In this document: positions 1 through 64,000 of the stretch, piece by piece
Layout of the letters: each line of letters begins with the position of its first letter
How positions within the stretch are numbered: the stretch's first letter is position 1
DNA from: Pirellulales bacterium
GTDB lineage: Bacteria > Planctomycetota > Planctomycetia > Pirellulales > JADZDJ01
Assembly (NCBI GenBank): GCA_035499655.1
Contig: DATJYL010000197.1
Span: 25,255-89,254, forward strand
Length of the DNA: 64,000 nucleotides
Reading direction: 5' to 3'
Notes under the pieces: model-generated
What the model was told of the DNA's origin: nothing
The model's database searches: none
Seen by the model: only the letters and a program-made list of their open reading frames with translations
Made by a program: the position numbers and the translations under genes

Positions 1-395
1 TGTCGTTTCGGCAGTTGTTGGGTTTTAATTCCGACCAAACCGCCAAAACCGCAGAGGACTTGTTTCGCCACGCCCAACGCGAATACTTAAGTGGGAACTG
101 GATTAAGGCGGAACAACTGCTCATGCAGTTAATCGGCATCAACGGAAAGGACGTGGATGCACAACTGATGTTGGCCAGCCTGCTGCGCCGCACAGGTCAA
201 CTGGCCGAGGCATCAGAACGGCTGCGTAGAATAACGACATTAGACGGCGCCGAAAAATGGCGCAGCGAAATCCAACGCGAACGGCAACTTTTGGACGACC
301 AATTCAATCAACTTCAAACTTCGCCCATCACCCATCAAACAGCAATCAAGGTTAATCCGGTCAAAGGGCAGCCGTCGACCACCAAAGCCGCTTAA
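1..395 (+). CDS. TPR-like helical-repeat protein, C-terminal fragment (ORF open at window start)
   Basis: The frame of the 15..395 ORF has no stop back to nt 3. A/L/Q-rich helix pairs (YLSGNWIKAEQLLMQLIGINGKDVDAQLMLASLLRRTGQLAEASERL) look like TPR units. No catalytic motif seen. Confidence 0.4.
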   Translation, partial: SFRQLLGFNSDQTAKTAEDLFRHAQREYLSGNWIKAEQLLMQLIGINGKDVDAQLMLASLLRRTGQLAEASERLRRITTLDGAEKWRSEIQRERQLLDDQFNQLQTSPITHQTAIKVNPVKGQPSTTKAA

Positions 396-418
396 GGAAT
401 TTATCAATGTCAATGAAA

Positions 419-441
419 GCCCAGGGTTGCAACCCCTGGGC
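419..441 (+). terminator. GC hairpin downstream of the TPR-like ORF (GCCCAGGG-ttgcaac-CCCTGGGC), no T-run
   Basis: Perfect 8-bp stem read directly from the sequence. It has the same architecture as the hairpin after clpC, but no U-tract follows, so terminator function is uncertain. Confidence 0.3.
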
Positions 442-469
442 ATGAGTCAACTCAGAAACGAGAGCAATC

Positions 470-3061
470 ATGTACGAACGCTTCACCGATCGAGCTCGCA
501 AAGTCATGCAGCTGGCCAATCAAGAGGCTCAGCGCTTCAATCACGAATACATCGGCACGGAACACGTGCTGCTGGGCCTGATTAAAGAAGGCAGCGGCGT
601 GGCCGCCAACGTGCTGAAGAATCTGGATATCGACCTGCGCAAAATTCGCCTGGAAGTGGAAAAACTAGTCCAAAGCGGACCCGACATGGTCACCATGGGC
701 AAATTGCCGCAAACTCCGCGGGCGAAAAAAGTCATTGAGTATGCGATGGAGGAAGCGCGCAACCTGAATCACAACTACGTGGGCACGGAGCATATTTTGC
801 TGGGCCTATTGCGGGAACAGGAAGGCGTGGCGGCGCAGGTGCTGATGAACCTGGGTCTGAAATTGGAAGACGTGCGCGAAGAAGTACTCAGCCTGCTGGG
901 CCACGGCATGGAAAGCGAAGGAGGCGAACGGGGCGGGATGGAACGCGGCGGTGGCGGCGGCGGCGGCTCGGAACCGACGGGAAAAAGCGGGAAATCCAAA
1001 ACGCCGGCGCTGGACAGCTTCGGGCGCGACCTGACCGAACTGGCCCGGCAATCGAAGCTCGATCCGGTCATTGGCCGGGAGCGCGAAATCGAACGGGCCA
1101 TCCAAATTCTTTGCCGCCGCACTAAAAACAACCCGGTGCTGTTGGGCGAAGCCGGCGTGGGCAAAACGGCCATCGTGGAAGGGCTGGCGCAGCGCGTGGT
1201 CGACGGCAACGTGCCGGAAATCATGAGCGATAAACGGATTGTGGTGCTCGACCTGGCGATGATGGTTGCCGGCACCAAGTATCGCGGCCAATTCGAAGAG
1301 CGCATTAAAGCGGTGATGAACGAAGTCCGCCGCGCTAAAAACACCATTTTGTTCATCGACGAGTTACATACCCTGGTCGGCGCCGGGGGCGCCGAAGGGG
1401 CAATCGACGCCAGCAATGTGCTGAAGCCGGCGCTGGCTCGCGGCGAAATCCAGTGCATTGGCGCGACCACGCTGGATGAATATCGCAAGTACATTGAGAA
1501 AGATAGCGCGCTGGCGCGCCGCTTCCAGGAGATTATCGTCGAGCCGTCGAATAAATCCGAAACGATCGAAATCCTCAAAGGCTTGCGCGACCGGTACGAA
1601 TCGCACCATCGCGTCCAAATTACCGACGACGCCATTGAGGCTGCCGTGGAACTGTCCAGCCGCTATGTCACAGGCCGTTGCCTGCCCGATAAGGCCATCG
1701 ATGTCATCGACGAAGCCGGCGCCCGGGTGCGGCTGAAAGCCATGACTAAGCCGCCCGATCTGAAGGAAATCGACGAGGAAGTCGAACGGCTGAATAAGGA
1801 AAAAGAGGAGGCTGTGGCGAATCAAGATTTTGAAAAGGCGGCTTCGCTGCGCGATTCGGCCGACAAGCTGAAAAAGAAAAAGCAGCAAATCACCCGCGAC
1901 TGGCGCGACAAATCGCGCGAGGCCGACGGCGTGGTCGACGAAGAGGTGATTGCCGAAGTCGTGTCCAAAATGACCGGCATCCCGCTGACGCGCATGACCA
2001 CCGAAGACAGCATGCGCTTGATGAAAATGGAAGAAGACCTGCACAACCGTGTGGTCAGCCAGGACGAAGCCATCAAAAGCATTTCTAAGGCCGTGCGTCG
2101 CAGCCGCAGCGGACTAAAGGATCCCAAGCGGCCCACCGGGTGCTTTATTTTTGCCGGTCCAACGGGCGTGGGCAAAACGCTGCTGGCCAAAGCGCTGGCC
2201 GCGTTCATGTTTGGCGATGAAGAAGCGCTGGTGCAAATCGACATGAGCGAATACATGGAAAAGCATAACGTCAGCCGCCTGATCGGCGCGCCACCCGGCT
2301 ACGTCGGCTACGAGGAAGGGGGCCAACTGACGGAAAAAATTCGCCGCCGACCGTATGCGGTCGTGCTGCTCGATGAAATCGAAAAGGCGCATCCCGACGT
2401 TTTCAACATGCTGTTGCAGGTCATGGAAGAAGGGCGTTTGACCGACAGCTTTGGTCGGCACGTCGACTTCCGTAACACCATTTTGATTATGACCACCAAC
2501 GCCGGCGCCGAAGCCATTAAGAATGAATCCGATTTTGGCTTCCGCAAAGCCGACAGCGACAGCTCCTACGAAAGCATGAAGGAGCGCGTCACGGAGCGCA
2601 TTGAAAAAGTGTTCCGGCCCGAATTCCTGAACCGACTGGACGATTTGATCGTGTTCCGTCATCTCACGAAGGACGATTTGAAGCAGGTGATCGACATCGA
2701 GCTGTCGAAAGTCCGTTCGCGGCTTTCGGAACGGGGCCTGAAATTGGTTCTGACCGATGCCGCCAAGGAATATGTGATACGCAAGGGATCGAATCTCGAT
2801 TTTGGCGCTCGACCGCTGCGCCGCGAAATCGAGCAGCGCATCGAAGACCCGCTCTCCGAGGAGCTGCTTAAGGGCGAATTCCAAGGCAAAGACACCATCG
2901 TGGTCGACGTAAAGAAAGACGACGAGGGCAAGGTCAAGCATCTGACATTCATCGGCAGCATCGGCGAACCGGCGGAATTGGTCGGCGCCGCAGCTTCCAC
3001 ACCCGCGGAGTCGAATACCGGCGACGACGATCAGCCCGAGCCAGCCGGGGAAGGTCCGTAA
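470..3061 (+). CDS. clpC: ATP-dependent Clp protease ATP-binding subunit ClpC (class III stress AAA+ chaperone)
   Basis: 863 aa. It has two Clp_N repeats ([13 protein letters not shown] / [13 protein letters not shown]) and two Walker A motifs ([16 protein letters not shown]). A UVR-like motif ([20 protein letters not shown]) sits between the AAA+ modules, and the ClpB_D2-small C-terminus is conserved. There is also a Gly-rich insert, [19 protein letters not shown]. Confidence 0.95.
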
Positions 3062-3094
3062 AGTTGTCGGATTAAGGTTTTGGAAATCACATCA

Positions 3095-3123
3095 GCCCGG
3101 GGTTGCCAGCCCCGGGCTTTTTT
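3095..3123 (+). terminator. Rho-independent terminator of clpC
   Basis: GCCCGGGG-ttgccag-CCCCGGGC perfect 8-bp GC stem followed directly by TTTTTT, 34 nt after the clpC stop. Confidence 0.8.
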
Positions 3124-3334
3124 GCTGGCACTTTGCGTTTGCCAGCATCGCTAGCGGCTTTGCCGATTTTCAATAACCGGAAACATTCCCGCATCCGACA
3201 CACTTCTCTCAAGCGGCAAGGTTAGACGGTCGAATGATAGGACGGCGGTGTTTTGCGCGCGAAGTGCCGTCCTGCGCTCCGAATGAACGGTCGAGTAGAC
3301 ACGGCAGACACCATTTCCACACCCCTCAACGCAG

Positions 3335-4210
3335 ATGTCCACCGAAGCCAGTTCCTCACTATCTCCGCCATCGCGCTCCCACGGCCATCTGGACGGAGCG
3401 ATGGATTGGATTGCCGATTTGGGCGAGGTCATCATCCGCTGGATTACGACGATCGGAGACGTCGCGCTTTTTACCTGGCGTACATTTCGCTGGATGTTCA
3501 CGCGGATGCCGCGCAAAGACACGCTATTGCCCAACTTCTACCAGATTGGCGTGCTGAGCCTGCCCGTGGTGGCTATCACGGGCACGTTCATTGGGATGGT
3601 GCTGTCGGTGCAAAGTTACGATCAATTTCGGCAAATGCACTTAGAGAGCCGGTTGGGGGCAGTCATTAACGAATCGCTGGTCCGCGAGTTGGGCCCCGTG
3701 TTGGCGGCCACGATGCTGGCCGGCCGCGTGGGCAGCGCCATTGCCGCTGAGTTGGGCACCATGCGCGTGACCGAGCAAATCGACGCGCTGACCTGCATGG
3801 GCGCCAACCCGATTTACTATTTAGTCGTCCCACGGTTTTTGGGCTGCTTGCTGTTGATTCCGGCGCTAACCGTCATGGCCGATTTCATGGGCGTCGTGGG
3901 GGGTGCTTTTTACAGCATCAGTATTTTGCAAATTGATTCCCATTTCTACTGGGAGAATTCGCAGCGCTATGTCGGCAACTGGGATTTATACGTTGGTATT
4001 TTTAAGAGCCTGTTTTTCGGCGCGGCGATTGCACAAATCAGCTGCCACCGCGGTTTCCATTGCGACCCCGGCGCCGAAGGGGTGGGCCGTGCCGCTACGA
4101 ATGCCTTTGTGTACTCGTTCGTGATTATTTTGATTCTCGATTTGTTCCTGAACATTGGACTGAACGCACTTTCTCAGGCAATTTGGCCCAGCCAAGCCAA
4201 GCTGTTTTGA
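3335..4210 (+). CDS. mlaE: MlaE/YrbE-family ABC transporter permease
   Basis: Multi-TM protein with the family-typical core [33 protein letters not shown]. It is followed by the cognate ATPase and an MCE protein. The exact start is uncertain because the S/P-rich first ~30 aa may not be translated. Confidence 0.85.
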
Positions 4211-4214
4211 TCGC

Positions 4215-5027
4215 ATGACCGGCGATACTTCCAAACCACTGATCGAAACGAAAAATCTCCACGTCCGTTTTGGGAGACAAGCCGTGCTGCGCAATCTGAA
4301 CATTGCCGTGCCGCGCGGACAAACGCTGGTGGTCATTGGCGAAAGCGGCTGCGGCAAAACGGTGCTGTTGAAAATGCTGATCGGCCTGGGGCAGCCCAGC
4401 AAGGGTTCCGTCCTGCTGGAAGACCGGAATTTGGCTCAGCTGAACGATCAGGAAATCGCTCGCCAGCGCACCCGGTACGGATTTTTGTTTCAGGGAGCCG
4501 CGCTGTTCGACAGCCTGACGGTCACGCAAAACGTCGCCTTTCCGCTGAAGGAGCACACCGACAAAACCTCGGAACAAATTCAGCACATTGTCATGGAAAA
4601 AGTGGCCGAAGTGGGCCTGCCCGCTGAAGCGCTTGACAAACATCCGGCCGAACTGTCCGGCGGCATGCGAAAGCGCGTCGGCCTGGCCCGCGCGTTGGCC
4701 CTTAATCCGGAAATCATGCTGTACGACGAGCCGACCACGGGACTGGATCCCATCATGAGCGACGTCATCAACGAACTGATCCTCAACACCCGCAAGTTGC
4801 ACTCCGTGACCAGCATCGTGGTGACGCACGACATGAACACGGTGCGCAAAGTGGCCGACCGCGTGGTGATGATGTTTCCTTTGGCGAATCTCAAACCGGA
4901 GGAACCCCAATTGATTTTCGACGGTCCGCCCGATGCGCTGGAACGCAGCAGTGACAAGCGTGTTTCGCAATTTGTGCGCGGCGAGGCCGGCTCGCGCCTG
5001 CGCGAAATGCAAAAAAACTCACACTAA
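4215..5027 (+). CDS. mlaF: MlaF-like ABC transporter ATP-binding protein
   Basis: Walker A GESGCGKT, ABC signature LSGGMRKRVGLARAL, Walker B MLYDEPTTGLD. The gene starts 4 nt after the permease stop. Confidence 0.9.
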   Translation: MTGDTSKPLIETKNLHVRFGRQAVLRNLNIAVPRGQTLVVIGESGCGKTVLLKMLIGLGQPSKGSVLLEDRNLAQLNDQEIARQRTRYGFLFQGAALFDSLTVTQNVAFPLKEHTDKTSEQIQHIVMEKVAEVGLPAEALDKHPAELSGGMRKRVGLARALALNPEIMLYDEPTTGLDPIMSDVINELILNTRKLHSVTSIVVTHDMNTVRKVADRVVMMFPLANLKPEEPQLIFDGPPDALERSSDKRVSQFVRGEAGSRLREMQKNSH

Positions 5028-5057
5028 TTATCCCACTGACCACTGAAACCCCCGTCC

Positions 5058-6125
5058 ATGGACGAACGTGTCGTACAATTCCGCGTTGGTGTCACGGTGC
5101 TGGCGGCACTGATTATCACCGGCATTCTGATGCTGCTGTTTGGCGAAGCGCCGGCATTGCTGCGCGGAACGTACGTGGTGTACATCAAATTCCATTCCGC
5201 GCCCGGTGTCTCGCAAGACACGCCCGTGCAAAAAAGCGGCATTCGCATCGGCAAGGTGACCAAAGTGCAGTTCGCGCCCGACAATGACGTTTTGATCACG
5301 GCCAGCATTGATGGCGGCATCGATTTATATCGGGACGAAGCCGTGGAAATTAAACAAAGCCTGCTCGGTGATGCCAGACTGGAATTTGTGCCCGGTCCCC
5401 AAAGAGTGGTCCAGCGGACACGGATTCAACCCGGCGATCTGCTCGCCGGCGCCGTATCGACCGATCCGCTGCAAGCCTTCGCCAATATCGAAGGCAATTT
5501 GAACCGCGCCGCGGAATCGCTTACCGATGCCGGCACCGAAGTCGGCAAGCTGGCAAAGAATCTGAACGACGTGTTGGGTACGAATCGAGAGCAGTTCTCC
5601 AAAATCATCAAAGACACCGACGATACCATGCAAATGTTCCAAAAATCGCTCAAGGACATTGACGATGTGGCCGGTGACGAGAAACTGAAGCACGACCTCA
5701 AGCAATCCATTGCCGAAATGCCCAAACTCCTGGGCGAAACGCGCGACACCATCAATGGCATGCAAAAAACCATCGCCTTGGCGAACGACAACCTGCAAAA
5801 CATTCAAACCGTGACCAAGGCCATGGACGAACAAGGCGAGGGGATGATCAGCAACATTGCCCAAAGCGTGGAACGCTTGGACGATTTGCTGGGACAAATG
5901 AACAAGTTCAGCCGGGCGCTGAACAGCAAAGAAGGCTCGCTGGGACAACTGGTGAACAATCCGGAGCTGTACAATAATCTCAGCCAGGCGGCGACGAACG
6001 TCAATCGTTTGACCCGCGAACTGGAACCGATCATTTGCAACGTGAACATCATCACGGACAAAGTGGCGCGTCATCCCGGTGTGATCGTGACCGACGCCAT
6101 CAGCCCTGGGCCAGGATTAAAGTAA
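5058..6125 (+). CDS. mlaD: MlaD/MCE-domain substrate-binding protein with long coiled-coil C-terminus
   Basis: N-terminal TM (VTVLAALIITGILMLLF) followed by an MCE-like beta domain (YIKFHSAPGVSQDTPVQKSGIRIGKVTKV...). It is the third gene of the ABC cluster. Confidence 0.85.
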   Translation: MDERVVQFRVGVTVLAALIITGILMLLFGEAPALLRGTYVVYIKFHSAPGVSQDTPVQKSGIRIGKVTKVQFAPDNDVLITASIDGGIDLYRDEAVEIKQSLLGDARLEFVPGPQRVVQRTRIQPGDLLAGAVSTDPLQAFANIEGNLNRAAESLTDAGTEVGKLAKNLNDVLGTNREQFSKIIKDTDDTMQMFQKSLKDIDDVAGDEKLKHDLKQSIAEMPKLLGETRDTINGMQKTIALANDNLQNIQTVTKAMDEQGEGMISNIAQSVERLDDLLGQMNKFSRALNSKEGSLGQLVNNPELYNNLSQAATNVNRLTRELEPIICNVNIITDKVARHPGVIVTDAISPGPGLK

Positions 6126-6159
6126 TCGCAATGGCCGTCGTCCGTGCCAGTGAGGGATT

Positions 6160-6948
6160 TTACCGTTGCAGGGGCGTTGTTGCCTCGCCAATCGGCCGCC
6201 AACCGGGCGGAACGACCGGCTGATTGAACAGCGGTCCACTGGTGGGTGGGGCAGCGGGAGGGGGCGGCAGCGCACTGGGTGCAGGATACGCATTGGGCGC
6301 AGGGTACCCGCCCGGCGGCGGATAATTGCCCGGCGGGATTAACGTTGGCGCCCCGTTGATCGGCGGCAACGCCTGCGGATTGGCATTCAACGCCGGCGCA
6401 CCCCCCGCAGCCTGAGAAGTGATTTGCGGCGTCTCGATTGCCGGAGCCGCCATTGCTGGCGGCCCTATCGCGGGAGCGACTGTCGCCGGGGGCGCTGTAA
6501 CCACGGGCGTTTCGGCCGCCGTCTGCATGATACTGGCGGTGCGCAACTGATCGGCCCGACTTTTCAGCTCTTCGGTGGGCACCATTATTAACGGGCTCAT
6601 TTGGTAATCGAAAGCACGTTCGTCACGAATTTTTCCCGGCCAAAAGTTCTCGCTGAAAAAATCAATGCCCGGCCAATCGTACCAGGGAGCAGGCATCGGC
6701 TGATAAACCGTCAAGGTTTCGTAGCCGTCCTTCACTAAGCGAATTTTTCGGGTGCCATAATAAGTGTAATTGGCGGAGGCGGGCGCGGAGCCGATTTGAT
6801 AATCGTCGACATAAACCTCCGCACCGGGCGGATTGCTCCGTACGGTCATCCGCCGCTCCACGCACCCGGACAGGCTTTCCGCCAGCGCCAACAGGGCCAG
6901 TGCAAAACCTAAGCGGCGGAGGCAATTTGTATGGGTAGCAATCGACAT
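6160..6948 (-). CDS. PEGA-domain lipoprotein with Pro-rich C-terminal tail
   Basis: Signal peptide plus lipobox (LALAESLSGC). PEGA-like segment VRSNPPGAEVYVDDYQIGSAP...KIRLVKDGYETL. The C-terminus is a P/A/G-rich low-complexity region. Confidence 0.6.
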   Translation of the reverse strand: MSIATHTNCLRRLGFALALLALAESLSGCVERRMTVRSNPPGAEVYVDDYQIGSAPASANYTYYGTRKIRLVKDGYETLTVYQPMPAPWYDWPGIDFFSENFWPGKIRDERAFDYQMSPLIMVPTEELKSRADQLRTASIMQTAAETPVVTAPPATVAPAIGPPAMAAPAIETPQITSQAAGGAPALNANPQALPPINGAPTLIPPGNYPPPGGYPAPNAYPAPSALPPPPAAPPTSGPLFNQPVVPPGWRPIGEATTPLQR

Positions 6949-7068
6949 CGGTCGGTCAAAATAGGGAGGCGCGAACGGCCACAGAGAAAAGCGCGGGAGT
7001 ATAGCCGGCGCGCCCCGACTGTTGCTAGCCCGATTCCTGCCTTACAGGCCAAAGCTGCAGCCGACGAT

Positions 7069-7144
7069 GGTGGTGGGACAATTTGAAATTCCGACAGCCG
7101 CTTTTCCCGACTGACACAGTCGGGCTATGTTCAAATTGGCCCAC
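7069..7144. repeat. 76-bp nested-palindrome element, copy 1 (second copy at 34856..34931)
   Basis: 75/76 identical to 34856..34931. Outer arms are GTGGGACAATTTGAA / TTCAAATTGGCCCAC. The inner perfect hairpin is CCCGACTG-aca-CAGTCGGG. Confidence 0.85.
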
Positions 7145-7379
7145 CACCCCGACGATCCAAGACTACACCCGCCCAAAATTTCCAGTTAGAATGGGTATTT
7201 TGCGACGCACAGCGCAAACGGGAAGTTACGCTGTCATATCGCACGGTAACGTTGCCTTTCCGTTTGGAACACCGCCGTGGCCGATGCTCGAACTTTGAAG
7301 TATGGGCATTCGGAATAACTTTTCTTGTAGTGCGTAGACAGATTCTCGCGTTCTGAAAAACTATCGACAAGGCTCGTGC

Positions 7380-8717
7380 ATGGCATCGGCAGTGACTTGG
7401 AACGATTGCCTGGAATACGTCGCACTCACCGATGTCGGCATGCGTCGCGCGAACAATCAAGACGCCCACGCGGAAGTTCTCGCTCCCGATCCGGAAAGTT
7501 GGTTTCGTCGCGGTCACATGTTTGTGGTTTGCGACGGCATGGGGGCCCATGCAGCAGGGGAACTGGCCAGCGAGATGGCGGCGGAAGGCATTCCGCACAA
7601 TTATCTCAAATATTGCGCGTTGCCCGCCGCCGACGCCATTCGAAAGAGCGTGGAGGAAGTGAACGGGCAAATTTATAGCCGCGGGCAAGCCAATCCGGAT
7701 TTTCAAGGCATGGGCACGACTGCCAGCGCGCTGCTGCTGTTGCCGCAAGGCGCCTTGGTGGCCCATGTTGGCGACAGCCGCGTGTATCGGCTGCGCGGGC
7801 AACGTCTGGAACAGCTGACGTTCGATCACAGCTTGGTGTGGGAGATGTCGGCCGCCGGACAAGTACCCAAAAGTGCGCTGCCCGGGTTCGTGCCTAAAAA
7901 CATTATCACTCGTTCGTTAGGTCCGCATGCCGAGGTACGAGTCGATTTGGAAGGCCCTTATCCGCTGGAACCGAGCGACATGTTTTTACTGTGTAGCGAT
8001 GGCCTGAGCGGCCAAGTGCAAGACGCTGAAATCGGTGCACTGCTGCAATCGTTGCCTCCAGCAGAAGCCGCGCAGGTGCTTGTCGACTTGGCCAATTTGC
8101 GCGGCGGACCCGACAATGTCACGGTGATTGTCGTTCGAGTAATCAATGCCGCGCTGACGTCGGCTGGCGGATGGCAGGCCGAACCGCTGGCCCTTACCGC
8201 GCAACCCCCTGCTGCGCCCCCGCCTCCCCTTGGCGGCAAATCACTGTGGATTGCCGCAGCTGTGTGTCTGACGGTCGCGCTTGTTTTGGGCATCGCCCAA
8301 TGGACCATTCCCGCGCTGTGCGCGATTTTGGTCGCAATCGCCTTGGGCATGATTAGCTTCCTACAGCGTCTAACACCGACACAGCAAGCGATGCGCTATC
8401 TGCCTGCCGGTGTGCGGTTAGGCAACGGGCCACACGCCACCATCGAATGCCAACCCAATGAAGAACTGGTACGGGAACTGATATCGATGATTGAGCAATT
8501 GCGGGAAGCTGCCACCGAAGAACAGTGGTCGGTCGATTGGGAGCCATTTAATGCTCGTAGTCTTGAGGGCAAACAAGCGTTAGATGCTCGGGATTTTCCA
8601 CGAGCCGTCCGCGAGTACGCTACTGCCCTGCGTTTCCTGATGAATGAGTTGCGCCAGCAACAAGCGCGGGTGCAAACCGGAAATTACCAGCCGCAGCCTC
8701 GCGCTGAAAATGGTTGA
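7380..8717 (+). CDS. PP2C-family Ser/Thr protein phosphatase with C-terminal TM segments and extra domain
   Basis: PP2C motifs: DVGMRRANNQDA, FVVCDGMGAHAAGELAS, GMGTTASALLL, VAHVGDSRVYRL, LLCSDGL, GGPDNVTVIVVRV. Two hydrophobic segments follow (LWIAAAVCLTVALVLGI, ALCAILVAIALGMISFL), then a ~100-aa tail. Confidence 0.9.
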   Translation: MASAVTWNDCLEYVALTDVGMRRANNQDAHAEVLAPDPESWFRRGHMFVVCDGMGAHAAGELASEMAAEGIPHNYLKYCALPAADAIRKSVEEVNGQIYSRGQANPDFQGMGTTASALLLLPQGALVAHVGDSRVYRLRGQRLEQLTFDHSLVWEMSAAGQVPKSALPGFVPKNIITRSLGPHAEVRVDLEGPYPLEPSDMFLLCSDGLSGQVQDAEIGALLQSLPPAEAAQVLVDLANLRGGPDNVTVIVVRVINAALTSAGGWQAEPLALTAQPPAAPPPPLGGKSLWIAAAVCLTVALVLGIAQWTIPALCAILVAIALGMISFLQRLTPTQQAMRYLPAGVRLGNGPHATIECQPNEELVRELISMIEQLREAATEEQWSVDWEPFNARSLEGKQALDARDFPRAVREYATALRFLMNELRQQQARVQTGNYQPQPRAENG

Positions 8718-8871
8718 TTTTTTCGGGTTGTTCTGCGGCAGATGATCGGTCGGGTAAGCACTTCGAACCGAGATCTTAATTTCTGGCCGGGAATTTTTAA
8801 CAGGTTCTGTGGCGAGTCGAGAAATTGTCGTTTCCGGAACGGCGGGAAACGAGTACAGTAATTTTCCCACT

Positions 8872-10053
8872 ATGCCAATTTTTACCCGCTATGTTCTGGC
8901 TGAATTGCTCAAAGTCTTTCTGGTGGCTCTCGCTGGAATGACGTTGTTTTTTTTGTTGTTTGGCGTGGTTCGGCTGGCGTACTACGAAGGCTTGGGACTG
9001 AAGCAGGTGTTGCAGCTGATACCGTATGTGTTGCCCGATGCCATGCGGTTCTCGGTTCCGGCCACGATTTTGTTCGCCGCTTGCAGCGTGTTCGGGCGAT
9101 TAGCCGCGGCGAACGAAATCATTGCCGTCAAAGCCAGCGGCATTACGCCGATGATTCTGTTGTGGCCGGCCTTCGTGCTGGCATTTTTGGTTAGCCTGTG
9201 GGCAGTGTGGCTGAACGATGTGGCTGTTTCTTGGGGCTACGACGGCGCCACGCGGGTGGTGGTGGAAGCCGTGGAAGAAATCGCCTACGGGCGGCTGCGT
9301 CAACAGCATGCCTATAGCGCGAAGAAGTTTTCCATCAATGTGGCCGATGTGGATGGCAAGCGTCTGATTAGCCCGACCATCACCTTGGAAGGCGAGGGGG
9401 ATCAACCCTCGACCACGATCATCTGCGAGGAAGCCACGCTGCATACCGATTTGGCCGCGCAAACACTGAACATTTCGTGCGACAACTGTTCGATCCAATA
9501 CGGCGAACTTAATTCCGAGATGCCGCATTTAGATCGGGCGATTCCGCTCAACGAGGCCAGCCACAAAAGCGGCGGGGGCGGCAGTCCCTCGTACTTGGCG
9601 ATGCACGTCATTCCGAGCGAACGCATCGATCAGGAAAATCATATTCAGAAATTGCAGCAGCAATTTACCGCCAAAGCAGCCTATCAAATGATCTGCGGGG
9701 ATTTTTCGCAGTTGGAAGGTCCATCGTGGTCCGCCGCTCAATCGGAATTGACTGAAGCGCAGCAGCGGCTGTATCGGTTGCAGATGGAGCCCTCGCGCCG
9801 CTGGGCGAACGGCTTCAGTTGCCTGTGTTTTGTGCTGTTGGGCGCGCCACTGGCCATTTGCATGCGAAACTCCGACTTCCTGAGCAGCTTTTTTATGTGT
9901 TTCATGCCAATCTTAATCTGTTATTACCCCTTGCTGATTTTGGGCGTGTCGAAGGCCAAGGCCGGTTTTTTTCCCGTGTGCGGCGTCTGGGCCGGCAACG
10001 TCATTCTGGCCATCGTCGGCGTGCAGTTCATGCGCAGAGTATATCGACGCTAG
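8872..10053 (+). CDS. LptF/LptG (YjgP/YjgQ) family permease
   Basis: Typical N-terminus MPIFTRYVLAELLKVFLVALAGMTLFFLLF. TM1-3 are followed by a periplasmic insert and then C-terminal TMs. The ATG at 8872 is preferred over the upstream GTG at 8809. Confidence 0.8.
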   Translation: MPIFTRYVLAELLKVFLVALAGMTLFFLLFGVVRLAYYEGLGLKQVLQLIPYVLPDAMRFSVPATILFAACSVFGRLAAANEIIAVKASGITPMILLWPAFVLAFLVSLWAVWLNDVAVSWGYDGATRVVVEAVEEIAYGRLRQQHAYSAKKFSINVADVDGKRLISPTITLEGEGDQPSTTIICEEATLHTDLAAQTLNISCDNCSIQYGELNSEMPHLDRAIPLNEASHKSGGGGSPSYLAMHVIPSERIDQENHIQKLQQQFTAKAAYQMICGDFSQLEGPSWSAAQSELTEAQQRLYRLQMEPSRRWANGFSCLCFVLLGAPLAICMRNSDFLSSFFMCFMPILICYYPLLILGVSKAKAGFFPVCGVWAGNVILAIVGVQFMRRVYRR

Positions 10054-10128
10054 AATCGCTGGGCGCACCGTAGGGGAGAGAAAGACAAGCGGCGTGGGGA
10101 AGCGGGAAAATCGTGGCTCCGCCGCTGC

Positions 10129-10758
10129 TTACGGCAAATGAAATAAGTGCGGCCAATTCGGCTGCGATCGCAATTGCACAATCAGAAGGCACACAATCGG
10201 CAGCCAAATCCAGCGTGCGGCTCGAATGCCTTCCGACAACAGCCCGCCCACGCGCACCTGCACGGTGTCCGCGCTGCGGAAACTGCCGGGCCGCGGAAAA
10301 AATCGCGGGACCCGTTGGCAGTATTCGTCGAATGCTTTGCCAAACCGGTTGCGCAGCCGGCGTTCTTCCACCGGCACGGTGGTCGACAAATATACCCAAC
10401 TGGCGAGCACCAACCCGATGGCAAACGTCAAGCTTTCCAAAAATACGGCGGCAGAAAGCACCATTAAAAACGTGCCCAGGTACAGCGGATTGCGGCACAG
10501 CGAATAGGGCCCTTCCTGAATCAGCTCCGCGGTTTTTCGGCCACCGATGTACAATGTGGACCACCAGCGAAATGCAGCGCCGGCAAAAAACAAGAGCCAC
10601 GCTGCCTGGTCGAACACAAAATCGACCCAACTGCCTTCCAGGGACAAGGGAATCGACAGTAACATCAGCACGCTGAAGGGGACCAAAATGACAATGCCAA
10701 TCCAGCCCCGTGATCGGGCAAACCACGTCTGAACGGGCGCCTCCACAGCGATGCTCAT
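10129..10758 (-). CDS. Isoprenylcysteine carboxyl / phospholipid methyltransferase-family membrane protein
   Basis: Multi-TM protein with the family C-terminal signature LCRNPLYLGTFLMVLSAAV...TTVPVEERRLRNRFGKAFDEYCQRVPRF. The ATG at 10758 (MSIAVEAP...) is preferred over the long upstream extension. Confidence 0.75.
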   Translation of the reverse strand: MSIAVEAPVQTWFARSRGWIGIVILVPFSVLMLLSIPLSLEGSWVDFVFDQAAWLLFFAGAAFRWWSTLYIGGRKTAELIQEGPYSLCRNPLYLGTFLMVLSAAVFLESLTFAIGLVLASWVYLSTTVPVEERRLRNRFGKAFDEYCQRVPRFFPRPGSFRSADTVQVRVGGLLSEGIRAARWIWLPIVCLLIVQLRSQPNWPHLFHLP

Positions 10759-11095
10759 AGAATTTTCTCTCGGCAGTAAAAAGGCGGGCATTCTCTGGGC
10801 AGCAAAAAAAGCGGGCGGAGAGTACCAGCGATGCCTGCTAGCGTCAATAGCGTCGCACCTAACCTCGGTAGTGCAGCACCAAACGCATTTACACACCGTT
10901 AATATCGACCCCGCTACAACAGGAAAACTAGGAAACGGGTCAAACTAAAATTTCCGCCCTTTCGAACGTGAAAGATTGCCTTCTGCCGCCGCAGTTCATT
11001 TGCTACACTTCCCGCCCCGCGCATGACGGCCGGCATGGCTGCCCACGACGTCGTGCTGCTAGCACTATTGGCAATCTGCGACAAGGAGGTCGCTT

Positions 11096-12742
11096 GTGTT
11101 GTCCCGGTGGCCCATCCGGAACAAGTTGTTGTTAGGCCTGACGCTGCTGTTGATCATCATGGTTACGATGTCGACCAGCAGCTTCCAGGGGACGTACGCC
11201 TACCGCGAATTGGCGCGCAGCATTAGCAGCCGCGCTCGCGAGTTGCCGTTGGCGACCGCATTGTCGGAGCAGGTGAGCAATTTGCGCGTCTGGCTGGCGG
11301 ATTTGGAGGTGATGGGGCTGTATCCCCACTTAGAGTTGCCGACTCCTGTATCAGAGTCAAAACTGAGCGACAGCTTTCGGCAGGAATTTTCCCAAGCGCA
11401 GGCGACGGTGCAAGATTACGACAGCGCGCTGAACGACAGCGCGCTGAAAGACAGCGCCCACTCGGAATTTCGCATCGGTAATCGCAGTCAGGAATTCGAA
11501 GCGCTGGCCCAGGTCAAGCGCCTTCTGGCCGACATCGAAAAAGACACGGCCGCCGATCACTGGTATCACGATGGCGACGCGTGCCAAACTCCTTATGTCA
11601 AGTCCGACCTGGAGCAATTGCAGTGGCTGGTCGCCAAGCTTCCCAGTTTCCTGCAGGAACGAATGCAAGCCCTGAAGGATGAAGTCCGCACGCGGTATCG
11701 CGCCTGGATCATCCTCACATGGATCTGCGCGGTGGCGGCAACGATCTTGCTGAGCCTGTTCATTTTTCTGTGCTACCGCTGGATTTTCCGCCCGCTACGG
11801 TTGCTGGTGAAAGGTTCTCGCATTGTCGCCGCCGGCGATTTCAATTATCGGATCCGGCTGGAATCGCACGACGAAATGGCGGAGCTAAGCGCCGCCATGA
11901 ACGACATGACCACCCGCTTCCGCACCATCCGCGACGATCTGGATCGTCAGGTTCAACTACGCACGCAGCAAGTGGTCCGCAGCGAGCAACTGGCCAGCGT
12001 CGGCTTCCTGGCGGCGGGCGTGGCGCACGAAATCAACAATCCGCTGGCTTCCATCGCGTTGTGTGCCGAGTCGCTGGAAGGGCGCCTGTTGGAAATGTGC
12101 CCCACCAGTAGCGATCAAGTTGAAGTCGTGCAGCGTTACCTCAAGATGATTCAGACCGAGGCCTTCCGCTGCAAGGAAATCACGGAAAAACTGCTCGACT
12201 TTTCCCGCCTGGGTCCGGCCAAGCGACAAAGCGCCGATTTGCGCGATTTGATCCAAGGCGTCATCGATATGGTGCGCCACCTAGGCAAATACCAAAACCG
12301 CAACATCGACTTTCCCGCCGGCGAGCCCGTCATCGCCCCGGTCAACGCTCAGGAAATCAAGCAAGTGGTGCTGAACCTTGTCACCAATGCGCTGGATAGC
12401 GTGGAAGCGGGCGGCACGCTGACCATTCAACTTTCGCGCAAACCCGATTTTGCGGAAATGATTTTCGCCGACAACGGCTGCGGCATGACCGACGAAGTGC
12501 TCAAGCACCTGTTCGAGCCCTTCTTCACCCGCAAGCGCGGCGGCCAAGGCACCGGCCTGGGCCTGTCGATCGTGTACCGGATTGTCAGCGAGCATGGCGG
12601 GCAAATCGAGGCCGCCAGCGCCGGTCCGGGCCGCGGTTCGCAATTCCACGTCACGTTGCCTCTGGCCGAAGCAAAAAAATCGCCCCTTGAAAATCAAGCG
12701 CACAGCGATCCAAGCCCAGCCAAACAACCCCTGGCCGCCTAA
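11096..12742 (+). CDS. Sensor histidine kinase (TM - HAMP - HisKA - HATPase_c)
   Basis: AAGGAGG lies 6 nt upstream of the GTG start. H-box SVGFLAAGVAHEINNPLASI, N-box LVTNALDS, G1 DNGCGM, G2 GTGLGLSI. A HAMP-like segment follows the second TM. Confidence 0.9.
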   Translation: MLSRWPIRNKLLLGLTLLLIIMVTMSTSSFQGTYAYRELARSISSRARELPLATALSEQVSNLRVWLADLEVMGLYPHLELPTPVSESKLSDSFRQEFSQAQATVQDYDSALNDSALKDSAHSEFRIGNRSQEFEALAQVKRLLADIEKDTAADHWYHDGDACQTPYVKSDLEQLQWLVAKLPSFLQERMQALKDEVRTRYRAWIILTWICAVAATILLSLFIFLCYRWIFRPLRLLVKGSRIVAAGDFNYRIRLESHDEMAELSAAMNDMTTRFRTIRDDLDRQVQLRTQQVVRSEQLASVGFLAAGVAHEINNPLASIALCAESLEGRLLEMCPTSSDQVEVVQRYLKMIQTEAFRCKEITEKLLDFSRLGPAKRQSADLRDLIQGVIDMVRHLGKYQNRNIDFPAGEPVIAPVNAQEIKQVVLNLVTNALDSVEAGGTLTIQLSRKPDFAEMIFADNGCGMTDEVLKHLFEPFFTRKRGGQGTGLGLSIVYRIVSEHGGQIEAASAGPGRGSQFHVTLPLAEAKKSPLENQAHSDPSPAKQPLAA

Positions 12743-12824
12743 GCGAACTACCCGCCACAAGACATCTGACATCAGATCACCAAGCACAAGGAGCCGCATC
12801 ATCGCTACCAAACCGCGTAAACGA

Positions 12825-14297
12825 TTGAAATTGCTGTTCGCCGACGATGAACGTACGCTCCAGGAACTGATGCGGATTGAGCTCGACCGCATGGGGCACG
12901 AGGTCACGGTCTGCCCCGACGGCCTGACCGCCGTCGCCGCGCTGGAACGCAACACCTACGATTGCATCATCGTCGATCTCGATATGCCCGGCCTCAGCGG
13001 CGTCCAAGTCATCGGCAAGTGCAAAGAGCTTTCGCCCGATACCGAAGCAGTCGTGCTCACCGGCAAATCGTCGCTGGAAACCGCCGTGGCTGCCTTGCGT
13101 CACGGGGCGTTCGATTACCTCACCAAGCCATGCAAGCTGGTGGAAATCGAAGCGCTGCTCAACCGCGTCATCCAAAAACGCGAGCTCACGCACAAATTCC
13201 GTGCCCTCAAGCGGCGGCTGGAAACGGTCGAAGGCACTTCGCAACTGATCGGCAACTCGCCGGAAATCGAGCGCGTGAAAAAACTGATTGCCAAAGTCGC
13301 GCCGACCGATTCCACGGTCCTCATCACCGGCGAAACCGGCACCGGCAAGGAACTGGTCGCCCGCGCCGTACACGATCAAAGTGCTCGGGCCGAAATGCCC
13401 TTTGTGGCCATCAACTGCGGGGCGTTGCCGGAAAGCCTGATCGAAAGCGAACTGTTCGGCCATCGCAAAGGGAGCTTTACCGGGGCCGACGAGCACCGGG
13501 TGGGCCTGTTCGAAGTTGCCGATGGCGGCACGCTGTTTCTGGACGAAATTGGCGAGCTTCCCAAACCGATGCAAGCCAAGCTGCTGCGTGTCCTGGAAAG
13601 CGGCGAAATCCGGCGGGTCGGCGAAAATCAATCGCTCACGGTCGACGTGCGTGTGGTGTGCGCCACCCATCGTCAACTGGACGAAATGGTTTCGGCAGGC
13701 GATTTCCGCCAGGACCTCATGTTCCGCGTCAACACTTTCGAAATTCATTTGGCCCCGCTGCGGGAGCGCATCGACGACGTGCCGCTGCTGGCGCAACATT
13801 TACTGAAGCGACTCCGCCCGCACCTGCGCTCCAGCGACGTGGCCTTCACGCCCGAGGCCATTGAGAAGCTGCAACACCACGATTGGCCCGGCAACGTGCG
13901 CGAGCTGGCCAACGTGGTGGAGCACGCTTCGATTTTGTGCGACGAGCTGCCGATCACCGGCGAACATCTGCCCGAACATTTCGGCCTCCGCCGCCTGCGG
14001 ATCGACGGTGCTCACGCCCAAAATTCCAGCCATGATTCGCTTCCTTTGCCCCATGTAGAGCCGCGCACTTCAGTAAGCGGTGCGACCACTCCACTCACCA
14101 CTCACCCTTCCACCACTCCACCACTCACTCCGGCCGCCGCTCCCATCTCGCTGCGCGACTTGGAAATGCAGGCCATTTACCAAGCACTGGAACGCAACGG
14201 CGGCAACAAACCCAAAACCGCCGAAGAACTTGGGATCAGTTTGAAAACGCTGTACAACAAGCTGAACCAAAGCCAAAATCTCGAACGTACGGCATAA
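12825..14297 (+). CDS. Sigma-54-dependent (NtrC-family) response regulator: REC - AAA+ - Fis-type HTH
   Basis: REC domain (KLLFADDE...[12 protein letters not shown]...KP). AAA+ domain with [30 protein letters not shown] (a GSFTGA variant of GAFTGA) and RVVCATH. C-terminal [25 protein letters not shown]. The start is uncertain: TTG 12825 gives MKLLFADDE, while an AAGGAG at 12788 sits 4-7 nt before in-frame ATC codons at 12798/12801. Confidence 0.9.
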
Positions 14298-14604
14298 AAA
14301 CGTTTATCCGCAACACGCTATTGAAGCGGGCTTGGTTTCGACCCACCCCACCATGAACTAGCGTTTCACAGGTCCGTGTGCTATACTTCACTGATCGATC
14401 CTCTCGGTAAATCCATAGGATCATTCCAGGTTCAATGGTTCTTTGAATAACGCCTACAGGCGTTTATCGCATTAGGCCCTGGGAAGTTTTACAGGGCTCG
14501 TTTCATCACCTGCGGCCAAGGCCTGTCGTCTTGTGCCTCGTTTCGGCAGCCGCCCGTTTCTGGGTTCGCCGTGCAGGATCTTGATTCCGCCTCTAGGAGT
14601 TTGC

Positions 14605-15987
14605 ATGAGTTTTGTTGAATTGGGGCTCGTTGAGCCCATCTTGCGTGCGCTGGTTTCCGAAGGTTACACCACTCCCACCCCCATCCAATCGCAAACCATC
14701 ACGCACGTGCTGGCTGGCAGCGATGTCCTCGGTTGCGCCCAAACTGGCACCGGCAAAACCGCGGCCTTCGCGTTGCCCATTTTGCAACGCATCGACCAGC
14801 ACCGCCGCGCCGCCGTCCCTCGGGCTCCGCGCGTTGTCGTAATTGCTCCCACCCGCGAACTCGCTTCGCAAATCGGACAAAGTTTCGCCACTTATGGCCG
14901 CAACCTGCATTTTCGCCACACGGTAATCTTCGGCGGCGTCGGCCAAGGACCTCAAGTTCGAGCGCTCACTAAAGGTATTCATATTTTGGTCGCCACGCCG
15001 GGCCGACTGCTCGATTTAATGTCCCAGGGCCACGTCCGCCTGAACGAACTCGAAATTTTTGTGCTTGACGAAGCCGACCGCATGCTAGACATGGGCTTCC
15101 TCCCCGATTTGAAAAAAATCATTTCGCATTTGCCTCGCCAACGGCAATCGTTGTTCTTTTCCGCCACCATGCCGGAAAACATCGCGGCTCTGGCTCACAG
15201 CCTGCTGCATAATCCGGTGCGGGTTAGCGTGACGCCGCCGGCGACCACCGTTCAACGGATCGAACAGCAAGTGCACTTCGTGGAGCATCGCCACAAGCAG
15301 GCGCTCTTGCAGCACGTGGTTCGCGAAAACGGCTGCGATCGAGCATTGGTCTTCACACGCACCAAGCATGGAGCCGATAAAGTGGCCCGCAAACTTGGTC
15401 AGCAGGGCATCAAAGCCGATGCCATTCACGGCAACAAATCGCAATCGGCCCGGGAACGGGCACTGTTGGGTTTCCGCACCGGCAGGCTACACGTGCTGGT
15501 CGCGACCGACGTGGCCGCCCGTGGGCTCGATGTCGATGGCATCAGCCACGTCATCAACTACGATCTGCCGACCGATCCGGAATCGTACGTACACCGCATT
15601 GGCCGCACCGGCCGGGCCGGCGCCAGCGGCATCGCCATCACTTTTTGCGAACACGGCCAACGCCGCGCCCTGCGAGATATTGAAAAAGTTGTGCGAAAAA
15701 CCATTCCGGTCGCGCCCACCTCCGCGGCCATGCAGGCAGCAGCGATTGATCACCGTGCCGCCGGTTCCGAACCGCAAGGCAGACCGCCACGCCCTCGCTG
15801 GGAACGAGGCGGATCGCAAACTCGCCGAGGCCACGCCCGAGCGCGGACACACAACAACCACGGCCACGTTTCCCAAGGACAATCATCGCAGGGTCACGCT
15901 TCGCGCGGTCAGGCGTCCAACGGGCAGAGCAAATCGCTTTACGCCCGGCGTAAAAAACGTCCGGCTCACCGCCGTGCTTTGGCCTGA
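14605..15987 (+). CDS. DEAD-box ATP-dependent RNA helicase (RhlE-like) with basic low-complexity tail
   Basis: Q-motif TPTPIQ, motif I AQTGTGKT, PTRELA, DEAD (VLDEADRM), SAT, HRIGRTGRAG. AGGAG lies 5 nt before the ATG at 14605. The C-terminal tail is R/G/Q/S/H-rich. Confidence 0.9.
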   Translation: MSFVELGLVEPILRALVSEGYTTPTPIQSQTITHVLAGSDVLGCAQTGTGKTAAFALPILQRIDQHRRAAVPRAPRVVVIAPTRELASQIGQSFATYGRNLHFRHTVIFGGVGQGPQVRALTKGIHILVATPGRLLDLMSQGHVRLNELEIFVLDEADRMLDMGFLPDLKKIISHLPRQRQSLFFSATMPENIAALAHSLLHNPVRVSVTPPATTVQRIEQQVHFVEHRHKQALLQHVVRENGCDRALVFTRTKHGADKVARKLGQQGIKADAIHGNKSQSARERALLGFRTGRLHVLVATDVAARGLDVDGISHVINYDLPTDPESYVHRIGRTGRAGASGIAITFCEHGQRRALRDIEKVVRKTIPVAPTSAAMQAAAIDHRAAGSEPQGRPPRPRWERGGSQTRRGHARARTHNNHGHVSQGQSSQGHASRGQASNGQSKSLYARRKKRPAHRRALA

Positions 15988-16166
15988 TTGTACTCCCCCG
16001 GTGGCACAAAACCAAAACCCGGAACGGACCGCTCGAATTTTCTCCCTCTCCCTAGCAACCGAGTACGGTCGACCCAAGTCGACCGCACGCAGGGCGGTAG
16101 TTGCATTGAAATACGGGCCGGGGTGAGGGTGAATGGTTCAGAACTGAGTACCAATCTCTGACCGAA

Positions 16167-16372
16167 CTTTTGCACCTTAGTTTTGACCGATTGGTGCAAA
16201 AGATCGGATCCAAGCAGCATTTCTCTCGGGCTTTTTGCGAATTGCGGGCCGAGTTTTGTGCGCAAAACACGGGAACTCGATTTTGCGTGCAAAACACCGG
16301 GAGTTTTGCCCGCACGCAACTTCCCATTCCTCGGGAAATTGCGGGCCGTTTGAGTAACCGAGCGCACAAAAC
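16167..16372. repeat. Cluster of TTTTGC/GCAAAA-type palindromes in an ORF-free region
   Basis: The cluster contains a 10-bp inverted repeat, CTTTTGCACC(16167-16176)-N16-GGTGCAAAAG(16193-16202). Further sites are TTTTGTGCGCAAAAC (16254-16268), TTTTGCGTGCAAAAC (16281-16295), TTTTGCCCGCACGCAA (16304-16319) and GCGCACAAAAC (16362-16372). AATTGCGGGCCG is repeated at about 16240 and about 16337. Confidence 0.7.
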
Positions 16373-16549
16373 TCGACGCCTTAAGTTTTTCGAGGCGTGA
16401 TGTATCCCCGCTCTTGGCCAATTAAGTGACCAAGTGCTAAGACGTTGCGTCGTACGCATCGCTCAGTGCAAAATTCAACGCCGATTCGGCGCGCTTGTTG
16501 AGCGAATCCGCTTTCAACGCGTCACAGCGTACCGACATAGCTGCGTAAC

Positions 16550-16576
16550 GTTTAACCGCGACGCGCTAGCGGAGCG
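16550..16576. repeat. 27-nt element X, inverted copy on the left side of the island
   Basis: GTTTAACCGCGACGCGCTAGCGGAGCG is the reverse complement of 22080..22106 (26/27) and of 22168..22194. Confidence 0.8.
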
Positions 16577-16758
16577 GGTTCGGCCGCAAATCGGCAAACA
16601 GCGCAGCATTCAAGCTGGGAGTTCACCCATAAAACGGAATCAGGTTGCCAAAGACCCAGCCGCAGCAACCGCCCAACCTCCGACGATTGCCGCCTGCACA
16701 GCCCCAGCGCTGCGGCGCGCATTGTAATCAACGGGTGGCCCAATTTGTGTAGATCTAG

Positions 16759-18156
16759 TTAATTCTTAATGAAAGCACTTGAATCAACTTTTTGTCGAGG
16801 CCAAAAAGATTGCACTGACTGATATGAGATGTTGATCAGGCTTTCATCAGTGCTAGGAACCGCGCTGATCTCGGTTGGGGATTCCAAGCGAACGTCGACT
16901 GAGTCGTAGCGCTTTCCGCCATGCAAAATCCGAAGCGGCTCAGCAAGCACAATTGTGGCGGCGACTGCACCAACAAACGGAACCGCTGCACTAACACTAG
17001 CTAATTGCATGTGGCCGCAACCGTCGTGTGCGGCAACACTCCGATAAAAAACATTTTCTAAAATTGCTGATTCATCCATCGACGGACTTGCTGATGAGGG
17101 CCAAAATTTCGTTGCTGCTTTCTGACCATTTGGGAAACTGTGGATACTGATTGCATCAAAATTGTCAGACCTTCCTCCGAGTCCGGCTTCAGTCACAAAT
17201 TGAAAGCCAACTTGATCCAATGCTTCTCTCGGTCCCTTACCATCAAATCCACAAAGCCCAAGGCCTGGATCGCTGCCAACAACCTGGCACCCCTTTTGAA
17301 ATGGTCTTTCCAGAAGCTTAGGACTAAACCCACGTGCGCGCAACCAACGAAGTGCCACGCGCGATTTTAGCTTCCCGCGGTCACGCTTCCTGGAAATCGA
17401 TCCTGAATCCCAGTTACCAGTAACAAGCGTGTCATAGTCGTTGAGCAGCAGATTCATATCACTGGGGTCACTGTAAGGCAACAATCCAATACACCAGAGA
17501 TAGGCTTGACCGAGATGACCTAATCCCAGCAACCACGCCTCATTCGGAACAACCTCTAGCGGCATACCCACCGCATCCAGCGCATCCCACGACAGTTCAG
17601 GACGCCAAAGCGACATTCCAATTGTCCGCTTGGTCGCCTCAATGTTGACACGCGCAATCCGTAGAAAAAGTTCAGAAACTGCGAGAGCACCTGCGGCAAC
17701 GCCTGCAAGCGGATTATGTTCGCGCTCCAACAGCCGGACCTCTTCACCAGGACCAACTGCTGCAGCCCAACCATCAAAAGTAACGTGCAAACCATTGCAC
17801 ACATCGCGGCGACTTCCAAATACAATGCGGGACGTGTGTTCGGCTCGTGGAGGTTTGCGAACACCGATTCGCTTGAGCGCATCCGCAAAATTCACCGCGC
17901 TACCAAATGGAACGGCAAGCGGCATGTCTTGTCCGGGATTTGCTCCGTCGCAGACCACCATGCCAGGAAAACAACGCACTGCTGTATTCGCCGCCGTCAA
18001 TATGGCGGATTGCCATACGGCTGACCCCACAACCTCCTTCCCCCAGCACAACATGATCTGCGATTTCGATAAAATACTGGTAGCCTCCGCCGGACAAATG
18101 TTCAATTTTTCGATAAGAATCTTGTCTCGCCGCGAAAATGTATCTCGATCTAACAT
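16759..18156 (-). CDS. bilD: E1-like ubiquitin-activating (ThiF/MoeB-family adenylating) enzyme, BilD-like
   Basis: A Rossmann nucleotide-binding motif LLGLGHLGQAYLW lies ~210 aa into the protein. It is preceded by a degenerate Rossmann-like segment (IMLCWGKEVVGSAVWQSAILTAANTAV...VVCDG). The ThiF-like C-terminal helix is AVPFVGAVAATIVLAEPLRIL. It is the last gene of the Ubl-E2-JAB-E1 operon. The ATG at 18156, with AGGTG 6 nt upstream, is preferred to the GTG at 18228, which would overlap the JAB gene. Confidence 0.8.
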   Translation of the reverse strand: MLDRDTFSRRDKILIEKLNICPAEATSILSKSQIMLCWGKEVVGSAVWQSAILTAANTAVRCFPGMVVCDGANPGQDMPLAVPFGSAVNFADALKRIGVRKPPRAEHTSRIVFGSRRDVCNGLHVTFDGWAAAVGPGEEVRLLEREHNPLAGVAAGALAVSELFLRIARVNIEATKRTIGMSLWRPELSWDALDAVGMPLEVVPNEAWLLGLGHLGQAYLWCIGLLPYSDPSDMNLLLNDYDTLVTGNWDSGSISRKRDRGKLKSRVALRWLRARGFSPKLLERPFQKGCQVVGSDPGLGLCGFDGKGPREALDQVGFQFVTEAGLGGRSDNFDAISIHSFPNGQKAATKFWPSSASPSMDESAILENVFYRSVAAHDGCGHMQLASVSAAVPFVGAVAATIVLAEPLRILHGGKRYDSVDVRLESPTEISAVPSTDESLINISYQSVQSFWPRQKVDSSAFIKN

Positions 18157-18167
18157 TGCGCGCACCT

Positions 18168-18650
18168 TTACCAAAGGCTTAAATGGATCCGCTGACGACG
18201 ATGTTCTAATTTTGTCCAGTCCGTCCACTGAAGGTTACCGCGATATTCAAAAAACCCAACGCCGCGCAAGCTCAAGCACCAATTCATTGCATAATTGGGC
18301 AGAATGATCGCCATGTGCGACACCTCACCGATCATTGGATTTTGTCGATCGCTATTGCTTTGCAGTGCAATTCCCGGATGCGTGTGAACATCTGCTAATA
18401 CTCTCGCATTTCTTTCGCGGCATACCTTCCAGAGGTTGGAAAAGCCATCGCTAGCAAAGGTAATAATCCCTGTATCAAGCGCGTGGGAATTTAACTCGTT
18501 GTAGAGAACAAACGATGTCACTTTGTCGGCCCATTCACCCCGCACGCCTAGCAAGAACGCGCCACTTTCATGGATACCACGTCCGGCCTTACGAAGGCAG
18601 CGTACCAATCGAAACCATACAAAAACTGGAATCTCTAAGTTGCGGTCCAT
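18168..18650 (-). CDS. bilC: JAB/MPN (JAMM) metallopeptidase, deubiquitinase-like, BilC-like
   Basis: JAMM signature: Glu in IHESGAFLLG, then VHTHPGIALQSNSD (HxH...SxxD). 160 aa. Its ATG directly abuts the stop of the upstream E2-like gene (TAAATG). Confidence 0.85.
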   Translation of the reverse strand: MDRNLEIPVFVWFRLVRCLRKAGRGIHESGAFLLGVRGEWADKVTSFVLYNELNSHALDTGIITFASDGFSNLWKVCRERNARVLADVHTHPGIALQSNSDRQNPMIGEVSHMAIILPNYAMNWCLSLRGVGFFEYRGNLQWTDWTKLEHRRQRIHLSLW

Positions 18651-19100
18651 TTAGTTCAACAGTAAATGAAGTTCTTCTAGCAGGTCGACTATCGAATGAT
18701 TTCGATCCCATACCAGTCGTTGCAGTTCTGTCTTCCATTGACCATGCGAGTTCGCTGCTACGCGATCGTAAGGATGGTACAGCGAAGTCGGGTTTACAAA
18801 GACTTTTTCCCCGCGCCCGGCGATCTGCGGCCGCTTGTCCATGCTCAGCCAGTTTTTGGTTTCGGGATCCCAAAGATTCCCGGTTAATGCGTCGATCGGA
18901 TATTTTTCACAATTCCACTTAAAGTAATATTTCGGAGCCAATCCATTTCCGTTGGCCGTAACCCAAAGCACTATATCTGGCCAAATCAGGTCCGGCGGGA
19001 GCAGCGATGGTTCGCATACTCCCCACCGGCCCTCGTTTGAGCCAATCATGAACCGCGCGGACTTTAGGTCGGCGCGCATTGCGCGTTCATCAGGCGTCAT
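18651..19100 (-). CDS. bilB: E2-like (UBC-fold) ubiquitin-conjugating-type protein, BilB-like
   Basis: 149 aa, with size and operon position of an E2 between the Ubl and JAB genes. There is a UBC-like YYFKWNCEKYP segment and a later LYHPYD. Only two Cys are present (GVCEPS, WNCEKYP). The fold assignment is inferred, not demonstrated. Confidence 0.55.
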   Translation of the reverse strand: MTPDERAMRADLKSARFMIGSNEGRWGVCEPSLLPPDLIWPDIVLWVTANGNGLAPKYYFKWNCEKYPIDALTGNLWDPETKNWLSMDKRPQIAGRGEKVFVNPTSLYHPYDRVAANSHGQWKTELQRLVWDRNHSIVDLLEELHLLLN

Positions 19101-19112
19101 AAGGTCCTCGCT

Positions 19113-19631
19113 TTAGCCCTGAATCTTAGGATCAGGAAGGAGGTCAAAGGTCAGATGGCATTTTCCTTCGTGGACGAACTCGCAAAGATCCTGCGTCCGA
19201 CGGGCACCGACCTTGGTACCATTGACCTGCAAGAACATGTGCTTCTTATCTTGACCCTCGGCGAGCGGAAATTTGCTCAAGGCCCAATCAAGCACATAAC
19301 CGATGCGCGTCCTCGACGCAAAGTGTCGTTCTTCCGTGCGTTCTTGATAATGCACGACAACAGCAACACTACGGCAACGGTGACAGAAAATGTGATAGCC
19401 GCTTTTTACACCAATGCTAGCCAGCGTAGCGTCAAACTCTGGGCTAACCAAATCGTCATCGCCCGGTGACTCGATACCGTCTGGTGCGACAACTTCGATT
19501 GCGAAGGACGCAACATCGATGCCAACACCATCCTGCTTCAGCAGCTTCCGAAGCGTCTCTTCAGGTGTGGCGACCAGACATTCTGGCTGAACACCCTCCC
19601 GGTGCAGAAACAATTCAAATTCATTTTTCAT
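19113..19631 (-). CDS. bilA: Ubiquitin-like (probably tandem beta-grasp, ISG15-like) protein ending in Gly, BilA-like
   Basis: 172 aa. The C-terminus is ...LLPDPKIQG followed immediately by the stop. It is the first gene of the operon, and GGAG lies upstream of the ATG. The C-terminal half (VAVVVHYQERTEERHF...IGYVLDWALSKF...MFLQVNGTKV...CHLTFDLL) has a beta-grasp-like alternation. The assignment is based on architecture. Confidence 0.6.
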   Translation of the reverse strand: MKNEFELFLHREGVQPECLVATPEETLRKLLKQDGVGIDVASFAIEVVAPDGIESPGDDDLVSPEFDATLASIGVKSGYHIFCHRCRSVAVVVHYQERTEERHFASRTRIGYVLDWALSKFPLAEGQDKKHMFLQVNGTKVGARRTQDLCEFVHEGKCHLTFDLLPDPKIQG

Positions 19632-19758
19632 CCTCGTCTCCTTTAATAAAAAGGACAGTGCGACAAACGACTAGCACTGGAACAATCCAGCGCTTGACAA
19701 CTGAGCCGCACTTTGCCGAGAATGAGGTTCTTCGAATGGGCCCTCATACGGCTCAGTG

Positions 19759-19786
19759 CGGACGCGCTGCGGAAACAGCGCGTCCG
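19759..19786. other. Strong GC hairpin in the divergent control region (CGGACGCGCTG-cggaaa-CAGCGCGTCCG)
   Basis: Perfect 11-bp stem with a 6-nt loop. On the plus strand it is followed by TTACTTTT, which is terminator-like. On the minus strand it would lie in the 5' leader of the Ubl operon. Confidence 0.6.
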
Positions 19787-19843
19787 TTACTTTTCCGATA
19801 AACCTTACCAGCAACGGTCGTTGGAACAGTAACGATAATGGTC

Positions 19844-19872
19844 AGATTAACAATTTTGCCGCCGGTTGTCAA
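19844..19872 (-). promoter_or_regulatory. Candidate sigma-70-type promoter of the Ubl-E2-JAB-E1 operon
   Basis: On the minus strand: TTGACA (19872-19867), a 17-nt spacer, then TAATCT (19849-19844). This implies a ~200-nt leader before the ATG at 19631. Confidence 0.35.
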
Positions 19873-19873
19873 A

Positions 19874-19906
19874 TTTCAGAATCTATATAATTATTTGTTT
19901 CTGAAA
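19874..19906. promoter_or_regulatory. Inverted repeat TTTCAGAA-N17-TTCTGAAA, candidate operator between divergent promoters
   Basis: The 8-bp arms are exact reverse complements, in an A/T-rich context. The repeat lies between the candidate -35 boxes of the two divergent promoters. Confidence 0.4.
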
Positions 19907-19931
19907 AAAACATGTTTGCGACGCATACTTG

Positions 19932-19960
19932 TTGACGTAGGTGTTTCTGGGGCTTATAGT
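19932..19960 (+). promoter_or_regulatory. Candidate promoter of the XRE/ImmA pair, predicting a leaderless mRNA
   Basis: TTGACG (19932-19937), a 17-nt spacer, then TATAGT (19955-19960). The ATG at 19967 lies only 6 nt downstream of the -10 box and has no SD. Confidence 0.5.
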
Positions 19961-19966
19961 TAGGAC

Positions 19967-20314
19967 ATGGCAGCCACGAAGTCAGAAGCGGCAGACCCGA
20001 TCTACAAAAAGATCGGCGAGTTAATCCGGCAATACCGAACTCATCCTGGCGGGCCCAATCTCAGCCAAGACGAGTTGGGGCGTGCGATATCGTTGACAAG
20101 AGCCTCGATCGCAAATATCGAACTCGGCAGACAGAAGGTATTGGCACACACACTCATACAAATTGCAGCCGCTTTGCACGTAGCACCTGAGCAATTGCTT
20201 CCGAACGGAATCGCCACATCACACGAAGCGATTTTTCCAAGGAGTCTGAGGGCCGAAGCGCGACAGTGGATCGAAAGCGCCATCCAAAATAACTGTGTTA
20301 ACGTCCTCAGATAA
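19967..20314 (+). CDS. XRE-family helix-turn-helix transcriptional regulator (CapH/ImmR-like)
   Basis: HTH_3 core LSQDELGRAISLTRASIANIELGRQKVLAHTLIQIAAAL. 115 aa. The peptidase gene starts 3 nt after its stop. Confidence 0.9.
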   Translation: MAATKSEAADPIYKKIGELIRQYRTHPGGPNLSQDELGRAISLTRASIANIELGRQKVLAHTLIQIAAALHVAPEQLLPNGIATSHEAIFPRSLRAEARQWIESAIQNNCVNVLR

Positions 20315-20317
20315 ATT

Positions 20318-20833
20318 ATGCGAGTGCGACGGAAACACATTCGCGACCTTGCCACGAAGATTCTATTGAATCACGGAATTACTGCGCCTTCTGTAGACGT
20401 CGAACGAATCGCAAGAGATGAAGGCATCAAAGTTGTAAGAGAATACGCTAACGATAGATCTATTTCAGGGTTTCTGGATCGTCGCAGCGCAGTTCCGATA
20501 ATCGGTGTCAACAGGCATCACCTCGAGAATCGGCAACGTTTCACGATCGCCCATGAGCTTGGGCACCATTTTCTTCATAGTGAATCCCTATATTTCGATG
20601 ACCGAGTCTTACGATTCAGAGATGCCGAATCCAGTGAAGGCATTAACACTGATGAAATGGAGGCGAATCTATTTGCTGCTGAACTACTAATGCCGAAAGA
20701 GTTTCTCGAGGATTATTTCAGCAATCATATACTTGACATCAATGATGATGAAGCGATTGAGGATTTGGCCAAAGAGTATAAAGTAAGCCCTCAATCGTTA
20801 ATGTATCGATTGAACTATCTCGACTTGGCCTGA
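20318..20833 (+). CDS. ImmA/IrrE-family (COG2856) zinc metallopeptidase (CapP-like)
   Basis: HEXXH motif FTIAHELGHHFLH plus the downstream EANLFAAELLMP third-ligand region. 171 aa. This is the most A/T-rich coding sequence in the window. Confidence 0.9.
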   Translation: MRVRRKHIRDLATKILLNHGITAPSVDVERIARDEGIKVVREYANDRSISGFLDRRSAVPIIGVNRHHLENRQRFTIAHELGHHFLHSESLYFDDRVLRFRDAESSEGINTDEMEANLFAAELLMPKEFLEDYFSNHILDINDDEAIEDLAKEYKVSPQSLMYRLNYLDLA

Positions 20834-20939
20834 AACTAACTTGAGTAACCGCCGGTGCCACTGGCTATGTTAGTATAAGCCGTGACTTTCGTTCTGGCGC
20901 AGGCTAATGGTTACTTCAAACGCTAAACTGGCAAATTCT

Positions 20940-21173
20940 ATGAATCCCATCACGATTACCGGTCAAGTAGACGAACAGCATCTGCTTTCCGCGCGTGCGC
21001 CGGATTCGGTTCCGCCGGGGCCGGTGACGATTCTGGTGTTGCCAGCCGGCGAGCAGGACGATGGCGAGCAAGCCTGGATGGCGGGAATCGCGAACCAATG
21101 GACCGAGGAGTTGAGCGACTCTCGTCAAGATATTTACACGCTGGACGATGGAGCGCCAGTGAATGCACCCTGA
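20940..21173 (+). CDS. Putative antitoxin of the MazF/PemK-type pair
   Basis: Small acidic protein (…WTEELSDSRQDIYTLDDGAPVN) whose 3' end overlaps the toxin start by 11 nt. The start could be 20907 or 20940. No recognisable DNA-binding motif by eye. Confidence 0.5.
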   Translation: MNPITITGQVDEQHLLSARAPDSVPPGPVTILVLPAGEQDDGEQAWMAGIANQWTEELSDSRQDIYTLDDGAPVNAP

Positions 21174-21504
21174 CGATATTTATTTGGCCAGCTTTCCCTT
21201 TGGCGACGCTCCGGGCATGAAGCTGCGGCCTGTGTTGTTGCTGACTGACCGTTTGGGCAGCGTGCCGGAAGTGGTGGTGGCATATATTTCGTCAGTGATT
21301 CCGGCGGTTCTGTTGCCGACCGATCTTGTGATTGATCCTGTGAATCCCGACGGTGCATCAACCAATCTCAAAACCAAGTCGGTCCTTCGATTGCACAAAC
21401 TAGCAACCATTCATGCCAGTGCGATTGTTCGTCGGCTGGGCGCTATCTCAGCGAAAACAAGTACCGAAGTTGACGGCAAGCTACGCGCGCTGTTTCAGTT
21501 GTAA
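21163..21504 (+). CDS. mazF: PemK/MazF-family type II toxin (endoribonuclease)
   Basis: 113 aa with the family pattern: IYLASFPFGDAPGMKLRPVLLLT, VVVAYISS, KTKSVLRLHKLATIHASAIVRRLG. Confidence 0.8.
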   Translation: MHPDDIYLASFPFGDAPGMKLRPVLLLTDRLGSVPEVVVAYISSVIPAVLLPTDLVIDPVNPDGASTNLKTKSVLRLHKLATIHASAIVRRLGAISAKTSTEVDGKLRALFQL

Positions 21505-21511
21505 AAGAATC

Positions 21512-21560
21512 GGTTTCGTCAAATCTAGCGCCCTGCGCGACCAATGATCGCAGCTTTATG
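21512..21560. repeat. 49-nt element Y, copy 1 (copy 2 at 22111..22159)
   Basis: GGTTTCGTCAAATCTAGCGCCCTGCGCGACCAATGATCGCAGCTTTATG is 44/49 identical to 22111..22159. It contains a short hairpin (GCGACC-aay-GrTCGC). Confidence 0.8.
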
Positions 21561-21582
21561 CTAAGGGAGCGGTGGGGCGGGT

Positions 21583-22038
21583 TTATACGCCCAATATGGC
21601 CAGTGTGTTGGCGTCGGGGTGGCCGGAGAAGTATTTGGTAAGGGCGGCGGCGAATACCGTGTTATCGTCGGGTACGGCGTCTTGGGAGTGAGTTTCAGGG
21701 TAATGCTGCGTCGCGGTTTGGAAGAGCGTCATGCAAGAATGGAATTTCAGATGGTCGGGGTAGGCGAAGATCTCGTCGATCGGGCGGTTGTCGATGTTTA
21801 GCACAAGCTCGGTGCATTCGCGCAGGCGTGGGCCGAGCACCGGGTGGGCGGCGTAGGCTTGCGCTTCGGCCAATGAGGCGATGGCAAATTTTTGGGCCGT
21901 GGCGCTGCGGCCTAGACCGGCGATTTGCGGAAAAATAAACCACATCCAGTGGCTGCGTTTTTGGCCGGCGCGGAGTTCTGCGACGACGCGCGGGTACACG
22001 TGCTCTTGGGCGTCGAGAAAACGTTGGAAATCAAACAT
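21583..22038 (-). CDS. DUF1810-family protein
   Basis: 151 aa. MFDFQRFLDAQEHVYPRVVAELRAGQKRSHWMWFIFPQIAGLGRSATAQKFAI... matches my memory of the DUF1810 family N-terminus. Confidence 0.8.
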   Translation of the reverse strand: MFDFQRFLDAQEHVYPRVVAELRAGQKRSHWMWFIFPQIAGLGRSATAQKFAIASLAEAQAYAAHPVLGPRLRECTELVLNIDNRPIDEIFAYPDHLKFHSCMTLFQTATQHYPETHSQDAVPDDNTVFAAALTKYFSGHPDANTLAILGV

Positions 22039-22039
22039 G

Positions 22040-22074
22040 GCAATTAGCGGTTAGCGATTAGCAATTAGCGGTTG
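22040..22074. repeat. Heptamer tandem array (GCAATTA GCGGTTA GCGATTA GCAATTA GCGGTTG)
   Basis: Five 7-bp units of the form GCNNTTA, directly abutting the DUF1810 start codon. The same family occurs at 26335 and 43021. Confidence 0.85.
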
Positions 22075-22079
22075 AGGCT

Positions 22080-22194
22080 CGCTCCGCTGGCGCGTCGCGG
22101 TTAAACAATAGGTTTCGCCAAATCTAACGCCCTGCGCGACCAACGGTCGCGGCTTTATGATTTCCAGCGCTCTGCTGGCGCGTCGCGGCTAAAC
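22080..22194. repeat. Repeat block X - Y - X
   Basis: The block contains X at 22080-22106, Y at 22111-22159 and X at 22168-22194. The two X copies are 25/27 identical. X is the reverse complement of 16550-16576. Confidence 0.8.
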
Positions 22195-22227
22195 GGATTG
22201 AGATACAGCAGTGTGGAACGGCACCGC

Positions 22228-23169
22228 TTAGGAATGCTGCTGTTTGCGGGCGCGTTTGGCTTGGCGGCGGGTGAGATTTTGGGCGCTGTTTTTGTCGCCG
22301 GCGCCGTTATCGGCAGTTCCATCGTCGTCGTTGTCGACCACGTGGTAATCGACCAAATCCAGCGTGCTGCGGCGGATCACTCGGCCTTGGCCATCCAGCT
22401 CCTTGGAAGTGCGGGCTACGATGCCGCCGGGCACGTCGACGCTGGTGACATCGAGGGTGACGTTGGTGCCGCGGGCACTGCGCTGAATGGTCCGCTCGTA
22501 GGCGGTCGATTTCACCTCGTGCAGCACGTTGTAGGGCATGTCCAGCGCGATGACTTCGACCGTGGTTTGCGGCTCGTCGAGCGATTTGCCATCGGCGGTG
22601 AAGAAGCGGGTTTCGCGCTTGAGCACGTACGGCTCTACGTCGTCGGACAGGAACAACTCGGTGACTTGCTTTTGACGCCCGGTGTTGGCCGAAACTTGTT
22701 CGATGCGGCAGGGAACTTGCCGCCCGTCGACGGTGAGGGGCTCGGTGCCCAGCGATTTCAGCTCGGTGGAATCGTTCGGCGATTCGCCATAGTAACCGTA
22801 TTCGACGGTTTGAGGCGGGCTTTCGAAGCGGCGGCCATCGACTTCGACCGTGCCTTCGATCCGGAGGGTAAGCCGTTTGGCGTCGGCGCGGACCAGCGTG
22901 GTTTTGGTTTCGGTGATCGTGGTATCGACCACTTCGCCGCGGTCGTTGAGCGTGTCGGTGACGATACGCACCTTTTTCCACGTGCCCGGGTCAAAGCGGC
23001 CCCAGACGTGCAGATCTCGCGGGGTAAGCTCGGTCGAGGGCGGGGCGGCGATGGTTTCCGCTTGAAGCGGACCGTTGCAAAGCATGGCGCCGTTGAGAAC
23101 CAGCAACACCGCCACACTTGCCAGCAGCAAAGCAAACTGCCAACGGCGGTGAATGGGGTTACAACACAT
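22228..23169 (-). CDS. Secreted hypothetical protein
   Basis: Starting at ATG 23169 gives MCCNPIHRRWQFALLLASVAVLLVLNG..., a signal-peptide-like N-terminus. The composition is balanced and T/E/V-rich (beta-rich), with an acidic/basic C-terminal tail. The opposite-strand 385-aa ORF looks like a shadow. Confidence 0.6.
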   Translation of the reverse strand: MCCNPIHRRWQFALLLASVAVLLVLNGAMLCNGPLQAETIAAPPSTELTPRDLHVWGRFDPGTWKKVRIVTDTLNDRGEVVDTTITETKTTLVRADAKRLTLRIEGTVEVDGRRFESPPQTVEYGYYGESPNDSTELKSLGTEPLTVDGRQVPCRIEQVSANTGRQKQVTELFLSDDVEPYVLKRETRFFTADGKSLDEPQTTVEVIALDMPYNVLHEVKSTAYERTIQRSARGTNVTLDVTSVDVPGGIVARTSKELDGQGRVIRRSTLDLVDYHVVDNDDDGTADNGAGDKNSAQNLTRRQAKRARKQQHS

Positions 23170-23539
23170 GGCCAATTCAAACGGAGAACAAAAATGCGTG
23201 GCTTGTTGCCATCGGCCAACCAAGCAAAGCGGCGGACCGCCAACCTCGGCAAACTGGAAGGCAACTATCCGGTGCAGCCCAGGGCCTTGCCGCACCCATG
23301 GAACAAATCAACAAATCAGCAAATCGGCCGACGACTGCCAAAACTCGTGAGGTAGAACAACGATGGTGGGAGCAGCTAACCGGCTTCCGTTTTCCGGGCC
23401 AAAACATGCGTGTGCTGCTGACAGCCCAACCGTTTGCTAATGCGTATTGATAGCAAAAATACGCAGGCCTGGGAAGATGGCGAATGGAGAAAATCGCCGC
23501 TTTTGATGGTGCATGGACTGCGAAAGTGCGAATTTCGGC

Positions 23540-23725
23540 TTACTTTTTGACGTTTGAGGCCGGAATTCCCGCTTCAATGGCGGTGGGGAAATCGTTGGCG
23601 GTCGCCGCGACGTGGCTGGGTTTGGGGATTTCTGACTTGGGATGCGTGGTCATGCATCCGGGGGCGACGAGCATCGCCAGCCAGAGCCCCGCCAACTTCA
23701 GTATGCCAAAGCGTTTTGAATTCAT
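23540..23725 (-). CDS. Small putative lipoprotein (61 aa)
   Basis: MNSKRFGILKLAGLWLAMLVAPGC... is a signal peptide ending in APGC, like the neighbouring 49-aa ORF. Confidence 0.4.
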   Translation of the reverse strand: MNSKRFGILKLAGLWLAMLVAPGCMTTHPKSEIPKPSHVAATANDFPTAIEAGIPASNVKK

Positions 23726-23750
23726 GTGAGTCAACATCCTTTTACACAGC

Positions 23751-23900
23751 TTACGGCTGCACGCGCTTTTGAGCCATCCACTCTTCCACGGTGCGCGGTT
23801 TTTCGGGTTGCTTTGGCCGGAACAAACTGCAGCCGGGTGCGGCGGCGAGCAACGCACCGGCGAGCAGGGCCAGCATGAGGAATCGACGGAAACGAATCAT
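23751..23900 (-). CDS. Small putative lipoprotein (49 aa), below the ORF-track cutoff
   Basis: Hand translation gives MIRFRRFLMLALLAGALLAAAPGCSLFRPKQPEKPRTVEEWMAQKRVQP-stop. It has a basic n-region, a hydrophobic core and an APGC box. Confidence 0.45.
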   Translation of the reverse strand: MIRFRRFLMLALLAGALLAAAPGCSLFRPKQPEKPRTVEEWMAQKRVQP

Positions 23901-23924
23901 AGCGTCGCCTTTACAACCCGAAAT

Positions 23925-24218
23925 CTACTTCTTTGATTTCGAGAACCATTGCGAGGGATGAAAGATTTTATTGTTCCAAAAGGAGCTTTTCTTTTTTTTG
24001 CTGGCGGTGTCGACCATGGGTGGGGCTTCGTCCGCGTTGGCTTCGACGACGGTCAATTGAGAATCGTCTTTTTGCACGCCGCGGGCGTCATTGGTGGAAG
24101 TTTGTTGCTGCGAGCCGGCAGCCAGCGGCAACCAGGGCAACCCTTGGCTCCAAGCGGAAACGCCAACGGATAAAACCGCCAATAGGCATACCGCGCCTAA
24201 CATACGACGCATCGACAT
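23925..24218 (-). CDS. Small secreted protein with Lys-rich C-terminus
   Basis: MSMRRMLGAVCLLAVLSVGVSAWSQG is a signal peptide. The C-terminus is ...SKKKKSSFWNNKIFHPSQWFSKSKK. The start is 24218 or 24212. Confidence 0.5.
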   Translation of the reverse strand: MSMRRMLGAVCLLAVLSVGVSAWSQGLPWLPLAAGSQQQTSTNDARGVQKDDSQLTVVEANADEAPPMVDTASKKKKSSFWNNKIFHPSQWFSKSKK

Positions 24219-24614
24219 GGCCCGATTCCTCCGTGAGATAGTAGACAATTGATTGAATCGATGATTCCCAACGACGCAGCACCTTATTCGGCGAAGCGAC
24301 GATTGGGATGATGATTGTGGAGCGAATTGCGACTGAGAAAAGTGCTTGGAAGATGGTTTGGGCCGCCGGACAAGGGAATTCTCCGCCGACGGAACGACCC
24401 AGCATCCTCGCTGAAAAGGTGGCGGAGTGTCGCAAAAAACGGCAGTTCGATCCAGACGAATTTACCCGGAAATTGCCCTGCGGTTGTCCGTTTCGCCTGG
24501 GTAACGTAGCATTGCTAGCAAGGTCATTTGTCCCGTAGTCAGTTGTTCAAAGTTGACCAATGCAAATTGACAGTTAACCGGTGGCAAAGGACAAGCGGCA
24601 AAAGACAAATTTAA

Positions 24615-25433
24615 ATGGACATGCTCAAGCAAACGGTTGGATTTATTGGAGCAGGACAAATGGCGCGAGCGCTGGCTCGTGGATTTACCACCGCCGGTTT
24701 GCTAGCAGAAACGCAAATGGTGGCTGCCGATCCGGTGGCCGCGGCCCTGGCGGAATTCCAGCGTTTGCTGCCGGGGTGCAGTACGGAGCGCGAGAATGCC
24801 GAGGTTGCCCGGCGCAGCGACATCATGGTGCTGGCCGTCAAGCCGCAACAAGCCAAAACCGCGCTGGCCGAGCTGCGCGGCGCCCTGGGAAAAGACAAAT
24901 TGGTAATCTCCATCGTGACGGGCATCCGCTTGCAGGCACTAGCGGAAGGGTTGGGGCCGTGTCGATTGGTGCGCGTGATGCCGAATACGCCGTGCCTGGT
25001 GGGGCAAAGCGCCAGTGCGTACTGCTTGGGACCCGGCGCTACCCAGGCGGACGCCGAGCTGGTGGCCCAACTGCTGGGCTCGGTAGGCGTGGCCATACAG
25101 TTGGATGAAAAACTTTTGGATGCGGTCACCGGATTGTCCGGCTCGGGTCCGGCATACGTGTACCTGATGATTGAAGCATTGGCCGATGGGGGCGTACGGC
25201 TGGGACTTCCACGGGAAGTCGCTCTGAAATTGGCGGCTCAAACCGTGAAAGGGGCGGCGGAAATGGTGCTGACGACGGGCGATCATCCGGGCGTGCTCAA
25301 GGACCGCGTTGCCAGTCCCGGCGGAACGACGATTGCCGGCCTGCACGTCATGGAAAACCACGGCGTACGGGGAGCGTTGATTTCCGCCGTTGAAGCGGCG
25401 GCCCGCCGCGCAACGGAATTGGCAAACGGCTAA
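24615..25433 (+). CDS. proC: Pyrroline-5-carboxylate reductase
   Basis: N-terminal NADP-binding motif VGFIGAGQMARALARGF, then VMPNTPCLVGQSASAY, GSGPAYVYLMIEALADGGV and SPGGTTIAGLHVME. Confidence 0.9.
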   Translation: MDMLKQTVGFIGAGQMARALARGFTTAGLLAETQMVAADPVAAALAEFQRLLPGCSTERENAEVARRSDIMVLAVKPQQAKTALAELRGALGKDKLVISIVTGIRLQALAEGLGPCRLVRVMPNTPCLVGQSASAYCLGPGATQADAELVAQLLGSVGVAIQLDEKLLDAVTGLSGSGPAYVYLMIEALADGGVRLGLPREVALKLAAQTVKGAAEMVLTTGDHPGVLKDRVASPGGTTIAGLHVMENHGVRGALISAVEAAARRATELANG

Positions 25434-25539
25434 GCGAAGCGTATATACTTGCAAAGAGAAGCGATTGTCTGGAACGATTCACCTTAAAAACTAATGACAA
25501 AATTCGCGGGTCGAACTTCGTGCTCAGCGATTTGCATTT

Positions 25540-25782
25540 ATGTCTATTTTTTGCATTGTTGACGACAAGCATATTCCCTTGTACCGCATCGTGTGGATCG
25601 CGGCGGTGCCGCACTTTTGCGGCCATGACGATTGCACCCAAGAGGGCAACTACGAAATCCGCTTGGAACAAGGAGAATCGGTGTGGGCCAAGCGCGAGGA
25701 GCGCGATGCCGTGCTGAATGCACTGGAGAATTGGCAAGGCAGCGTGGGGGGAGAAGACGAAGAATGGGAAGAACCGCAGTGA
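25540..25782 (+). CDS. Hypothetical small protein (80 aa), Cys/His-containing, acidic C-terminus
   Basis: Clean ORF with plausible composition (…VPHFCGHDDCTQEGNYEIRLEQGESVWAKREERDAVLNALENW…). No family recognised. Confidence 0.45.
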   Translation: MSIFCIVDDKHIPLYRIVWIAAVPHFCGHDDCTQEGNYEIRLEQGESVWAKREERDAVLNALENWQGSVGGEDEEWEEPQ

Positions 25783-25850
25783 TATGATTCTCGTATACGT
25801 GTACCTCTGATTTACTTCCGGCTGGCGCCGACCTGCGAGAAACTTTGCCC

Positions 25851-26333
25851 ATGTCCACTTTCGAAAATCACGACTACAAATGGCGCGAAACCTATTTCGT
25901 GCTGTTCGATTCGGCGCGGCGGCCGATGCTGGAACAGGTCAAGCGCCGCTTGCTCAAAATTAATCCACGTTTCGAATTGAGCAACGGCGAGGCCGACGAG
26001 GCCGGCCACATTGATTCGCTTTCGCTTCGTTCGCCGCAAGATTACGCAGCCATGGACATCAGCTACGTATCAGGCGAAGAAGTGTCGGACCAGGTGGATG
26101 AGCTGCAACGGGACATGAAAGGCAATGTCGATGCTACGGATCGACCCAAGCTGGCCCAGCTTTCCCAGTGCGATGCCAAGTTCGACATTCTGCATTTCGA
26201 ACAGGTTTCCAACGATGAGGAAGAGGACGACGGGGAAATGCTCGACCCCAGTGCGTTGCTCGGCGTGATGGATGCCCTGATCGAACTGACCAAAGGCGTG
26301 GGCGTGGATCCGCAATCGGGCAGTTTGATGTAA
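25851..26333 (+). CDS. Hypothetical acidic protein
   Basis: 160-aa ORF with coding-like composition. No recognisable motif. Confidence 0.5.
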   Translation: MSTFENHDYKWRETYFVLFDSARRPMLEQVKRRLLKINPRFELSNGEADEAGHIDSLSLRSPQDYAAMDISYVSGEEVSDQVDELQRDMKGNVDATDRPKLAQLSQCDAKFDILHFEQVSNDEEEDDGEMLDPSALLGVMDALIELTKGVGVDPQSGSLM

Positions 26334-26334
26334 A

Positions 26335-26383
26335 GCGGCTAGCAATTAGCAATTAGCGACTAGCAATTAGCGGATAGCGATGA
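26335..26383. repeat. Heptamer tandem array (GCGGCTA GCAATTA GCAATTA GCGACTA GCAATTA GCGGATA GCGATGA)
   Basis: Seven 7-bp units begin 2 nt after the stop at 26333, between convergent genes. Confidence 0.85.
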
Positions 26384-26394
26384 GCAGACGCTTG

Positions 26395-26724
26395 CTAGTT
26401 GCTTTCTTGACCCAACTGCCGCAGCAGGTCCAAGGTATAAATGCCGGTGCTGTGGCCGTCGCTGAATTCGATGGAGTAAGCGTAATTTCCCACGGGCTCC
26501 ATCTTAGCGATTTGCAGCGGCAGGGCTTCTGCTGCCGACAGCACGGGCAACAAGTTGGCGGATGGCGGGGCTGCGGAACGTTTTTCTCGGCAAGTGGCAC
26601 ACGGGCAGGCATCGCGCAGTTCGCGGAACGAATACTGGCGGCGCGCGCCATCGCTCCAATCGATGATTAAGGCATTTTCGCCCGTGCGAGACAGTTTAAT
26701 CGGATGAGATGACGTAGAACTCAT
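26395..26724 (-). CDS. DUF971-family protein (gamma-butyrobetaine hydroxylase N-terminal-like zinc-binding domain)
   Basis: LIIDWSDGARRQYSFRELRDACPCATC...YAYSIEFSDGHSTGIYTLDLLRQLG matches the DUF971 pattern. It has a 4-nt overlap with the upstream ligase gene. Confidence 0.8.
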   Translation of the reverse strand: MSSTSSHPIKLSRTGENALIIDWSDGARRQYSFRELRDACPCATCREKRSAAPPSANLLPVLSAAEALPLQIAKMEPVGNYAYSIEFSDGHSTGIYTLDLLRQLGQESN

Positions 26725-28010
26725 CCTCGCCGCTCCCGCTTGTCAATAAATCGCTTCCCTTTTCCTTCGAATCGGGGCAGCGAACCCAAGGGAACGGTTT
26801 CTACCTCGACGCGCAGCCCAATCCGCAATTTAAATTCCTGCATAATTCGATCGGGCTGTTGCAGTCGATCTTCCACTTCGATCCGCAAGCGGTCCATTTC
26901 GGAAACTTTGTACACCGTGGCGCGGTACTCCACCACTTCGGGAAAGCTGCGCAAAATATGGTCTATGCTGCTGGGAAACACATTGACGCCGCGAACCACC
27001 AGCATGTCGTCGTTGCGTCCCAATACGCCGCCATTAAGCAACACGAAGCGGTTGGTTCCTGGATGCCGCCAGGTGGGTCGCACCACGTCGCCAGTGCGAT
27101 AGCGCAACACGGGACAACCGGCTCGACCCAAATTGGTGATGACCAATTCCGCTTCTTCGCTATCTTCCGCCGGGCCACCAGTGGCCAACGACAGAAACTC
27201 GGCAATGTACTCGGCTTCGACCACGTATAATCCTTGACCTTGCGAATCGCCGAATCCCCAGGGACCCACTTCGGTGGCACCGCAGTGATCGTGAACCTGC
27301 GCGTTCCATAATTGTTGCAGCCTGGCGCGAACGGCCGGCACTGATCCGCCCGGTTCGCCCGCTAAAACCAAGACTCGCACGCCGAATTGTGCGACGTCCA
27401 GATCGTGATGTCCCGCCACTTCAGCCAAATGCAAAGCATAACTGGGGGTGCAACACAACACCGTGGGCTCATTGTGGCGGGCCAAATCCAAGCGTTGCAG
27501 CGAGCTCATGCCGCCGGTGGGAATAACCAACGCCCCGCGCTGGCAAAACGATTCATACGCGCCCCAAAAGCCGATGTGCGGGCCGAACGAAAAGGCCATC
27601 AACACGCGATCGCCGGCGCGAATGTTCGCCGCGTCCAGCACGTATTGCCAGCACTGCAGCACCCATTGCCAATCGTCGGGCGTATCGAGCACGGCCAAAG
27701 GCCGACCGCTGGTGCCGGAAGTTTGATGAAAGCGAGAATATCGCTCCCGCGGCCAGGTGTGGTTGCGGGCTGTATCACCGCCGCTGGCCGAAACGACAAG
27801 TTCCTCTTTGAACGTGAACGGCCAGCGTGCGAACTCCGCCAGCGAATCTACGGGCCGTTTCATCCGGGCCAGCTTTTGCGCGTAAAACTGATTGGCGGGC
27901 AAGATCTGGTCCAGCAGCGCATTGAGCCGCAGCAGTTGATATTGCTCCAACTCGGCGCGGGGCAACGATTCCAAGCGGCGACGTTCAGCAGCAGTCGTGG
28001 GTGTCATCAC
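26721..28010 (-). CDS. Phenylacetate-CoA ligase-family (PaaK / F390 synthetase-like) adenylate-forming enzyme
   Basis: The family-typical adenylation motif is HQTSGTSGRPL. Length is 429 aa, with YRTGD and C-terminal ...GKGKRFIDKR. Confidence 0.85.
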   Translation of the reverse strand: MMTPTTAAERRRLESLPRAELEQYQLLRLNALLDQILPANQFYAQKLARMKRPVDSLAEFARWPFTFKEELVVSASGGDTARNHTWPRERYSRFHQTSGTSGRPLAVLDTPDDWQWVLQCWQYVLDAANIRAGDRVLMAFSFGPHIGFWGAYESFCQRGALVIPTGGMSSLQRLDLARHNEPTVLCCTPSYALHLAEVAGHHDLDVAQFGVRVLVLAGEPGGSVPAVRARLQQLWNAQVHDHCGATEVGPWGFGDSQGQGLYVVEAEYIAEFLSLATGGPAEDSEEAELVITNLGRAGCPVLRYRTGDVVRPTWRHPGTNRFVLLNGGVLGRNDDMLVVRGVNVFPSSIDHILRSFPEVVEYRATVYKVSEMDRLRIEVEDRLQQPDRIMQEFKLRIGLRVEVETVPLGSLPRFEGKGKRFIDKRERRG

Positions 28011-28127
28011 TGAATTCTAGGCCGGACGGTGTTTTTTTGTAGATCGCTCTGCAGACCGAGCCATGAGCAAAACGCGAGCAAAAATCAACGGTTTCAAAGG
28101 ATGTTTCACCAGGACAATCAAGAAGAA

Positions 28128-29387
28128 TTATTTCCCGCCGATGGAAATCAGATGCGACAGGGTGCGGAGGTACATTTTGCCGTCGGCGATGGCGGGGGTG
28201 GCCTGGCTGCCTTCGCCCAGCGGATTGCGCGCCAGCTGCTTATATTCGTCCGCGGCGGCCAGCACGACCACATCGCCATCGAGGGAGATGCAATAGATTC
28301 GGTCGCCCACGCGGACCGGGGAACCGTAAAAAATTCCGCCCACCCGCTGCCGCCAGTGAACTTTGCCCGTGGGCACGTCGATGCAACTGACAATTCCGCC
28401 GTCGCCCCACAGGAACGCCAAATCGCCGGCGGTGCAAATGGTGGTCACATACGGCGCCGACGATTTGGGAATGCTGTAGACCAATTGGTACGGGCTGCCA
28501 TCTTTGTTGCCGGGCTTGATGGCCACGACCATGTTATTTCCCTTGCCCTCCTGCCCCTCGCCACAGTTGGCTAAAATCAAACCGTCGGCCAAGACGGGCG
28601 AACCGACGGGCCGCAGTTTGAACACCGGCGCTTCCCAATTCACGGCGCCGGTTTTCAAATCGTGGCTGGTGATGCCGTAGGCCCAACTGCAGACGATGAG
28701 TTCGCGGCCGGTCGGCGTATCGAGGATACAGGGGGTGGCATACGAAGCATTCTGGCGGTTGTCGGCGTACTTGCGAGGAATTTTCCAGCGCTCTTGCCCG
28801 GTGGCCGAGTCAACGGCAATCAGAAATCGTTGATCGCCTTCTTGATCGTTGGTGATGATGACCTCGTCGTCCACCACAATCGGCGAAGTGCCAAAGCCGT
28901 GCTGGCTGATGAATGGTCCCAGATTGATTTTCCACACTTCATCGCCATCGTGGGTTAACGCCTGCAGGGTGAACTCGTCGGCCGAGGCCCAGGCCAAATA
29001 AATCCGCTTGTCGTCCAAAGCCGGCGTGCTGACGGCAAAGTTGTTTTGCGCGTGGACGTGATATTTGGTTCCGGGAAAATCTTTCTGCCAAATTTTTTGT
29101 CCATCTTTGGCGCTAAGACACAGCACATGGCGCGTGGCGGTATCGGGATCGGCGCCGGTGACAAACACCTTGTCGCCCCAAACAACCGGCGACGAATGCC
29201 CCACGCCCGGCAGCTCCACTTTCCAGTTATAGTCGCTTTCGGTCCATTGGATGGGAATGGTTGCCGCCGCTTCGCTTTGCCCCTGGCCGTTGGGACCACG
29301 GAAGCGCGTCCACTGTTGGGCATATGCCGCTGCGCCGGTCAACCAGACGCACAGACAAGCCCCAAGCATCGTGCGGCGAGAAATCAT
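28128..29387 (-). CDS. Secreted PQQ-like (BamB-like) beta-propeller repeat protein
   Basis: Signal peptide MISRRTMLGACLCVWLTGAAAYA. W/G-rich propeller blades recur (SSPVVWGDKVFVTG, LAWASADEFTLQAL, TSPIVVDDEVIIT, GSPVLADGLILANCG, ATPAIADGKMYLRT). Confidence 0.8.
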   Translation of the reverse strand: MISRRTMLGACLCVWLTGAAAYAQQWTRFRGPNGQGQSEAAATIPIQWTESDYNWKVELPGVGHSSPVVWGDKVFVTGADPDTATRHVLCLSAKDGQKIWQKDFPGTKYHVHAQNNFAVSTPALDDKRIYLAWASADEFTLQALTHDGDEVWKINLGPFISQHGFGTSPIVVDDEVIITNDQEGDQRFLIAVDSATGQERWKIPRKYADNRQNASYATPCILDTPTGRELIVCSWAYGITSHDLKTGAVNWEAPVFKLRPVGSPVLADGLILANCGEGQEGKGNNMVVAIKPGNKDGSPYQLVYSIPKSSAPYVTTICTAGDLAFLWGDGGIVSCIDVPTGKVHWRQRVGGIFYGSPVRVGDRIYCISLDGDVVVLAAADEYKQLARNPLGEGSQATPAIADGKMYLRTLSHLISIGGK

Positions 29388-29683
29388 GAACGAACCTTTT
29401 AATCGGCGTATGCTCTGTTAACGAATATCGCTGACACGATGGTAACGCATGCAGCCGGTATATTCTAGGATTGGCGTCGCGCGGTAGTGGGTCAGTTTGA
29501 AATGTAGAGGCGGCTGTCCTCAGCGGCTGACGCAACAATCGCCGAAAAAACGGCCGGGGACAGCCGTCGCTACATTCCTCATTGATCAAACTGACCCATT
29601 ACCCGTCGCAGGGCAAGTTCCCATTCCCCATTCTTTCTGCTGCGATAGAATTTGTTGCCAGCCTATTCTCCACGGTATTTTCC

Positions 29684-30706
29684 ATGCTTACAGAAACGCT
29701 TGGTCGCCTGGCGGCCGGGGAAAACTTATCGCAGTCTGAGGCGACCGCCGTTTTCGACGCGGTGATGGAAGGTCACGTACCCGAGGAGCAAATCGCCCTG
29801 CTCTTGACCGCGCTGCGAGCCAAAGGCGAAACGGTTGACGAAATTGCCGGTGCGGCAGCTTCGCTGCGGAAGCAGATGACGCCAATTCGCACGCGGCATT
29901 CCATTGTAATCGACACCTGCGGCACCGGCGGCGGCGGTTCGAAGCTGTTCAACATCAGCACGGCGGCGGCGCTGGTGACGGCCGCTACAGGGACGCCAGT
30001 CGCCAAGCATGGCAATCGAGCGGTAACCAGCCGCACTGGGTCGGCCGACGTATTGGCCGCTTTGGGCGTCAACATTGCGGCCGAGGTAACCTGCGTGGAG
30101 CGTTGTCTCAATGAATTGGGGATTTGTTTTTGCTTTGCGCCGCTGGTACACCCTTCGATGAAGCGGGTGGCTGAAGTTCGCCGCCGCTTGGGTATGCCCA
30201 CCATCTTCAATTTGCTAGGGCCCTTGTGCAACCCGGCGGGCGCTCCGTTTCAATTGCTGGGTGTCGGCCGGCCAGAGTCGCGGCCAGTCATGGCTCAAGC
30301 ATTGGCTAAGTTGGGCACCAAGCATGCAGTGGTTGTTAGCGGTGGCGAAGGACTTGGCGAAGTGAATATCGCTGGTCCGACGGAGGCGACGGAAGTGATG
30401 GCTGATGGCAGCATTCGCGAATTTCAGTGGATTCCCAGCCTGTTCGGTTTGCCGACGGCCGATTCGCTCGATTCGCTGGTTGTGAAAAACGCGGAACAAA
30501 GCGCCGAGATGATCCGCGAAGTTTTGGCAGGCAAGCCCGGACCTGCGCGCGACATCGTGATTGCGAATAGCGCAGCAGCCACGTGGATTGCTGGAAGCGA
30601 AACAACGTTGCAGACTGCGGCCAGCAGGGCAAAGATGATCATCGATAACGGGGCCGCGAGCCGCACACTCGCCAATCTCGTCGCAATGACAAACGCAACA
30701 CGATGA
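29684..30706 (+). CDS. trpD: Anthranilate phosphoribosyltransferase
   Basis: [57 protein letters not shown]. The ATG at 29684 is preferred over the upstream extension. Confidence 0.9.
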
Positions 30707-33201
30707 GCGAACAACATCATCACAAGCTTGGCCATGCCAACAGGCTGCCGACGGCCGGCGGCGAAAAAGTGCGCGATCCGGTGTGCGGCATGCTGATCGA
30801 TCCGGCTCGCGCCGCGGGCAAGTTCGAATATCAGGGCCAGACATATTATTTTTGCAATCCCGGCTGCCTGAAAAAATTCCAAGCGCAGCCGGATGTGTAT
30901 TTGTCTTCCGTCCCGGTCGCCAGCGGACCACAGCTTTCCGTTTTGCAGCCAGCACGCGGAATAGCGGTTCATGCATTGCACCCTCACCCCAGCCCTCTCC
31001 CAAAGGGAGAGGGAGCAAAAGCGAGTGTTCAATTCACGTGCCCCATGCACCCGGAAGTGCGGCAAAACGGGCCGGGAAGCTGCCCGATTTGCGGCATGGC
31101 GTTAGAGCCGCAAAATGTCATCGTTGGGGAAGAAGCCAATCCTGAACTTGCCGATATGTCGCGCCGTTTCTGGATTAGCATGGCATTGAGTGCGCCGCTA
31201 CTAGTTGTTGCGATGCTCGACATGCTGCCTGGGATGCCGCTGCAACATTGGTTCGGCGCGGCTACGCTGCGGTGGATCGAGTTTGCCCTGGCCACGCCGG
31301 TCGTGCTATGGGCGGGGCTGCCGTTTTTCCAGCGCGGTTGGCAATCGGTGGTACATCGCTCGCCTAACATGTTCACGCTGATTGCCATGGGCACGGGCGC
31401 CGCATACGGCTTCAGCGTGGTGGCCGCGTTTGCGCCGGGATGGTTTCCGGAATCGTTGCGCGGGCACAACGGACAAGTTGAAGTTTATTTTGAAGCGGCC
31501 GCTGTGATTATCACGTTGGTGCTGTTGGGGCAAGTTTTGGAATTGCGAGCGCGGGGGCAAACTTCCAGCGCCATTCGCGCATTGCTGGGATTAGCCCCCA
31601 AAACCGCACGTCGAATGAATGCCGATGGCAGCGAACACGATGTGCCGCTGGATCAGGTGCAAGTGGGCGATCGGCTGCGGGTGCGGCCTGGTGAAAAAGT
31701 GCCGGTGGACGGTGAAGTGCTGGAAGGCGCCAGCAGCGTGGATGAATCGATGATCACCGGCGAGCCAATCCCGGTGGAAAAACAAACCGGCGACCGTGTC
31801 ACCGGCGGCACGGTCAACGGCACGGGTTCGCTGGTGATGCAGGCGCAGCGCGTCGGCAGCGAGACGTTGCTGGCGCAAATTGTTCGCATGGTGAGCGAGG
31901 CCCAGCGCAGCCGCGCGCCGATCCAGCGATTAGCCGATGTCGTGGCCGCATGGTTTGTGCCGGCGGTGATTGGCGTGGCGATTCTTACGTTCACCCTTTG
32001 GTCGACCGTGGGGCCGGAGCCACGATTGGCTTACGCTTTGGTCAATGCGGTGGCGGTTTTGATCATTGCTTGTCCTTGTGCCTTGGGACTGGCAACGCCG
32101 ATGGCAATTATGGTAGGCACCGGACGGGGCGCCATGGCCGGCGTACTGGTGAAAAACGCGGAAGCATTGGAAGTGTTGGAAAAAGTCGACGTGCTAGTGG
32201 TCGATAAAACTGGCACGTTGACGGAAGGCAAACCACGATTGATGACGGTGGAGGGCGCAGGGAGCAGGGCGCAGGAAGCAGGATATAAAGCCGCGACCGT
32301 TGGTAGCGCTGATGACAAGTCGGACGAACAACTCCTTCGCCTAGCCGCCGCGCTGGAAAAGGCCAGCGAGCATCCGTTGGCGGCGGCGATTGTTACCGGC
32401 GCCCAGGAAAGGCAACTCGCAGTTCCTGACGTCGTGAAGTTTCGTTCCATCACCGGAAAGGGCGTGACGGGAAACATCGAAAATCACGATGCGGCGCTCG
32501 GCAACGTCAAATTATTGGAAGAGTTGAGAATTGCCGTGCCGAAGGCTGCTTTGGATCGGGCGGAAACGCTGCGGCGCGATGGCCAAACCGTCATGTTTGT
32601 GGCCATCGACGGCACGTTGACCGGATTATTAAGCGTGGCCGATCCGATCAAAGCAAGTACGCCCGAGGCGATTGGGTTTCTGCACGCCGATGGTGTGCGG
32701 ATCGTGATGCTGACGGGCGACAGCCGCACCACAGCCCAGGCAGTGGCAAAAAAATTGGGCATTGACGAAGTTCTAGCAGAAGTTGCTCCGGGCGAAAAAG
32801 GGAACGCGATTAAACATTTGCAGAGTGAGGGGCATATTGTGGCGATGGCCGGCGACGGAATCAACGATGCGCCGGCGCTAGCGCAAGCACAGGTGGGTAT
32901 TGCGATGGGGACCGGCACGGATGTGGCGATGGAAAGCGCCGGACTGACATTGGTGAAAGGAGACTTGCGCGGCATTGCCAAAGCCCGGCGTCTGAGCCGC
33001 GGCGTGATGCGCAACATCCGTCAGAATTTGTTTTTCGCCTTCGTGTACAACGCATTGGGTGTGCCGATTGCAGCAGGAGTGTTGTATCCCATCTTCGGCC
33101 ATGCTGCACTGTTGAATCCGATGATTGCCGCAGCGGCGATGAGCTTCAGCAGCGTTTCGGTGATCAGCAATGCCCTTCGCCTGCGGCGGCTTGCGTTGTG
33201 A
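30703..33201 (+). CDS. copA: Copper-translocating P1B-type ATPase with N-terminal TRASH/YHS-like and CxxC...CPxC metal-binding modules
   Basis: DPVCGM...[12 protein letters not shown] is TRASH/YHS-like, and TCPMHPEV...CPICGM is a second Cys module. The TM CPC motif is [11 protein letters not shown]. Also present: [20 protein letters not shown]. The ATG overlaps the trpD stop (ATGA). Confidence 0.9.
30978..31013. repeat. Palindromic repeat element embedded in-frame in copA
   Basis: GCACCCTCACCCCAGCCCTCTCCC-aaa-GGGAGAGGG with a perfect 9-bp hairpin (30993-31013). The first 24 nt recur, reverse-complemented and 23/24 identical, at 44001..44024. Confidence 0.75.
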
Positions 33202-33508
33202 AGAAAAACCGGCACTACGATTGAACGCCGTTGCGAATTGATGGAACAAACCGCTGATTCACGCTGATCAGCAGCAATGGATTGCCAGTAGCTTTTCTCC
33301 GGACTATCGCCAATTAACGTGTGTTAGCGGTTTGTTCATTGAACAGAAGGAAACAGAGACAGCGGAGAATTAGGGCCATTTTTCAAGAATCTGTTGCGAC
33401 TGTAGCCGAATGCTCACAGCATCCGGACCGGACGGCGTGGCCGTCCGGCTATTTGGTGTCACGTTTCGAGAAATTTTCCAAAAAATCTTCGCCGGTGCTG
33501 CAAAACAG

Positions 33509-33535
33509 TTGACTTGGGGGGGGGGGGGGTATGCT
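33509..33535 (+). promoter_or_regulatory. Candidate promoter whose spacer is a G14 homopolymer
   Basis: TTGACT (33509-33514), then T+G14 as a 15-nt spacer, then TATGCT (33530-33535), upstream of the PEP-CTERM protein gene. Confidence 0.4.
33516..33529. repeat. Homopolymeric G14 tract
   Basis: Counted directly: 14 consecutive G between T33515 and T33530. Confidence 0.95.
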
Positions 33536-33590
33536 GGGCAGTTCTGGAAAAGAGAAGAGCGGTTTCGTTTCCACTCCGATTCACTCATCG

Positions 33591-34367
33591 ATGAAGGAAC
33601 CGCTCGTGAATTGCATTGCGAGAGCCATTACAGCGTTGGTAAAACTCACCCGCACGACTAGCAGGTTATCTGTAATCGTACTTTTACTTTGCGCAACAAA
33701 GTCCTACGGTGCCATTTATGTTGTGGCAGATCGGTCCGTATTCGACGCTGAAACCGCTGGTCTATCGACCATTGATTTCAATTCATATTCTAGCGGCGCG
33801 CTGACGAATTACAGCACCCCAAGCGGCTTGACAGCAACGGGAATAGAATTCGTCGGCAACGTGACCGGTGGTGGAAACTTTCTTTATGCTATCCAACCAG
33901 CATATTATCCGCCAATATACGACCAATGGCCAACCGGATCGAGTCCAACCGTCTTGCAAGGGCCGGGAAGTGCGGGTGCGGTGGCAGTAGGTGAACTCGA
34001 CGTGAGTGGTCCATTAGGAACTGCTGTCGGCACGGGATTTTACACCGTTACTGATGGGATTGGACCTGTGCCCCAATCCGTCCAGGTTTATGTTGACACT
34101 GGGTTTTCAGACCTTACCTTTACCGTTCCCACTTCGGGCGCACCAACGATAGATTTTATTGGGATCATTGATACGGAGTCGGGCGAACCTATACAAGACG
34201 TTTCGTTCACCGCTGGCGGCACTGCGACGTATCCGAATCTGTCAGATTTTCAATACGGTGAATTCGTACCGGCCCCCGAGCCGAGCGGACTTGTGTTGGT
34301 CGCGCTGGGCGGCCTGGCGGCCATCGGTTGTCGCGCGCTGCTGCGGCGGAAGGCCAATGCTGTTTAG
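33591..34367 (+). CDS. PEP-CTERM sorting-domain surface/secreted protein
   Basis: The C-terminus VPAPEPSGLVLVALGGLAAIGCRALLRRK is a PEP motif plus TM plus basic tail. There is an N-terminal signal-like segment (LSVIVLLLCATKSYGA). The start may be 33591 or the ATG at 33531, which directly follows the G tract. Confidence 0.8.
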   Translation: MKEPLVNCIARAITALVKLTRTTSRLSVIVLLLCATKSYGAIYVVADRSVFDAETAGLSTIDFNSYSSGALTNYSTPSGLTATGIEFVGNVTGGGNFLYAIQPAYYPPIYDQWPTGSSPTVLQGPGSAGAVAVGELDVSGPLGTAVGTGFYTVTDGIGPVPQSVQVYVDTGFSDLTFTVPTSGAPTIDFIGIIDTESGEPIQDVSFTAGGTATYPNLSDFQYGEFVPAPEPSGLVLVALGGLAAIGCRALLRRKANAV

Positions 34368-34532
34368 AATGGCGCGACTCGCCGATCCCATCGGCGGCTT
34401 TATGGGGGAAGATGTCGAAGCCCTAACTAACTGGCGGAATCGATTGGCGGATGGAATCGAGCAGTTCCCACGTCCTGTGCTGATCGCACCATTACAGACA
34501 ATAGCACAGTGAAAACACTTGCATCCGCTGAT

Positions 34533-34760
34533 TCAAATCCAGTCACGCCGTTTCATTATCTTGATGAATTCATCAAGCATCGTATGAACTTCAACATCAG
34601 ATGCTTGAGGAAACGCGCATTGTAGTTTTGACTGGAGATTTCTGCAGCCTTCGTCAAACCACCGCGGTCCGGCCAGCAGTTTGTCCGCAGGATTCATTTC
34701 CCGGGCATTACGAATTTTCTCGCGAAACAATTCGTCGGCGAGTTCCTTGGTCGGTTGCAT
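34533..34760 (-). CDS. Hypothetical small protein (75 aa)
   Basis: Clean ORF with helical, charged composition. No family recognised. Confidence 0.45.
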   Translation of the reverse strand: MQPTKELADELFREKIRNAREMNPADKLLAGPRWFDEGCRNLQSKLQCAFPQASDVEVHTMLDEFIKIMKRRDWI

Positions 34761-34855
34761 TTGGTAATACTCCCTGGAAGCGATTCTCTCGCAGTCGCAC
34801 TATAGCTATGAATTTACACAGAGCGTCCTCTATCGTCTATCGGATAAAGCCTAAC

Positions 34856-34931
34856 GGTGGTGGGACAATTTGAAATTCCGACAGCCGCTTTTTCCGACTG
34901 ACACAGTCGGGCTATGTTCAAATTGGCCCAC
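34856..34931. repeat. 76-bp nested-palindrome element, copy 2
   Basis: 75/76 identical to 7069..7144. It lies 9 nt downstream of the MBL-hydrolase stop codon. Confidence 0.85.
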
Positions 34932-34939
34932 TACCAAGC

Positions 34940-35743
34940 CTAACACAGTTCCAGCCGCAGGCCGTCGTAGGCTAATTCCATGCTCGGCGGCAGCATTGCG
35001 TTGGTGGCAGCGTGCTCCAAATCGTGGCACATGTGGGTGAAGTAGGTGCGCTTGGGCCGCAAACGCTGGGCAACTTCCACAGCCTGATCCAGGCTGTAAT
35101 GCGTGACGTGCGGTCGTGGGCGCAAAGCGTCGAGGATGAGCACATCCAGCCCGTTCAGTTGCGAAAAGCTTTCCGGTGGAATGCCGTTGGTATCGGTGCA
35201 GTAAGCGATATTGCCGATGCGAAAGCCGAGCACTCGGAACTTGCCATGCCACAAGCGGATGGGAATGATCGGCTGGCCCAAGAGTGTAAACGGCTCCAAC
35301 GAAATTCGTCGCAGGTCTAACTGCGGCACGCCGCCGCCGTAGCCGTGATTGTCTTCGGCAAAGGCGTAATCGAACGATTTGCGAATTCGGGTCTCCACAA
35401 AATCTTCGCAGTACACCGGCAGCGCATGACCAAGGTAGTGCGGAAATAACCGCAAATCGTCCAGGCCGAACACGTGGTCGGCGTGATCGTGGGTATATAG
35501 CACCGAATGCACCAGACCAACTTTCTCGCGCAACAATTGAGTGCGCAAGTCTGGTGGAGTATCGATCAACAAATTCCCCTCGGGCAAACCCAGCACCAGC
35601 GAGCAACGGGTCCGCTGGTTCTTCGGATCGCTGCTGGTGCAAGTTGGACAGCCGCAGCCAATGCAAGGCACCCCGACCGATGTCCCCGTTCCCAGGAATA
35701 TCAATTGACCTCGAATATCAGCGGTTTGCGGTTGCAAGGGCAT
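34940..35743 (-). CDS. MBL-fold metallo-hydrolase (PhnP-like)
   Basis: LGTGTSVGVP, the CxxC-type insert IGCGCPTC, the metallo-beta-lactamase motif YTHDHADHVFGLDDLR, and a C-terminal FTHM..H. The ATG at 35743 is preferred. Confidence 0.85.
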   Translation of the reverse strand: MPLQPQTADIRGQLIFLGTGTSVGVPCIGCGCPTCTSSDPKNQRTRCSLVLGLPEGNLLIDTPPDLRTQLLREKVGLVHSVLYTHDHADHVFGLDDLRLFPHYLGHALPVYCEDFVETRIRKSFDYAFAEDNHGYGGGVPQLDLRRISLEPFTLLGQPIIPIRLWHGKFRVLGFRIGNIAYCTDTNGIPPESFSQLNGLDVLILDALRPRPHVTHYSLDQAVEVAQRLRPKRTYFTHMCHDLEHAATNAMLPPSMELAYDGLRLELC

Positions 35744-36028
35744 AACGAAAAGATGGAAGGAAACAGCGAGCAATAAGAATGTAAAACCGGACTAGTTGGA
35801 AACGATGGCGTTATGCCCCAACAACTTACGACGTTTACCAATCGCCGAACCGTTCTTGACCCACTCTACCAAATCGCTATAAACTTCTTTGTCGGCAAAC
35901 TCTTACGTCCATTATTGGAAGTTGGCGCGCCCCTTGCATTATTGTAACAGGCACGGGGATTCTGCCGAACTGGCATCCCGTACGCGCGCGTCCAACGAAA
36001 GCTGCTCACTTTGGAAAACGGCCAGACG

Positions 36029-39000
36029 ATGGAATTTTGGGAACAACTGTGGGAAGTCATTGGGAATTTTTTCACCGGTCTAAGCCGGTCGGTGGAGCGC
36101 GGCATTACGTCGCTGTTTGGTTCGTCCAATGCCCGATATGTCAAGAAGTTACAGCCGAAAATCGCCGGCATCAATGCTCTGGAGCCCAAATACCAGACCA
36201 TGAGCGATGCGGATTTGAAGCAGCAAACCGCGCTTTTCCGCCAGCGGTTGAATGAAGGCGAAACCCTGGACGACTTGCTGGACGAAGCGTTTGCCGTTTG
36301 TCGCGAGGCCGGCCGGCGCTTTTTGGGCATGCGGCACTACGATGTGCAATTGATCGGCGGCATCGTGCTGCACAGCGGCTCGATTGCCGAAATGATCACC
36401 GGCGAAGGCAAAACGCTGGTGGCCACGCTGCCGGCATATCTGAATGCCTTGGAAGGTAAAGGCGTGCACGTGGTTACGGTGAACGATTATTTGGCTCGCC
36501 GCGACATGGAATGGATGGCGCCGGTATACATGAACCTGGGGCTGACCGTGGGGGCGATCCAAGCCGGCATGGACGGTGCGGAGCGGCAGAAAGCATATGC
36601 GTGCGACATTACCTACGGCACGAATAACGAGTTCGGCTTCGATTACCTGCGTGACAACATGCGGCCGGCTGCGCGGGACGATTACCACTTTCCCAAGCAC
36701 ACCCAGCAGGTGCAAGGACCGTTGCATTACGCCATTATTGACGAAGTCGACAACATTCTTGTGGACGAAGCGCGCACGCCGCTCATCATTTCCGGTCCGG
36801 CGCACGACGACGTCGCCAAATACACCAAGGCCGACAAGCTGGCGCGGCAACTGACCAAAGACGCTCATTTCGAAGTCAAGGAGAAAGAACATACAGTCGT
36901 GCTCACCGACGAAGGGGTCCGGGCCGCGGAACGGTTTGCCGGAGTGGAAAGTTTTTACACGGCCGGCAACATGGAATGGCCGCATCTAATCGACAACTCG
37001 CTGAAAGCCCATCATCTGTACAAGCGCGACGTGAATTACGTCATTGAAGACGGCGAGATCATCATTGTCGACGAATTCACGGGCCGCAAAATGCCCGGCC
37101 GCCAATGGAGCGACGGGCTGCACCAAGCGGTCGAAGCCAAGGAAGGCGTGCGCGTGAAGGAAGAAACGCAAACGCTGGCCACGATCACGCTGCAGAATTT
37201 CTTCAAGCTGTACAAAAAAATCTGCGGGATGACCGGTACGGCCATGACCGAGGCGAACGAGTTCTGGAAAATCTACAAGCTCGATGTGATTGCCATTCCG
37301 CCCAATCGGACGCTGCAACGCATTAACCACGCCGACGTGATTTACCTCACCGAGAAAGACAAATTCAACCAAGTGGCCAATGAAATCGAACGGATTCACA
37401 AGTGGGATACTGTGGAGCTGACCGACGGCAATTGGCTGGTCGGAACGGTGAAAGGCGAGAACGAACAAGAAATCACTTTCGACGACAAAGACAACCGCGA
37501 GCTGCGCACCATCCTGCGCTCGAAAATCAAGTTGCTTCAAAAGCGCGGGAGGCCGATTTTGGTCGGTACCGTTTCGATTGAAAAAAGCGAACGGCTGTCG
37601 GCACTTTTAGAGCGGCGCGGTATTCCGCATCAGGTGCTCAACGCCAAGCATCACAAGCGCGAGGCGGAAATTGTGGCCCAGGCAGGCCGCAAAGGAGCGG
37701 TTACGATTGCCACCAACATGGCCGGTCGCGGCACCGACATTATCCTCGGCGGCAATGCCGACGCCATGGCGTGGGCCAAGCTTCAAGATAAATATCCGAC
37801 ACGATTGGAAGTGCCACGCGACGAATGGGATGCCTTGGTGAAGGCAATTGAAGAACACGAACAGACGAAGGCCGAAGGGGCCGAGGTGAAAGCCTTGGGC
37901 GGCTTGCACATCATCGGCACCGAACGGCATGAGGCCCGCCGCATCGACAACCAGCTGCGGGGCCGTTCCGGGCGCCAGGGTGATCCCGGCTCGGGCCGTT
38001 TTTATCTATCGCTGGAAGACGACCTGATGCGGATTTTCGCCGGAGAGTGGGTGAAGAGTGTGCTAACCCGGCTGGGCATGAAAGAGGGTGAGGCCATTGA
38101 AAGCCGGATGGTTTCGCGCCGGATCGAAGGGGCGCAAAAGAAAGTCGAGGAGCGCAACTTCGACATCCGCAAAAACCTGCTGGAATACGACGAAGTGATG
38201 GACGAGCAGCGGAAGCGCGTCTATTCGTACCGGCAGCGGATTCTCGACGGCGGAAACTGCAAGCAGTTGATTCTGGACATGATTGACCGCCAGATCGAAC
38301 ACAACCTGACTGTGTTCCTGGATAAAGATTACGGCGCGGAAACTTTTGCCAAATGGGCGGGTAATCTGCTGTCGGTGGAATTAGAATCCAAGGAATTCCG
38401 CAATCTCGATTTCCAAACCGCCCAGCAACAGGCCAAGGACGAAGCCGAGCGAATCGCCGAATCGCAAGTGTTTGAAGCGGTGGAAGAAAATCTTCCCGAG
38501 AATACGGAAGAAGACTGGAATTGGGAGGCGCTGGCCAAATTTTCCAACTCGCGCTGGAAGACGAACTTTCGCGATCGCGATTTGAAAAAGCACGGCCGCG
38601 ACGGCGTGGCCGAATTTATGATCGAGCAAGCACGCGAGTCGATCCGGCAGATCGATCTGGGTGAGGGCGCCCGCTTTTTGGAACCCGATTTGGGCGTGCG
38701 CACGGCCTGCGGCTGGGCGCAATATAAATTTGGAATTGTCGTTCAGCCGGAAGAGGCACGAGATTTGGAGCCGGACGCATTCGTCGAGCTGCTGCGCCGC
38801 AAGGCTCGCAAAGCATACGAAATGAAGGAAGCAGAATTTCCAGTGATGGCGGGCTTGCTGCACTTCACCACCCGGGACAGCGCCGGGCAAAAGCGCTACG
38901 ACCGCGATCAGTTGGTCGTGTGGGCGCGCGACCGGTTTCACGTGGATTTATCGCTTGACGACTTGAGGAACAAGCAGCAGGACGAAATTCGGGTTGTGTT

Positions 39001-39763
39001 GGTCGAACATAGCCGCCAAAATTTGCGTGCCGCGGCGGAGGCGCAAGCCGAAATCGAGCGCCTGGTCGATGACATTTTCAGTAACGCGCCCAACGGACAC
39101 CCTGAGCAGAATGGGGCGTCGTTAACCGTTCGCACGGTTCAGGGGTCAAACTGGCTGGAAAGTGCGCCAGTTCAGGCGCTGGTCGCCAAGCTCAAAGAGT
39201 ACGATCCGCAATTTCCGGCGGAGCAAATTGGACAGCTTGATCACGAACATCTGAAAATTCGCGCCGCACTCACGGTCGACGACCATTTCCGGCCTGAAAT
39301 GCGCCGCCTGGAACGCAACTTGGTACTGCAAATTTTGGATGCGGCTTGGAAAGATCATCTGTTGGCCATGGACCACTTGCGTTCCAGCGTGTCGCTACGG
39401 GGCTATGCCCAGGTGGACCCGAAGGTGGAATACAAGCGCGAAGGCATGCAAACCTTCGAAGCCATGTGGACGAACATCGGCGATCGCGTCACCGATTTGA
39501 TTTTCCGCATGGAACAGTTGGACGAAATCTTTGTGGGTTCCACGTGGAAGGAAACCTCCGCCACCCACGAGGAAGCGCCGCCGCCCACGAGCAACATCGG
39601 CCAGCAACAGCAAGCGGCCATCGACAACATGCAAAGCGATAAAAAAATCGAGCCGATCCGCAATCGGCAAGATCGCGTGGGCCGCAATGATCCGTGCCCC
39701 TGCGGCAGCGGCAAGAAATTCAAAAACTGCTGCATGCGAAAGCAAGGCGGCCAGGCGGCCTGA
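36029..39763 (+). CDS. secA: Preprotein translocase ATPase SecA (unusually long form, ~1244 aa)
   Basis: [41 protein letters not shown] is the Walker A region. [21 protein letters not shown] is the DEAD-like box. Also [10 protein letters not shown] and [31 protein letters not shown]. The C-terminal zinc motif is [13 protein letters not shown]. Confidence 0.95.
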
Positions 39764-39802
39764 GAGATTCCGAATCGCAACATCAGTCGGGAATGGATTC
39801 CC

Positions 39803-41143
39803 ATGACGGCACTTTTCTTAAACGCCGCTTATTTTCTCACGCTGATCGTGGCCGCGCCGTGGTTGATTTATCAAAGCGTCTTCCGTGGAAAATATCGGGA
39901 AGGATTTGCCGCCAAGTTTTGGGGAGCGGCGCCGCGGCGAAATTCAAACCGTCCGTGCATTTGGCTGCACGCTGTGAGCGTGGGGGAAGTGAACTTGCTG
40001 GGCGTGTTGCTCAAACACATTGCCATGCACCGGCCCGACGTCGAGTGCGTCATTTCCACGACCACCAAAACCGGCTACGACCTGGCGAAATCAAAATACG
40101 CTCAATACACCGTGTTTTACTGTCCGCTCGATTTTTCTTGGGCAGTACGCCGGGCGATGAACCGCATCCGGCCGTCGCTGCTGGTGCTGGCAGAATTGGA
40201 ACTGTGGCCCAATTTGGTACGGGCCGCCCGAGAACACGGTGCCCGGGTAGGCATTGTGAATGGCCGGCTGAGCGAAAAAAGTTTTCGCGGTTACCATCAC
40301 ATTCGCCGGTGGCTGCTGCCGGTGTTAAATTCAATCGATGTGATTGCCGTGCAAAACGAGGAATACGCTCAGCGATTTCGAAACTTGGGCGTCGAGCCGG
40401 AGCGAGTTTGCGTTACCGGCTCGCTGAAATTCGACGGCGCCCAGTGTGACCGCCACAATCCGCGCACGCAATCGCTGCGCAAATTGGCCGGATTTTCCGC
40501 TGACGATGTTGTGTTTCTGGCCGGCAGCACGCAACAGCCGGAAGAACAATTGGCGCTGGCGGCGTTTCAATCGCTGGCTGGCGAATATCCACAATTAAGG
40601 TTAGTCATTGTGCCGCGCCATCCGCACCGTTTTGACGAAGTGGCGGCGCTGCTGGATCGCAGCGGATTGAAGTGGCAAAGACGATCCGCGCTAAGCGAAT
40701 CAACTAACTCACCCCTCACCACTCACTCCTCATCTCCGGTTCTGTTGGTCGACACCGTCGGAGAACTCGGCGCCTGGTGGGGCACGGCGACAATTGGCTT
40801 TGTGGGCGGCAGTTTGTTCTCCAGCCGAGGCGGACAGAATATGATTGAGCCTGCCGCTTATGGCGTGGCCCTGTGCTTTGGCCCGAACACGCAGAATTTC
40901 CGCGATGTCGTGGCGCTGCTGTTGGCCAATGACGCTGCGGTGCGGGTCGCTAGCGGCGAAGAACTGACCGCTTTCGTCCGCCGCTGTTTAAGCGATACAG
41001 CTTACGCCGATGGTTTAGGTCGCAACGCCGTGGAGTTGGTGAAAGCACAGCAAGGCGCGACTGCCCGCACATGGGCGCGCATTGAACCATTGCTGCCGCA
41101 GCCTGTCATTCAGCTTGAAGCCGCCAATCGACCGGCGGCGTGA
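39803..41143 (+). CDS. waaA: 3-deoxy-D-manno-octulosonic acid (Kdo) transferase
   Basis: The N-terminal TM is followed by IWLHAVSVGEV, then the C-terminal GT-B part ...GGSLFSSRGGQNMIEPAAYGVAL.FGP. Length is 446 aa. Confidence 0.9.
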   Translation: MTALFLNAAYFLTLIVAAPWLIYQSVFRGKYREGFAAKFWGAAPRRNSNRPCIWLHAVSVGEVNLLGVLLKHIAMHRPDVECVISTTTKTGYDLAKSKYAQYTVFYCPLDFSWAVRRAMNRIRPSLLVLAELELWPNLVRAAREHGARVGIVNGRLSEKSFRGYHHIRRWLLPVLNSIDVIAVQNEEYAQRFRNLGVEPERVCVTGSLKFDGAQCDRHNPRTQSLRKLAGFSADDVVFLAGSTQQPEEQLALAAFQSLAGEYPQLRLVIVPRHPHRFDEVAALLDRSGLKWQRRSALSESTNSPLTTHSSSPVLLVDTVGELGAWWGTATIGFVGGSLFSSRGGQNMIEPAAYGVALCFGPNTQNFRDVVALLLANDAAVRVASGEELTAFVRRCLSDTAYADGLGRNAVELVKAQQGATARTWARIEPLLPQPVIQLEAANRPAA

Positions 41144-41149
41144 ACGCCA

Positions 41150-43015
41150 TTGGCAAAGTCCCAAGACAGTGTCAAACTCTACAGGGCAGCAACGCCTCAA
41201 CTTTCGCGACTCACTTCACTCGAATCTCGCCTTACCTCCACTGCCGTGAACATTCTGCACGAACTTCACCGCCGCTTTGCCGCCGCACTGAGCGGGATGG
41301 TCGATAGCCCGGCGGATTTGCTTTCTCAAGTGCGGGCCAGTCAAGACCCGAAGTTCGGCGATTATCAGGCCAATTGTGCGATGCCACTCGGCAAGCGATT
41401 GGGCAAGCCGCCGCGCGAGATTGCGAAAGAAATTGTCGCCCGCCTGGATGTTGCAGGTTTGTGCGAACCGCCGGAAATTGCAGGGCCGGGGTTCATCAAC
41501 TTGCGGCTAAAAACCGACTGGCTGGAACAACAAGCGGCGGCCGCTTCTGTCGATGCGCGATTGGGCGTCCCCATGGTAGAAAAGCCGCACACCTACATCG
41601 TCGATTACAGTGCCCCCAACGTCGCCAAGCCGATGCACGTGGGACACATCCGCAGCACCGTGATCGGCGATTGCCTGTACCGGACGCTGAATTTCGCCGG
41701 CCATAAAGCGATTAGCGACAATCACCTGGGCGACTGGGGCACCCAGTTCGGGATGATTATTTATGGATACAAAAGCCAAGAAATTCGGGACAAAGTTAAA
41801 GCCAGTGGCGCGGCGGAAAAACTAGGCGAGTTCGGCGCTTTGTATGCCTTCGTGAATCGCTTGGGCGAAGAGAATCCAAAGATTCGAGAGGCCGTGCTGA
41901 GCGAAACGGCTAAGTTACACGGCGGCGATGAGGAGAATTTACGGCTGTGGAACGAAATTCGGCAACAGTGCGAAAGCGACATCGAGCGGATTTACAAACG
42001 CCTGGGCGTGAAATTCGATGAACAACTTGGTGAAAGCTTTTATCACGATCGGCTGGCGGCGGTGGTCGACAATCTGGTGAACAAAGGCATAGCACGGGAA
42101 AGCGACGGTGCGATTGGTGTGTTTTTGGATGGTTACGAAACGCCGTTTCTTATCCGAAAGCAAGACGGCGCATTTCTGTACGCCACGACCGATTTGGCCA
42201 CGATTGCTTACCGCATGGATCGCTGGCATCCCGACGCCATTTTGTACGTGGTCGATCATCGGCAGAGTTTGCATTTCGTGCAGTTGTTTGCCACCGCGCG
42301 GAAGTGGCATCCGGAATGGTCCAGCGTCGAATTCAAACACATCAGCTTCGGCACCGTACTAGGCAAAGACGGCAAGCCGTTCAAAACGCGGTCGGGAGAG
42401 ACCATCGGACTGGACGATTTATTGGGATTAGCTGAAGTTAAAGCGCTGGGGATCGTCAAAGAAAACGATGATGCAAAGCCAAATGGGCCAGAATTGACAA
42501 AAACCGAGCGGATTGATGTTGCGAGAAAGGTCGGTATTGGTGCAATTAAGTACGCCGATCTTTCGCAGAGCCGCACCACCGACTACGTGTTCGATTACGA
42601 CAAAATGTTGGCCATGAACGGCAATACCGCCACGTACATGCAGTACGCGCATGCCCGAGTGCGGGGGATTTTTATCAAAGGGCAGAAGCAATTGGGCGAT
42701 TCCGGGGAAATGGCCCGGCCGGCTGGGCCGCAAACCATATCGCTTTTGCATCCGGCGGAGCGGGCTTTGGCCTTGGCCGCGCTGCAACTATCCGAAGCCA
42801 TTGATCTGGTGTTGGCCGATTATCGACCCAATCAGTTGACCAGTTATTTGTTCGAATTGGCCAATCGGTTTAGCACGTTCTACGAAAACTGTCCGGTGCT
42901 CAAAGCCGAAACTCCAGAGTTGCTGCAAAGCCGACTGGCGCTGTGCGATTTAACGGCGAAGGTGCTGCGGCAGGGATTGGAACTGCTGGGGATTGAAGTC
43001 GTCGAGAGAATGTAA
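41150..43015 (+). CDS. argS: Arginine--tRNA ligase
   Basis: HIGH-type motif SAPNVAKPMHVGHIRSTVIGD, plus a DALR anticodon-binding C-terminus (…LCDLTAKVLRQGLELLGIEVVERM). The start is ambiguous: TTG 41150 or GTG 41246. Confidence 0.9.
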   Translation: MAKSQDSVKLYRAATPQLSRLTSLESRLTSTAVNILHELHRRFAAALSGMVDSPADLLSQVRASQDPKFGDYQANCAMPLGKRLGKPPREIAKEIVARLDVAGLCEPPEIAGPGFINLRLKTDWLEQQAAAASVDARLGVPMVEKPHTYIVDYSAPNVAKPMHVGHIRSTVIGDCLYRTLNFAGHKAISDNHLGDWGTQFGMIIYGYKSQEIRDKVKASGAAEKLGEFGALYAFVNRLGEENPKIREAVLSETAKLHGGDEENLRLWNEIRQQCESDIERIYKRLGVKFDEQLGESFYHDRLAAVVDNLVNKGIARESDGAIGVFLDGYETPFLIRKQDGAFLYATTDLATIAYRMDRWHPDAILYVVDHRQSLHFVQLFATARKWHPEWSSVEFKHISFGTVLGKDGKPFKTRSGETIGLDDLLGLAEVKALGIVKENDDAKPNGPELTKTERIDVARKVGIGAIKYADLSQSRTTDYVFDYDKMLAMNGNTATYMQYAHARVRGIFIKGQKQLGDSGEMARPAGPQTISLLHPAERALALAALQLSEAIDLVLADYRPNQLTSYLFELANRFSTFYENCPVLKAETPELLQSRLALCDLTAKVLRQGLELLGIEVVERM

Positions 43016-43020
43016 TTGAA

Positions 43021-43103
43021 GCGATTAGCGATTAGCAATTAGCAATTAGCGAAGCACAGATTGGTGCCTCGTTGCTAATTGCTAACCGCTAATCGCTAGT
43101 CGC
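43021..43103. repeat. Heptamer arrays in inverted orientation forming a long imperfect hairpin between convergent genes (probable bidirectional terminator)
   Basis: The left arm is GCGATTA GCGATTA GCAATTA GCAATTA GCGAAGC. After a ~15-nt loop, the right arm is GTTGCTA ATTGCTA ACCGCTA ATCGCTA GTCGC, which reads as reverse-complemented units. The right arm supplies the last codons and the stop of the minus-strand gene. Confidence 0.75.
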
Positions 43104-44312
43104 TGTTTTCCGTAATTCCGTCGACGAAATATCTTGTCGGAATAATTCGCTGGGAACTTCATCGCAGAGTTGTCGCAACGCCTGGGGCAACGACAAATCG
43201 CCGCATGATTGAAATTGATGATCGACCAGCCGGCCGAAAACTAGAAACCGGCAACCACGCTCGGCGATTCTTTGAAAAGCTGCGTTGGCGGCCGCCGGAT
43301 CGTTCCCATAGTAGCGCGGTTGGCCGATCCGGAGCATCGTATCTGCCCCGACGATGAACGTGGCGCCGGGAAACAGTTGCGACTTCTCGTCGAACGTGGG
43401 CGCGCGGGTTAGCCATAGCGGCAAGTGTTTTTCGTTGAATTGGGCAACACGTAGCTGAATTTCCGTGTAATCCAGCGGCGGTTTGTCAACGTTTTCGACG
43501 GATAATTCAAATTCCACCGGCAGGCTAAGCCGGGCTGCGGCAACTTCGGCCATCTGCAAATGTCCGGCATGCAGCGGATTGAATGCGCCGGGGAAAATGG
43601 CACGGGGTTTCCTGGGTTTGCCCCCCGGCGACTCGCCGGGGGCTAACTGCGGACTCGGTATCAACAACTTCTCAGTTCGACCAAGCAATAGATTTTGCCA
43701 CTGCGAAGGTGCGACAGTGCGCGTGGATTGAATATCTTCGGGCTCAAGCAGTGGCAGCGAAAGCTGCTCGGCAATGCCAAACGCTTCGGCCGCAGCGTTG
43801 AGCACCATTTGGGCGGCAATCGACTCCTCTGCAAGTCGGCTGCGGCGACCTTTTACGAGTTCCAATGAATGGGTAACTGTTGCCGCTGCGGTTTGCAGCG
43901 CGACGTGGATGCGGTGCGGACCACGCTTGGGCCGATCGCTGGCCAGGCTGGCCGTGCAACCAATGCCGACGGGCGGCCGCTGTTCTTCCTCTTCCTTGAT
44001 GGGAGAGGGCTGGGATGAGGGTGCTTCTTTCTGTAAATGCCTGGCCCGTTGAAACGCGGCCATGGCCATCAATCGGGCGGTGCGAGCAGAACAAAAACTC
44101 TCCGGCCGGGCATGCAGAAACTCTACCAGCGACGCCACCGAATACGGAACGACTGCTTCTAACACGGTCCGCGAACCGCCGGGCACTGACAGTAAATCGC
44201 CGATGGCCCGACTGCCGCCGCCGGTAACCGCCAGCACCAGTTGGCCAGGGCCGGCATGAATGCGGCGAACGAAATCTTGCCAAGGTATTGGATCGGACAT
44301 GGCGGCCTCCAC
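43089..44312 (-). CDS. Two-domain protein: CinA/PncC-like N-terminal domain fused to a NadD-like (HxGH) nucleotidyltransferase domain
   Basis: The N-terminal part LAVTGGGSRAIGDLLSVPGGSRTVLEAVVPYS...SARTARLMAMAAFQRA parallels the CinA C-domain pattern (ESCTGG...PG.S...V.YS...MA). The C-terminal part AIFPGAFNPLHAGHLQMAE is a cytidylyltransferase-fold (T/H)xGH motif. The assignment comes from motif memory only. Confidence 0.55.
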   Translation of the reverse strand: MEAAMSDPIPWQDFVRRIHAGPGQLVLAVTGGGSRAIGDLLSVPGGSRTVLEAVVPYSVASLVEFLHARPESFCSARTARLMAMAAFQRARHLQKEAPSSQPSPIKEEEEQRPPVGIGCTASLASDRPKRGPHRIHVALQTAAATVTHSLELVKGRRSRLAEESIAAQMVLNAAAEAFGIAEQLSLPLLEPEDIQSTRTVAPSQWQNLLLGRTEKLLIPSPQLAPGESPGGKPRKPRAIFPGAFNPLHAGHLQMAEVAAARLSLPVEFELSVENVDKPPLDYTEIQLRVAQFNEKHLPLWLTRAPTFDEKSQLFPGATFIVGADTMLRIGQPRYYGNDPAAANAAFQRIAERGCRFLVFGRLVDHQFQSCGDLSLPQALRQLCDEVPSELFRQDISSTELRKTATSD

Positions 44313-44546
44313 TCAGATTGTAACACACGTGGCGGCAACAGGTTGGGCATGTCGATGAGCGTAGTTTTCGCCCGCCATTAAGTGTCCAAGTGCAAAAAAC
44401 GCAATCTCTTCCAAGATTTCGCAATCCTGGGCGAAGAACACCTGTGGCAAGCAATTTATTTGTCCGTAGTCCGTGGCTTGTTGTCCGTTGCAACCGACCA
44501 CTGACAACTGATTACGGTCCATGTTGTTTTACTGGAGGGTCCTACC

Positions 44547-45377
44547 ATGTTACGCCGCGTTTTGTTTTGGGGAATTGCTGGAACCGCAGTGGCCTTTTTG
44601 ATTTTTGGCAAGCATTTGCACAGCTATGTCGGCACGGCGGCCGGTTGGGTGCAAGATTCCGTCAAGCAGGCGGTGCCGATGGAGTTTGAGATCGACCGGG
44701 CCCGCAACATGGTGAAAGACATCATGCCGGAAATTCGTAAGAATATGCAGATCATTGCCAAGGAAGAAGTGGAAGTGGATCGGTTGAGCCAGGAGATTGA
44801 CCAACTGAGCAAAAAGCAGGAAAAAGACCGGGCCGATTTAACTTCGCTGCGAGACGACCTAACCAGCGGCGGCAGCACGTTAAAATTTGCCGGCCGCGTT
44901 TATACTGTCGATCAAGTAAAAGGCGATCTGGCGAACCGATTGGAACGCTACAAAACTTCTGACGCCACGCTGGCAAGCTTGCACGAAATGCAGGATGCCC
45001 GGCAGAAAAGTCTGGATGCCGCCCGGCAAAAGCTGGACGAAATGCTGGCCCAAAAGCGCCAGCTTGAAGTCGACGTGGAAAACTTGGAAGCGCGGCTGAA
45101 AATGGTGGAAGTCGCTCAAACCAGCAGCAGCTACAACTTCGACAACAGCGAGTTGGGCCACTGCAAAGACTTAATCAGCGATTTACGCACCCGGCTGTCG
45201 GTCGAAGAGAAAATGGTCAACGTCGAAGGGGACCTGCAAGGGGAAATTCCCGTCGATCAGCCGGCCAATGCCACCGACAACATCGCCCAGCGAGTGACGG
45301 AATATCTGAATGGTCCCGCCACCGCTGGCTCGAACACCAGCGATGTGAAGGTGGCCGAAGTCAGCGTCAGTAAGTAG
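44547..45377 (+). CDS. Membrane-anchored coiled-coil protein
   Basis: An N-terminal TM (VLFWGIAGTAVAFLIF) is followed by long heptad-like E/K/Q/L-rich segments. There is a vague PspA-like flavour but no firm motif. Confidence 0.55.
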   Translation: MLRRVLFWGIAGTAVAFLIFGKHLHSYVGTAAGWVQDSVKQAVPMEFEIDRARNMVKDIMPEIRKNMQIIAKEEVEVDRLSQEIDQLSKKQEKDRADLTSLRDDLTSGGSTLKFAGRVYTVDQVKGDLANRLERYKTSDATLASLHEMQDARQKSLDAARQKLDEMLAQKRQLEVDVENLEARLKMVEVAQTSSSYNFDNSELGHCKDLISDLRTRLSVEEKMVNVEGDLQGEIPVDQPANATDNIAQRVTEYLNGPATAGSNTSDVKVAEVSVSK

Positions 45378-45427
45378 CAATAGGCGTTGCCGCCGCGGGC
45401 ATACCCCCGCGGCGCACAACGACTTGG

Positions 45428-46174
45428 ATGTTCACTAATAGATCGCCCCTATTCCCTAGTTCTGGTTCCGATTACGCTGACATGATCCGTCCGTTGAATA
45501 ACGACTGGGATTCGCCACGGCCATTTTGGTGGCCGTTGGTCGTACGCTGGAGAGATGCCGTGAACGGGTCGACCAAAATGCCCGATCGATGGATGCTGTG
45601 GGTCGATGCGGTCGGCAGCTATCTGGTGTGCAAGAACAACGAAGTGGCGCTGGGCCAGCCGGCCACCAACGGTGCGGCGCCAGACGTGCCGATTTTGGGT
45701 GATTTATCGCGGCGGCAGGCGGTGATTCGCCGGGAAGGAGAAACCTACACCATCGAAGCTTTGCGGTCTGTGCGGGTCGACGGAAAAGCCGTGACTCGCA
45801 CGGCACCGCTGTGGGATGGTAGTACGATAGAGTTAGGCGGCGGCGTGCGATTGCGGTTTCGTCGGCCGCACCCGCTGAGCGCGACAGCCCGGCTGGAGTT
45901 TGCCAGTCCGCATCGGACTCAGCCTTCCACCAACGGCGTGCTATTGATGGCGGAGGCTTGCATATTGGGCCCGGCCGCAACAAGCCACGTGGTGGCGCCG
46001 CAATGGCGGCACGAGGTGGTGCTGTTTCGGCAGGCCGACGAGCTGGGTTGCCGCACTTCGGCAAAGATTATGATTGACGGAACAACTAAGACGGCAGAGC
46101 GCTGCGTTTTGAAATCAGGATCGCGCGTGGAAGGAGAAGAATTTGCGTTTTCGTTAGAGCCGCTAAAACAGTGA
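45428..46174 (+). CDS. FHA-domain protein
   Basis: FHA-like core LGQPATNGAAPDVPILGDLSRRQAVIRREGETYTIEALRSVRVDGKAVTRTAPLWDGSTIELGGGVRLRF. A second weaker FHA-like half follows. It lies immediately upstream of a Ser/Thr kinase. Confidence 0.65.
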   Translation: MFTNRSPLFPSSGSDYADMIRPLNNDWDSPRPFWWPLVVRWRDAVNGSTKMPDRWMLWVDAVGSYLVCKNNEVALGQPATNGAAPDVPILGDLSRRQAVIRREGETYTIEALRSVRVDGKAVTRTAPLWDGSTIELGGGVRLRFRRPHPLSATARLEFASPHRTQPSTNGVLLMAEACILGPAATSHVVAPQWRHEVVLFRQADELGCRTSAKIMIDGTTKTAERCVLKSGSRVEGEEFAFSLEPLKQ

Positions 46175-46284
46175 CGATTTGCTTTGACTTCGTGGTATTA
46201 GCAAAAGTTATCAGGCCTTGCGATAATAAAGAATCCTTTGATTTGGCTGGCCGCTGATTGCAGAGCGGAACGCCACTTCCCGCC

Positions 46285-48432
46285 ATGAATTTACAAGCCA
46301 CGCAACCGCACGAAAGCAAACCGGACGGAGCCGCCAACGCACCCAGTTCGGCCGCCGCCGCGACGGGGCGCTTCACGTATGCCAGCGGAGCGCGCCCTTT
46401 ACCGGGATACACCATCAAGCGCGGCATCGGGCACGGCGGCTTTGGCGAAGTGTACTATGCGACCAGCGATGCGGGCAAAGAGGTGGCCCTGAAGCTGATC
46501 CGCCACAATTGGGATGTCGAGCTGCGCGGCGTTACCCAGTGCTTAAACCTCAAGCACCCCAATTTGCTGGCGCTGTACGACGTCAAGCAGGATGCTCAAG
46601 GAGACAACTGGGTCGTCATGGAATTGATGTCCGGCGAGTCGCTGGAAGAAGTGCTTGCCAGAAATCCCAATGGCTTGCATCTGCCCGAAACGCTGGCTTG
46701 GATTCACGGCATTGCCGCGGGCGTCGCCTATTTGCACGATCACGGCATTGTGCACCGCGATCTGAAGCCGGGCAATATTTTTGTCGACGAAGGAATCGTC
46801 AAAATCGGCGACTACGGTTTGTCAAAATTTATGTCGTGCAGCCGTCGGAGCGGGCAAACCGGCAGCGTGGGCACCGTGCATTACATGGCGCCGGAAATCG
46901 CCAATGGGCGGTATGGCAAGGAAATCGACATATATGCCCTGGGCATCATTTTGTACGAAATGCTGACCGGTCACGTGCCGTTTGAGGGCGAAAGTGTCGG
47001 CGAGATTTTGATGAAGCACTTGACAGCTGAGCCCGACTTGAGCCGCTTGGACGAACCGTATCGCACGATCATTTCGCGATTGCTGGCCAAAGATCCGCAA
47101 CAGCGCTTTAGCACGGTGCACGAGTTGATCGACATGTTGCCCCCTGTGCCGGCCGGCGCCGCCTTAACTGCGGGTGCGCGGTTTGCGGGCCCTGCCATTG
47201 CCATGGGAGAGCGGCCCGCGGCAAATGCTGGGGCAGCCATTGGTGGAGCGGCAGTCCAATCGACTGGGTTTTCGTTGGCGCCGGAAATTGCCGGAGCAAA
47301 TGCCACACAACCAGCCCCGGCGGCCGGTTCGGCAAAAGTTCAACCCACTGCACCAGAGGATCCAGTTGCCCGATGGGCGCGCGAAACCAAGAGCGATTTC
47401 AGCGCGTGGTGGAAGCGAAAGAATTTCAAGCCGTGGCAAAAGCTGCTGATCTTGGGGGCCGGATTGTATGTGCTGTTTTTCTTTGCTGAATCTTCGGCCG
47501 GACTGATTGAACAAGGCCGCACGAGGACCACCTTCGGCGAATTCCTGCTGGTGGTGGGCGTGATTTATTGGCTGTACCGAAAAAATCAAGCAAAGAAAGC
47601 AGCTGGCAGTTCTTCTCAGAAAACCGCACCGCCGATTTTTCAGATGACGTACGGAGCGAACCAGCCCAATGCTACGGCTCCAGCTCCTGAGAACGCACAA
47701 CAACCTGCTTCCGCCAATGCAACGCTGCGCGTAAGCCCGACCAGGCGGCGGTGGCAGAAGATCTCCGACACCCCGCTCTACACCCCCGGTACACCACGAG
47801 AACGATTTACACAGCTTCTGGGCTCAATGTTGCTGGCGGCGCTGGCTTGCCTGGTTGTTGGATTGGTCGTCATGATTTTGCGCGGCGAAACGCCCGATCC
47901 GGTGCAATTTATGTGGCTGGCTTCGTCGGCCGTGCTAGGATCGTGGGCGGTATTAGTTCCCGCCAAATTTTGGGAGGGGAGGCGCGGCGATCCGGTGCTG
48001 CGCCGCTTTGTCATGCTCATCATTGGGTTGGTTTACGCCGTGGCATCGTTTGGTTTGGCGGCATGGCTGGCGGTGCCCCTGCATTTCGATTCCAGAATGG
48101 GCGATATTCCCGCCACCGCTTTAGTGAACAACTTTTTCGATAGCATAGGTTCGCCGCGCATGGTTGCGTTTTTAGCCTATTTTGGCTTTCTGTTCGTGTT
48201 TGTTCGCTGGTGGCGGCTGGCCGATCCACTGCGCAGCACGCGCCTGAGCATTTGGCACACGGCGGTCACGCTGTTTTGTGCCTTCTTAATCGGTTTGTTC
48301 TGGCCTTTTCCGCAGCCTTGGGGATGGATGCTAACGGTCACCATCGCCATTGCCGTGCAATTGGCCAGTCCCTGGTTGACGGTTGCCGAGCGGGCCAAGC
48401 TGCCGCGCCCACTGCCGGAGATGAATCCATGA
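46285..48432 (+). CDS. Hanks-type Ser/Thr protein kinase fused to a ~8-TM C-terminal membrane domain
   Basis: GHGGFGEVYYA, VALKLI, HRDLKPGNIF, DYGLSK, GTVHYMAPE. An A/P-rich linker and multiple hydrophobic helices follow. Confidence 0.9.
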   Translation: MNLQATQPHESKPDGAANAPSSAAAATGRFTYASGARPLPGYTIKRGIGHGGFGEVYYATSDAGKEVALKLIRHNWDVELRGVTQCLNLKHPNLLALYDVKQDAQGDNWVVMELMSGESLEEVLARNPNGLHLPETLAWIHGIAAGVAYLHDHGIVHRDLKPGNIFVDEGIVKIGDYGLSKFMSCSRRSGQTGSVGTVHYMAPEIANGRYGKEIDIYALGIILYEMLTGHVPFEGESVGEILMKHLTAEPDLSRLDEPYRTIISRLLAKDPQQRFSTVHELIDMLPPVPAGAALTAGARFAGPAIAMGERPAANAGAAIGGAAVQSTGFSLAPEIAGANATQPAPAAGSAKVQPTAPEDPVARWARETKSDFSAWWKRKNFKPWQKLLILGAGLYVLFFFAESSAGLIEQGRTRTTFGEFLLVVGVIYWLYRKNQAKKAAGSSSQKTAPPIFQMTYGANQPNATAPAPENAQQPASANATLRVSPTRRRWQKISDTPLYTPGTPRERFTQLLGSMLLAALACLVVGLVVMILRGETPDPVQFMWLASSAVLGSWAVLVPAKFWEGRRGDPVLRRFVMLIIGLVYAVASFGLAAWLAVPLHFDSRMGDIPATALVNNFFDSIGSPRMVAFLAYFGFLFVFVRWWRLADPLRSTRLSIWHTAVTLFCAFLIGLFWPFPQPWGWMLTVTIAIAVQLASPWLTVAERAKLPRPLPEMNP

Positions 48433-49373
48433 ACATGTTCCTGTTTGCATCGCCGATGTTACTGGCGCAGCAGCCCGGCATCGTAAAGCTGATGCTGATC
48501 ATCGGCGCGGTGCTGTTGGCCGTGTTTGTTTTTAAGCTTTGTTGTTTTACCATCCATCTGCTGTTTCATCCGCATGGTCTCGGACTTTTTGCGGTGTTCA
48601 TTGTGTTGCTGCTAATGTTGTGGGGATTCGTGGGAGTGCAGTCACACTCAAAGGTGGAGCAGCCAGGACCTGTTGCGGTCATGAATCCGCCCAACATCGT
48701 GGTGAATCCTCCCAACCAAGTATTCATAGATAATTTCCGCGGACCAACCATTGCGGCCAATGCCCAGAAGACAACTCCGCGCGATGCGGCTGTCTCTCAT
48801 CCGAGCGAAAACACGAATGACCCGTTAGCGGCAGCCGATCACCCGAGCGAAGCCGAATCGAAAGCAACGAAAAACGCTGATTCCAATTCCAATACGCCGC
48901 CAGATTGGATCAGCCAGTCGCCCCGTCGTCATGGCGAAGATTGGATTTACGTCGTGCATTTGGATGCCGCTGATAACAATCCGGCGGTGCGCGACGAAAT
49001 GCTCGCTGCAAAAATGGTTTTGGCGGCCGATCAGGTGATCGACGAGCAATTGTATCCGGGCGAAGGTCGATCAAAAATCGTGAACATCGATGCCGAATAC
49101 CTGCGGGCCCACTGCAAGGGGCTGACCTATCCGGTTTCTGATACGGCCAGCATGGGCAAGGAGTTTTACGTACAGTTAGTATTCGACAAGAAATTTCGCG
49201 ACGAAGTGGAACGGCGCTACTCTCAAATTGTGGGCTGGGATCATTTGCAGCAGCTGGGCGACATGGCCGCGATTAGCCTGGCAATGTTGGGGGGTGTTTA
49301 CATTTACTTGCGGATGACTGCCGCCAAGTCTGCGGCCCGCATGGAACTTGAAGAGACGGCTGCGAAAACATAG
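48429..49373 (+). CDS. Hypothetical membrane protein translationally coupled to the kinase
   Basis: Its ATG overlaps the kinase stop (ATGA). There are two N-terminal TMs, a soluble middle part and one C-terminal TM (AAISLAMLGGVYIYL). Confidence 0.6.
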   Translation: MNMFLFASPMLLAQQPGIVKLMLIIGAVLLAVFVFKLCCFTIHLLFHPHGLGLFAVFIVLLLMLWGFVGVQSHSKVEQPGPVAVMNPPNIVVNPPNQVFIDNFRGPTIAANAQKTTPRDAAVSHPSENTNDPLAAADHPSEAESKATKNADSNSNTPPDWISQSPRRHGEDWIYVVHLDAADNNPAVRDEMLAAKMVLAADQVIDEQLYPGEGRSKIVNIDAEYLRAHCKGLTYPVSDTASMGKEFYVQLVFDKKFRDEVERRYSQIVGWDHLQQLGDMAAISLAMLGGVYIYLRMTAAKSAARMELEETAAKT

Positions 49374-49396
49374 ACTCGCCGAACGCATCGGATTTT

Positions 49397-49422
49397 GTAA
49401 CACCACACATTGACGATCCGTC
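49397..49422 (+). promoter_or_regulatory. ECF-type promoter-like motif GTAAC-N17-CGTC directly upstream of the ECF sigma gene
   Basis: GTAAC (49397-49401), a 17-nt spacer, then CGTC (49419-49422). The CGTC abuts the ATG at 49423, and a second in-frame ATG lies at 49432. Confidence 0.3.
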
Positions 49423-50076
49423 ATGGTTGCCATGCCCGCCGCCGAGGCTGTGCTTGTCGAGCAGATTCGCGCCGGAAACGATGCGGCGTGGAACGAACTG
49501 ATTGCGCGGTACGAAGGGCGGTTGCTGGCGTTCGTCGAAAGCCGCCTCCACCGCCGGGACGCCGCCGAAGACGTAGTGCAGGAAACATTGATTGGTTTTC
49601 TGACCAGTCTGCCGAATTACGATCCGACCCGTTCGCTGGAAAGTTACATGTTCTCGATCGCAGCCCATAAGCTCACCGATCACCTCAGGCGCGAGGGGCG
49701 TCGGCCGGCGCTGCCGCTTTCGACATTGGAATCAAGCAGCGGGGGCTGGAACCTGCCCGGCAAAGACCGCCCGGCCAGCTCGTTGATGCGCAGCGGTGAA
49801 CGGCGCGAATTGGAAACCGCGGCCTTGGCGGCCGCCATGCGCGAACAAATCGACCGTTGGCGGAGCCGCGGCGAATGGTGGAAAATCTGCTGCGCCGAAT
49901 TGCTTTTCGTGCGGGGCTGGAGCAATAAAGACGTGGCCGCCAAACTAAACATTACCGAACAGCAAGTGGCCAACCAAAAGTTTGATTTTCTGGCCCGACT
50001 GCGCACACTGCTGGAACGTCAGAACCTTTCCGCCGCCGTGTTTCCGGAACTCAACTCGTTGGAAAAAGGCGAATGA
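49423..50076 (+). CDS. ECF-subfamily RNA polymerase sigma-70 factor
   Basis: Region 2: AWNELIARYEGRLLAFVESRL..DAAEDVVQETLIGFL. Region 4 HTH: WSNKDVAAKLNITEQQVANQKF. Confidence 0.85.
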   Translation: MVAMPAAEAVLVEQIRAGNDAAWNELIARYEGRLLAFVESRLHRRDAAEDVVQETLIGFLTSLPNYDPTRSLESYMFSIAAHKLTDHLRREGRRPALPLSTLESSSGGWNLPGKDRPASSLMRSGERRELETAALAAAMREQIDRWRSRGEWWKICCAELLFVRGWSNKDVAAKLNITEQQVANQKFDFLARLRTLLERQNLSAAVFPELNSLEKGE

Positions 50077-50088
50077 ATTGCCGAGCTT

Positions 50089-50508
50089 ATGTTCACTCCA
50101 GCCGATCTTATCGCCTACCTTGACGAAGCGCTGCCTGTGGAAAGCATGGCTGCGATTGAAGAGGCACTGCGCCATGATCCGAAATTGACGCAGCAACTTA
50201 CCGAGATGGTCGCCCGCCGCGATTCGGGCGTGCATTCGTTGGGCGAAATTTGGCGTCGTTACCGCCTGAGTTGCCCCAGCCGAGAACAATTGGGCAGCCA
50301 GTTGTTGGGCATTTTGCTCGAAGAGGAGAGCGGCTTCATTAACTTCCACATCGAAACCGTGGGATGCCGATATTGCCAGGCTAATTTAGGCGACCTGAAA
50401 CTCCAGCAGAGCGCCGCTGCCGACCATGCTGCTGTCGACCGAGCAAACTCACGCCGCAAAAAATATTTCCAATCCAGCGCCGGCCATTTGCACGCTGCCA
50501 AGGGTTGA
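50089..50508 (+). CDS. Putative anti-sigma factor (zf-HC2-like, no TM)
   Basis: It lies 12 nt downstream of the ECF sigma gene. The N-terminus LIAYLDEALPVESMAAIEEALRHDPKL resembles an anti-sigma N-terminus. There is also a Cys motif, CRYCQ. Confidence 0.5.
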   Translation: MFTPADLIAYLDEALPVESMAAIEEALRHDPKLTQQLTEMVARRDSGVHSLGEIWRRYRLSCPSREQLGSQLLGILLEEESGFINFHIETVGCRYCQANLGDLKLQQSAAADHAAVDRANSRRKKYFQSSAGHLHAAKG

Positions 50509-50702
50509 TGCCAAGCGGCCAATTGACGCTGCCTGCGCGGACCGGATAAACTGAACAGGTTTGCTGGAAAAATCGACTGGATTTCTAGGGTTTTTCCGGG
50601 CAATCAGGTTCAGCGAACAAGCCTATTTCTCGCAGCTACACTTGTGTATCCGACATCAGAAGCAAAACACAACCCCCTTCGGACAAAGGACGCGAAATCA
50701 TC

Positions 50703-52805
50703 ATGTCCACCACAACTGAAACTGCTGCGGCCGGAAACAGCGGCCCCGCTATCGAAACGGCCAATCTCGATCTGCTCACCATCAACACGATTCGCACTTT
50801 GGCGATGGATGGCGTGCAAAAAGCCAACAGCGGCCATCCCGGCACTCCCATGGCGCTGGCGCCGGTGGCCTACACGCTGTGGCAGCATGTGCTGCGGTAT
50901 GATCCGGAAAACCCCGATTGGCCCAATCGCGATCGGTTTGTGCTTTCTTGCGGTCACGCTTCGATGTTGCTGTATTCGCTGTTGCACCTGGCCGGTGTTC
51001 AACAATTGGACGAGCATGGACAGCCAACCGGCGAGTTGGCCGTCACGCTCGATCAACTCAAGCAATTTCGCCAACTGCACAGCCGCACGCCCGGGCATCC
51101 GGAAGCCGTTGATACCAGCGGCGTGGAAACGACCACCGGTCCGCTCGGTCAGGGCTGCGGGAACAGCGTGGGCATGGCGATTGCTTCGCGCTGGTTGGCG
51201 GCGCATTTTAATCAGCCCGATTTTGAGTTGTTCGATTTCAATGTGTTCACGCTGTGCAGCGACGGCGATTTAATGGAAGGCGTTTCGAACGAAGCCGCCT
51301 CGATTGCCGGCCACCTCAAGCTTTCGAATTTGTGCTGGATTTACGACGACAACCACATCACGATCGAGGGCAATACCGAAATCGCCTACACCGACGACGT
51401 GGCCACGCGCTTCAAAGGCCTGGGCTGGAATGTCATCCGCTGCCCCGACGCCAACGATACGGAAGCGTTGCTCAAGGCGTACAAAAAATTCCTCCGCACC
51501 AAAGACAAACCCACGATGATCATCGTCCGCAGCCACATTGGCTACGGCTCGCCCCACAAGCAAGATACCAACAAGGCTCACGGCGAACCGCTGGGCGCCG
51601 ACGAAGTTCGGCTCACGAAAGAAGTCTATGGTTGGCCCGCCGACGCACAATTTTTGGTGCCCGAGGAAGCGCGGCAGAACTTCCAAGCCGGCGTTGCCGC
51701 CCGCGGCAAAAAGTTGCACAAAAAATGGCAAGCGAAATTCAAAAAATACGCCAAGCAATTTCCTGAGCTGGCCGCACAGTGGCAATTGATGGAGCGCCGT
51801 GAATTGCCCGCCGATTGGGATGCCGGCATCCCGACTTTCGCCCCCGACGCCAAAGGGTTGGCCACGCGAGTTTCCGGCGGCAAAGTGCTGAATGCCGTGG
51901 CGCAGCGCGTGCCGTGGCTATTGGGGGGCGCTGCTGATTTGGCCCCCTCGACCATGACGCTGCAAACGTTCGAAGGCTCCTCGGCTTTTTCGCCAGAGAA
52001 TTACGGCGGCCGCAATTTCCATTTTGGCATTCGCGAACACGGTATGGCGGCGGCGCTTAACGGCATGGCGCTGTCCAAGCTCCGTCCCTACGGGGCCACG
52101 TTTTTCTGCTTTTTCGATTATTGCAAGCCTTCATTCCGCTTGAGCGCGATCGGCCATTTGCCGGCCATTTACATTTTCACGCACGACAGCATCGGCCTGG
52201 GTGAAGATGGACCCACGCATCAGCCCATCGAACATTTGGCTGCCATTCGGGCTGTCCCCCGGGCCGTTGTCATTCGCCCCGGCGATGCCAACGAAGCGGC
52301 CGAAGCGTGGCGAACCACAATGAACATCGGAGATCGTCCCGTTGCGCTAATTCTCACGCGTCAGAATTTGCCGACGCTCGATCGGACCAAATACGCTGCG
52401 GCCAGCGGCTTGGCCAAAGGCGCTTATACCTTAATCGATGCGCAAGGGAGCAAGCCACGCGTGATTTTAATCGGCACCGGCAGCGAAGTTTCCACTTGCG
52501 TAGCGGCTTTCGAACAACTTGCCTCGCAAGGTATTGCGGCCCGGGTGGTCAGCATGCCCTCGTGGGAACTGTTCGAAATGCAAGACGAAGCTTATCGCAA
52601 CAGCGTGCTGCCGCCAGACGTCACCGCCCGCGTGGCCTGCGAGGCGGGCATTCGTCAAGGTTGGGACCGCTACATTGGCAGAGAGGGACGCTTTGTGGGC
52701 ATGGACAGTTACGGCGCCAGCGCTCCCGGCCCTGCGTGCTACAAAAACTTCCACATTACACCGGAACATGTCGTGGAGGAAGCGAAAGCGGCCATCGGAA
52801 TGTAG
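50703..52805 (+). CDS. tkt: Transketolase
   Basis: SGHPGTPMALAPVAYTLW, the ThDP motif GDGDLMEGVSNEA, HFGIREHGM and GEDGPTHQPIEHLA. Length is 700 aa. Confidence 0.95.
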   Translation: MSTTTETAAAGNSGPAIETANLDLLTINTIRTLAMDGVQKANSGHPGTPMALAPVAYTLWQHVLRYDPENPDWPNRDRFVLSCGHASMLLYSLLHLAGVQQLDEHGQPTGELAVTLDQLKQFRQLHSRTPGHPEAVDTSGVETTTGPLGQGCGNSVGMAIASRWLAAHFNQPDFELFDFNVFTLCSDGDLMEGVSNEAASIAGHLKLSNLCWIYDDNHITIEGNTEIAYTDDVATRFKGLGWNVIRCPDANDTEALLKAYKKFLRTKDKPTMIIVRSHIGYGSPHKQDTNKAHGEPLGADEVRLTKEVYGWPADAQFLVPEEARQNFQAGVAARGKKLHKKWQAKFKKYAKQFPELAAQWQLMERRELPADWDAGIPTFAPDAKGLATRVSGGKVLNAVAQRVPWLLGGAADLAPSTMTLQTFEGSSAFSPENYGGRNFHFGIREHGMAAALNGMALSKLRPYGATFFCFFDYCKPSFRLSAIGHLPAIYIFTHDSIGLGEDGPTHQPIEHLAAIRAVPRAVVIRPGDANEAAEAWRTTMNIGDRPVALILTRQNLPTLDRTKYAAASGLAKGAYTLIDAQGSKPRVILIGTGSEVSTCVAAFEQLASQGIAARVVSMPSWELFEMQDEAYRNSVLPPDVTARVACEAGIRQGWDRYIGREGRFVGMDSYGASAPGPACYKNFHITPEHVVEEAKAAIGM

Positions 52806-52961
52806 GCTTCCGTGCTGGATTCTCAGCGTGTTTCAATCTGCATCACACAGCTTTAAGCAAGCACGGCGGCTCGTGGACAGAAGCCCGCTTGATTGAGTGG
52901 CCACAGTAGCGGGTTCGTCGCTCTTTTCCGATGAGATGGATGAGAAACGGCCGAATCTCTG

Positions 52962-55214
52962 CTATGGTTTTCTTTTGATAGAGCGGCTTAGAAAAATCAT
53001 TGAACCGATTGCCAACAGCGCCAGCGACGTGGGCTCGGGCACCACAAACACCAACGGTGCGCTTAGGCCCGTGGAGTCGCCGGAGGCCGTTTGGGTATTA
53101 GAGCCGGTGATGTAATCGTAGTCGAACCAACCGGTGGCACTAGGATTGGCGGAAGTATTGGTAATTTCCATGCGCATGGCATCGTACATTACGCCGTCGT
53201 TTTGGCTCACGCCGAATGTAAATTCATTGTCGGTCCCGGCGGCATTCAAATCCGAAGTGGGATACTGGAAAGCCAAAAACTTGTACACGCCGGCTACTCC
53301 GCTGCGGACCATGGGATCGCTGTTGCTGCCGCCGAAGTGCCAGATCTCGGTATGGCCATTGAGCGTAACGATCAAACTGGCCTCATTAGCGGCCAGGCCG
53401 ACCGATAAAACCACGTATTGCCCCTGGTTTAATTGAGCGCTGGTGGTGGTGAAGTGAATTTCCCAGGGCGAACCCGTATACATGCTTGGGCCGCCACCGG
53501 CCGTCACGTAGGCGGGAACCAACGTCGGATACAAGTCTTTAGAATTGTCGGCCGGATTATACAGGGCGGGATTGAACAAACCCCATTGATTGGCAATCCA
53601 TTTGTTGGGATCGTTGGTGGCCGGCGTGCTGCCGACGGCTGTGGCGTAATACACCACCTTGCCGTTATTGCCCAAATCAGCCATTTCCTGCCAGTAGTTA
53701 TACGATCCGTAATAATTTCGATTGTCGGCGCCGGTGGCGGTATGCCCGTTCAGGAATTCGTTGGCGGATCGGTTCGGAGTGCCTAGCGTCCAAATGGGAG
53801 CCGCCGTGCCGAAGTTTTCCGGCGTGAACTTTACATTTTGCGGAATGGTTATCAGGTTGGCTTTGACTTGCACGCCGTCGACGCGGGTTTCGCCCCATTG
53901 GCCGTACTCGTAAATGCTCATCCGGTAAGTGCCCGGGGCAATTCCCGAAATCGACGCCGTGCCGTTGGAGTTTACCTGCGCCCAATACTGATACCCCTGG
54001 TGCGATTCCTGAAAGTTGGTGTTGGGGTCCGAAAGCACCAGCGTATTATTGTTGACGTTATTGCTCCAGCCGGCGGAATTTCCAAGGGATATCTGCAACG
54101 AACCACGCTGCGTGGAAGAAACGTAGCCGTTGGCCAGCAGGGTAGAATCCGTATCGTACAACGGAATGTACGACGAGGCCGAGTTGATGGCGTCTTGGTA
54201 AAGCTGCGCAGGCGTTTCGCCGTTGGTGGGCGTCACCCGGAATACGTACGGGCCAAACAGCCGGCTGCTGTCGACACCCTGCGGTGGAACATAGGAATAG
54301 TTACTGTCGCCATAATGGCCCGACAAAAACTCCACCATCAAAATGTTGTTGGTAAACATCAAGTTTTGCTTGGTCGGACCGCCGGTCATGGTCTCTTTGG
54401 AAGGGAGGACAGTGGAAACAGCGTAGTTGGGCCCCACTTCGGTTTGCCCCTGCCAAAACTGGGTGTAGGAGGAATAGTCGTACTTGTTCAAGAAATTACG
54501 GCCGATCAACTGCTCCAGATCGGCGTCGCCATTCAAATCGAGCACTTCCGCTAAATCCAAGCGATTGGCATTGCCGTAACCGGTGGAACTGCCATTGAGT
54601 TCCGCCAATTGGGCCGTCGTGGTGGGCAAATTGGTGACCGTTGCGCCGGGGTTATTGGGGCCGGTGTTGAACTGGTACAGCGTAGAAAACTTCGTTGGGT
54701 CGACCCGCATTAAAAACTGCCCCTGGCCGATGCTGGTGGCAGGATCCGTCGACGCATGGCTCACCTCTTCATACATATGAATCGCCGGATCGTTATTAAA
54801 CATCACGTAATGAAACGAATAGGTGATGGGATTGGTGGGGTTGCCGGAAGAGTTCAAGGTTAGGTTGGATTGCGTGGTGGTCCAGAAGTCAATGTAATTG
54901 CTGGTCTGCTGAAAATTGGCCGTCATGGTGCCGCTGCCAAAGGGCGTGCCGGCAAATTCCGGGTACAGCTTGGAATTGCTGGGATCCAAAATGTTGTCGC
55001 TGTGGCCGGCCACCACGAGGCTGGTAATGTCGGAGCCGGTGGTGCTAAACGTAGCGGTCAGCGCGCCGTTGGAAATAATCCAGTTGTTTCCGCTAACGGT
55101 GCGCGTGATGGCCGCATGGGACACTTGGATCAGACCCAAAGCGCCGCCAAAAAAGAAGATTGTGCACACAACGAGATGGAAACACGGCGCATGGCTGTGA
55201 CCCGCCCTTCTCAT
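52962..55214 (-). CDS. PEP-CTERM-anchored secreted protein, rhamnogalacturonan-lyase (PL4)-like
   Basis: Signal-like N-terminus after ATG 55214. The central segment ISGIAPGTYRMSIYEYGQWGETRVDGVQV and the C-terminal beta-sandwich-like part resemble PL4 lyases from memory. The C-terminus is VVPEPTSLALLAIGSMIFLSRSIKRK (PEP-CTERM). Confidence 0.6.
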   Translation of the reverse strand: MRRAGHSHAPCFHLVVCTIFFFGGALGLIQVSHAAITRTVSGNNWIISNGALTATFSTTGSDITSLVVAGHSDNILDPSNSKLYPEFAGTPFGSGTMTANFQQTSNYIDFWTTTQSNLTLNSSGNPTNPITYSFHYVMFNNDPAIHMYEEVSHASTDPATSIGQGQFLMRVDPTKFSTLYQFNTGPNNPGATVTNLPTTTAQLAELNGSSTGYGNANRLDLAEVLDLNGDADLEQLIGRNFLNKYDYSSYTQFWQGQTEVGPNYAVSTVLPSKETMTGGPTKQNLMFTNNILMVEFLSGHYGDSNYSYVPPQGVDSSRLFGPYVFRVTPTNGETPAQLYQDAINSASSYIPLYDTDSTLLANGYVSSTQRGSLQISLGNSAGWSNNVNNNTLVLSDPNTNFQESHQGYQYWAQVNSNGTASISGIAPGTYRMSIYEYGQWGETRVDGVQVKANLITIPQNVKFTPENFGTAAPIWTLGTPNRSANEFLNGHTATGADNRNYYGSYNYWQEMADLGNNGKVVYYATAVGSTPATNDPNKWIANQWGLFNPALYNPADNSKDLYPTLVPAYVTAGGGPSMYTGSPWEIHFTTTSAQLNQGQYVVLSVGLAANEASLIVTLNGHTEIWHFGGSNSDPMVRSGVAGVYKFLAFQYPTSDLNAAGTDNEFTFGVSQNDGVMYDAMRMEITNTSANPSATGWFDYDYITGSNTQTASGDSTGLSAPLVFVVPEPTSLALLAIGSMIFLSRSIKRKP

Positions 55215-55443
55215 TTCCGCAACTCCGAGACTTTTCAATGCGAAAGATTGCGGCCCCCCTGAGGTCATCAGTATAAAGTGTGTAGTTGCATGGGTCCAGG
55301 ATTTTTCCGAGATTCCTTGGACTTCCTGGCCCCTTTGGAGTGCTGCAATTTTTGCGGAGTTTCGACATTGGCTTGCCCAGCTCGATCAGACTGCAGCTAG
55401 ACCAAGCTAAGTCTTTTCCGGGAGGGTGCTTAGCATCGAACGA

Positions 55444-57072
55444 TCACACAGCCAAATCGTCCCAACATGGACGCCAAAGCAGAAGCCGGGGGAAAAGAAT
55501 ATCGGCCAAATCAAGCGCGCTTCGCGTAGAGCCCTGTAAGCGTCCGGCGAATGCCGTTTCTCGAACCGTGCCGTGCCCTAATGCAAGACGAGTAAACTCC
55601 GCTCGATTCAGCGTCAAATAACTGCGGCCCAATTTGCCGCTACGCACTCGAAAACCGTGGCGTGTGTAAACCAAGCGCCATTTTGCTCCGTCCACCTGTA
55701 ATCCCAATTCGGTGTCGCGGGGCAACCCAGCCTGCTTGGCTCGGACTTCCAATTCTGGCGCTATCAGCGCCAGAAATTTGAGCGGGTCGCCAATTTTGAC
55801 CATGAACACTTCATTTTGGTCTGCTTCCTGATGGTGATACCTGCCGCCTGCGGCAACCACCAATCGATGCAATAGATGATTCGGCGGTGCATTCAGCACC
55901 AGGTCCTGCCGGTTATGCTCGATGGCGTCGCTGCAAGCCCGGGCCAGCAATTGCTGATTTGCATTGGGATGATGGGGAGTGGCAAGCAATTCTATCACCC
56001 GCTCATTTCGCAGCACAGTGTAGCCGACAATCGGAGCAATCGATTCTTCTAATTCGAGTTTGTCGGGTCCATCGAGCGCCACCAACAGCGAATCGTACGC
56101 TTTGCGTCCGACGAGCCAGCGCCAAAATGCCTCGGTGCGGTCCAAGGGCCCATAAGCGCCCAAAGTGTTTTGCCGATAAATGCGCATCAGGGCCGGCATT
56201 TCCACATGCCGCCAAAGACGAATGTTCAACGGCTTGGCCGGGCGCAAGGCCTGCTCGCTGTGCAATCGGGCCAGCACCTCGCGCGCCTTGCCTTGAGAGA
56301 AACAATGCCGCCCACACAACGCCCAACCTGCCCGATGAAAGAACCGGGGAATGCGCGTGCGTACCAGCCCCAAAACAGCACCGGCGGCGGCAATCCGCCG
56401 ATCCGCTTCGCTTAAGAGCCGTGTAGCAAACCGTTGACCGCGAAATTCCGGCAACGTACCCAGCCAATGAAAACCGGCCACGGGCAACTCCAGCTTGCCA
56501 AATAGCATCGTACGATGGGTAAGCTGCAGGTGCGATAATACTCGATAGCCGCGTTTCACCAGCAGACGGTCGGTCGGCTCATAAAATGGATCTTCCGTTT
56601 GAACATGAAATTCTTCCCGCGAAGGGCCTTGAAAAATCGCCAGCAGCGAGTGGTACACGGCCGCATGGTCACCGCTGCGTCCCAACACCAAGCGCGCTTC
56701 ACCGGTTGGCGTCGTTTCGGAAAAGACATCTTGCCTCATCAAATTAGGCAATGCGTCACCCAGCCGCGCTTGCCTGAGGGGTAAACATATCTTTTCCGCT
56801 CCTTTAGCTCCCCGGATTATCGCCGTGGGCTGATTGGCCACCGACCGAGTTTCCGCCTTCGACAGCTTGGGCCGAGTGCCCTTGGTTGAGCGTGAGGCAA
56901 GCTTTGGTTTCCCTCGGCCCGCTTCAGAGCGCAGGCTGGAAGGCTTTTGCTTAGGGTTGGCAGCGGTTGCAAGCCGTTGACGGGAACCATTCGACGACTT
57001 AACACGACGACCAGAATGTATCGCCGATGATCTCCCGTGTGATACGACCTGCAAAGTGGTCGTTCTGCTCAT
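55444..57072 (-). CDS. GNAT-family N-acetyltransferase (Eis-like multi-domain) with basic disordered N-terminus
   Basis: Acetyl-CoA-binding motif LGTLPEFRGQRFATRLL (R/Q-x-x-G-x-G/A type). Length and C-terminal region are compatible with the Eis-type GNAT+SCP2 architecture. The first ~100 aa are K/R/S-rich, so the true start may be internal. Confidence 0.7.
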   Translation of the reverse strand: MSRTTTLQVVSHGRSSAIHSGRRVKSSNGSRQRLATAANPKQKPSSLRSEAGRGKPKLASRSTKGTRPKLSKAETRSVANQPTAIIRGAKGAEKICLPLRQARLGDALPNLMRQDVFSETTPTGEARLVLGRSGDHAAVYHSLLAIFQGPSREEFHVQTEDPFYEPTDRLLVKRGYRVLSHLQLTHRTMLFGKLELPVAGFHWLGTLPEFRGQRFATRLLSEADRRIAAAGAVLGLVRTRIPRFFHRAGWALCGRHCFSQGKAREVLARLHSEQALRPAKPLNIRLWRHVEMPALMRIYRQNTLGAYGPLDRTEAFWRWLVGRKAYDSLLVALDGPDKLELEESIAPIVGYTVLRNERVIELLATPHHPNANQQLLARACSDAIEHNRQDLVLNAPPNHLLHRLVVAAGGRYHHQEADQNEVFMVKIGDPLKFLALIAPELEVRAKQAGLPRDTELGLQVDGAKWRLVYTRHGFRVRSGKLGRSYLTLNRAEFTRLALGHGTVRETAFAGRLQGSTRSALDLADILFPRLLLWRPCWDDLAV

Positions 57073-57119
57073 CGCGAATCCCTGCTGTTGGAGAAACGAT
57101 CCATCCGTTGAGCATTAAC

Positions 57120-58919
57120 TTAACCATTCGCGCCGGAGTTTTCCAGGATGGGGAGCAAAAAATTTGTCAAGTCCACTTCCGGAAACAAAGTAAATGCGTA
57201 TTCCCGCGATATTAGCAATGCTTCAGCCCGTTGTCGGTCGGCCCGCTTGGCCGCCTCCGAAGCCCACAATTCCCGCAGCGCCGCCACCGCGGGTTGCAGT
57301 GCTTCATTGACTTGACGGATGGCACGACAGCGCATTTGCGCATTATCTGGCGTTTCGACCGTTGCCAACCAGCGGCGCTTTTCAGCAACCAAGGCCGCTG
57401 TATTCTGATCTGTGGTGATGCGATCGGGGCCAGGCTGCTTCAAAAATCGCTCCGGATGAAAATACAACTCGCGAATCCGCTGACGAAGTTGAGGCACATC
57501 GTCAGTAGGAGCAGCAGAATGAGAAAGGGGCAGACGAAGTGTTCCAGACACAACCATGTACCCTGGTGGCGCCACGCCGAAGAACCGTTCGATGATGCGA
57601 TCGGTAAGCTGATCATACTTCGCCCCACCAATGCCATGCACAAATAAATCGCCCAACAGCAGCCGGGCGGCCATAGTGGTAATGAGCGCTCGGGTTCGCA
57701 AGCGAATGCCATTAGCCGAAAGCGCCGCCCACCGCTCTACGGCCGCAGCGGCATTTTCGGGGACAAGCGGCAACGCGGCTTCGAATTGTTCCCGATCGGA
57801 TAGCAACAATTCGTCTTTCCGATGTCGGACAAAAAGCCTGCGACGGCGCGGATCGGATTCCGTCCAAATCCACAGCGGCGCCTCCAGCCAGTCGTCCATG
57901 CGATCCAGCGCCGGGACCGGATGCGCTGCGGAACGCACTTTGTGTTCCCGGCGATACTCCAGAAGCGCCGCATTGTACGTTTCCCAAAATCGAGGCAAGT
58001 GGGCCAACAAATGCGCCATGAACCAACGCATAGCGGGCAAGTCGCATACCCGGCTTTGCGGAATTTCCAAGGTTTGCAACCCCCAGGCGGCTTCGCATTG
58101 ATGCCGAGCTTGCGCCAACGAAGCGCCCAAATGATTGGTCTCCCGAGAGCGTGCAACCGCCAGTGGCCAAAAACGCGCTAAAAATGGATGCGGCACCAAT
58201 GACTGCAAATGCTTACTGGCCCGATCGGCAAACGAATCGAAACACGCGCGATCCAAAATCGTCCGTTGTTCAAACGGCGCTTCTGCCGCTGCGCGATCGA
58301 AAGGCACATTTTCCAAGCGGGGCTGATCGAGGGAGCCGCTGGGCACACGCAGCGACGCGGTTTTCATCGCATCACTGTCGATTTGTAAATTGACGGCCAC
58401 CGCGCCGTGATCTTTCGCCAGTCGCGCCAGCGCAAAATTCTTAAGCCAGACGCCAGGATGAAACATTTCCGGCTGATGTCCGGCCAGAATTACGTGTCCA
58501 GGGTTGGCCGGAACCGTCGCATTTCGATAGCTGCGAGTGTAACGCAGGGCTTCCGCCAGCAGTTGTTCTCGGGCTTCACTTGCCAACTGCGTTAACCCAC
58601 GCCCTTGCACATTGTAACCGGCTTGGGCGATGGTGCGCTTGTTGAGCGACATCATTTCGCCGGCCAGCGATAGCGGAGGCTCAATCAGTTTAGCGCCATG
58701 TTCCCGCGGCGCGTTCAGCCGCGTCACCCGAGGCGACCAATCGGACCAACGGAACGTAGTCGCGTTGAAATCCTCATTATTCGAGCGTGTTTGCGGATGA
58801 TCGCCGTTCACATGTTGCCCCGGCAGGAGAGCATCGGAATGGATCAACCTGTTTCCGGCTGATTCTTCGGGGCAATTTTTGGGCCAGCATTCCCTTGCCG
58901 TAGAACAAGGGTTGCTCAC
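57120..58919 (-). CDS. Conserved hypothetical protein (possible distant BshC-like ligase fold)
   Basis: 599-aa clean ORF, 4-nt overlap with the upstream GT2 gene. The segment VILAGHQPEMFHPGVWLKNFALARLAK...NLQIDSD vaguely resembles the BshC GGQQ...GPLY...K / ..EDHD region. This is very tentative. Confidence 0.5.
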   Translation of the reverse strand: MSNPCSTARECWPKNCPEESAGNRLIHSDALLPGQHVNGDHPQTRSNNEDFNATTFRWSDWSPRVTRLNAPREHGAKLIEPPLSLAGEMMSLNKRTIAQAGYNVQGRGLTQLASEAREQLLAEALRYTRSYRNATVPANPGHVILAGHQPEMFHPGVWLKNFALARLAKDHGAVAVNLQIDSDAMKTASLRVPSGSLDQPRLENVPFDRAAAEAPFEQRTILDRACFDSFADRASKHLQSLVPHPFLARFWPLAVARSRETNHLGASLAQARHQCEAAWGLQTLEIPQSRVCDLPAMRWFMAHLLAHLPRFWETYNAALLEYRREHKVRSAAHPVPALDRMDDWLEAPLWIWTESDPRRRRLFVRHRKDELLLSDREQFEAALPLVPENAAAAVERWAALSANGIRLRTRALITTMAARLLLGDLFVHGIGGAKYDQLTDRIIERFFGVAPPGYMVVSGTLRLPLSHSAAPTDDVPQLRQRIRELYFHPERFLKQPGPDRITTDQNTAALVAEKRRWLATVETPDNAQMRCRAIRQVNEALQPAVAALRELWASEAAKRADRQRAEALLISREYAFTLFPEVDLTNFLLPILENSGANG

Positions 58920-59668
58920 GATGCGGCTCCCGAACAGACCACATGTTTACGAAATTGGGGAGGCACCTCGCCCCGCAGCGCCGCTACGCTAAGGTCAATC
59001 ACCTCCTGATAATGTCGCAGGCGGCTGTCGGAATTGTCCAGCGATCCGCCAAACGATCGGGCTTCCTCCAAATAAATCAACGGCACGGGCAGTTCCACGA
59101 TTTTGAAGTTTTGGTGTGCCGCCTGAACCCACAGTTCCAATGGCATGGCGTAGCCGGGTTCCGTGATATTCAGTTTTTCCAGCGCCGACACCCGGTAGGC
59201 CTTGAAGCCGCAAAAAGCATCGGTCAATTTCAATCCCAACCGGCAATTAATTTCAGCTGTGATGAGTTCGTTGATTTTTCGCCGGGACGCCGGTGGAGCG
59301 CTGTCCCCTGCAAATTGCTTGAGGTAGCGGCTGCCCGACACAATATCGACTCCGTCGCAGGCCGACACGAATTGCGGAATCAATCGCGGTTGATGTTGTC
59401 CATCGCAGTCGATGGTTATCAACACATCGTAATCATTGTATAGCGCAAACTGAAACGCGCTGCGCAAGGCCGCTCCATAGCCGCGGTTTTTCGGATGCCG
59501 AACCACGTGCACATCGCGACGTTGGGCCAACAATTCCGCAGTGCCGTCGATTGAGCCATCGTCGACCACTAAGACTTCGCGGCTGTAACGGAGCACTTCG
59601 TCCAGTACCCCAGCGACGTGTCGCACCTCGTTGTACACAGGCAAGGCGGTTAAAAATCGAGTGGCCAT
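58916..59668 (-). CDS. Family-2 glycosyltransferase (polyprenyl-phosphate sugar synthase-like)
   Basis: PVYNEVRHV, VVDDGSIDGT, HPKNRGYGAALRSAF, and TIDCDGQHQP (DxD region). Confidence 0.9.
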   Translation of the reverse strand: MATRFLTALPVYNEVRHVAGVLDEVLRYSREVLVVDDGSIDGTAELLAQRRDVHVVRHPKNRGYGAALRSAFQFALYNDYDVLITIDCDGQHQPRLIPQFVSACDGVDIVSGSRYLKQFAGDSAPPASRRKINELITAEINCRLGLKLTDAFCGFKAYRVSALEKLNITEPGYAMPLELWVQAAHQNFKIVELPVPLIYLEEARSFGGSLDNSDSRLRHYQEVIDLSVAALRGEVPPQFRKHVVCSGAAS

Positions 59669-59991
59669 AATACCCTGACGCGATGACTTTGAAATGCAAA
59701 TCTACAAAGCGATCTTACAAGCCTGGCAAAACTTGTGCCGCGATCAGACTGCCAACTTGTAAACTTGAGGTTTCCTACTTCGCCCTTCCCCTTTTATTTT
59801 TTGCGGCACGAACGGCAACGACCATTTTAGACCGACAATAAGACGAGTCAACGAAGCGGAATTTGGGGCGTAATCGGCAGAGTTGACACTTTTAAAAGCA
59901 TGGAAATCGAAATCTATAAGCGGCGGTTGATTGGGGCAGCCCCTTGATTTCCAGGTTTTGCTCTCCGGCCAACGCTTATGATTTGACGCGT

Positions 59992-60780
59992 TCACACCCA
60001 CTGCACAGGATCGCGCTCCGCACGACACGGCCAAACTGTTGCCGCGGGGAATTGCGCGGCAAGCATTTCCGCTAAACGTTCGACCGCAAACCGCTCGCTG
60101 GCAAAATGACCAGCCAAGATCAAGCCCATGCCCATTGCTTCGGCCGCCAGGCACGTATGGAATCGGGTCTCGCCTGTGACAAAACAATCGCAACCGGCGC
60201 GGTGCGCCGCTTCCAGCAATTCCCCGCCGCTGCCGCAAGCCACGGCCACAGCGCGGACCGGCATCTGTGCGTTGCCAACCAAGTGCACGCCGGGCAAATT
60301 AAGAAAATCTTTCAACCGTGTCGCGACGCGGCCCAACGTGGCGGAGGCTTCCGGAAACCCATACCTTCCCGCGCCCAATTTCGGATCGGCGATATCCGAT
60401 ACCAAAGGGCCGACGTCGCTCAATCCTAATCCTTCGGCCAATCGTTGATTGATGCCGGAGCGGGCCGAATCAAAAGCTGTGTGCGGACTATACACGGCAA
60501 TGCCCGCCTCGATGACTTCCAAGAGCATGCGCCCTTCGGTAGTGTCAGCGCTGATGCGTTTGAACTCTCGAAATGGAAACGGGTGGTGCGCAACAATCAG
60601 TTCGGCCTTTTCAGACACCGCCTCCTGGACGCTGTGTGGCGTGACCGTCAGGCAAGTCATGATCCGCTGCACATTACGTTTGGCATCGCCGACAAGCAGT
60701 CCCACATTATCCCACTCGGCAGCCAACCGATGGGGAGCAAAATCTTCCAAAAATGCGGCGATGGCGGAGACGGTAAGCAT
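59992..60780 (-). CDS. Nif3-family dinuclear-metal-centre protein
   Basis: LEDFAPHRLAAEWDNVGLLVGD, ELIVAHHPFPF, and the C-terminal CFVTGETRFH...GLILAGHFASE. The ATG at 60780 is preferred. Confidence 0.85.
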   Translation of the reverse strand: MLTVSAIAAFLEDFAPHRLAAEWDNVGLLVGDAKRNVQRIMTCLTVTPHSVQEAVSEKAELIVAHHPFPFREFKRISADTTEGRMLLEVIEAGIAVYSPHTAFDSARSGINQRLAEGLGLSDVGPLVSDIADPKLGAGRYGFPEASATLGRVATRLKDFLNLPGVHLVGNAQMPVRAVAVACGSGGELLEAAHRAGCDCFVTGETRFHTCLAAEAMGMGLILAGHFASERFAVERLAEMLAAQFPAATVWPCRAERDPVQWV

Positions 60781-61038
60781 GGCAACCTTGAGGATGCACC
60801 ATGCCTCGCCAATTTGCAAGCCGCCCTGGTCACAACAAAGCAGGGCATTGCTAAATGATTCCCTCTCTTCATCCTGGGCCTGATTGTGGTCTGACGATGG
60901 TGGGCCGTGCCTAAGACATTGGCCCGGCGATACTGGGCATGCAACATACAGCATGTCTATACTGACACGCGAGGCACAAGATTTTCTATTTGGCGCGCAC
61001 AGCTTGCAACTTCTGAATCATTTCGATCGTCATCAATC

Positions 61039-61821
61039 ATGCCCTCTTTGAAAATAGGCATTCATTTGCCCAGTTTACGCGTGCCGCTTCGAAGGGCTAT
61101 TCCGTTGGCAGCCAAGTTAGGGGCCGATGCCGTTGAAATCGACGCCCGCGGGCAACTAAAGCCGGCGGAACTTTCCCAAACCGCGCTGCGGCAATTGCGA
61201 AAAACGTTGGACGACCACCGGCTACGGGTATGCGCCGTTAGTTACCGCACCCGTCGTGGATATAATCTGCTGCAAGAACTTGATGCACGAATCGCCGGCA
61301 CGAAGGAAGCCATGCGGATGGCGCAGGTCCTGGGGGCCTCGGTCGTGGTCAACCACGTAGGACACATTCCGCCGGAGCCGCAAGGGCCGCAATGGAATCT
61401 CCTGCTGCAAGTGCTTGCGGATTTGGGCCGACATGGTCAGCACATCGGGGCTTTCCTGGCGGCCCAAACCGGCAGCGCTAGCCCCGCTGATCTGGCGCGG
61501 TTAATTGCCGCGTTGCCGGACGTTTCGATCGGCATTGATGTTGATCCCGGCCAACTTGTCATGAATGGGTTTAGCCCACAGCAATGCGTCGAGTTACTCG
61601 GACCGCATATCATGCACGTGCATGCCACCGATGGCGTGCATGATTTGGTCCGGCGACATGGCATCGAAGTGCCGCTCGGCCGCGGTTCGGTCGATTTTCC
61701 CGCGCTCTTGGGGGCGCTGGAAGAGCGCGGATACCGGGGTTATTTCACCATTCAGCGTAACACGGCCCACGATCCTGAATTCGAACTCGGCCAGGCCGTG
61801 AAGTATTTACGGAGTTTATAA
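61039..61821 (+). CDS. Sugar phosphate isomerase/epimerase (xylose-isomerase-like TIM barrel)
   Basis: MPSLKIGIHLPSL..., GADAVEID, VVNHVG, HVHATDG, GSVDFPALLGALEERGYRGYFTIQ. Confidence 0.8.
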   Translation: MPSLKIGIHLPSLRVPLRRAIPLAAKLGADAVEIDARGQLKPAELSQTALRQLRKTLDDHRLRVCAVSYRTRRGYNLLQELDARIAGTKEAMRMAQVLGASVVVNHVGHIPPEPQGPQWNLLLQVLADLGRHGQHIGAFLAAQTGSASPADLARLIAALPDVSIGIDVDPGQLVMNGFSPQQCVELLGPHIMHVHATDGVHDLVRRHGIEVPLGRGSVDFPALLGALEERGYRGYFTIQRNTAHDPEFELGQAVKYLRSL

Positions 61822-61928
61822 CGGCCAAGACTACTCGCCTGCGGCTGCTGCGCTGTAAACTAACTAGGCGTAAACCTCGCGAGTTGGCGTGGGATATCGC
61901 CGATGAAAATTCGACATTGGAAATCGCC

Positions 61929-62498
61929 ATGAAACGTCAATTTTCCCACTCGTCGTTAACCGCATCGTTGACTGCCGGCGCATGGTTGATTGCTGCTGCG
62001 TTGGCCACCGCTCAATGGACCAGCAAGCTTGCACAGGCAGAGGAGCCAAAAGCTGCGCCCGAAAAACCATCGGCTTTGCAAAATAATTCCGCAAACCCGC
62101 CCAACCAAGAAGAGCTGGAAAAGAAATTCCAAGACGCGCTTTCCGGCGCCACCCTGCAAGGGCACTTCACCAACAACCGTGACGAAAACGGCGCTCCGGC
62201 CAAGGAAGACAAATACTTCATTACATCGGTCTCCAAAATGCAGGGCGATATTTGGCTGTTCAATGCCCGCATCCAGTACGGAACCCACGACGTAACTTTG
62301 CCGCTGCCGTTGCGAGTGGTTTGGGCAGGCGATACGCCAGTGATCACCCTGGATAAAGTGCCCGTGCCGGGAATGGGAAGTTTTACCGCCCGAGTGATGA
62401 TTTTCGACGGCAAATATGCCGGCATGTGGGACGGCGGCGACCACGGCGGGCTGTTGTACGGCAAGATTACGAAGACAGCAGTGAAGGACGATAAGTAA
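61929..62498 (+). CDS. Secreted hypothetical protein
   Basis: Signal peptide MKRQFSHSSLTASLTAGAWLIAAALATAQW. No recognised family. Confidence 0.55.
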   Translation: MKRQFSHSSLTASLTAGAWLIAAALATAQWTSKLAQAEEPKAAPEKPSALQNNSANPPNQEELEKKFQDALSGATLQGHFTNNRDENGAPAKEDKYFITSVSKMQGDIWLFNARIQYGTHDVTLPLPLRVVWAGDTPVITLDKVPVPGMGSFTARVMIFDGKYAGMWDGGDHGGLLYGKITKTAVKDDK

Positions 62499-62559
62499 GT
62501 GCAGCGCCGGCTAACGATTTCTTGCGAAACGAGTTGAAACTCAACGGCTCGCCCGCCCA

Positions 62560-64000
62560 TTAATTGATTTTGGTGCATGGCACGTTCAGGGCGGCGGTGA
62601 TGGCGGCTTGAATGTTCTTGCTCGTCGGTTGCAGGAACCGTGCCCGCAGCCAATCTAGCACCGACAACTGCCCCAATCCGGAGCCAATGATCGTATCGCC
62701 GACTTGGCCTCCTGCGTTCACGATGTCGCCTGGGCCAACCACAATGGTGTCGATCCCCGCTGTGCCCGCGGAAAAACTTGGCAAGTGGATGGTCGGGTAG
62801 CCGGCCAAAGTTAACGAGGCGGGGGGCGCCAAATCGCCATACACCTGGTCAATGGCATTGCCTGTTCCGGCGGGAATAATTGGCGAACGGTTATTGAACT
62901 CGTAATCGGCAAACAAATAGTCGCCGCCGCCACGGCCGTAAATTTGGTCTTGGCCGGCGCCGCCGAAAATGACATCGGTTGCATCTCCGCCCACCAATAA
63001 ATCGTTGCCGTCGCCGCCATCGATCAACGACGACACATTCGTGTCGTTCACCAGCACGTCATTGCCGGCGTTGCCAAAAATTTGCAAACACTCGATGTTG
63101 TTGATTTGGATGGGTTCGCCGCCGGCCGAGCCAAACACGCCCACTAAAATGGTGTCGGGATTAGCCGTGCCGTTTATTTGCACGGTGTCCATGCCGTTGG
63201 CCGCAGGCTGCCCACCGCCGTCGAATTTCACCGTCATGAGCGGGCTAACCGGGTAGGAAGAAAAATTCACCACGAACTTGTCGCTTCCAGATCCGCTGTC
63301 GATTTCCAGCGTTTCCACGGTGCCAAAGGTAATGGTGGCGTGAGTCAGATTGCTGCGCGTAAGTGTGGTATTGGTCAGCGTATAAGTTTGGCCGACGGTT
63401 TGCCCCTGATCGTGGAAGATCAGCGAATCGCCGGGGGAGGCAGTATCGTTAGCGCTTCCGTTAATCGTCAAAGCGCCTTGTATGCCATCCAACACGCCGG
63501 TAGCACCCGTGTTGCTCCCCACGTTAATGGTATCGTCCCCGTCGTCGCCAAAGACCTGCACATTGCTGTTCAGAGCCACGTTCTGGACGTTGATGGTGTC
63601 GACATTGTTATTGCCGTGCAAAATGACCGTGCTGCCGGCCACATTTTGCTGCAAGGTGATGGAATCATTTCCATCTCCGCCGTTGACCGTAGTGCTTCCG
63701 GCCGTCGGATTGTTAATGGAAATAGTGTCTCCCGACGCGCTCCCATTCACCGTCAGCGCTTCAATACCGCTATAAGTGATGGTCTGCTGTCCGACTCGAA
63801 TCACTTGATTATTGAAAACGTTAATGGTTTCGGGACCGGCAGCGGTGGTATTACTGGTCAGTGTATCCGTGCCGCTTGCACCACTATCGGCCACGTTCAA
63901 CGGTCCCAACAACTGGTTCTGCGTGACCACGTATTGATCGCTTCCCCCCATGCCGTCCAACTTGGTCGATGCCGTAGAAGAACCCGTCACGTTCAGCGTG
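62560..64000 (-). CDS. Large secreted repeat protein with RTX-type calcium-binding nonapeptides, C-terminal part (ORF open at window end)
   Basis: GGDGNDLLVGGDATDVIFGGAGQDQIYGRGGGDYLF are GGxGxD repeats. Upstream there are T/N/G/V-rich beta-helix-like repeats (INVQNV, TINGSAND, GDDGDDTINVG). No stop occurs before nt 64000. Confidence 0.75.
   Translation of the reverse strand, partial: TLNVTGSSTASTKLDGMGGSDQYVVTQNQLLGPLNVADSGASGTDTLTSNTTAAGPETINVFNNQVIRVGQQTITYSGIEALTVNGSASGDTISINNPTAGSTTVNGGDGNDSITLQQNVAGSTVILHGNNNVDTINVQNVALNSNVQVFGDDGDDTINVGSNTGATGVLDGIQGALTINGSANDTASPGDSLIFHDQGQTVGQTYTLTNTTLTRSNLTHATITFGTVETLEIDSGSGSDKFVVNFSSYPVSPLMTVKFDGGGQPAANGMDTVQINGTANPDTILVGVFGSAGGEPIQINNIECLQIFGNAGNDVLVNDTNVSSLIDGGDGNDLLVGGDATDVIFGGAGQDQIYGRGGGDYLFADYEFNNRSPIIPAGTGNAIDQVYGDLAPPASLTLAGYPTIHLPSFSAGTAGIDTIVVGPGDIVNAGGQVGDTIIGSGLGQLSVLDWLRARFLQPTSKNIQAAITAALNVPCTKIN

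Follow-up and report, generated by a model that had tools for sequence, protein, structure and literature searches.

In a 64,000-nucleotide stretch of DNA (hereafter the window) from a soil Pirellulales bacterium, positions 16759-21504 can be read, with a probability of about 75%, as acquired anti-phage cargo occupying a variable chromosomal slot, in and around which the short repeats X, Y and Z are incidental sequences of the REP/REPIN type. The genes in the slot and their control region are as follows.

16759-18156, - strand: bilD, E1-like adenylating enzyme (465 aa with the ATG start of metagenome gene calls)
18168-18650, - strand: bilC, JAB/JAMM deubiquitinase-like (PADLOC BilC 2.3e-52)
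18651-19100, - strand: bilB, E2-like conjugating enzyme (PADLOC BilB 4.5e-37; Pfam DUF7665/BilB-like 7.5e-25)
19113-19631, - strand: bilA, ubiquitin-like protein (PADLOC BilA 6.9e-27; C-terminus ...KIQG)
19632-19966: divergent bilA/capH control region (GC 0.46)
19967-20314, + strand: CapH-like XRE-family HTH regulator (Pfam HTH_3 9.3e-08; PADLOC capH 5.2e-10)
20318-20833, + strand: CapP-like M78 (ImmA/IrrE) metallopeptidase with HELGH (Pfam Peptidase_M78 1.5e-24; PADLOC capP 6.4e-31)
20907-21173, + strand: candidate antitoxin, named as such solely because it overlaps the toxin gene by 11 bp; no family match
21163-21504, + strand: PemK/MazF-like toxin (Pfam PemK_toxin 1.4e-10)
21583-22038, - strand: DUF1810 gene (Pfam 6.8e-55)

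Composition and synteny of the slot

The GC content of 16759-21504 was 0.503 (z = -6.8); other 4.7-kb segments averaged 0.567 (sd 0.009), and none fell below 0.540. GC3 was 0.43-0.56 for the Bil and CapH/CapP genes vs 0.68-0.76 for the helicase, DUF1810 and 313-aa flank genes. Tetranucleotide distance was maximal (0.265) in segments starting at 16-17 kb, and ranged from 0.11 to 0.19 in those that did not overlap the island. An earlier note on this DNA had extended the compositional shift over the whole of 15988-22227; the shift is real but narrower, all three deviations being restricted to 16.76-21.5 kb, with the 771-bp left flank (GC 0.553) and the DUF1810 gene (GC 0.583, GC3 0.70) near host composition. 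In locus L005 and in L006, DUF1810 adjoins the same flank gene, in L005 at a distance of 34 bp and without any X. Given its host-like composition and this shared neighbour, DUF1810 is probably resident rather than imported.

The slot is bounded by the 3' end of a DEAD-box helicase gene and the 3' end of the conserved 313-aa gene. In four syntenic relatives (~62 kb; flank-gene protein identity 65-78%), the interval between these two genes held four other contents, and none of the four offered a true empty site. One relative (L005) lacks the helicase itself and another (L008) carries extra genes between regulator and helicase. Relatives of the 313-aa flank gene reach 78, 73 and 69% identity, whereas the nearest homologue of BilD in a search of 5.8 billion proteins was 48% identical. 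The four other slot contents, together with the distance of BilD from its nearest homologue, support the view that the region is acquired accessory cargo in a hotspot. With GC deviating and slot content varying between relatives, the accessory island proposed in the earlier note stands.

No recombinase Pfam match was present in the precomputed gene table for 11.6-32 kb, no tRNA was found within the window, and the island showed neither a target-site duplication nor flanking direct repeats, in agreement with the earlier failure to see an integrase or tRNA. Because the island has neither integrase, transposase, tRNA nor flanking direct repeat, it would most likely have entered by recombination within flanking DNA rather than by self-mobilisation. 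Defence islands and chromosomal hotspots without mobility genes of their own are a recognised category. The present locus shares with them constant flanks, relative-specific cargo, deviant composition and the absence of an integrase, and its cargo likewise combines defence and toxin-antitoxin genes; it differs in that the comparison comprises four relatives, at the flank-gene identities given above and with no true empty site among them.

The Bil operon and its putative regulators

The ubiquitin-like operon, XRE/ImmA genes and toxin-antitoxin pair of the earlier note were confirmed by PADLOC and Pfam, and could be specified as a BilABCD operon, divergent CapH/CapP-type regulators and a PemK/MazF-type pair. 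By homology, bilA-bilB-bilC-bilD would form a complete ubiquitin-like defence operon. PADLOC matches were full-length or nearly so for all four BilA-D profiles, that of BilD (2.7e-125) covering profile positions 3-450 of 453, and Pfam BilD_N was recorded in the precomputed calls. Characteristic residues are present, namely a glycine end on BilA (the terminal Gly also being kept in L129 and L130), a conserved Cys with YHPYDR in BilB, ESGAFLLG and HTHPG..QS..DR (JAMM) in BilC, and in BilD a GxGxxG-type nucleotide-binding motif (LGLGHLGQ) with a nearly invariant Cys380. The gene order and the match to all four profiles are those of BilABCD Type I in the PADLOC model. Based on these profiles and on the absence of PDB chain matches (a search by sequence found none for BilA, BilB or BilD), the operon appears Type I-like. 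The BilABCD (bacterial ISG15-like) anti-phage system has been studied in Collimonas sp. OK412, and structures of the E. aridi complex (Type II) have been determined by crystallography (10.1101/2023.09.04.556158). By analogy, the E1 (BilD) and E2 (BilB) would join BilA via its C-terminal glycine to phage structural proteins, and the JAMM protease BilC would process or remove BilA conjugates. Unlike the studied systems, the operon resides here in a Pirellulales MAG, with a BilD just 48% identical to its nearest homologue; the island BilA has ~40 more N-terminal residues than the homologue in L129, the locus with that nearest BilD.

As in known CapH/CapP modules (10.1101/2022.04.27.489752), an XRE-family HTH gene is followed by an M78 peptidase gene with HExxH, and the pair diverges from bilABCD across a common promoter region, which contains a 21-nt inverted repeat, a hairpin with a 12-bp stem and three promoter-like sites. 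An HTH/M78 pair upstream of the operon, in the opposite direction and with the promoter region in common, was reported for 25 of 162 Type II Bil operons (10.1101/2023.09.26.559546), whereas the pair described here accompanies a Type I-like operon. A divergent HTH/M78 arrangement likewise adjoins bil in L129, where both domains are fused in one 385-aa protein, in contrast to the separate genes of the island. Judged by homology, the CapH-like repressor would hold the Bil operon off until cleaved by CapP, e.g., after DNA damage.

A proposed REP/REPIN-type repeat superfamily

The repeats and non-coding features are listed below.

14302-14328, + strand: degenerate X-like unit outside the island, differing from the X consensus at 7 positions, in the spacer separating the sigma54 response regulator gene from the helicase gene
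15988-16758: non-coding gap (771 bp) between the convergent stop codons of helicase and bilD
16030-16135, + strand: Z, Y-like unit flanked by CTCCCTCTCCC and GGGGTGAGGGTG, reverse-complemented with respect to Y1 and Y2
16130-16420: nested-palindrome block with two 15-bp near-palindromes, TTTTGTGCGCAAAAC and TTTTGCGTGCAAAAC, at a spacing of 27 bp
16550-16576, + strand: X, solo REP unit GTTTAACCGCGACGCGCTAGCGGAGCG (exact)
21512-21560, + strand: Y1, REP-type unit where the pemK and DUF1810 genes converge, between their stop codons
22040-22070: heptamer array (ATTAGCG-like), a repeat type also found at 26.3 and 43.0 kb
22080-22194, - strand: REP cluster X'-Y2-X' (22080-22106, 22111-22159, 22168-22194) in one common REP orientation
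32285-32309, - strand: Y-core copy, in frame within copA, 10 kb outside the island

The gap at 15988-16758, described earlier as ORF-free, proved to have every frame interrupted and no ORF or pseudogene signal, no Rfam match and no resemblance to genes neighbouring Bil at other loci. X and Z were its sole matches to the other loci compared. The nested-palindrome block had no copy at any of those loci, and its folding gave z values of -5.3 and -6.1 on the two strands.

The exact X and its reverse-complement copy at 22080-22106 (26/27) were as first reported, as was the 44/49 match between Y1 and Y2, whereas the copy at 22168-22194 matched at 24/27 and not 25/27; by chance, no match to X would be expected. 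Alignment showed that the degenerate Y-like stretch noted at ~16067-16118, within Z, has a homologous layout. Z consists of the hairpin GGTCGAC-CCAA-GTCGACC followed by GCAGGGCGGTAG, and has a 75% match to L005 11803-11897, inside the sigma54 regulator gene of that locus.

Neither X nor Y is specific to the island. A scan with X returned at least 120 stretches, all from Planctomycetota MAGs and spanning several orders and classes of the phylum among the matches listed, and the Y core, besides its copy in copA, occurs in L047 and in L085, where the order X'-then-Y recurs. The usual form of X is an X-loop-X' hairpin with a stem of roughly 30 bp, and the loci examined held 45 doublets and 99 solo copies. 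A single X unit folds no better than shuffled sequence. Exact X copies adjoin RAYT-like (IS200-like Y1) transposase genes at three loci: L068 has the layout X(+), RAYT-like ORF, X(-), while X hairpins in L099 and X copies in L144 lie on either side of a RAYT homologue. HVH and Y..QNP motifs are present in the L068 ORF, whose score with Pfam Y1_Tnp was 28.4 bits (gathering score 23); with the NCBIfam REP-associated tyrosine transposase model, the RAYT-like protein scored 48.7, below the cut-off of 80. A RAYT homologue was present in four of the 120 X loci listed, and none within the window. TTAGCCGCGAC lay at most 250 nt upstream of 9 of 37 RAYT homologues (at least 40% identity) and of none of 38 more distant ones.

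X and Y have a common 5' layout, and we propose that X, Y and Z belong to one REP/REPIN-type superfamily across Planctomycetota, tied to RAYT-like Y1 transposases, with an A/T-rich tag, AGCC/AACC and GCGAC followed by a G+C-rich hairpin as its signature. Such repeats would have spread into the slot's non-coding junctions. In the REP/REPIN-RAYT systems of Proteobacteria (PMC3116915, PMC3733652, PMC6006769), as here, the units are short (27 nt for X), multi-copy, mostly intergenic and commonly solo, form inverted doublets with short variable spacers and long hairpins, and directly flank an IS200-like Y1 transposase gene. REP-like structures have also been mentioned for a 'class 3' Y1 family found mainly in Planctomycetes (PMC6006769). 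The X sequence itself had no match in the literature searched. Its 5' tag is GTTTAGCC or TAAAGCC, in place of the GTAG or CGTC of proteobacterial REPs; unlike the latter, a lone X unit is not a convincing palindrome, and some copies lie in frame inside genes. REP sequences of REPIN-RAYT systems differ between lineages, whereas one 27-mer (0-2 mismatches) stands here beside RAYT-like proteins just 47-64% identical to one another. Inheritance of REPIN-RAYT systems is reported to be mostly vertical (10.1101/2022.05.22.493013). Among the side results of the analysis, the REP family found across the phylum is the most interesting.

Alternative origins of the island

The earlier note had taken the inverted X copies as brackets of the island, which would make them terminal inverted repeats of a non-autonomous unit running from 16550 to 22106 or 22194, moved by a transposase in trans, with Bil, CapH/CapP, the toxin-antitoxin pair and DUF1810 as cargo. 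The copies are indeed inverted with their GTTTA ends outward, no X copy occurs in the corresponding regions of the four relatives, and X doublets elsewhere look like minimal inverted-repeat elements; in L036, moreover, an inverted X pair 2.8 kb apart surrounds unrelated genes. The genes inside that pair, however, encode two toxin-antitoxin-like partners and two further proteins, none of them recognisable by eye as a transposase, and target-site duplications were neither found at the window copies nor evident by eye at doublets. The compositional edges (16759 and ~21504) differ from the X positions (16550, 22080 and 22168), and the bracket would take in the host-like DUF1810. The enzyme adjoining X is, furthermore, a Y1 HUH (RAYT-like) transposase, and such enzymes act on single-stranded hairpins, not on terminal inverted repeats. 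We therefore regard X-bounded transposition as very improbable and the inverted arrangement across the island as probably incidental. What counts against the latter is that left-hand units are all on the + strand and right-hand units all on the - strand, which would arise by chance in ~1 in 16 cases for five independent units. Descent from a decayed prophage or integrative element, with the XRE/ImmA genes as immunity module, the toxin-antitoxin pair as stabiliser and Bil as passenger, is equally hard to credit. Such elements often carry XRE + M78 (ImmR/ImmA-like) pairs and toxin-antitoxin modules, and a serine recombinase is found near the nearest Bil locus, L129, and a DDE transposase near L130; yet integrase, structural, replication and transfer genes are all absent from 11.6-32 kb, as are a tRNA and flanking direct repeats at the island, and the XRE/M78 pair stands head-to-head with bilA, as published for CapH/CapP with Bil, its best PADLOC matches being capH and capP.

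Somewhat less improbable, though still unlikely, is that REP clusters create the hotspot, as short homologies or as hairpin/RAYT-cleavable sites, and promote cassette entry and exit; the repeats would then be linked to the island without being its ends. Units are found at every variable-segment junction, i.e., regulator/helicase (14302), helicase/Bil (16030-16576), pemK/DUF1810 (21512) and DUF1810/flank gene (22080-22194), and the helicase and regulator-helicase interval themselves vary (L005 and L008); L007, too, has a Y-core-like unit in its regulator/helicase gap. However, L005, L008 and L131 vary at the slot without X or Y there, and L007 has just that one degenerate unit. Because long non-coding gaps of any kind accumulate REPs, the repeats may be passively associated with the slot, and the sample is one window and four relatives. 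Under the preferred reading of acquired cargo with incidental repeats, a mild local clustering around the slot remains: since X is absent from the four relatives (~62 kb) and the REP-type units of the window are gathered at 14.3-22.2 kb, with a single exception at 32.3 kb, the repeats may have some link to the variable slot.

Composition and gene content of the island

The accessory genes lie in a slot between a DEAD-box helicase gene and a 313-aa gene, together with the following features (window coordinates).

14378-15987, helicase gene, left of the slot
16030-16135, Z, a unit resembling the 49-nt repeat Y
16130-16420, self-complementary block
16550-16576, plus strand, copy of the 27-nt repeat X
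16759-19631, minus strand, bilABCD operon
19632-19966, A/T-rich region of 335 bp upstream of bilA
22080-22106, minus strand, X copy (26/27)
22168-22194, minus strand, X copy (24/27)
22228-23169, minus strand, 313-aa flank gene (identical protein, locus tag VMJ32_14540)

An earlier note, made from the sequence alone, had claimed an A/T-rich shift across 15988-22227 and had proposed a GC and tetranucleotide profile as a check. This profile confirmed the shift, but over the narrower stretch 16759-21504. The GC content of this core is 0.503, compared with a mean of 0.567 for the other 4.7-kb windows (sd 0.009, minimum 0.540; z = -6.8), and tetranucleotide distance to the rest of the window peaks in windows starting at 16-17 kb. 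GC3 is 0.43-0.56 in the core genes vs 0.68-0.76 in the helicase, DUF1810 and 313-aa genes. Host-like values are found in DUF1810 (GC 0.583, GC3 0.70) and in the 771-bp gap next to the helicase (GC 0.553), with the toxin-antitoxin pair in between. Most simply, the incoming DNA extends from 16759 to about 21504.

The Ubl operon of the earlier note was recovered by PADLOC as bilABCD (BilD 2.7e-125, BilC 2.3e-52, BilB 4.5e-37, BilA 6.9e-27), each match covering approximately the whole profile. The four contiguous genes form one operon in the order A-B-C-D, encoding Ubl, E2, JAB deubiquitinase and E1, respectively; Pfam adds support through BilB-like/DUF7665, and precomputed calls through BilA_UBL_2 and BilD_N. 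In an alignment of only three sequences, BilA and its homologues all end in ...KIQG, BilB has a conserved Cys in WNCEKYP as well as YHPYDR, and BilC keeps ESGAFLLG and carries the JAMM motif HTHPG..QSNSD. Amongst 16 BilD homologues, LGLGHLGQ is invariant and Cys380 nearly so. With the gene order and catalytic equipment of BilABCD both present, the operon looks intact. PDB sequence searches with BilA, BilB and BilD gave no matches. By homology (bioRxiv 10.1101/2023.09.04.556158, 10.1101/2023.09.26.559546), BilD would activate the terminal glycine of BilA, BilB would pass BilA to phage proteins and BilC would trim the conjugates, such that protection from phage would be exerted through BilA conjugation to phage proteins. 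The closest Bil loci are themselves part of defence islands: at L129 (5044-6201) a Cas gene and a serine recombinase are nearby, and L130 (2058-4566) adjoins AbiEii, a DDE transposase and a methyltransferase.

The XRE/ImmA pair of the earlier note proved to be CapH/CapP-like. Its members, an HTH protein of the XRE type and an HELGH-bearing M78 peptidase (Pfam HTH_3 and Peptidase_M78; best PADLOC matches capH, 5.2e-10, and capP, 6.4e-31), lie head-to-head with bilA across the A/T-rich region, thus diverging from the operon that they would regulate. The same divergent upstream arrangement was reported for CapH/CapP in 25 of 162 Type II BilABCD operons (Chambers et al., 10.1101/2023.09.26.559546). 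At L129, which holds the nearest BilD homologue, HTH and M78 domains are instead fused in one gene at the same position. By homology, CapH would repress bilABCD from the shared region, and CapP would cleave CapH after DNA damage, relieving repression. The toxin-antitoxin pair was likewise recovered: a PemK/MazF-like toxin (PemK_toxin, 1.4e-10) is preceded by an 88-aa ORF that overlaps the toxin gene by 11 bp. This small partner, which had no family match, is a candidate antitoxin of a type II (PemK/MazF) pair, and by homology the pair would serve as an abortive or stabilising module. Sigma70 promoter and terminator scans gave counts not above those of shuffled sequences.

The left flank was confirmed to be ORF-free: over the 771 bp we found no credible ORF, no pseudogene by six-frame translation or by tblastn with the Bil-neighbour genes of L129 and L130, and no Rfam match (E up to 1, searched over 14-24 kb). 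The self-complementary block is strongly so on both strands (z -5.3 and -6.1 vs shuffles) and contains two 15-bp near-palindromes, TTTTGTGCGCAAAAC and TTTTGCGTGCAAAAC, 27 bp apart; no other copy of it occurs in the window or the fetched loci. The TGCACC...GGTGCA and TTTTGYGYGCAAAAC palindromes were considered as enhancer-binding sites for the nearby sigma54 regulator and rejected, as no sigma54 promoter was found in 15.99-16.76 kb; the window total in the sigma54 scan equals chance.

A variable slot between conserved neighbors

The alignment with relatives proposed by the earlier note was carried out on four syntenic relatives, and slot content differs in all of them.

Slot content in the window and its syntenic relatives (identity of the flank gene in brackets)
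Window: flank gene, then DUF1810, toxin-antitoxin pair, CapH/CapP, Bil, 771-bp gap, helicase
L005/L006 (73%): 34 bp, DUF1810, 71-aa ORF, sigma54 regulator; without helicase
L007 (68%): 1.7 kb of unrelated DNA, then helicase
L008 (65%): three unrelated genes, helicase, two extra genes, regulator
L131 (78%): putative cyclopropane-fatty-acid synthase-like gene (by-eye resemblance)

Synteny breaks at the slot, where each lineage sampled has its own cargo. Amongst 5.8 billion proteins no BilD homologue exceeds 48% identity, as against 78, 73, 69 and 65% for relatives of the flank gene. Deviant composition, this low BilD identity and the variable slot together support the accessory-island reading. 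DUF1810 is probably resident, since it is shared with L005 and has host-like composition; a literature search on DUF1810 returned nothing useful. The helicase gene is missing from the otherwise syntenic GCA_035656635.1 (L005/L006), and L008 has two extra genes between regulator and helicase; the variable zone therefore reaches left of the reported island. An ENA contig from a soil-type metagenome (ERZ27256576 k141_1583651) matches window positions 11583-32038 at 100% identity, and JGI 3300032770 has matches to smaller pieces. The 313-aa protein is identical to one that NCBI assigns to a Pirellulales bacterium MAG, so the organism is an uncultivated planctomycete.

An integrase-mediated genomic island is expected to deviate in composition and to be missing from relatives, and both hold here. 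The mobility features of such an island were not found: there is no tRNA in the 64-kb window, no recombinase Pfam match in the precomputed gene table for 11.6-32 kb, and no direct repeat joining the two flanks. The island DNA most likely entered by recombination in flanking DNA rather than by self-mobilisation. As a Planctomycetota example of a Bil operon under CapH/CapP-type control, in a hotspot without mobility genes, the island is of use for cataloguing and unsurprising.

Heptamer arrays, (AGCRATT)n, occur in intergenic DNA at 22040-22070, 26334-26388, 43020-43052 and 43074-43104. One of these arrays immediately precedes the DUF1810 start codon; the two at 43.0 kb form an inverted pair that might fold into a hairpin.

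X, Y and Z as REP/REPIN-type elements

The three X copies would not be expected by chance; the positions and the 26/27 match reported earlier held, whereas the copy at 22168-22194 matches at 24/27, not 25/27. A search for GTTTANCCGCGACGCGCNAGCNGAGCG in one genome per species yielded at least 120 stretches. Amongst the matches listed, all sources are Planctomycetota MAGs, assigned to Pirellulales, Lacipirellula, Singulisphaera, Isosphaeraceae, Gemmataceae, Planctomycetaceae, Tepidisphaeraceae and Phycisphaerales, and one Pirellulales MAG (JALHQZ01) holds at least 13 stretches. The usual form in these matches is X, a variable loop of ~8-25 nt and X' (its reverse complement), making a ~30-bp perfect hairpin; 45 doublets (loops of up to 60 nt) were counted vs 99 solo units. 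The doublet at L021 folds at -47 kcal/mol (z = -11). In the window X units are solo or tandem only; X alone has a 5-bp stem (fold z = 0.19 vs shuffles) and the Y core a 7-bp stem.

Y belongs with X by its layout. The two Y copies match at 44/49, as previously reported, and the reverse complement of the Y core, ATAAAGCCGCGACCGTTGGTCGCGC, repeats the order tag, GCGAC and hairpin seen in X. Of the further copies of the core, one is at window 32285-32309, three are in L047 and one is in L085; the L085 copy follows an X' by 33 nt, in the order found at window 22080-22158. The Y-like stretch suspected in the left flank (Z) is real by alignment: it shares TTTC..ACT.CCGCCCTGCG and a hairpin with Y, and sits between CTCCCTCTCCC and GGGGTGAGGGTG. 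REP-type copies in the window are intergenic except for one Y core inside copA. In the copA ORF (30703-33201) a REP-type unit lies in frame at 32252-32309, adding residues just after the DKTGTLT motif; similarly, a Z-like unit lies in frame at L005 11790-11905, in the linker of a sigma54 response regulator.

Several X loci also carry a RAYT-like gene. At L068, X copies on the plus and minus strands flank one ORF, which carries HVH and Y..QNP motifs; this ORF matches Pfam Y1_Tnp above the gathering score and scores 48.7, against a cut-off of 80, with the NCBIfam model for REP-associated tyrosine transposase (REP_Tyr_transpos). Homologues of this ORF occur in three more X loci among the 120 matches listed (L099, L104, L009). 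The gene is flanked on each side by X hairpins at L099 and by X at L144; at L104, one flank has an X doublet, and a further X copy falls inside the region matched by RAYT in tblastn. Beside the best 49 of 80 metagenomic RAYT relatives, exact X (up to 6 mismatches) was found only at L144. By eye, the homologues L132-L142 are flanked by variants in which (G)TTAGCCGCGAC is retained and the hairpin is different; the 11-mer TTAGCCGCGAC lies within 250 nt upstream of 9 of 37 homologues with at least 40% identity vs 0 of 38 more distant ones. No RAYT homologue was found in the 64-kb window.

Many short, mostly intergenic copies, hairpin-forming inverted doublets and copies flanking a single Y1 (HUH) transposase gene are the marks of REP/REPIN-RAYT systems. 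Given the phylum-wide copies, the hairpin doublets, the RAYT flanking, and the layout and further copies of the Y core, X, Y and Z belong to one superfamily of REP/REPIN-type elements and are not island features. Units of the known kind are imperfect palindromes tagged GTAG or CGTC; here the tag is GTTTAGCC or TAAAGCC. Two other identities for X were rejected: as an attC-like hairpin, its GTT/AAC ends stand, by eye, in the order opposite to attC core sites and its stems have no extrahelical bases; as a CRISPR repeat, its copies are inverted doublets or solo units, with no direct arrays.

The X 27-mer shows 0-2 mismatches beside RAYT-like proteins that are 47-64% identical (L068, L099, L104, L144): over several Planctomycetota orders and classes, the repeat has changed much less than its presumed transposase. 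A search of the accessible literature found no paper with X. PMC6006769 describes a small 'class 3' family of Y1 type, chiefly from Planctomycetes and with REP-like structures, to which the present RAYT-like genes may belong. We tentatively suggest, with a probability of roughly one in four, that X and Y constitute a previously undescribed Planctomycetota REP/REPIN-RAYT superfamily, in which the 27-nt unit is near-invariant across orders and classes while the RAYT-like proteins are 47-64% identical, and whose units may preferentially occupy or help create junctions of defence-cassette exchange. If true, this would point to a function at the level of the host or to repeated horizontal spread, and would fit poorly with the usual view of REPINs as lineage-specific and vertically inherited. 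A 27-nt repeat kept nearly exactly across a phylum is a possible test case for REP constancy over deep time. The phylum-wide REP family is more novel than the island, the parts of which are of known kinds.

Sequences flanking X are near-identical or identical between L025 and L053 and between L021 and L091, in MAGs labelled Singulisphaera sp. GP187 and Gemmataceae Baikal-deep-G178, which suggests mis-binning, mislabelling or very recent sharing.

Inverted X copies and the limits of the island

The earlier note had regarded inverted X copies as bracketing the island. This was not supported, X being multi-copy across Planctomycetota and positioned off the compositional edges. A transposon with X as terminal inverted repeats is unlikely as well: no target-site duplication was found (flanks ...gcgtaac|X, X'|aataggt and X'|ggattga), no transposase was detected inside the bracket by Pfam, PADLOC or the precomputed gene table, and the X copies lie away from the compositional edges. 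The substrates of Y1/RAYT-type enzymes are single-stranded hairpins rather than terminal inverted repeats. We regard the bracket as probably incidental, because the X positions are not those of the compositional edges, the X pair would enclose the resident DUF1810, target duplication is lacking and the associated enzyme type acts on single-stranded hairpins.

A weaker link, in which REP clusters help to make the slot unstable, may hold, or the units may simply fill its long non-coding gaps. In favour of some link, no X occurs in ~62 kb of the four relatives, and 5 of the 6 tag matches in the window, plus Y1 (one of the two Y copies), fall at 14.3-22.2 kb, at each junction of a variable segment. 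Furthermore, left-hand units all point right and right-hand units all point left, an arrangement expected by chance in ~1 in 16 cases given ~five independent units. Solo X units stood 44 against 30 with respect to the strand of the upstream gene, as assigned by a crude strand caller that mis-called the helicase. More generally, short inverted repeats around an island can be genome-wide REP copies and are not necessarily island ends.

Two further kinds of small repeat were observed in the window. Short motifs of the CACCCTCACCCC / GGGAGAGGGAG type recur at 30978-31020, 44000-44024, 16040-16053 and 16120-16131; one is inside the copA ORF, towards its 5' end, others flank the Z unit, and they may form a further small repeat family. 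Finally, the window has two copies (7069-7148 and 34856-34935; 98% identity) of a MITE-like 80-nt element whose ends are GGTGGTGGG...CCCACCACC.

Follow-up and report, generated by a model that had tools for sequence, protein, structure and literature searches.

Descriptions of the Bil conjugation mechanism come from two operons, one of Type I and the other of Type II, each with a catalytic cysteine in its E2. The locus considered here, from a Pirellulales bacterium (Planctomycetota), harbours the four Bil genes with a tyrosine at that position, and raises the question of how its ubiquitin-like protein (Ubl) might be conjugated. It was analysed in a window of 64,000 nucleotides, which is the whole stretch of DNA examined (GCA_035499655.1, DATJYL010000197.1:25255-89254).

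Operon organisation and family

The operon bilA-bilB-bilC-bilD consists of four tightly packed minus-strand genes (19631-16759) coding for a Ubl, an E2-like protein, a JAMM peptidase and an E1 (Table 1). A gap of 12 nt (agcGAGGAcctt) separates bilA from bilB, the TAA of bilB immediately adjoins the ATG of bilC, and 11 nt (AGGTGcgcgca) lie between bilC and bilD. The start of bilA is preceded by AAAGGAG. A longer bilD ORF, started by GTG from 18228, also exists, and the PADLOC BilD alignment starts at the ATG. The initial annotation had described four co-directional minus-strand genes, with their coordinates, sizes and gaps, and all of its sequence-level statements held when ORFs and junctions were checked.

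Table 1. Features of the operon and its divergent regulators (positions in the window).
Feature	Position	Strand	Description
bilD	16759..18156	-	465-aa E1; G-loop G211/G213/G216, catalytic C380, clade-specific R61-C62-F63-P64 motif
bilC	18168..18650	-	160-aa JAB/JAMM metallopeptidase (deconjugase)
bilB	18651..19100	-	149-aa E2-like protein (Pfam BilB-like/DUF7665); Tyr111 at the catalytic-Cys position
bilA	19113..19631	-	172-aa Ubl; two beta-grasp domains (ISG15-like), terminal Gly172, no extension
Shared divergent control region	19632..19966		335 bp between bilA and capH
capH-like	19967..20314	+	115-aa XRE-family HTH repressor, divergent from bilA; Pfam HTH_3 9e-8, PADLOC capH 5.2e-10
capP/ImmA-like	20318..20833	+	171-aa M78 zinc metallopeptidase; Pfam Peptidase_M78 1.5e-24, PADLOC capP 6.4e-31

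In the profile search that the initial annotation had proposed, all four products matched the PADLOC BilA-D profiles over their full length (E-values from 7e-27 to 3e-125), and with four products matching four profiles in this way, the match of the operon to Bil is far beyond chance. All four are also homologous to the Type I Bil proteins of Collimonas, with 27-43% identity and BLASTP E-values of 5e-14 (BilA), 3e-13 (BilB), 1e-40 (BilC) and 2e-65 (BilD), and about 75 of 80 related loci share the order bilA-B-C-D. By its composition, gene order and sequence, the operon is classified as Type I Bil (BilA-B-C-D) rather than as CBASS, Bub or Type II Bil. The proposal of a Bil-type Ubl-E2-JAB-E1 operon is thus upheld by the profiles and the Collimonas homology. 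Likewise, the locus is not a type II CBASS, as had been stated, since PADLOC gives Bil models alone for the four proteins and the flanks hold regulators, a toxin-antitoxin module and housekeeping genes.

The Ubl, the peptidase and the E1

BilA, which ends in ...DPKIQG followed by a TAA stop, matches the PADLOC BilA profile over its full length (E 6.9e-27) and shares 29% identity with Collimonas BilA. Its AF2 model (pLDDT 72.9) comprises two units, residues 6-84 and 88-166, of which the N-terminal one is of only moderate confidence. The best Foldseek matches of this model are ISG15, linear di-ubiquitin and FAT10, each covering both domains (about 167-170 columns, probability 1.00). A terminal Gly is shared by 69 of 74 relatives and corresponds to G163 of Collimonas BilA. 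BilA is accordingly modelled as an ISG15-like tandem beta-grasp protein ending in Gly, in line with the beta-grasp fold that the initial annotation had expected.

With regard to BilC, the JAMM motif attributed to the third gene (HESG...VHTHPGIALQSNSD) is complete, E28, H89, H91, S98 and D101 all being intact. The protein matches the PADLOC BilC profile (E 2.3e-52) and, in the PDB, the DUB(BilC) chain 8tyx_B (3e-4); it is 43% identical to Collimonas BilC, where D101 corresponds to D115.

BilD matches its PADLOC profile full-length (E 2.7e-125) and shares 33% identity with Collimonas BilD. The fourth gene had been assigned to ThiF/E1-like proteins on account of a Rossmann motif, LLGLGHLGQ, and both the G-loop and the catalytic Cys are indeed kept: the three glycines are invariant and align to Collimonas G217/G219/G222, and C380, equivalent to Collimonas C385, is conserved in 114 of 117 relatives. 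Furthermore, the BilD family profile matches the adenylation motifs of the NEDD8 E1 UBA3.

The active site of BilB

The second gene had been annotated as coding for an E2/UBC-sized protein. Its place in the BilB family stands, with matches to the PADLOC BilB profile (E 4.5e-37) and to Pfam PF24702 (E 7.5e-25), and with the family core Y108-H109-P110-x-D112-R113...H119..W122 retained. However, the catalytic Cys is replaced: in the BLASTP alignment of LYHPYDRVAANSHGQW to LYIPC113DRISIQGH121TAW of Collimonas, Tyr111 stands opposite Cys113. The residues around it (D112, R113 and H119) are near-invariant, and H119 aligns to Collimonas H121 (H151 in E. aridi). Because Tyr111 takes the place of the cysteine, the textbook E1-to-E2 thioester relay cannot work as written, and the canonical cascade implied by the initial annotation, from E1~Cys through E2~Cys to Lys, does not apply. 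In Collimonas, the one system tested, the E2 site matters, since a C113A mutation of BilB abolishes defence (Hor et al. 2023/2024). We found no literature on DUF7665/BilB-like proteins or on a Bil E2 without its cysteine, and the operon is classified as a Type I Bil-family member with a Cys-less E2, a variant for which no published description was found.

The active site was mapped against a Collimonas contig. It could not be mapped from E. aridi BilB because only the N-terminal sheet aligned (hhalign probability 15%). The sole PDB match of the family profile is also an E2(BilB), 8tyz_C, weak (E 2.3) and confined to the N-terminal part, and a single-sequence AF2 model of BilB reached a pLDDT of 42, too low for interpretation. 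An E2 fold is thus presumed for BilB from its family and this N-terminal match. The BilB of the window is unusually diverged: near-invariant K92, P72 and G93 are lost, and the BilB/BilD identity ratio is 0.79 for the window as against 0.94.

E2s lacking the cysteine across the family

Relatives of BilB were collected by an exhaustive HMMER search, a word-indexed homologue search having recovered BilB alone, and the search for loci was based on the BilD alignment, the 104-sequence BilB alignment being too diverse for that use. In a sample of 75 operons, biased toward relatives of the window, the catalytic column of the E2 holds Tyr in 41, Cys in 23, Phe in five and Leu and Trp in three each; among representatives, the counts are 31 Cys, 28 Tyr, 15 Phe, 14 Trp and 19 aliphatic, and Ser appears in neither set. 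Met, Ile and Val also occur there. The nearest relatives of the window have Y, Y, F, F and Y, and its 13 closest relatives include five with Phe and two with Leu, while the largest Cys-less clade has Tyr in 37 of 38 members. Of 52 Cys-less BilBs, 46 carry His109, at a position held by Ala or Cys in Cys-type proteins. His109 co-occurs with Tyr but tracks the clade rather than Tyr, since YHPF and YHPL are both found. No further Cys, Ser or Thr shows conservation specific to the Cys-less BilBs.

The Cys-less state is common to dozens of species from several phyla, and dN/dS of Tyr-type bilB (0.11-0.23) equals that of the partner genes; sporadic Cys losses are also seen inside the Cys-type clade. 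Judged from these sequences, the missing E2 Cys characterises a clade and does not reflect decay. No conserved fifth gene able to supply a catalytic E2 was found near Cys-less operons.

A second difference lies in the E1. Where the E2 is Cys-less, 42 of 52 operons have Cys at position 62 of BilD, within the RCFP motif; where the E2 is Cys-type, none of 24 does, and in the Cys-type clade the position is occupied by Thr, Ala or Ser. On the BilD tree this association amounts to roughly one deep transition, and the sporadic Cys-less E2s within the Cys-type clade lack Cys62. That Cys62 might serve as a compensating relay site is put forward as a hypothesis only.

Divergent regulators and genomic surroundings

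Upstream of bilA, a capH-like and a capP/ImmA-like gene are transcribed divergently (Table 1), a regulator pair absent from the initial annotation. The peptidase harbours HELGH, has neither a cysteine nor a GAF domain, and covers only positions 3-150 of the 242 of the PADLOC capP profile; it resembles ImmA in size. Canonical CapP, for its part, has 288 aa, comprising peptidase, HTH and GAF parts; it has a groove for ssDNA and in many cases also a cysteine switch. Most related loci likewise have a divergent M78/HTH pair upstream. Of the contextual evidence, this CapH/CapP-like pair at a shared promoter region ties the operon most strongly to immunity.

Within the control region, a promoter scan placed a promoter-like site at 19932-19960 (+), directly before capH. 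An inverted repeat, TTTCAGAA-N17-TTCTGAAA, at 19874-19906 is a candidate operator; this call is tentative, since its half-site TCAGAAACA is not enriched window-wide (14 matches vs about 11 expected). The putative bilA leader is highly structured (MFE -97.8 kcal/mol, z -6.3) and includes a strong GC hairpin at 19758-19787. The structured leader is not conserved among 25 related loci, the hairpin is not a dispersed repeat, and an Rfam search and a tRNA scan found nothing.

The operon had been placed in an A/T-richer island, and GC content is indeed 0.47-0.54 across 16-21 kb, as against 0.55-0.61 around it. The defence-island hallmarks claimed for the surroundings prove modest: the HTH/M78 pair and a nearby MazF-like toxin module (toxin-antitoxin) qualify, whereas the genes beyond them are housekeeping (LptF/G, a two-component system, a DEAD-box helicase, P5C reductase). 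Operons of relatives adjoin NACHT, SIR2, SNF2-helicase and transposase genes. No DNA-level match was found among plasmids.

Proposed mechanism and alternatives

We consider it somewhat probable that the locus is a Bil conjugation operon from a large undescribed branch with an E2-like protein lacking the catalytic Cys, in which BilB acts as a non-catalytic adaptor. BilA would be synthesised with a reactive C-terminal Gly that is exposed from the start, BilD would adenylate this Gly and then carry BilA on Cys380 as a thioester, and BilC would trim or reverse the conjugates, steps that rest on intact conserved residues. BilB cannot accept the thioester because position 111 is Tyr, for which relatives may have Phe, Leu or Trp, and is therefore most likely a non-catalytic E2 variant. 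It may dock on the E1 and present the target, whose lysine would attack the E1~BilA thioester directly. Such direct E1-to-target transfer, with a pseudo-E2 as substrate receptor and perhaps with help from Cys62 of the E1, which co-varies, is a candidate route. By homology to Collimonas, the target would probably be a phage structural protein and the outcome defective progeny virions. As for control, the HTH repressor may keep transcription off until stress or infection signals its cleavage by the M78 peptidase; since the peptidase lacks a GAF domain, ssDNA-sensing as in CapP is not to be assumed here.

Several observations weigh against an adaptor: the loss of defence in Collimonas C113A, the weak and N-terminal-only structural match behind an E2 fold of BilB, the possibility that the BilB of the window, without K92, P72 and G93, is partly degenerate, and, above all for what follows, the near-uniform Tyr of the largest Cys-less clade, which together with His109 fits a catalytic tyrosine better than a space-filler. 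In such a hybrid relay, thioester and then oxyester, Tyr111 would carry the Ubl: BilA would pass from the Cys380 thioester to the Tyr111 hydroxyl as an aryl ester and on to the target lysine, with Tyr111 activated by His109, Asp112 or His119. There is a precedent in Type I Bub, which has Ubl~Tyr on the E1 (Y370; Y370F is dead) and Ser with His/Asp on the E2, and the frequency of His109 in Cys-less BilBs, where Cys-type proteins differ, and the near-invariant residues flanking the site agree with it. We nevertheless hold this relay to be doubtful, as Phe, Leu, Trp, Met, Ile or Val occupies the position in many otherwise intact operons, His109 follows the clade and not Tyr, and Ser, the expected substitute, is never observed. 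If it were true, BilB would be the first E2 known with a tyrosine nucleophile.

Returning to the adaptor reading, its assignment to defence can also be questioned. The regulator pair belongs to the DNA-damage/ImmR-ImmA type, the flanks are housekeeping rather than a rich defence island, and the biological role of the related Bub pathways is not settled either, so that a working Ubl conjugation might serve, for example, the stress-response modification of host proteins through the HTH/M78 switch. This seems unlikely given that the Collimonas homologue tags the phage tail tip and so confers protection, that relatives have the neighbours listed above, and that the locus is a low-GC insertion adjoining a toxin-antitoxin module. 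By homology and context, the operon probably has an anti-phage role.

It is quite improbable that the operon is a decaying or inactive remnant which conjugates nothing, its E2 active site being gone. BilB has admittedly diverged more than its partners and lost near-invariant residues, and Cys losses occur sporadically within the Cys-type clade; yet the four ORFs are intact with coupled spacing, the catalytic residues of the E1, the DUB and the Ubl are all in place, and Cys-less bilB is under purifying selection like its neighbours in dozens of species. Lastly, a canonical Bil cascade through one of the two cysteines of BilB, C29 or C64, would draw on the otherwise intact catalytic residues of the pathway, and is very improbable in view of the Tyr at the catalytic position, the non-conserved columns in which both lie (Cys in 4/112 for C29; in 28/112 for C64, mostly Leu) and the lack of any cysteine in 26 of 52 Cys-less BilBs.

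Relation to known systems

The closest described system is the Type I BilABCD operon of Collimonas sp. OK412 (Millman 2022, Hor et al. 2023/2024), which has the same genes in the same order. In both operons BilA has two domains and a terminal Gly, and the G-loop and Cys of the E1 are conserved, as are the JAMM Asp and the downstream His of the E2. Besides the E2 and E1 substitutions described above, the upstream genes differ: Collimonas has a co-directional M78(weak)-UvrD fusion, the window a divergent HTH and M78 pair.

Type II BilABCD, also called CEHH or '6C' (Ensifer aridi; Chambers et al.), has the same gene order and roles, and BilC is detectably homologous (8tyx_B). In the literature, a subset of these operons has a divergent CapH/CapP pair upstream. 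Their Ubl is a single beta-grasp domain, often with a C-terminal extension needing cleavage, in contrast to the two domains of BilA here; their E2 has about 200 aa with a C-E-H-H motif, of which BilB lacks the Cys, and their E1 has 535 aa with a Zn site formed by a Cys quartet. A phmmer search of PDB sequences with BilA, BilB and BilD of the window gave nothing meaningful and did not reach the E. aridi chains.

Bub Type I and II pathways (Ye et al. 2024) have also given up the catalytic cysteine, with Ubl~Tyr and Ubl~Ser oxyesters, and are often linked to CapH/CapP or CapW. They are Cys-less in both enzymes (E1 Tyr and E2 Ser), whereas the E1 here keeps its Cys and Ser never occurs at the E2 site. 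Moreover, Bub genes are fused (Ubl-E2, JAB-E1 or E2-E1) and accompanied by BubE, a DUF6527 serine protease, while the genes of the window are separate and no DUF6527 was found among the scanned neighbours. The 'inactive E2-like' operons of Iyer et al. 2006 were considered as the same family and rejected, being of the 6e/Bub type.

For the adaptor role of BilB, the nearest likeness is to UEV/Mms2, TSG101 and RWD proteins, which have an E2 fold, lack the catalytic Cys and act as binding or positioning subunits. UEVs work with an active E2; none was found in the operon of the window or conserved nearby. In archaeal SAMP/UbaA and in Urm1/Uba4, the Ubl reaches lysine with no E2 thioester involved.

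The regulators follow the CapH/CapP and ImmR/ImmA arrangement (Lau et al. 2022; 2026 preprint), an XRE HTH protein and an M78 peptidase, divergent and sharing a promoter. With 171 aa, the peptidase differs from CapP in lacking the HTH/GAF C-terminal half and the cysteine switch, and an ssDNA trigger for it would for this reason be hypothetical.

Among bacterial systems, Bil offers the clearest parallel to ubiquitin/ISG15 conjugation in eukaryotes. PADLOC-type profiles label operons such as this one 'Bil' without checking the active site, which is an issue for annotation. If about two-thirds of the sampled, window-biased Type I-like operons lack the E2 Cys under purifying selection, the thioester relay would cover only part of the family, and a four-gene system makes testable the question of whether a minimal E2 is a catalyst or a scaffold.

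Organisation and family assignment of the operon

The four minus-strand genes, carried by a Pirellulales bacterium MAG, lie exactly at the positions proposed in the initial annotation. A longer, GTG-initiated reading of bilD would overlap bilC, but the PADLOC profile alignment begins at the ATG. The operon occupies a GC trough (0.47-0.54 versus about 0.57), in line with the A/T-richer island previously noted. Between a DEAD-box helicase gene and the end of bilD, a stretch of about 770 bp marks the low-GC edge of the inserted segment. It contains no convincing ORF, tRNA or Rfam match and may be a scar left by insertion or an element as yet unrecognised.

Features of the bil operon and its surroundings in the window
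Feature	Position	Strand	Description
Low-GC boundary	15988-16758
bilD	18156-16759	-	465 aa; 11-nt gap with AGGTG before; LLGLGHLGQ
BilD position 62 codon	about 17971-17973	-	R-C-F-P motif, N-terminal inactive adenylation domain
bilC	18650-18168	-	160 aa; HESG...VHTHPGIALQSNSD
bilB	19100-18651	-	149 aa; 12-nt gap with GAGGA before; TAA abuts next ATG
bilA	19631-19113	-	172 aa; C-terminus PKIQG, then TAA
Region upstream of bilA	19632-19870	-	239 nt; MFE -97.8 kcal/mol, z -6.3, 0/200 shuffles
Hairpin in putative bilA leader	19758-19787		11-bp perfect, GC-rich
XRE HTH gene	19967-20314	+	divergent from bilA; PADLOC capH 5e-10
M78 peptidase gene	20318-20833	+	divergent from bilA; PADLOC capP 6e-31
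88-aa ORF	20907-21173	+	no family match
PemK/MazF-like toxin gene	21163-21504	+	Pfam 1.4e-10

All four products match the corresponding PADLOC profiles over their full length (BilA 6.9e-27, BilB 4.5e-37, BilC 2.3e-52, BilD 2.7e-125). In Pfam, BilB belongs to DUF7665, since renamed BilB-like, and BilC gives a weak Prok-JAB match, while the precomputed annotations of relatives include BilA_UBL_2 and BilD_N. As a reference for the experimentally tested Type I system, we used a Collimonas contig encoding a BilA with 99% identity to the strain OK412 protein; BLASTP identities to the proteins of this contig are 29% for BilA (5e-14), 27% for BilB (3e-13), 43% for BilC (1e-40) and 33% for BilD (2e-65). 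In the PDB, the BilD family profile matches UBA3, the E1 for NEDD8, at its adenylation motifs, and BilC matches the DUB(BilC) crystal structure from E. aridi. BilA was modelled in AlphaFold2 with 55 homologues as input; the model (pLDDT 72.9) shows two successive beta-grasp units and most closely resembles ISG15, linear di-ubiquitin and FAT10, with both domains aligned. The profile matches, the homology to Collimonas, the PDB matches and the BilA model together establish the operon as Type I Bil-like. It differs from Type II Bil, characterised by a single beta-grasp Ubl and a CEHH E2, and from Bub, with its fused genes and BubE; nor is it type II CBASS, as already concluded in the initial annotation.

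Catalytic residues and the missing E2 cysteine

The published essential residues of Collimonas Bil allow a residue-by-residue comparison. The terminal Gly of BilA (G163 in Collimonas) corresponds to G172, and the G-loop of BilD (G217/G219/G222) to the invariant G211/G213/G216. The catalytic Cys385 of the E1 is C380 in the window and is kept in 114 of 117 relatives. D115 and the JAMM residues of BilC are represented by E28, H89, H91, S98 and D101. The exception is BilB, where a gap-free BLASTP alignment pairs LYIPC113DRISIQGH121TAW of Collimonas with LYHPY111DRVAANSH119GQW, so that the catalytic Cys113 is replaced by Tyr111. The protein has two cysteines in all, C29 and C64, in columns where Cys occurs in 4/112 and 28/112 sequences, respectively, most sequences having Leu at the latter. 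The initial annotation described the genes correctly and recognised the Bil family, but it overlooked the absence of a defining catalytic feature.

Distribution of the cysteine-less E2

An exhaustive HMMER search for BilB yielded 185 clusters, and scanning genomes with the BilD alignment yielded 80 species-level loci; both samples are skewed to relatives of the window operon, and the residue fractions that follow are not population estimates. Among 112 full-length BilB representatives, the E2 column holds Cys in 31, Tyr in 28, Phe in 15, Trp in 14, Leu, Met and Ile in 5 each, Val in 4 and Ser in none; in the genomic loci, the counts are Y41, C23, F5, L3, W3 and again no Ser. The bilA-B-C-D order is found in about 75 of the 80 loci, the E1 Cys is retained in 78/79 and the terminal Gly of BilA in 69/74. 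Of the JAMM residues, E28, H89 and H91 were scored locus by locus, and every ORF except two incomplete ones retains them. In 26 of the 52 Cys-less BilBs, the whole protein is free of cysteine. Tyr-type bilB has a dN/dS of 0.11-0.23 (pairs with dS 0.4-1.4), equal to that of bilA, bilC, bilD and Cys-type bilB.

The BilD tree resolves three groups: Planctomycetota, including the window, with Y/F/L at the E2 site; a Cys-type group (Collimonas, Bacteroidota, Verrucomicrobiota) in which the Cys was lost sporadically about five times, to W/F/L/Y; and a large group of Acidobacteriota, Alphaproteobacteria and Paraburkholderia with Tyr in 37/38. Five extra contigs bearing the closest BilD relatives of the window show Y, Y, F, F and Y. 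The absent E2 cysteine is a property of the clade and not a lesion. The published description of the E2 Cys as "highly conserved" is based on 77 Type I operons, all from isolate genomes, and our literature search found no description of a Cys-less Type I BilB. The Cys-less form occurs widely, is conserved and has apparently not been described before.

Sequence features accompanying the cysteine loss

His109 is present in 46/52 Cys-less BilBs, with Ala or Cys at this position in the Cys-type; it tracks clade rather than Tyr, both YHPF and YHPL being found. Across the related loci (L001-L086), position 62 of BilD is Cys in 42/52 operons whose E2 is Cys-less and in 0/24 whose E2 is Cys-type; the window BilD and those of its five closest relatives all have Cys62. 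Because the tree reduces this pattern to about one deep transition, and the sporadic Cys-less E2s within the Cys-type clade have a BilD lacking Cys62, the residue is a lead and not evidence of compensation; the covariation may reflect shared ancestry alone. No conserved fifth gene was found near Cys-less operons.

The window BilB has diverged beyond its partners, with a BilB/BilD identity ratio of 0.79 versus 0.94 in its clade and mean identities to the clade of 36% (BilB), 45% (BilD) and 48% (BilC). The near-invariant K92, P72 and G93 are replaced, and the family insert R-x-D-W-x-x-G preceding the LY-x-P motif is missing. Cys-type and Cys-less lineages alike include natural BilA-BilB fusions of 308-355 aa (P0002, P0005, P0014, P0044, P0051 and others). 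P0002 is the protein most closely related to the window BilB, and its junction reads ...LLPKDRING|RPEGAVSSPDERLL... As with the fused BubAB of Type I Bub, JAMM cleavage would be required to expose the Gly in such proteins.

Regulators and adjoining genes

A 335-bp region separates bilA from the HTH gene, the same divergent geometry as published for CapH/CapP with Bil, and an upstream M78 gene is found in 58/80 related loci. Canonical CapP (288 aa; peptidase, HTH and GAF) senses ssDNA in a peptidase/GAF groove, often via a cysteine switch. By comparison, the window M78 protein has 171 aa, aligns with no more than the first 150 of the 242 profile positions, and retains HELGH but has no cysteine; on these sequence grounds, it is classified as ImmA-like.

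Within the control region lie a promoter-like site adjoining the capH start and an inverted repeat, TTTCAGAA-N17-TTCTGAAA, whose half-site is not enriched across the window. The region upstream of bilA is strongly structured, though this is not conserved in 25 related loci. Its hairpin, followed by a T-rich tail, looks terminator-like on the plus strand; it is unique in the window, not a dispersed repeat, and has no Rfam match.

Among the closest relatives, L083 (2651-3433) and L086 (1651-2433) carry, in place of the divergent HTH/M78 pair, a co-directional RNase T/ExoX-like DEDD exonuclease gene directly 5' of bilA, while L082 (2044-3201) and L085 (2040-3197) encode a single fused HTH-M78 regulator of 385 aa. 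The control module of these operons has evidently been swapped often. In Collimonas sp. H4R21 (L081:1560-4913), a co-directional gene directly 5' of bilA encodes a protein of 1117 aa that joins a region weakly matching M78 peptidase to a UvrD-type helicase and may be a different sensor or regulator of the characterised system.

Directly 3' of the HTH/M78 genes and co-directional with them, the 88-aa ORF, overlapping the toxin gene start by 11 nt, and the PemK/MazF-like gene form a probable type II toxin-antitoxin pair, which may be co-transcribed with the HTH/M78 genes.

Proposed pathway and significance

The intact residues support a pathway in which BilD would adenylate Gly172 of BilA, C-terminal processing being unnecessary, and then carry it as a thioester on Cys380, with BilC acting as a JAMM-dependent deconjugase. 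BilB would be incapable of accepting the thioester and, as a non-catalytic E2 variant, may position the target so that it attacks the E1~BilA thioester directly. We favour this reading as the most economical, since Phe, Leu, Trp and aliphatics all occur at the site in intact operons, close relatives of the window among them, and Ser never does. UEV proteins and E2-free archaeal SAMP conjugation provide analogues.

A serious rival is that Tyr111 carries BilA as an oxyester. The Bub E1 already uses a Ubl~Tyr intermediate (Y370F is inactive), its E2 using Ser with His/Asp, and Tyr is nearly invariant in the largest Cys-less clade. A decayed operon and a non-defence role are less likely. The tagging of the phage central tail fibre by Collimonas Bil, the defence-type neighbours of relatives (NACHT, SIR2, SNF2 helicase, transposase) and the regulator pair point to a putative anti-phage role.

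The operon is best classified within the Type I Bil family, as a system whose E2 lacks the catalytic cysteine. The Bil system itself is already known; its Cys-less variant poses a sharp, testable mechanistic question.

Follow-up and report, generated by a model that had tools for sequence, protein, structure and literature searches.

The window analysed here is a stretch of 64 kb from an NCBI third-party-annotated MAG labelled "Pirellulales bacterium", in which the host contig measures 89,376 nt. At the locus under study, a copper-ATPase gene of the copA type is followed on the same strand by an intergenic region containing a run of 14 G residues (G14) between two promoter-like hexamers, and by a gene for a PEP-CTERM protein (Table 1). 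Past the PEP-CTERM gene come, on the minus strand, a 75-aa ORF and an MBL-fold gene, with secA beyond them. The remaining window is ordinary chromosome (clpB-like, lptF/G, proC, trpD, kdtA, argS and transketolase genes), and also encodes an ECF sigma factor and a Ser/Thr kinase. The PEP-CTERM gene has a GC3 of 0.51, compared with 0.6–0.72 for most of its neighbours, and is contained in a lower-GC segment of ~1.7 kb (about 33.3–34.95 kb). This composition, and the absence of the segment from the conserved MBL–secA neighbourhood of related Pirellulales, make it a probable accessory or acquired gene, which would fit its reading as a surface gene, because accessory surface genes are often atypical and non-syntenic.

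Table 1. Features of the copA–PEP-CTERM region, in positions of the window
Feature	Position	Strand	Remarks
Copper-ATPase gene (copA type)	30703–33201	+	Upstream of the tract
Terminator-like hairpin CCGGACGGC-GTG-GCCGTCCGG, then CTATTTGG	33428–33448	+	9-bp perfect stem
-35-like hexamer TTGACT	33509–33514	+	5/6 to TTGACA
Spacer, 15 nt = T + G14 (G14 at 33516–33529), putative hypermutable element	33515–33529	+	
-10-like hexamer TATGCT	33530–33535	+	4/6 to TATAAT, A2 and T6 present
PEP-CTERM protein gene, HTQ40254.1, locus tag VMJ32_14600	33591–34367	+	PGAP start ATG 33591
Predicted Sec signal peptide MVKLTRTTSRLSVIVLLLCATKSYGA, 26 aa if TTG 33636 is the start	33636–33713	+	Inspection and family N-terminus alignment
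PEP-CTERM sorting tail VPAPEPSGLVLVALGGLAAIGCRALLRRK	34269–34349	+	Family alignment, profile matches below cut-off

The intergenic region contains a hairpin with a predicted folding energy of -21.2 kcal/mol (z = -2.5), located 227 nt past the copA stop codon and 60 nt before the -35 box. The hairpin would act as a terminator, with a weak T-run; if so, it would end copA transcription, and the PEP-CTERM gene would therefore need a promoter of its own within 33455–33590. Directly after copA, at 33236–33345, is a long imperfect inverted repeat with 25-nt arms that are 80% complementary and a 44-nt loop (-37.9 kcal/mol, z = -3.9), which might be a copA 3' structure or a terminator. In the putative 5' UTR, a 10-bp stem (GAGCGGUUUC at 33557–33566 and GGAACCGCUC at 33595–33604) would enclose ATG 33591; the fold around it is no better than that of shuffled sequence (z = +0.67), and the stem is probably not meaningful. 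A search against Rfam at gathering thresholds gave no match, the best being a chance-level SAH hit (E = 3.5), and neither the remaining window nor the fetched loci contain a repeat or mobile-element copy of the intergenic region.

Two kinds of repeat occur elsewhere in the window. An 80-nt palindromic element, composed of outer arms GTGGGACAATTTGAA and TTCAAATTGGCCCAC and an inner hairpin CCGACTG-ACA-CAGTCGG, is present in two copies with 97.5% identity: one at 34856–34935, just 3' of the stop codon of the MBL-fold gene, and one at 7069–7148, between the ORFs 6160–6948 (minus strand) and 7380–8717 (plus strand). It resembles a REP/MITE-like element or a bidirectional terminator, and has no match in Rfam. 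Short arrays in which the heptamer ATTAGCG is repeated in tandem, with variants such as TAGCAAT, lie between ORFs at 22043–22070, 26334–26386, 43020–43052 (plus strand) and 43074–43104 (reverse complement), so that the two arrays within 43020–43104 face one another in inverted orientation. The words attagcg and atagcaat also occur upstream of the homologous gene pair on contig L001 (see below), and a regulator may bind the arrays, or they may be a repeat that occurs genome-wide.

The downstream gene on which the earlier note relied is real and corresponds to NCBI HTQ40254.1 (258 aa, start 33591). A HMMER search returned 111 cluster representatives at E-values up to 0.001, mostly of 205–260 aa. 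The 60 representatives that were aligned share a short signal peptide, a domain of ~180 aa, and a C terminus in which the VPEP motif, the hydrophobic helix and the RR tail align across the family. In the window protein this C terminus reads VPAPEPS-GLVLVALGGLAAIG-CRALLRRK, corresponding to a PEP motif, a hydrophobic helix and a basic cluster. The PEP-CTERM call of the earlier note does not reach the profile cut-offs for the single protein (16.7 versus 20.7 bits for Pfam PF07589, and 13 versus 16 for TIGR02595), and holds at the level of the family, in which PF07589 is found in 33 of 60 members (best E = 1.9e-8).

The core domain of the protein and of its family has no match in Pfam. An AlphaFold (AF2) model built with the family alignment has a pLDDT of 91.7 (a three-sequence input gave a pLDDT of 31), and its core is a β-sandwich. 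Foldseek comparisons of the model gave weak matches to CBM29, CBM22, CBM61, CBM16, CBM6 and a gingipain adhesin domain, with E-values of about 1e-4 to 1e-3, TM-scores of only 0.3–0.5 and ~12% identity. The product is thus predicted, on the basis of the model, to be a secreted PEP-CTERM protein with a β-sandwich resembling carbohydrate-binding modules (CBM) and adhesins, that is, a lectin-like protein. A Pfam scan of 34 window ORFs found no exosortase (EpsH/Xrt). The window encodes a second PEP-CTERM-tailed protein at 52962–55268 on the minus strand (768 aa as scanned; the full open frame, 52962–55385, encodes 807 aa), which carries the polysaccharide-lyase family 4 domains II and III (fn3_3, CBM-like) and suggests that a PEP-CTERM system is in use in the source genome. 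No homopolymer of at least 7 nt lies near the 5' end of this second gene.

The N termini of the family bear directly on where the gene begins. The earlier note had allowed for a start at ATG 33531, immediately after the tract, as do Prodigal-type calls (the 278-aa protein P0004). This codon overlaps the -10 box and adds a non-conserved N-terminal extension, whereas the family N termini align ~15 residues downstream of the PGAP start and indicate a downstream start, probably TTG 33636. ATG 33531 is almost certainly not the start codon on this evidence; the likely start is TTG 33636, or ATG 33591. The predicted signal peptide follows the pattern KLTRTTSR-LSVIVLLLCA-TKSYGA, which by inspection aligns with the signal peptides of the family.

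The tract lies outside the coding sequence, with ATG 33591 following 62 nt and TTG 33636 107 nt further on. The exact reading of 33509–33535 is TTGACT T GGGGGGGGGGGGGG TATGCT, in agreement with the layout claimed at the outset (TTGACT, T, G14, TATGCT, with a 15-nt spacer). The accompanying claim that long homopolymers are otherwise absent also holds throughout the 64 kb: all other G or C runs are of 6 nt or shorter, A runs of 7 or shorter and T runs of 8 or shorter. By extrapolation of the geometric decay of run lengths (a ratio of ~0.2 per added base), ~3e-5 G or C runs of at least 14 nt are expected in the window, and G or C runs reach at most 9 nt in ~1.0 Mb of loci taken from related Pirellulales and from other genomes. 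Long G runs are normally purged, so the persistence of this one suggests either recent expansion or maintenance.

The flanking hexamers are also unusual. With hexamer frequencies measured in the window, the probability that the tract is flanked within 0–3 nt by a -35-like hexamer (at least 5/6) on one side and by a -10-like hexamer (at least 4/6, with A2 and T6) on the other is ~6e-4, a post hoc figure, as the reading was picked once the tract had been seen. The exact layout pattern, with up to one mismatch, occurs once against 0.08 expected. The tract with its flanking hexamers exceeds chance, the first of these figures being post hoc.

Within 33202–33640, TTGACT-15-TATGCT is the top-scoring sigma-70-like pair (9/12, with spacers of 14–20 nt allowed); all other pairs score 8/12 or less and have poor spacers. 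A standard scan restricted to spacers of 16–18 nt found no promoter-like site on the plus strand of 33100–34600. These scores use a TTGACA/TATAAT-type consensus, from which the Pirellulales' own consensus may differ and which is weakly supported within the window. Such a consensus is plausible in the source organism, because the regions upstream of genes are enriched in sigma-70-like pairs and in the TTGAC pentamer: in 42 upstream regions of the window there are 5 pairs against 1.9 in shuffled sequence and 10 pentamers against 4.8 (p ~0.03 for each, weak tests), and pairs are approximately nine-fold denser upstream (0.95 per kb) than in coding sequence (0.11 per kb). Examples in the window are secA (TTGACC-18-TAAACT) and transketolase (TTGACG-18-TAAACT). 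From the position of the boxes, transcription is predicted to start at about 33540–33543.

Sigma-70 promoters work well with spacers of 16–18 nt. The spacer is 15 nt with G14, and 16, 17 and 18 nt with G15, G16 and G17, respectively, so that the arithmetic behind the proposed gain of 1–3 G is borne out. The assembled 15-nt spacer lies outside the functional range, and the consensus state should therefore be weak or off, going by spacer length. Two further points count against the promoter reading: TATGCT agrees with the -10 consensus at only four of six positions, and a pure G/C spacer is unfavourable in E. coli.

Comparison with homologues gives supportive, not strong, evidence. The closest homologue, P0002 (50% identity), is encoded on JGI contig L001, where it stands in tandem with a paralogue (2044–4082); both tandem proteins are small β-sandwich proteins with a dockerin type I domain ahead of the PEP-CTERM tail. 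The 350-nt upstream region of P0002 contains a single promoter-like match, TTGACT-17 nt-CACAAT at 3027–3055, of which ~0.3 would be expected by chance in a region of that size. Its TTGACT begins 87 nt before the Met aligned with 33591, compared with 82 nt in the window, and its spacer is non-repetitive. This suggests a conserved promoter position, with a poly-G spacer in the source genome. Beyond the hexamers, DNA alignment of the two upstream regions shows no real homology, and the motif TTCTGGAAA common to both is at chance level. The homologues on contigs L002 and L087 have neither a homopolymer nor a TTGACT-type promoter layout.

No orthologous locus suitable for a comparison of tract length was found in the JGI metagenome contigs or the GTDB species genomes. 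An exact 34-mer from the 5' coding sequence has no match in the JGI metagenome contigs, and scans of metagenome and genome contigs with the family profile found no relative of the locus. When the GTDB species genomes were scanned with the MBL-fold neighbour, the best match had 82% amino-acid identity. Many of the fetched Pirellulales loci share the divergent MBL–secA pair, but in no fetched relative were copA and the PEP-CTERM gene found beside it, and the intergenic region therefore has no counterpart there.

On these grounds, G14 may be the spacer of a sigma-70-type promoter of the PEP-CTERM gene, forming a promoter-spacer simple-sequence contingency locus—a reading that we favour tentatively, at slightly less than an even chance. 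A run of 14 G would gain and lose G by slipped-strand mispairing during replication, and by analogy with shorter tracts G14 would be expected to slip often. In the G14 state, with the -35 and -10 boxes 15 nt apart, the promoter would be weak or off; G15–G17 variants, with spacers of 16–18 nt, would transcribe the PEP-CTERM gene, and tracts shorter than G14 would be fully off. The consensus state would thus be off or low, on variants being in the minority, and the population would always contain a minority of cells that do, or do not, display a lectin-like surface protein sorted by an exosortase. Here we infer promoter function, transcription start, tract instability and fitness benefit alike. 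Of the earlier note's contingency reading, the anatomy has stood, with no better candidate in the intergenic region; the three available assemblies all carry G14.

A different and, in our estimation, unlikely explanation is that the tract is real and mutable yet functionless, left behind by slippage in an accessory segment of low GC and little constraint, with coincidental hexamers. The constant G14 in all three assemblies, the non-functional length of the assembled spacer and the weak -10 match are all compatible with this explanation, as is the finding that no homologue has the tract. The segment is atypical and non-syntenic, and hence may have been acquired recently and the tract not yet purged. 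However, coincidence would have to account for the low joint probability of the two flanking hexamers (the post hoc value given above), and for the placement of the tract exactly where a promoter is needed, between the terminator-like hairpin and the gene. An easy neutral origin and persistence also sit poorly with the absence of long G runs from the rest of the 64 kb and from the ~1 Mb of related loci.

Less probable still is that the tract regulates the gene otherwise than as a -35/-10 spacer. One variant, likened to opc and to Bordetella fim, places the tract upstream of or within a different promoter, where its length would set the binding or phasing of a regulator. A non-sigma-70 promoter is conceivable here because Planctomycetes have many ECF sigma factors, of which one is encoded in the window, and in Treponema pallidum the regulating poly-G of tprE/G/J/L lies upstream of the start site and not in the spacer (PMC7864442). 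A second variant invokes a G-quadruplex, in the non-template strand or the 5' UTR, with a threshold at 15 G: arithmetically, G14 permits two tetrads only, whereas 15 or more G permit three, and ViennaRNA with G-quadruplexes enabled gives a jump between 14 and 15 G, with energies that are not quantitatively trustworthy. Against both variants, 33202–33640 holds no alternative promoter candidate, no Rfam family matches, and the close fit of both flanking hexamers would be left unexplained. An inverted repeat of 10 nt flanking the promoter (TTTTCCAAAA/TTCTGGAAAA) was rejected, as it is at chance level for a region of such size.

There is only a very small probability, in our judgement, that the run is a sequencing or assembly artefact or that its length is badly miscalled, for example through the poly-G signal of two-colour chemistry or homopolymer errors. 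Illumina accuracy drops past long G runs, and the source is a short-read MAG. Moreover, one MEGAHIT assembly (ENA analysis ERZ27256576) breaks the locus in two, 62–91 nt ahead of the tract, between contig k141_1583651, whose last position is 33454, and a contig that starts at 33425; the two overlap by exactly 30 nt, a stretch that contains the GC-rich hairpin 33428–33448. This split may reflect poor or error-prone coverage beside the hairpin and the poly-G. The break point (33425–33454) is bridged in ERZ27256499.

The same assemblies nevertheless argue against an artefact. The second contig of ERZ27256576, k141_2805996, begins at window position 33425 and passes through G14 into the PEP-CTERM gene, and the 13,509-nt MEGAHIT k141 contig k141_1914098 of ERZ27256499 is 100% identical to window 25055–38563, a span from upstream of trpD through copA to secA that includes G14. 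An identical G14 is thus present in three assemblies: the NCBI window, ERZ27256576 and ERZ27256499 (fetched loci L004 and L085). Both k = 141 contigs have unique sequence on either side of the run, so k-mers, and hence reads, span it. Dark-cycle poly-G sits at the 3' ends of reads and should not yield an internal 14-mer with matching flanks, and a poly-G node could produce a false join only with k or more G residues, whereas the flanks are adjacent in independent contigs. With two k141 contigs from two ENA analyses passing through 33509–33535, the question of an artefact, which the earlier note had raised against itself, is answered to the extent that an artefactual tract is unlikely on assembly evidence; the exact length of 14 is less certain than ordinary sequence.

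The three assemblies are consensus sequences from at least two ENA analyses, and at least two of the assemblies may come from related samples, and they show 0 mismatches and 0 SNPs over up to 13.5 kb. Given this identity, they represent one clone as far as their sequences tell, and because a single clone was sampled, the identical consensus lengths of G14 neither support nor refute variation of the tract.

A translational switch, in which the tract would lie inside the coding sequence behind a start at or before ATG 33531 and shift the frame with its length, is the least credible explanation and is rejected, because the tract is non-coding and TGA 33510–33512 ends the gene frame just before it: the frame is open from 33513 through the tract, Prodigal-type callers do start at ATG 33531, and by frame arithmetic G13 or G16 would fuse the upstream ORF 33410–33661 in frame, yet Pfam has no match to that ORF, a signal peptide of 20–28 aa aligned from ~33636 stands at the N terminus of ~110 family members, and a start upstream of the tract would bury this peptide behind a non-conserved extension.

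The layout favoured here, a poly-G promoter spacer, has two established counterparts. In the porA gene of Neisseria meningitidis, a poly-G tract of 9–11 G lies between the -35 and -10 boxes of a sigma-70-type promoter, where gain or loss of one G alters the spacer, and both its variation and the effect on expression have been demonstrated: relative to 11G, expression is ~2-fold less with 10G and ~13-fold less with 9G, and the 11G tract switches at ~5e-5, ~1000-fold more often in a mutS mutant (PMC3639595). The Pirellulales locus resembles porA in having a G homopolymer between the -35- and -10-like boxes of a surface-protein gene. It differs in its tract of 14 G and spacer of 15 nt, in a layout known from sequence alone, in its source—an uncultured member of the Pirellulales rather than a host-restricted pathogen—and in its product, a PEP-CTERM lectin-like protein rather than a porin.

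In T. pallidum tp0126, which encodes an OmpW homologue, a poly-G tract also lies between the -35 and -10 boxes, transcription is optimal with a 17-nt spacer, and the annotated ORF start was moved downstream of the tract, revealing a signal peptide (PMC7864442). The evidence in T. pallidum consists of fragment-length analysis and reporter assays on tracts of 7–12 G; tracts of 7–11 G are heterogeneous within isolates, and in the tpr genes the tract is upstream of the transcription start and not strictly in the spacer (PMC7864442 and work cited there). The present locus shares with tp0126 both the poly-G spacer and a start that, re-placed downstream of the tract, exposes a signal peptide. Unlike the T. 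pallidum tracts, that of the Pirellulales has 14 G, and its switching is proposed from sequence.

Other promoter repeats differ in type or position. In Bordetella pertussis fim, poly-C lies between the activator site and the -10 box; Haemophilus influenzae hif has TA repeats in the spacer, and Mycoplasma hyorhinis vlp a poly-A spacer. In N. meningitidis opc, poly-C covers the -35 box (PMC7864442). Each of these is likewise a repeat in promoter DNA that controls a surface structure, and all are experimentally proven and belong to host-associated bacteria. Within the PVC superphylum, (G)8 and (C)10 tracts in capsule genes of Akkermansia muciniphila are in silico phase-variation candidates (PMC3048395), and a poly-G tract in Chlamydia pmpG is a proposed phase-variation site (PMC4488443). 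These too are poly-G/C tracts proposed for envelope functions, within the superphylum to which the Pirellulales belong; in contrast to the tract in a candidate promoter spacer described here, they are shorter than G14 and lie within coding sequence (translational), and such coding-region homopolymers are the only ones proposed before in the superphylum. The Pirellulales locus is a candidate member, by its sequence layout, of the known porA-type class, and a contingency locus of the porA/tp0126 type is plausible, unproven.

The locus also carries a lesson for annotation: Prodigal-type callers choose a start codon, ATG 33531, overlapping the putative -10 box, and the probable cause is that the G-run resembles a ribosome-binding site.

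Host-adapted pathogens (Neisseria, Haemophilus, Campylobacter, Helicobacter and Treponema, for example) are regarded as the main users of simple-sequence-repeat phase variation. A full-text literature search found nothing on phase variation in Planctomycetes or in PEP-CTERM proteins. The broader proposal, that free-living, non-pathogenic Planctomycetota use simple-sequence contingency loci, with a poly-G spacer stochastically switching an exosortase-sorted lectin-like protein, is a possibility that we put forward with some doubt, at appreciably less than an even chance. If true, an environmental bacterium would be hedging its bets in attachment, or against phage or grazers, by a switch with no earlier example in the phylum Planctomycetota and none reported for a PEP-CTERM substrate. 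Taken alone, the locus is one unproven case of a well-understood mechanism, in an unusual phylum and lifestyle. If verified, it would serve as a simple marker by which population heterogeneity in metagenomes could be counted from reads, and would mean that environmental bacteria vary their exosortase-sorted surface proteins by the mechanism that pathogens use.
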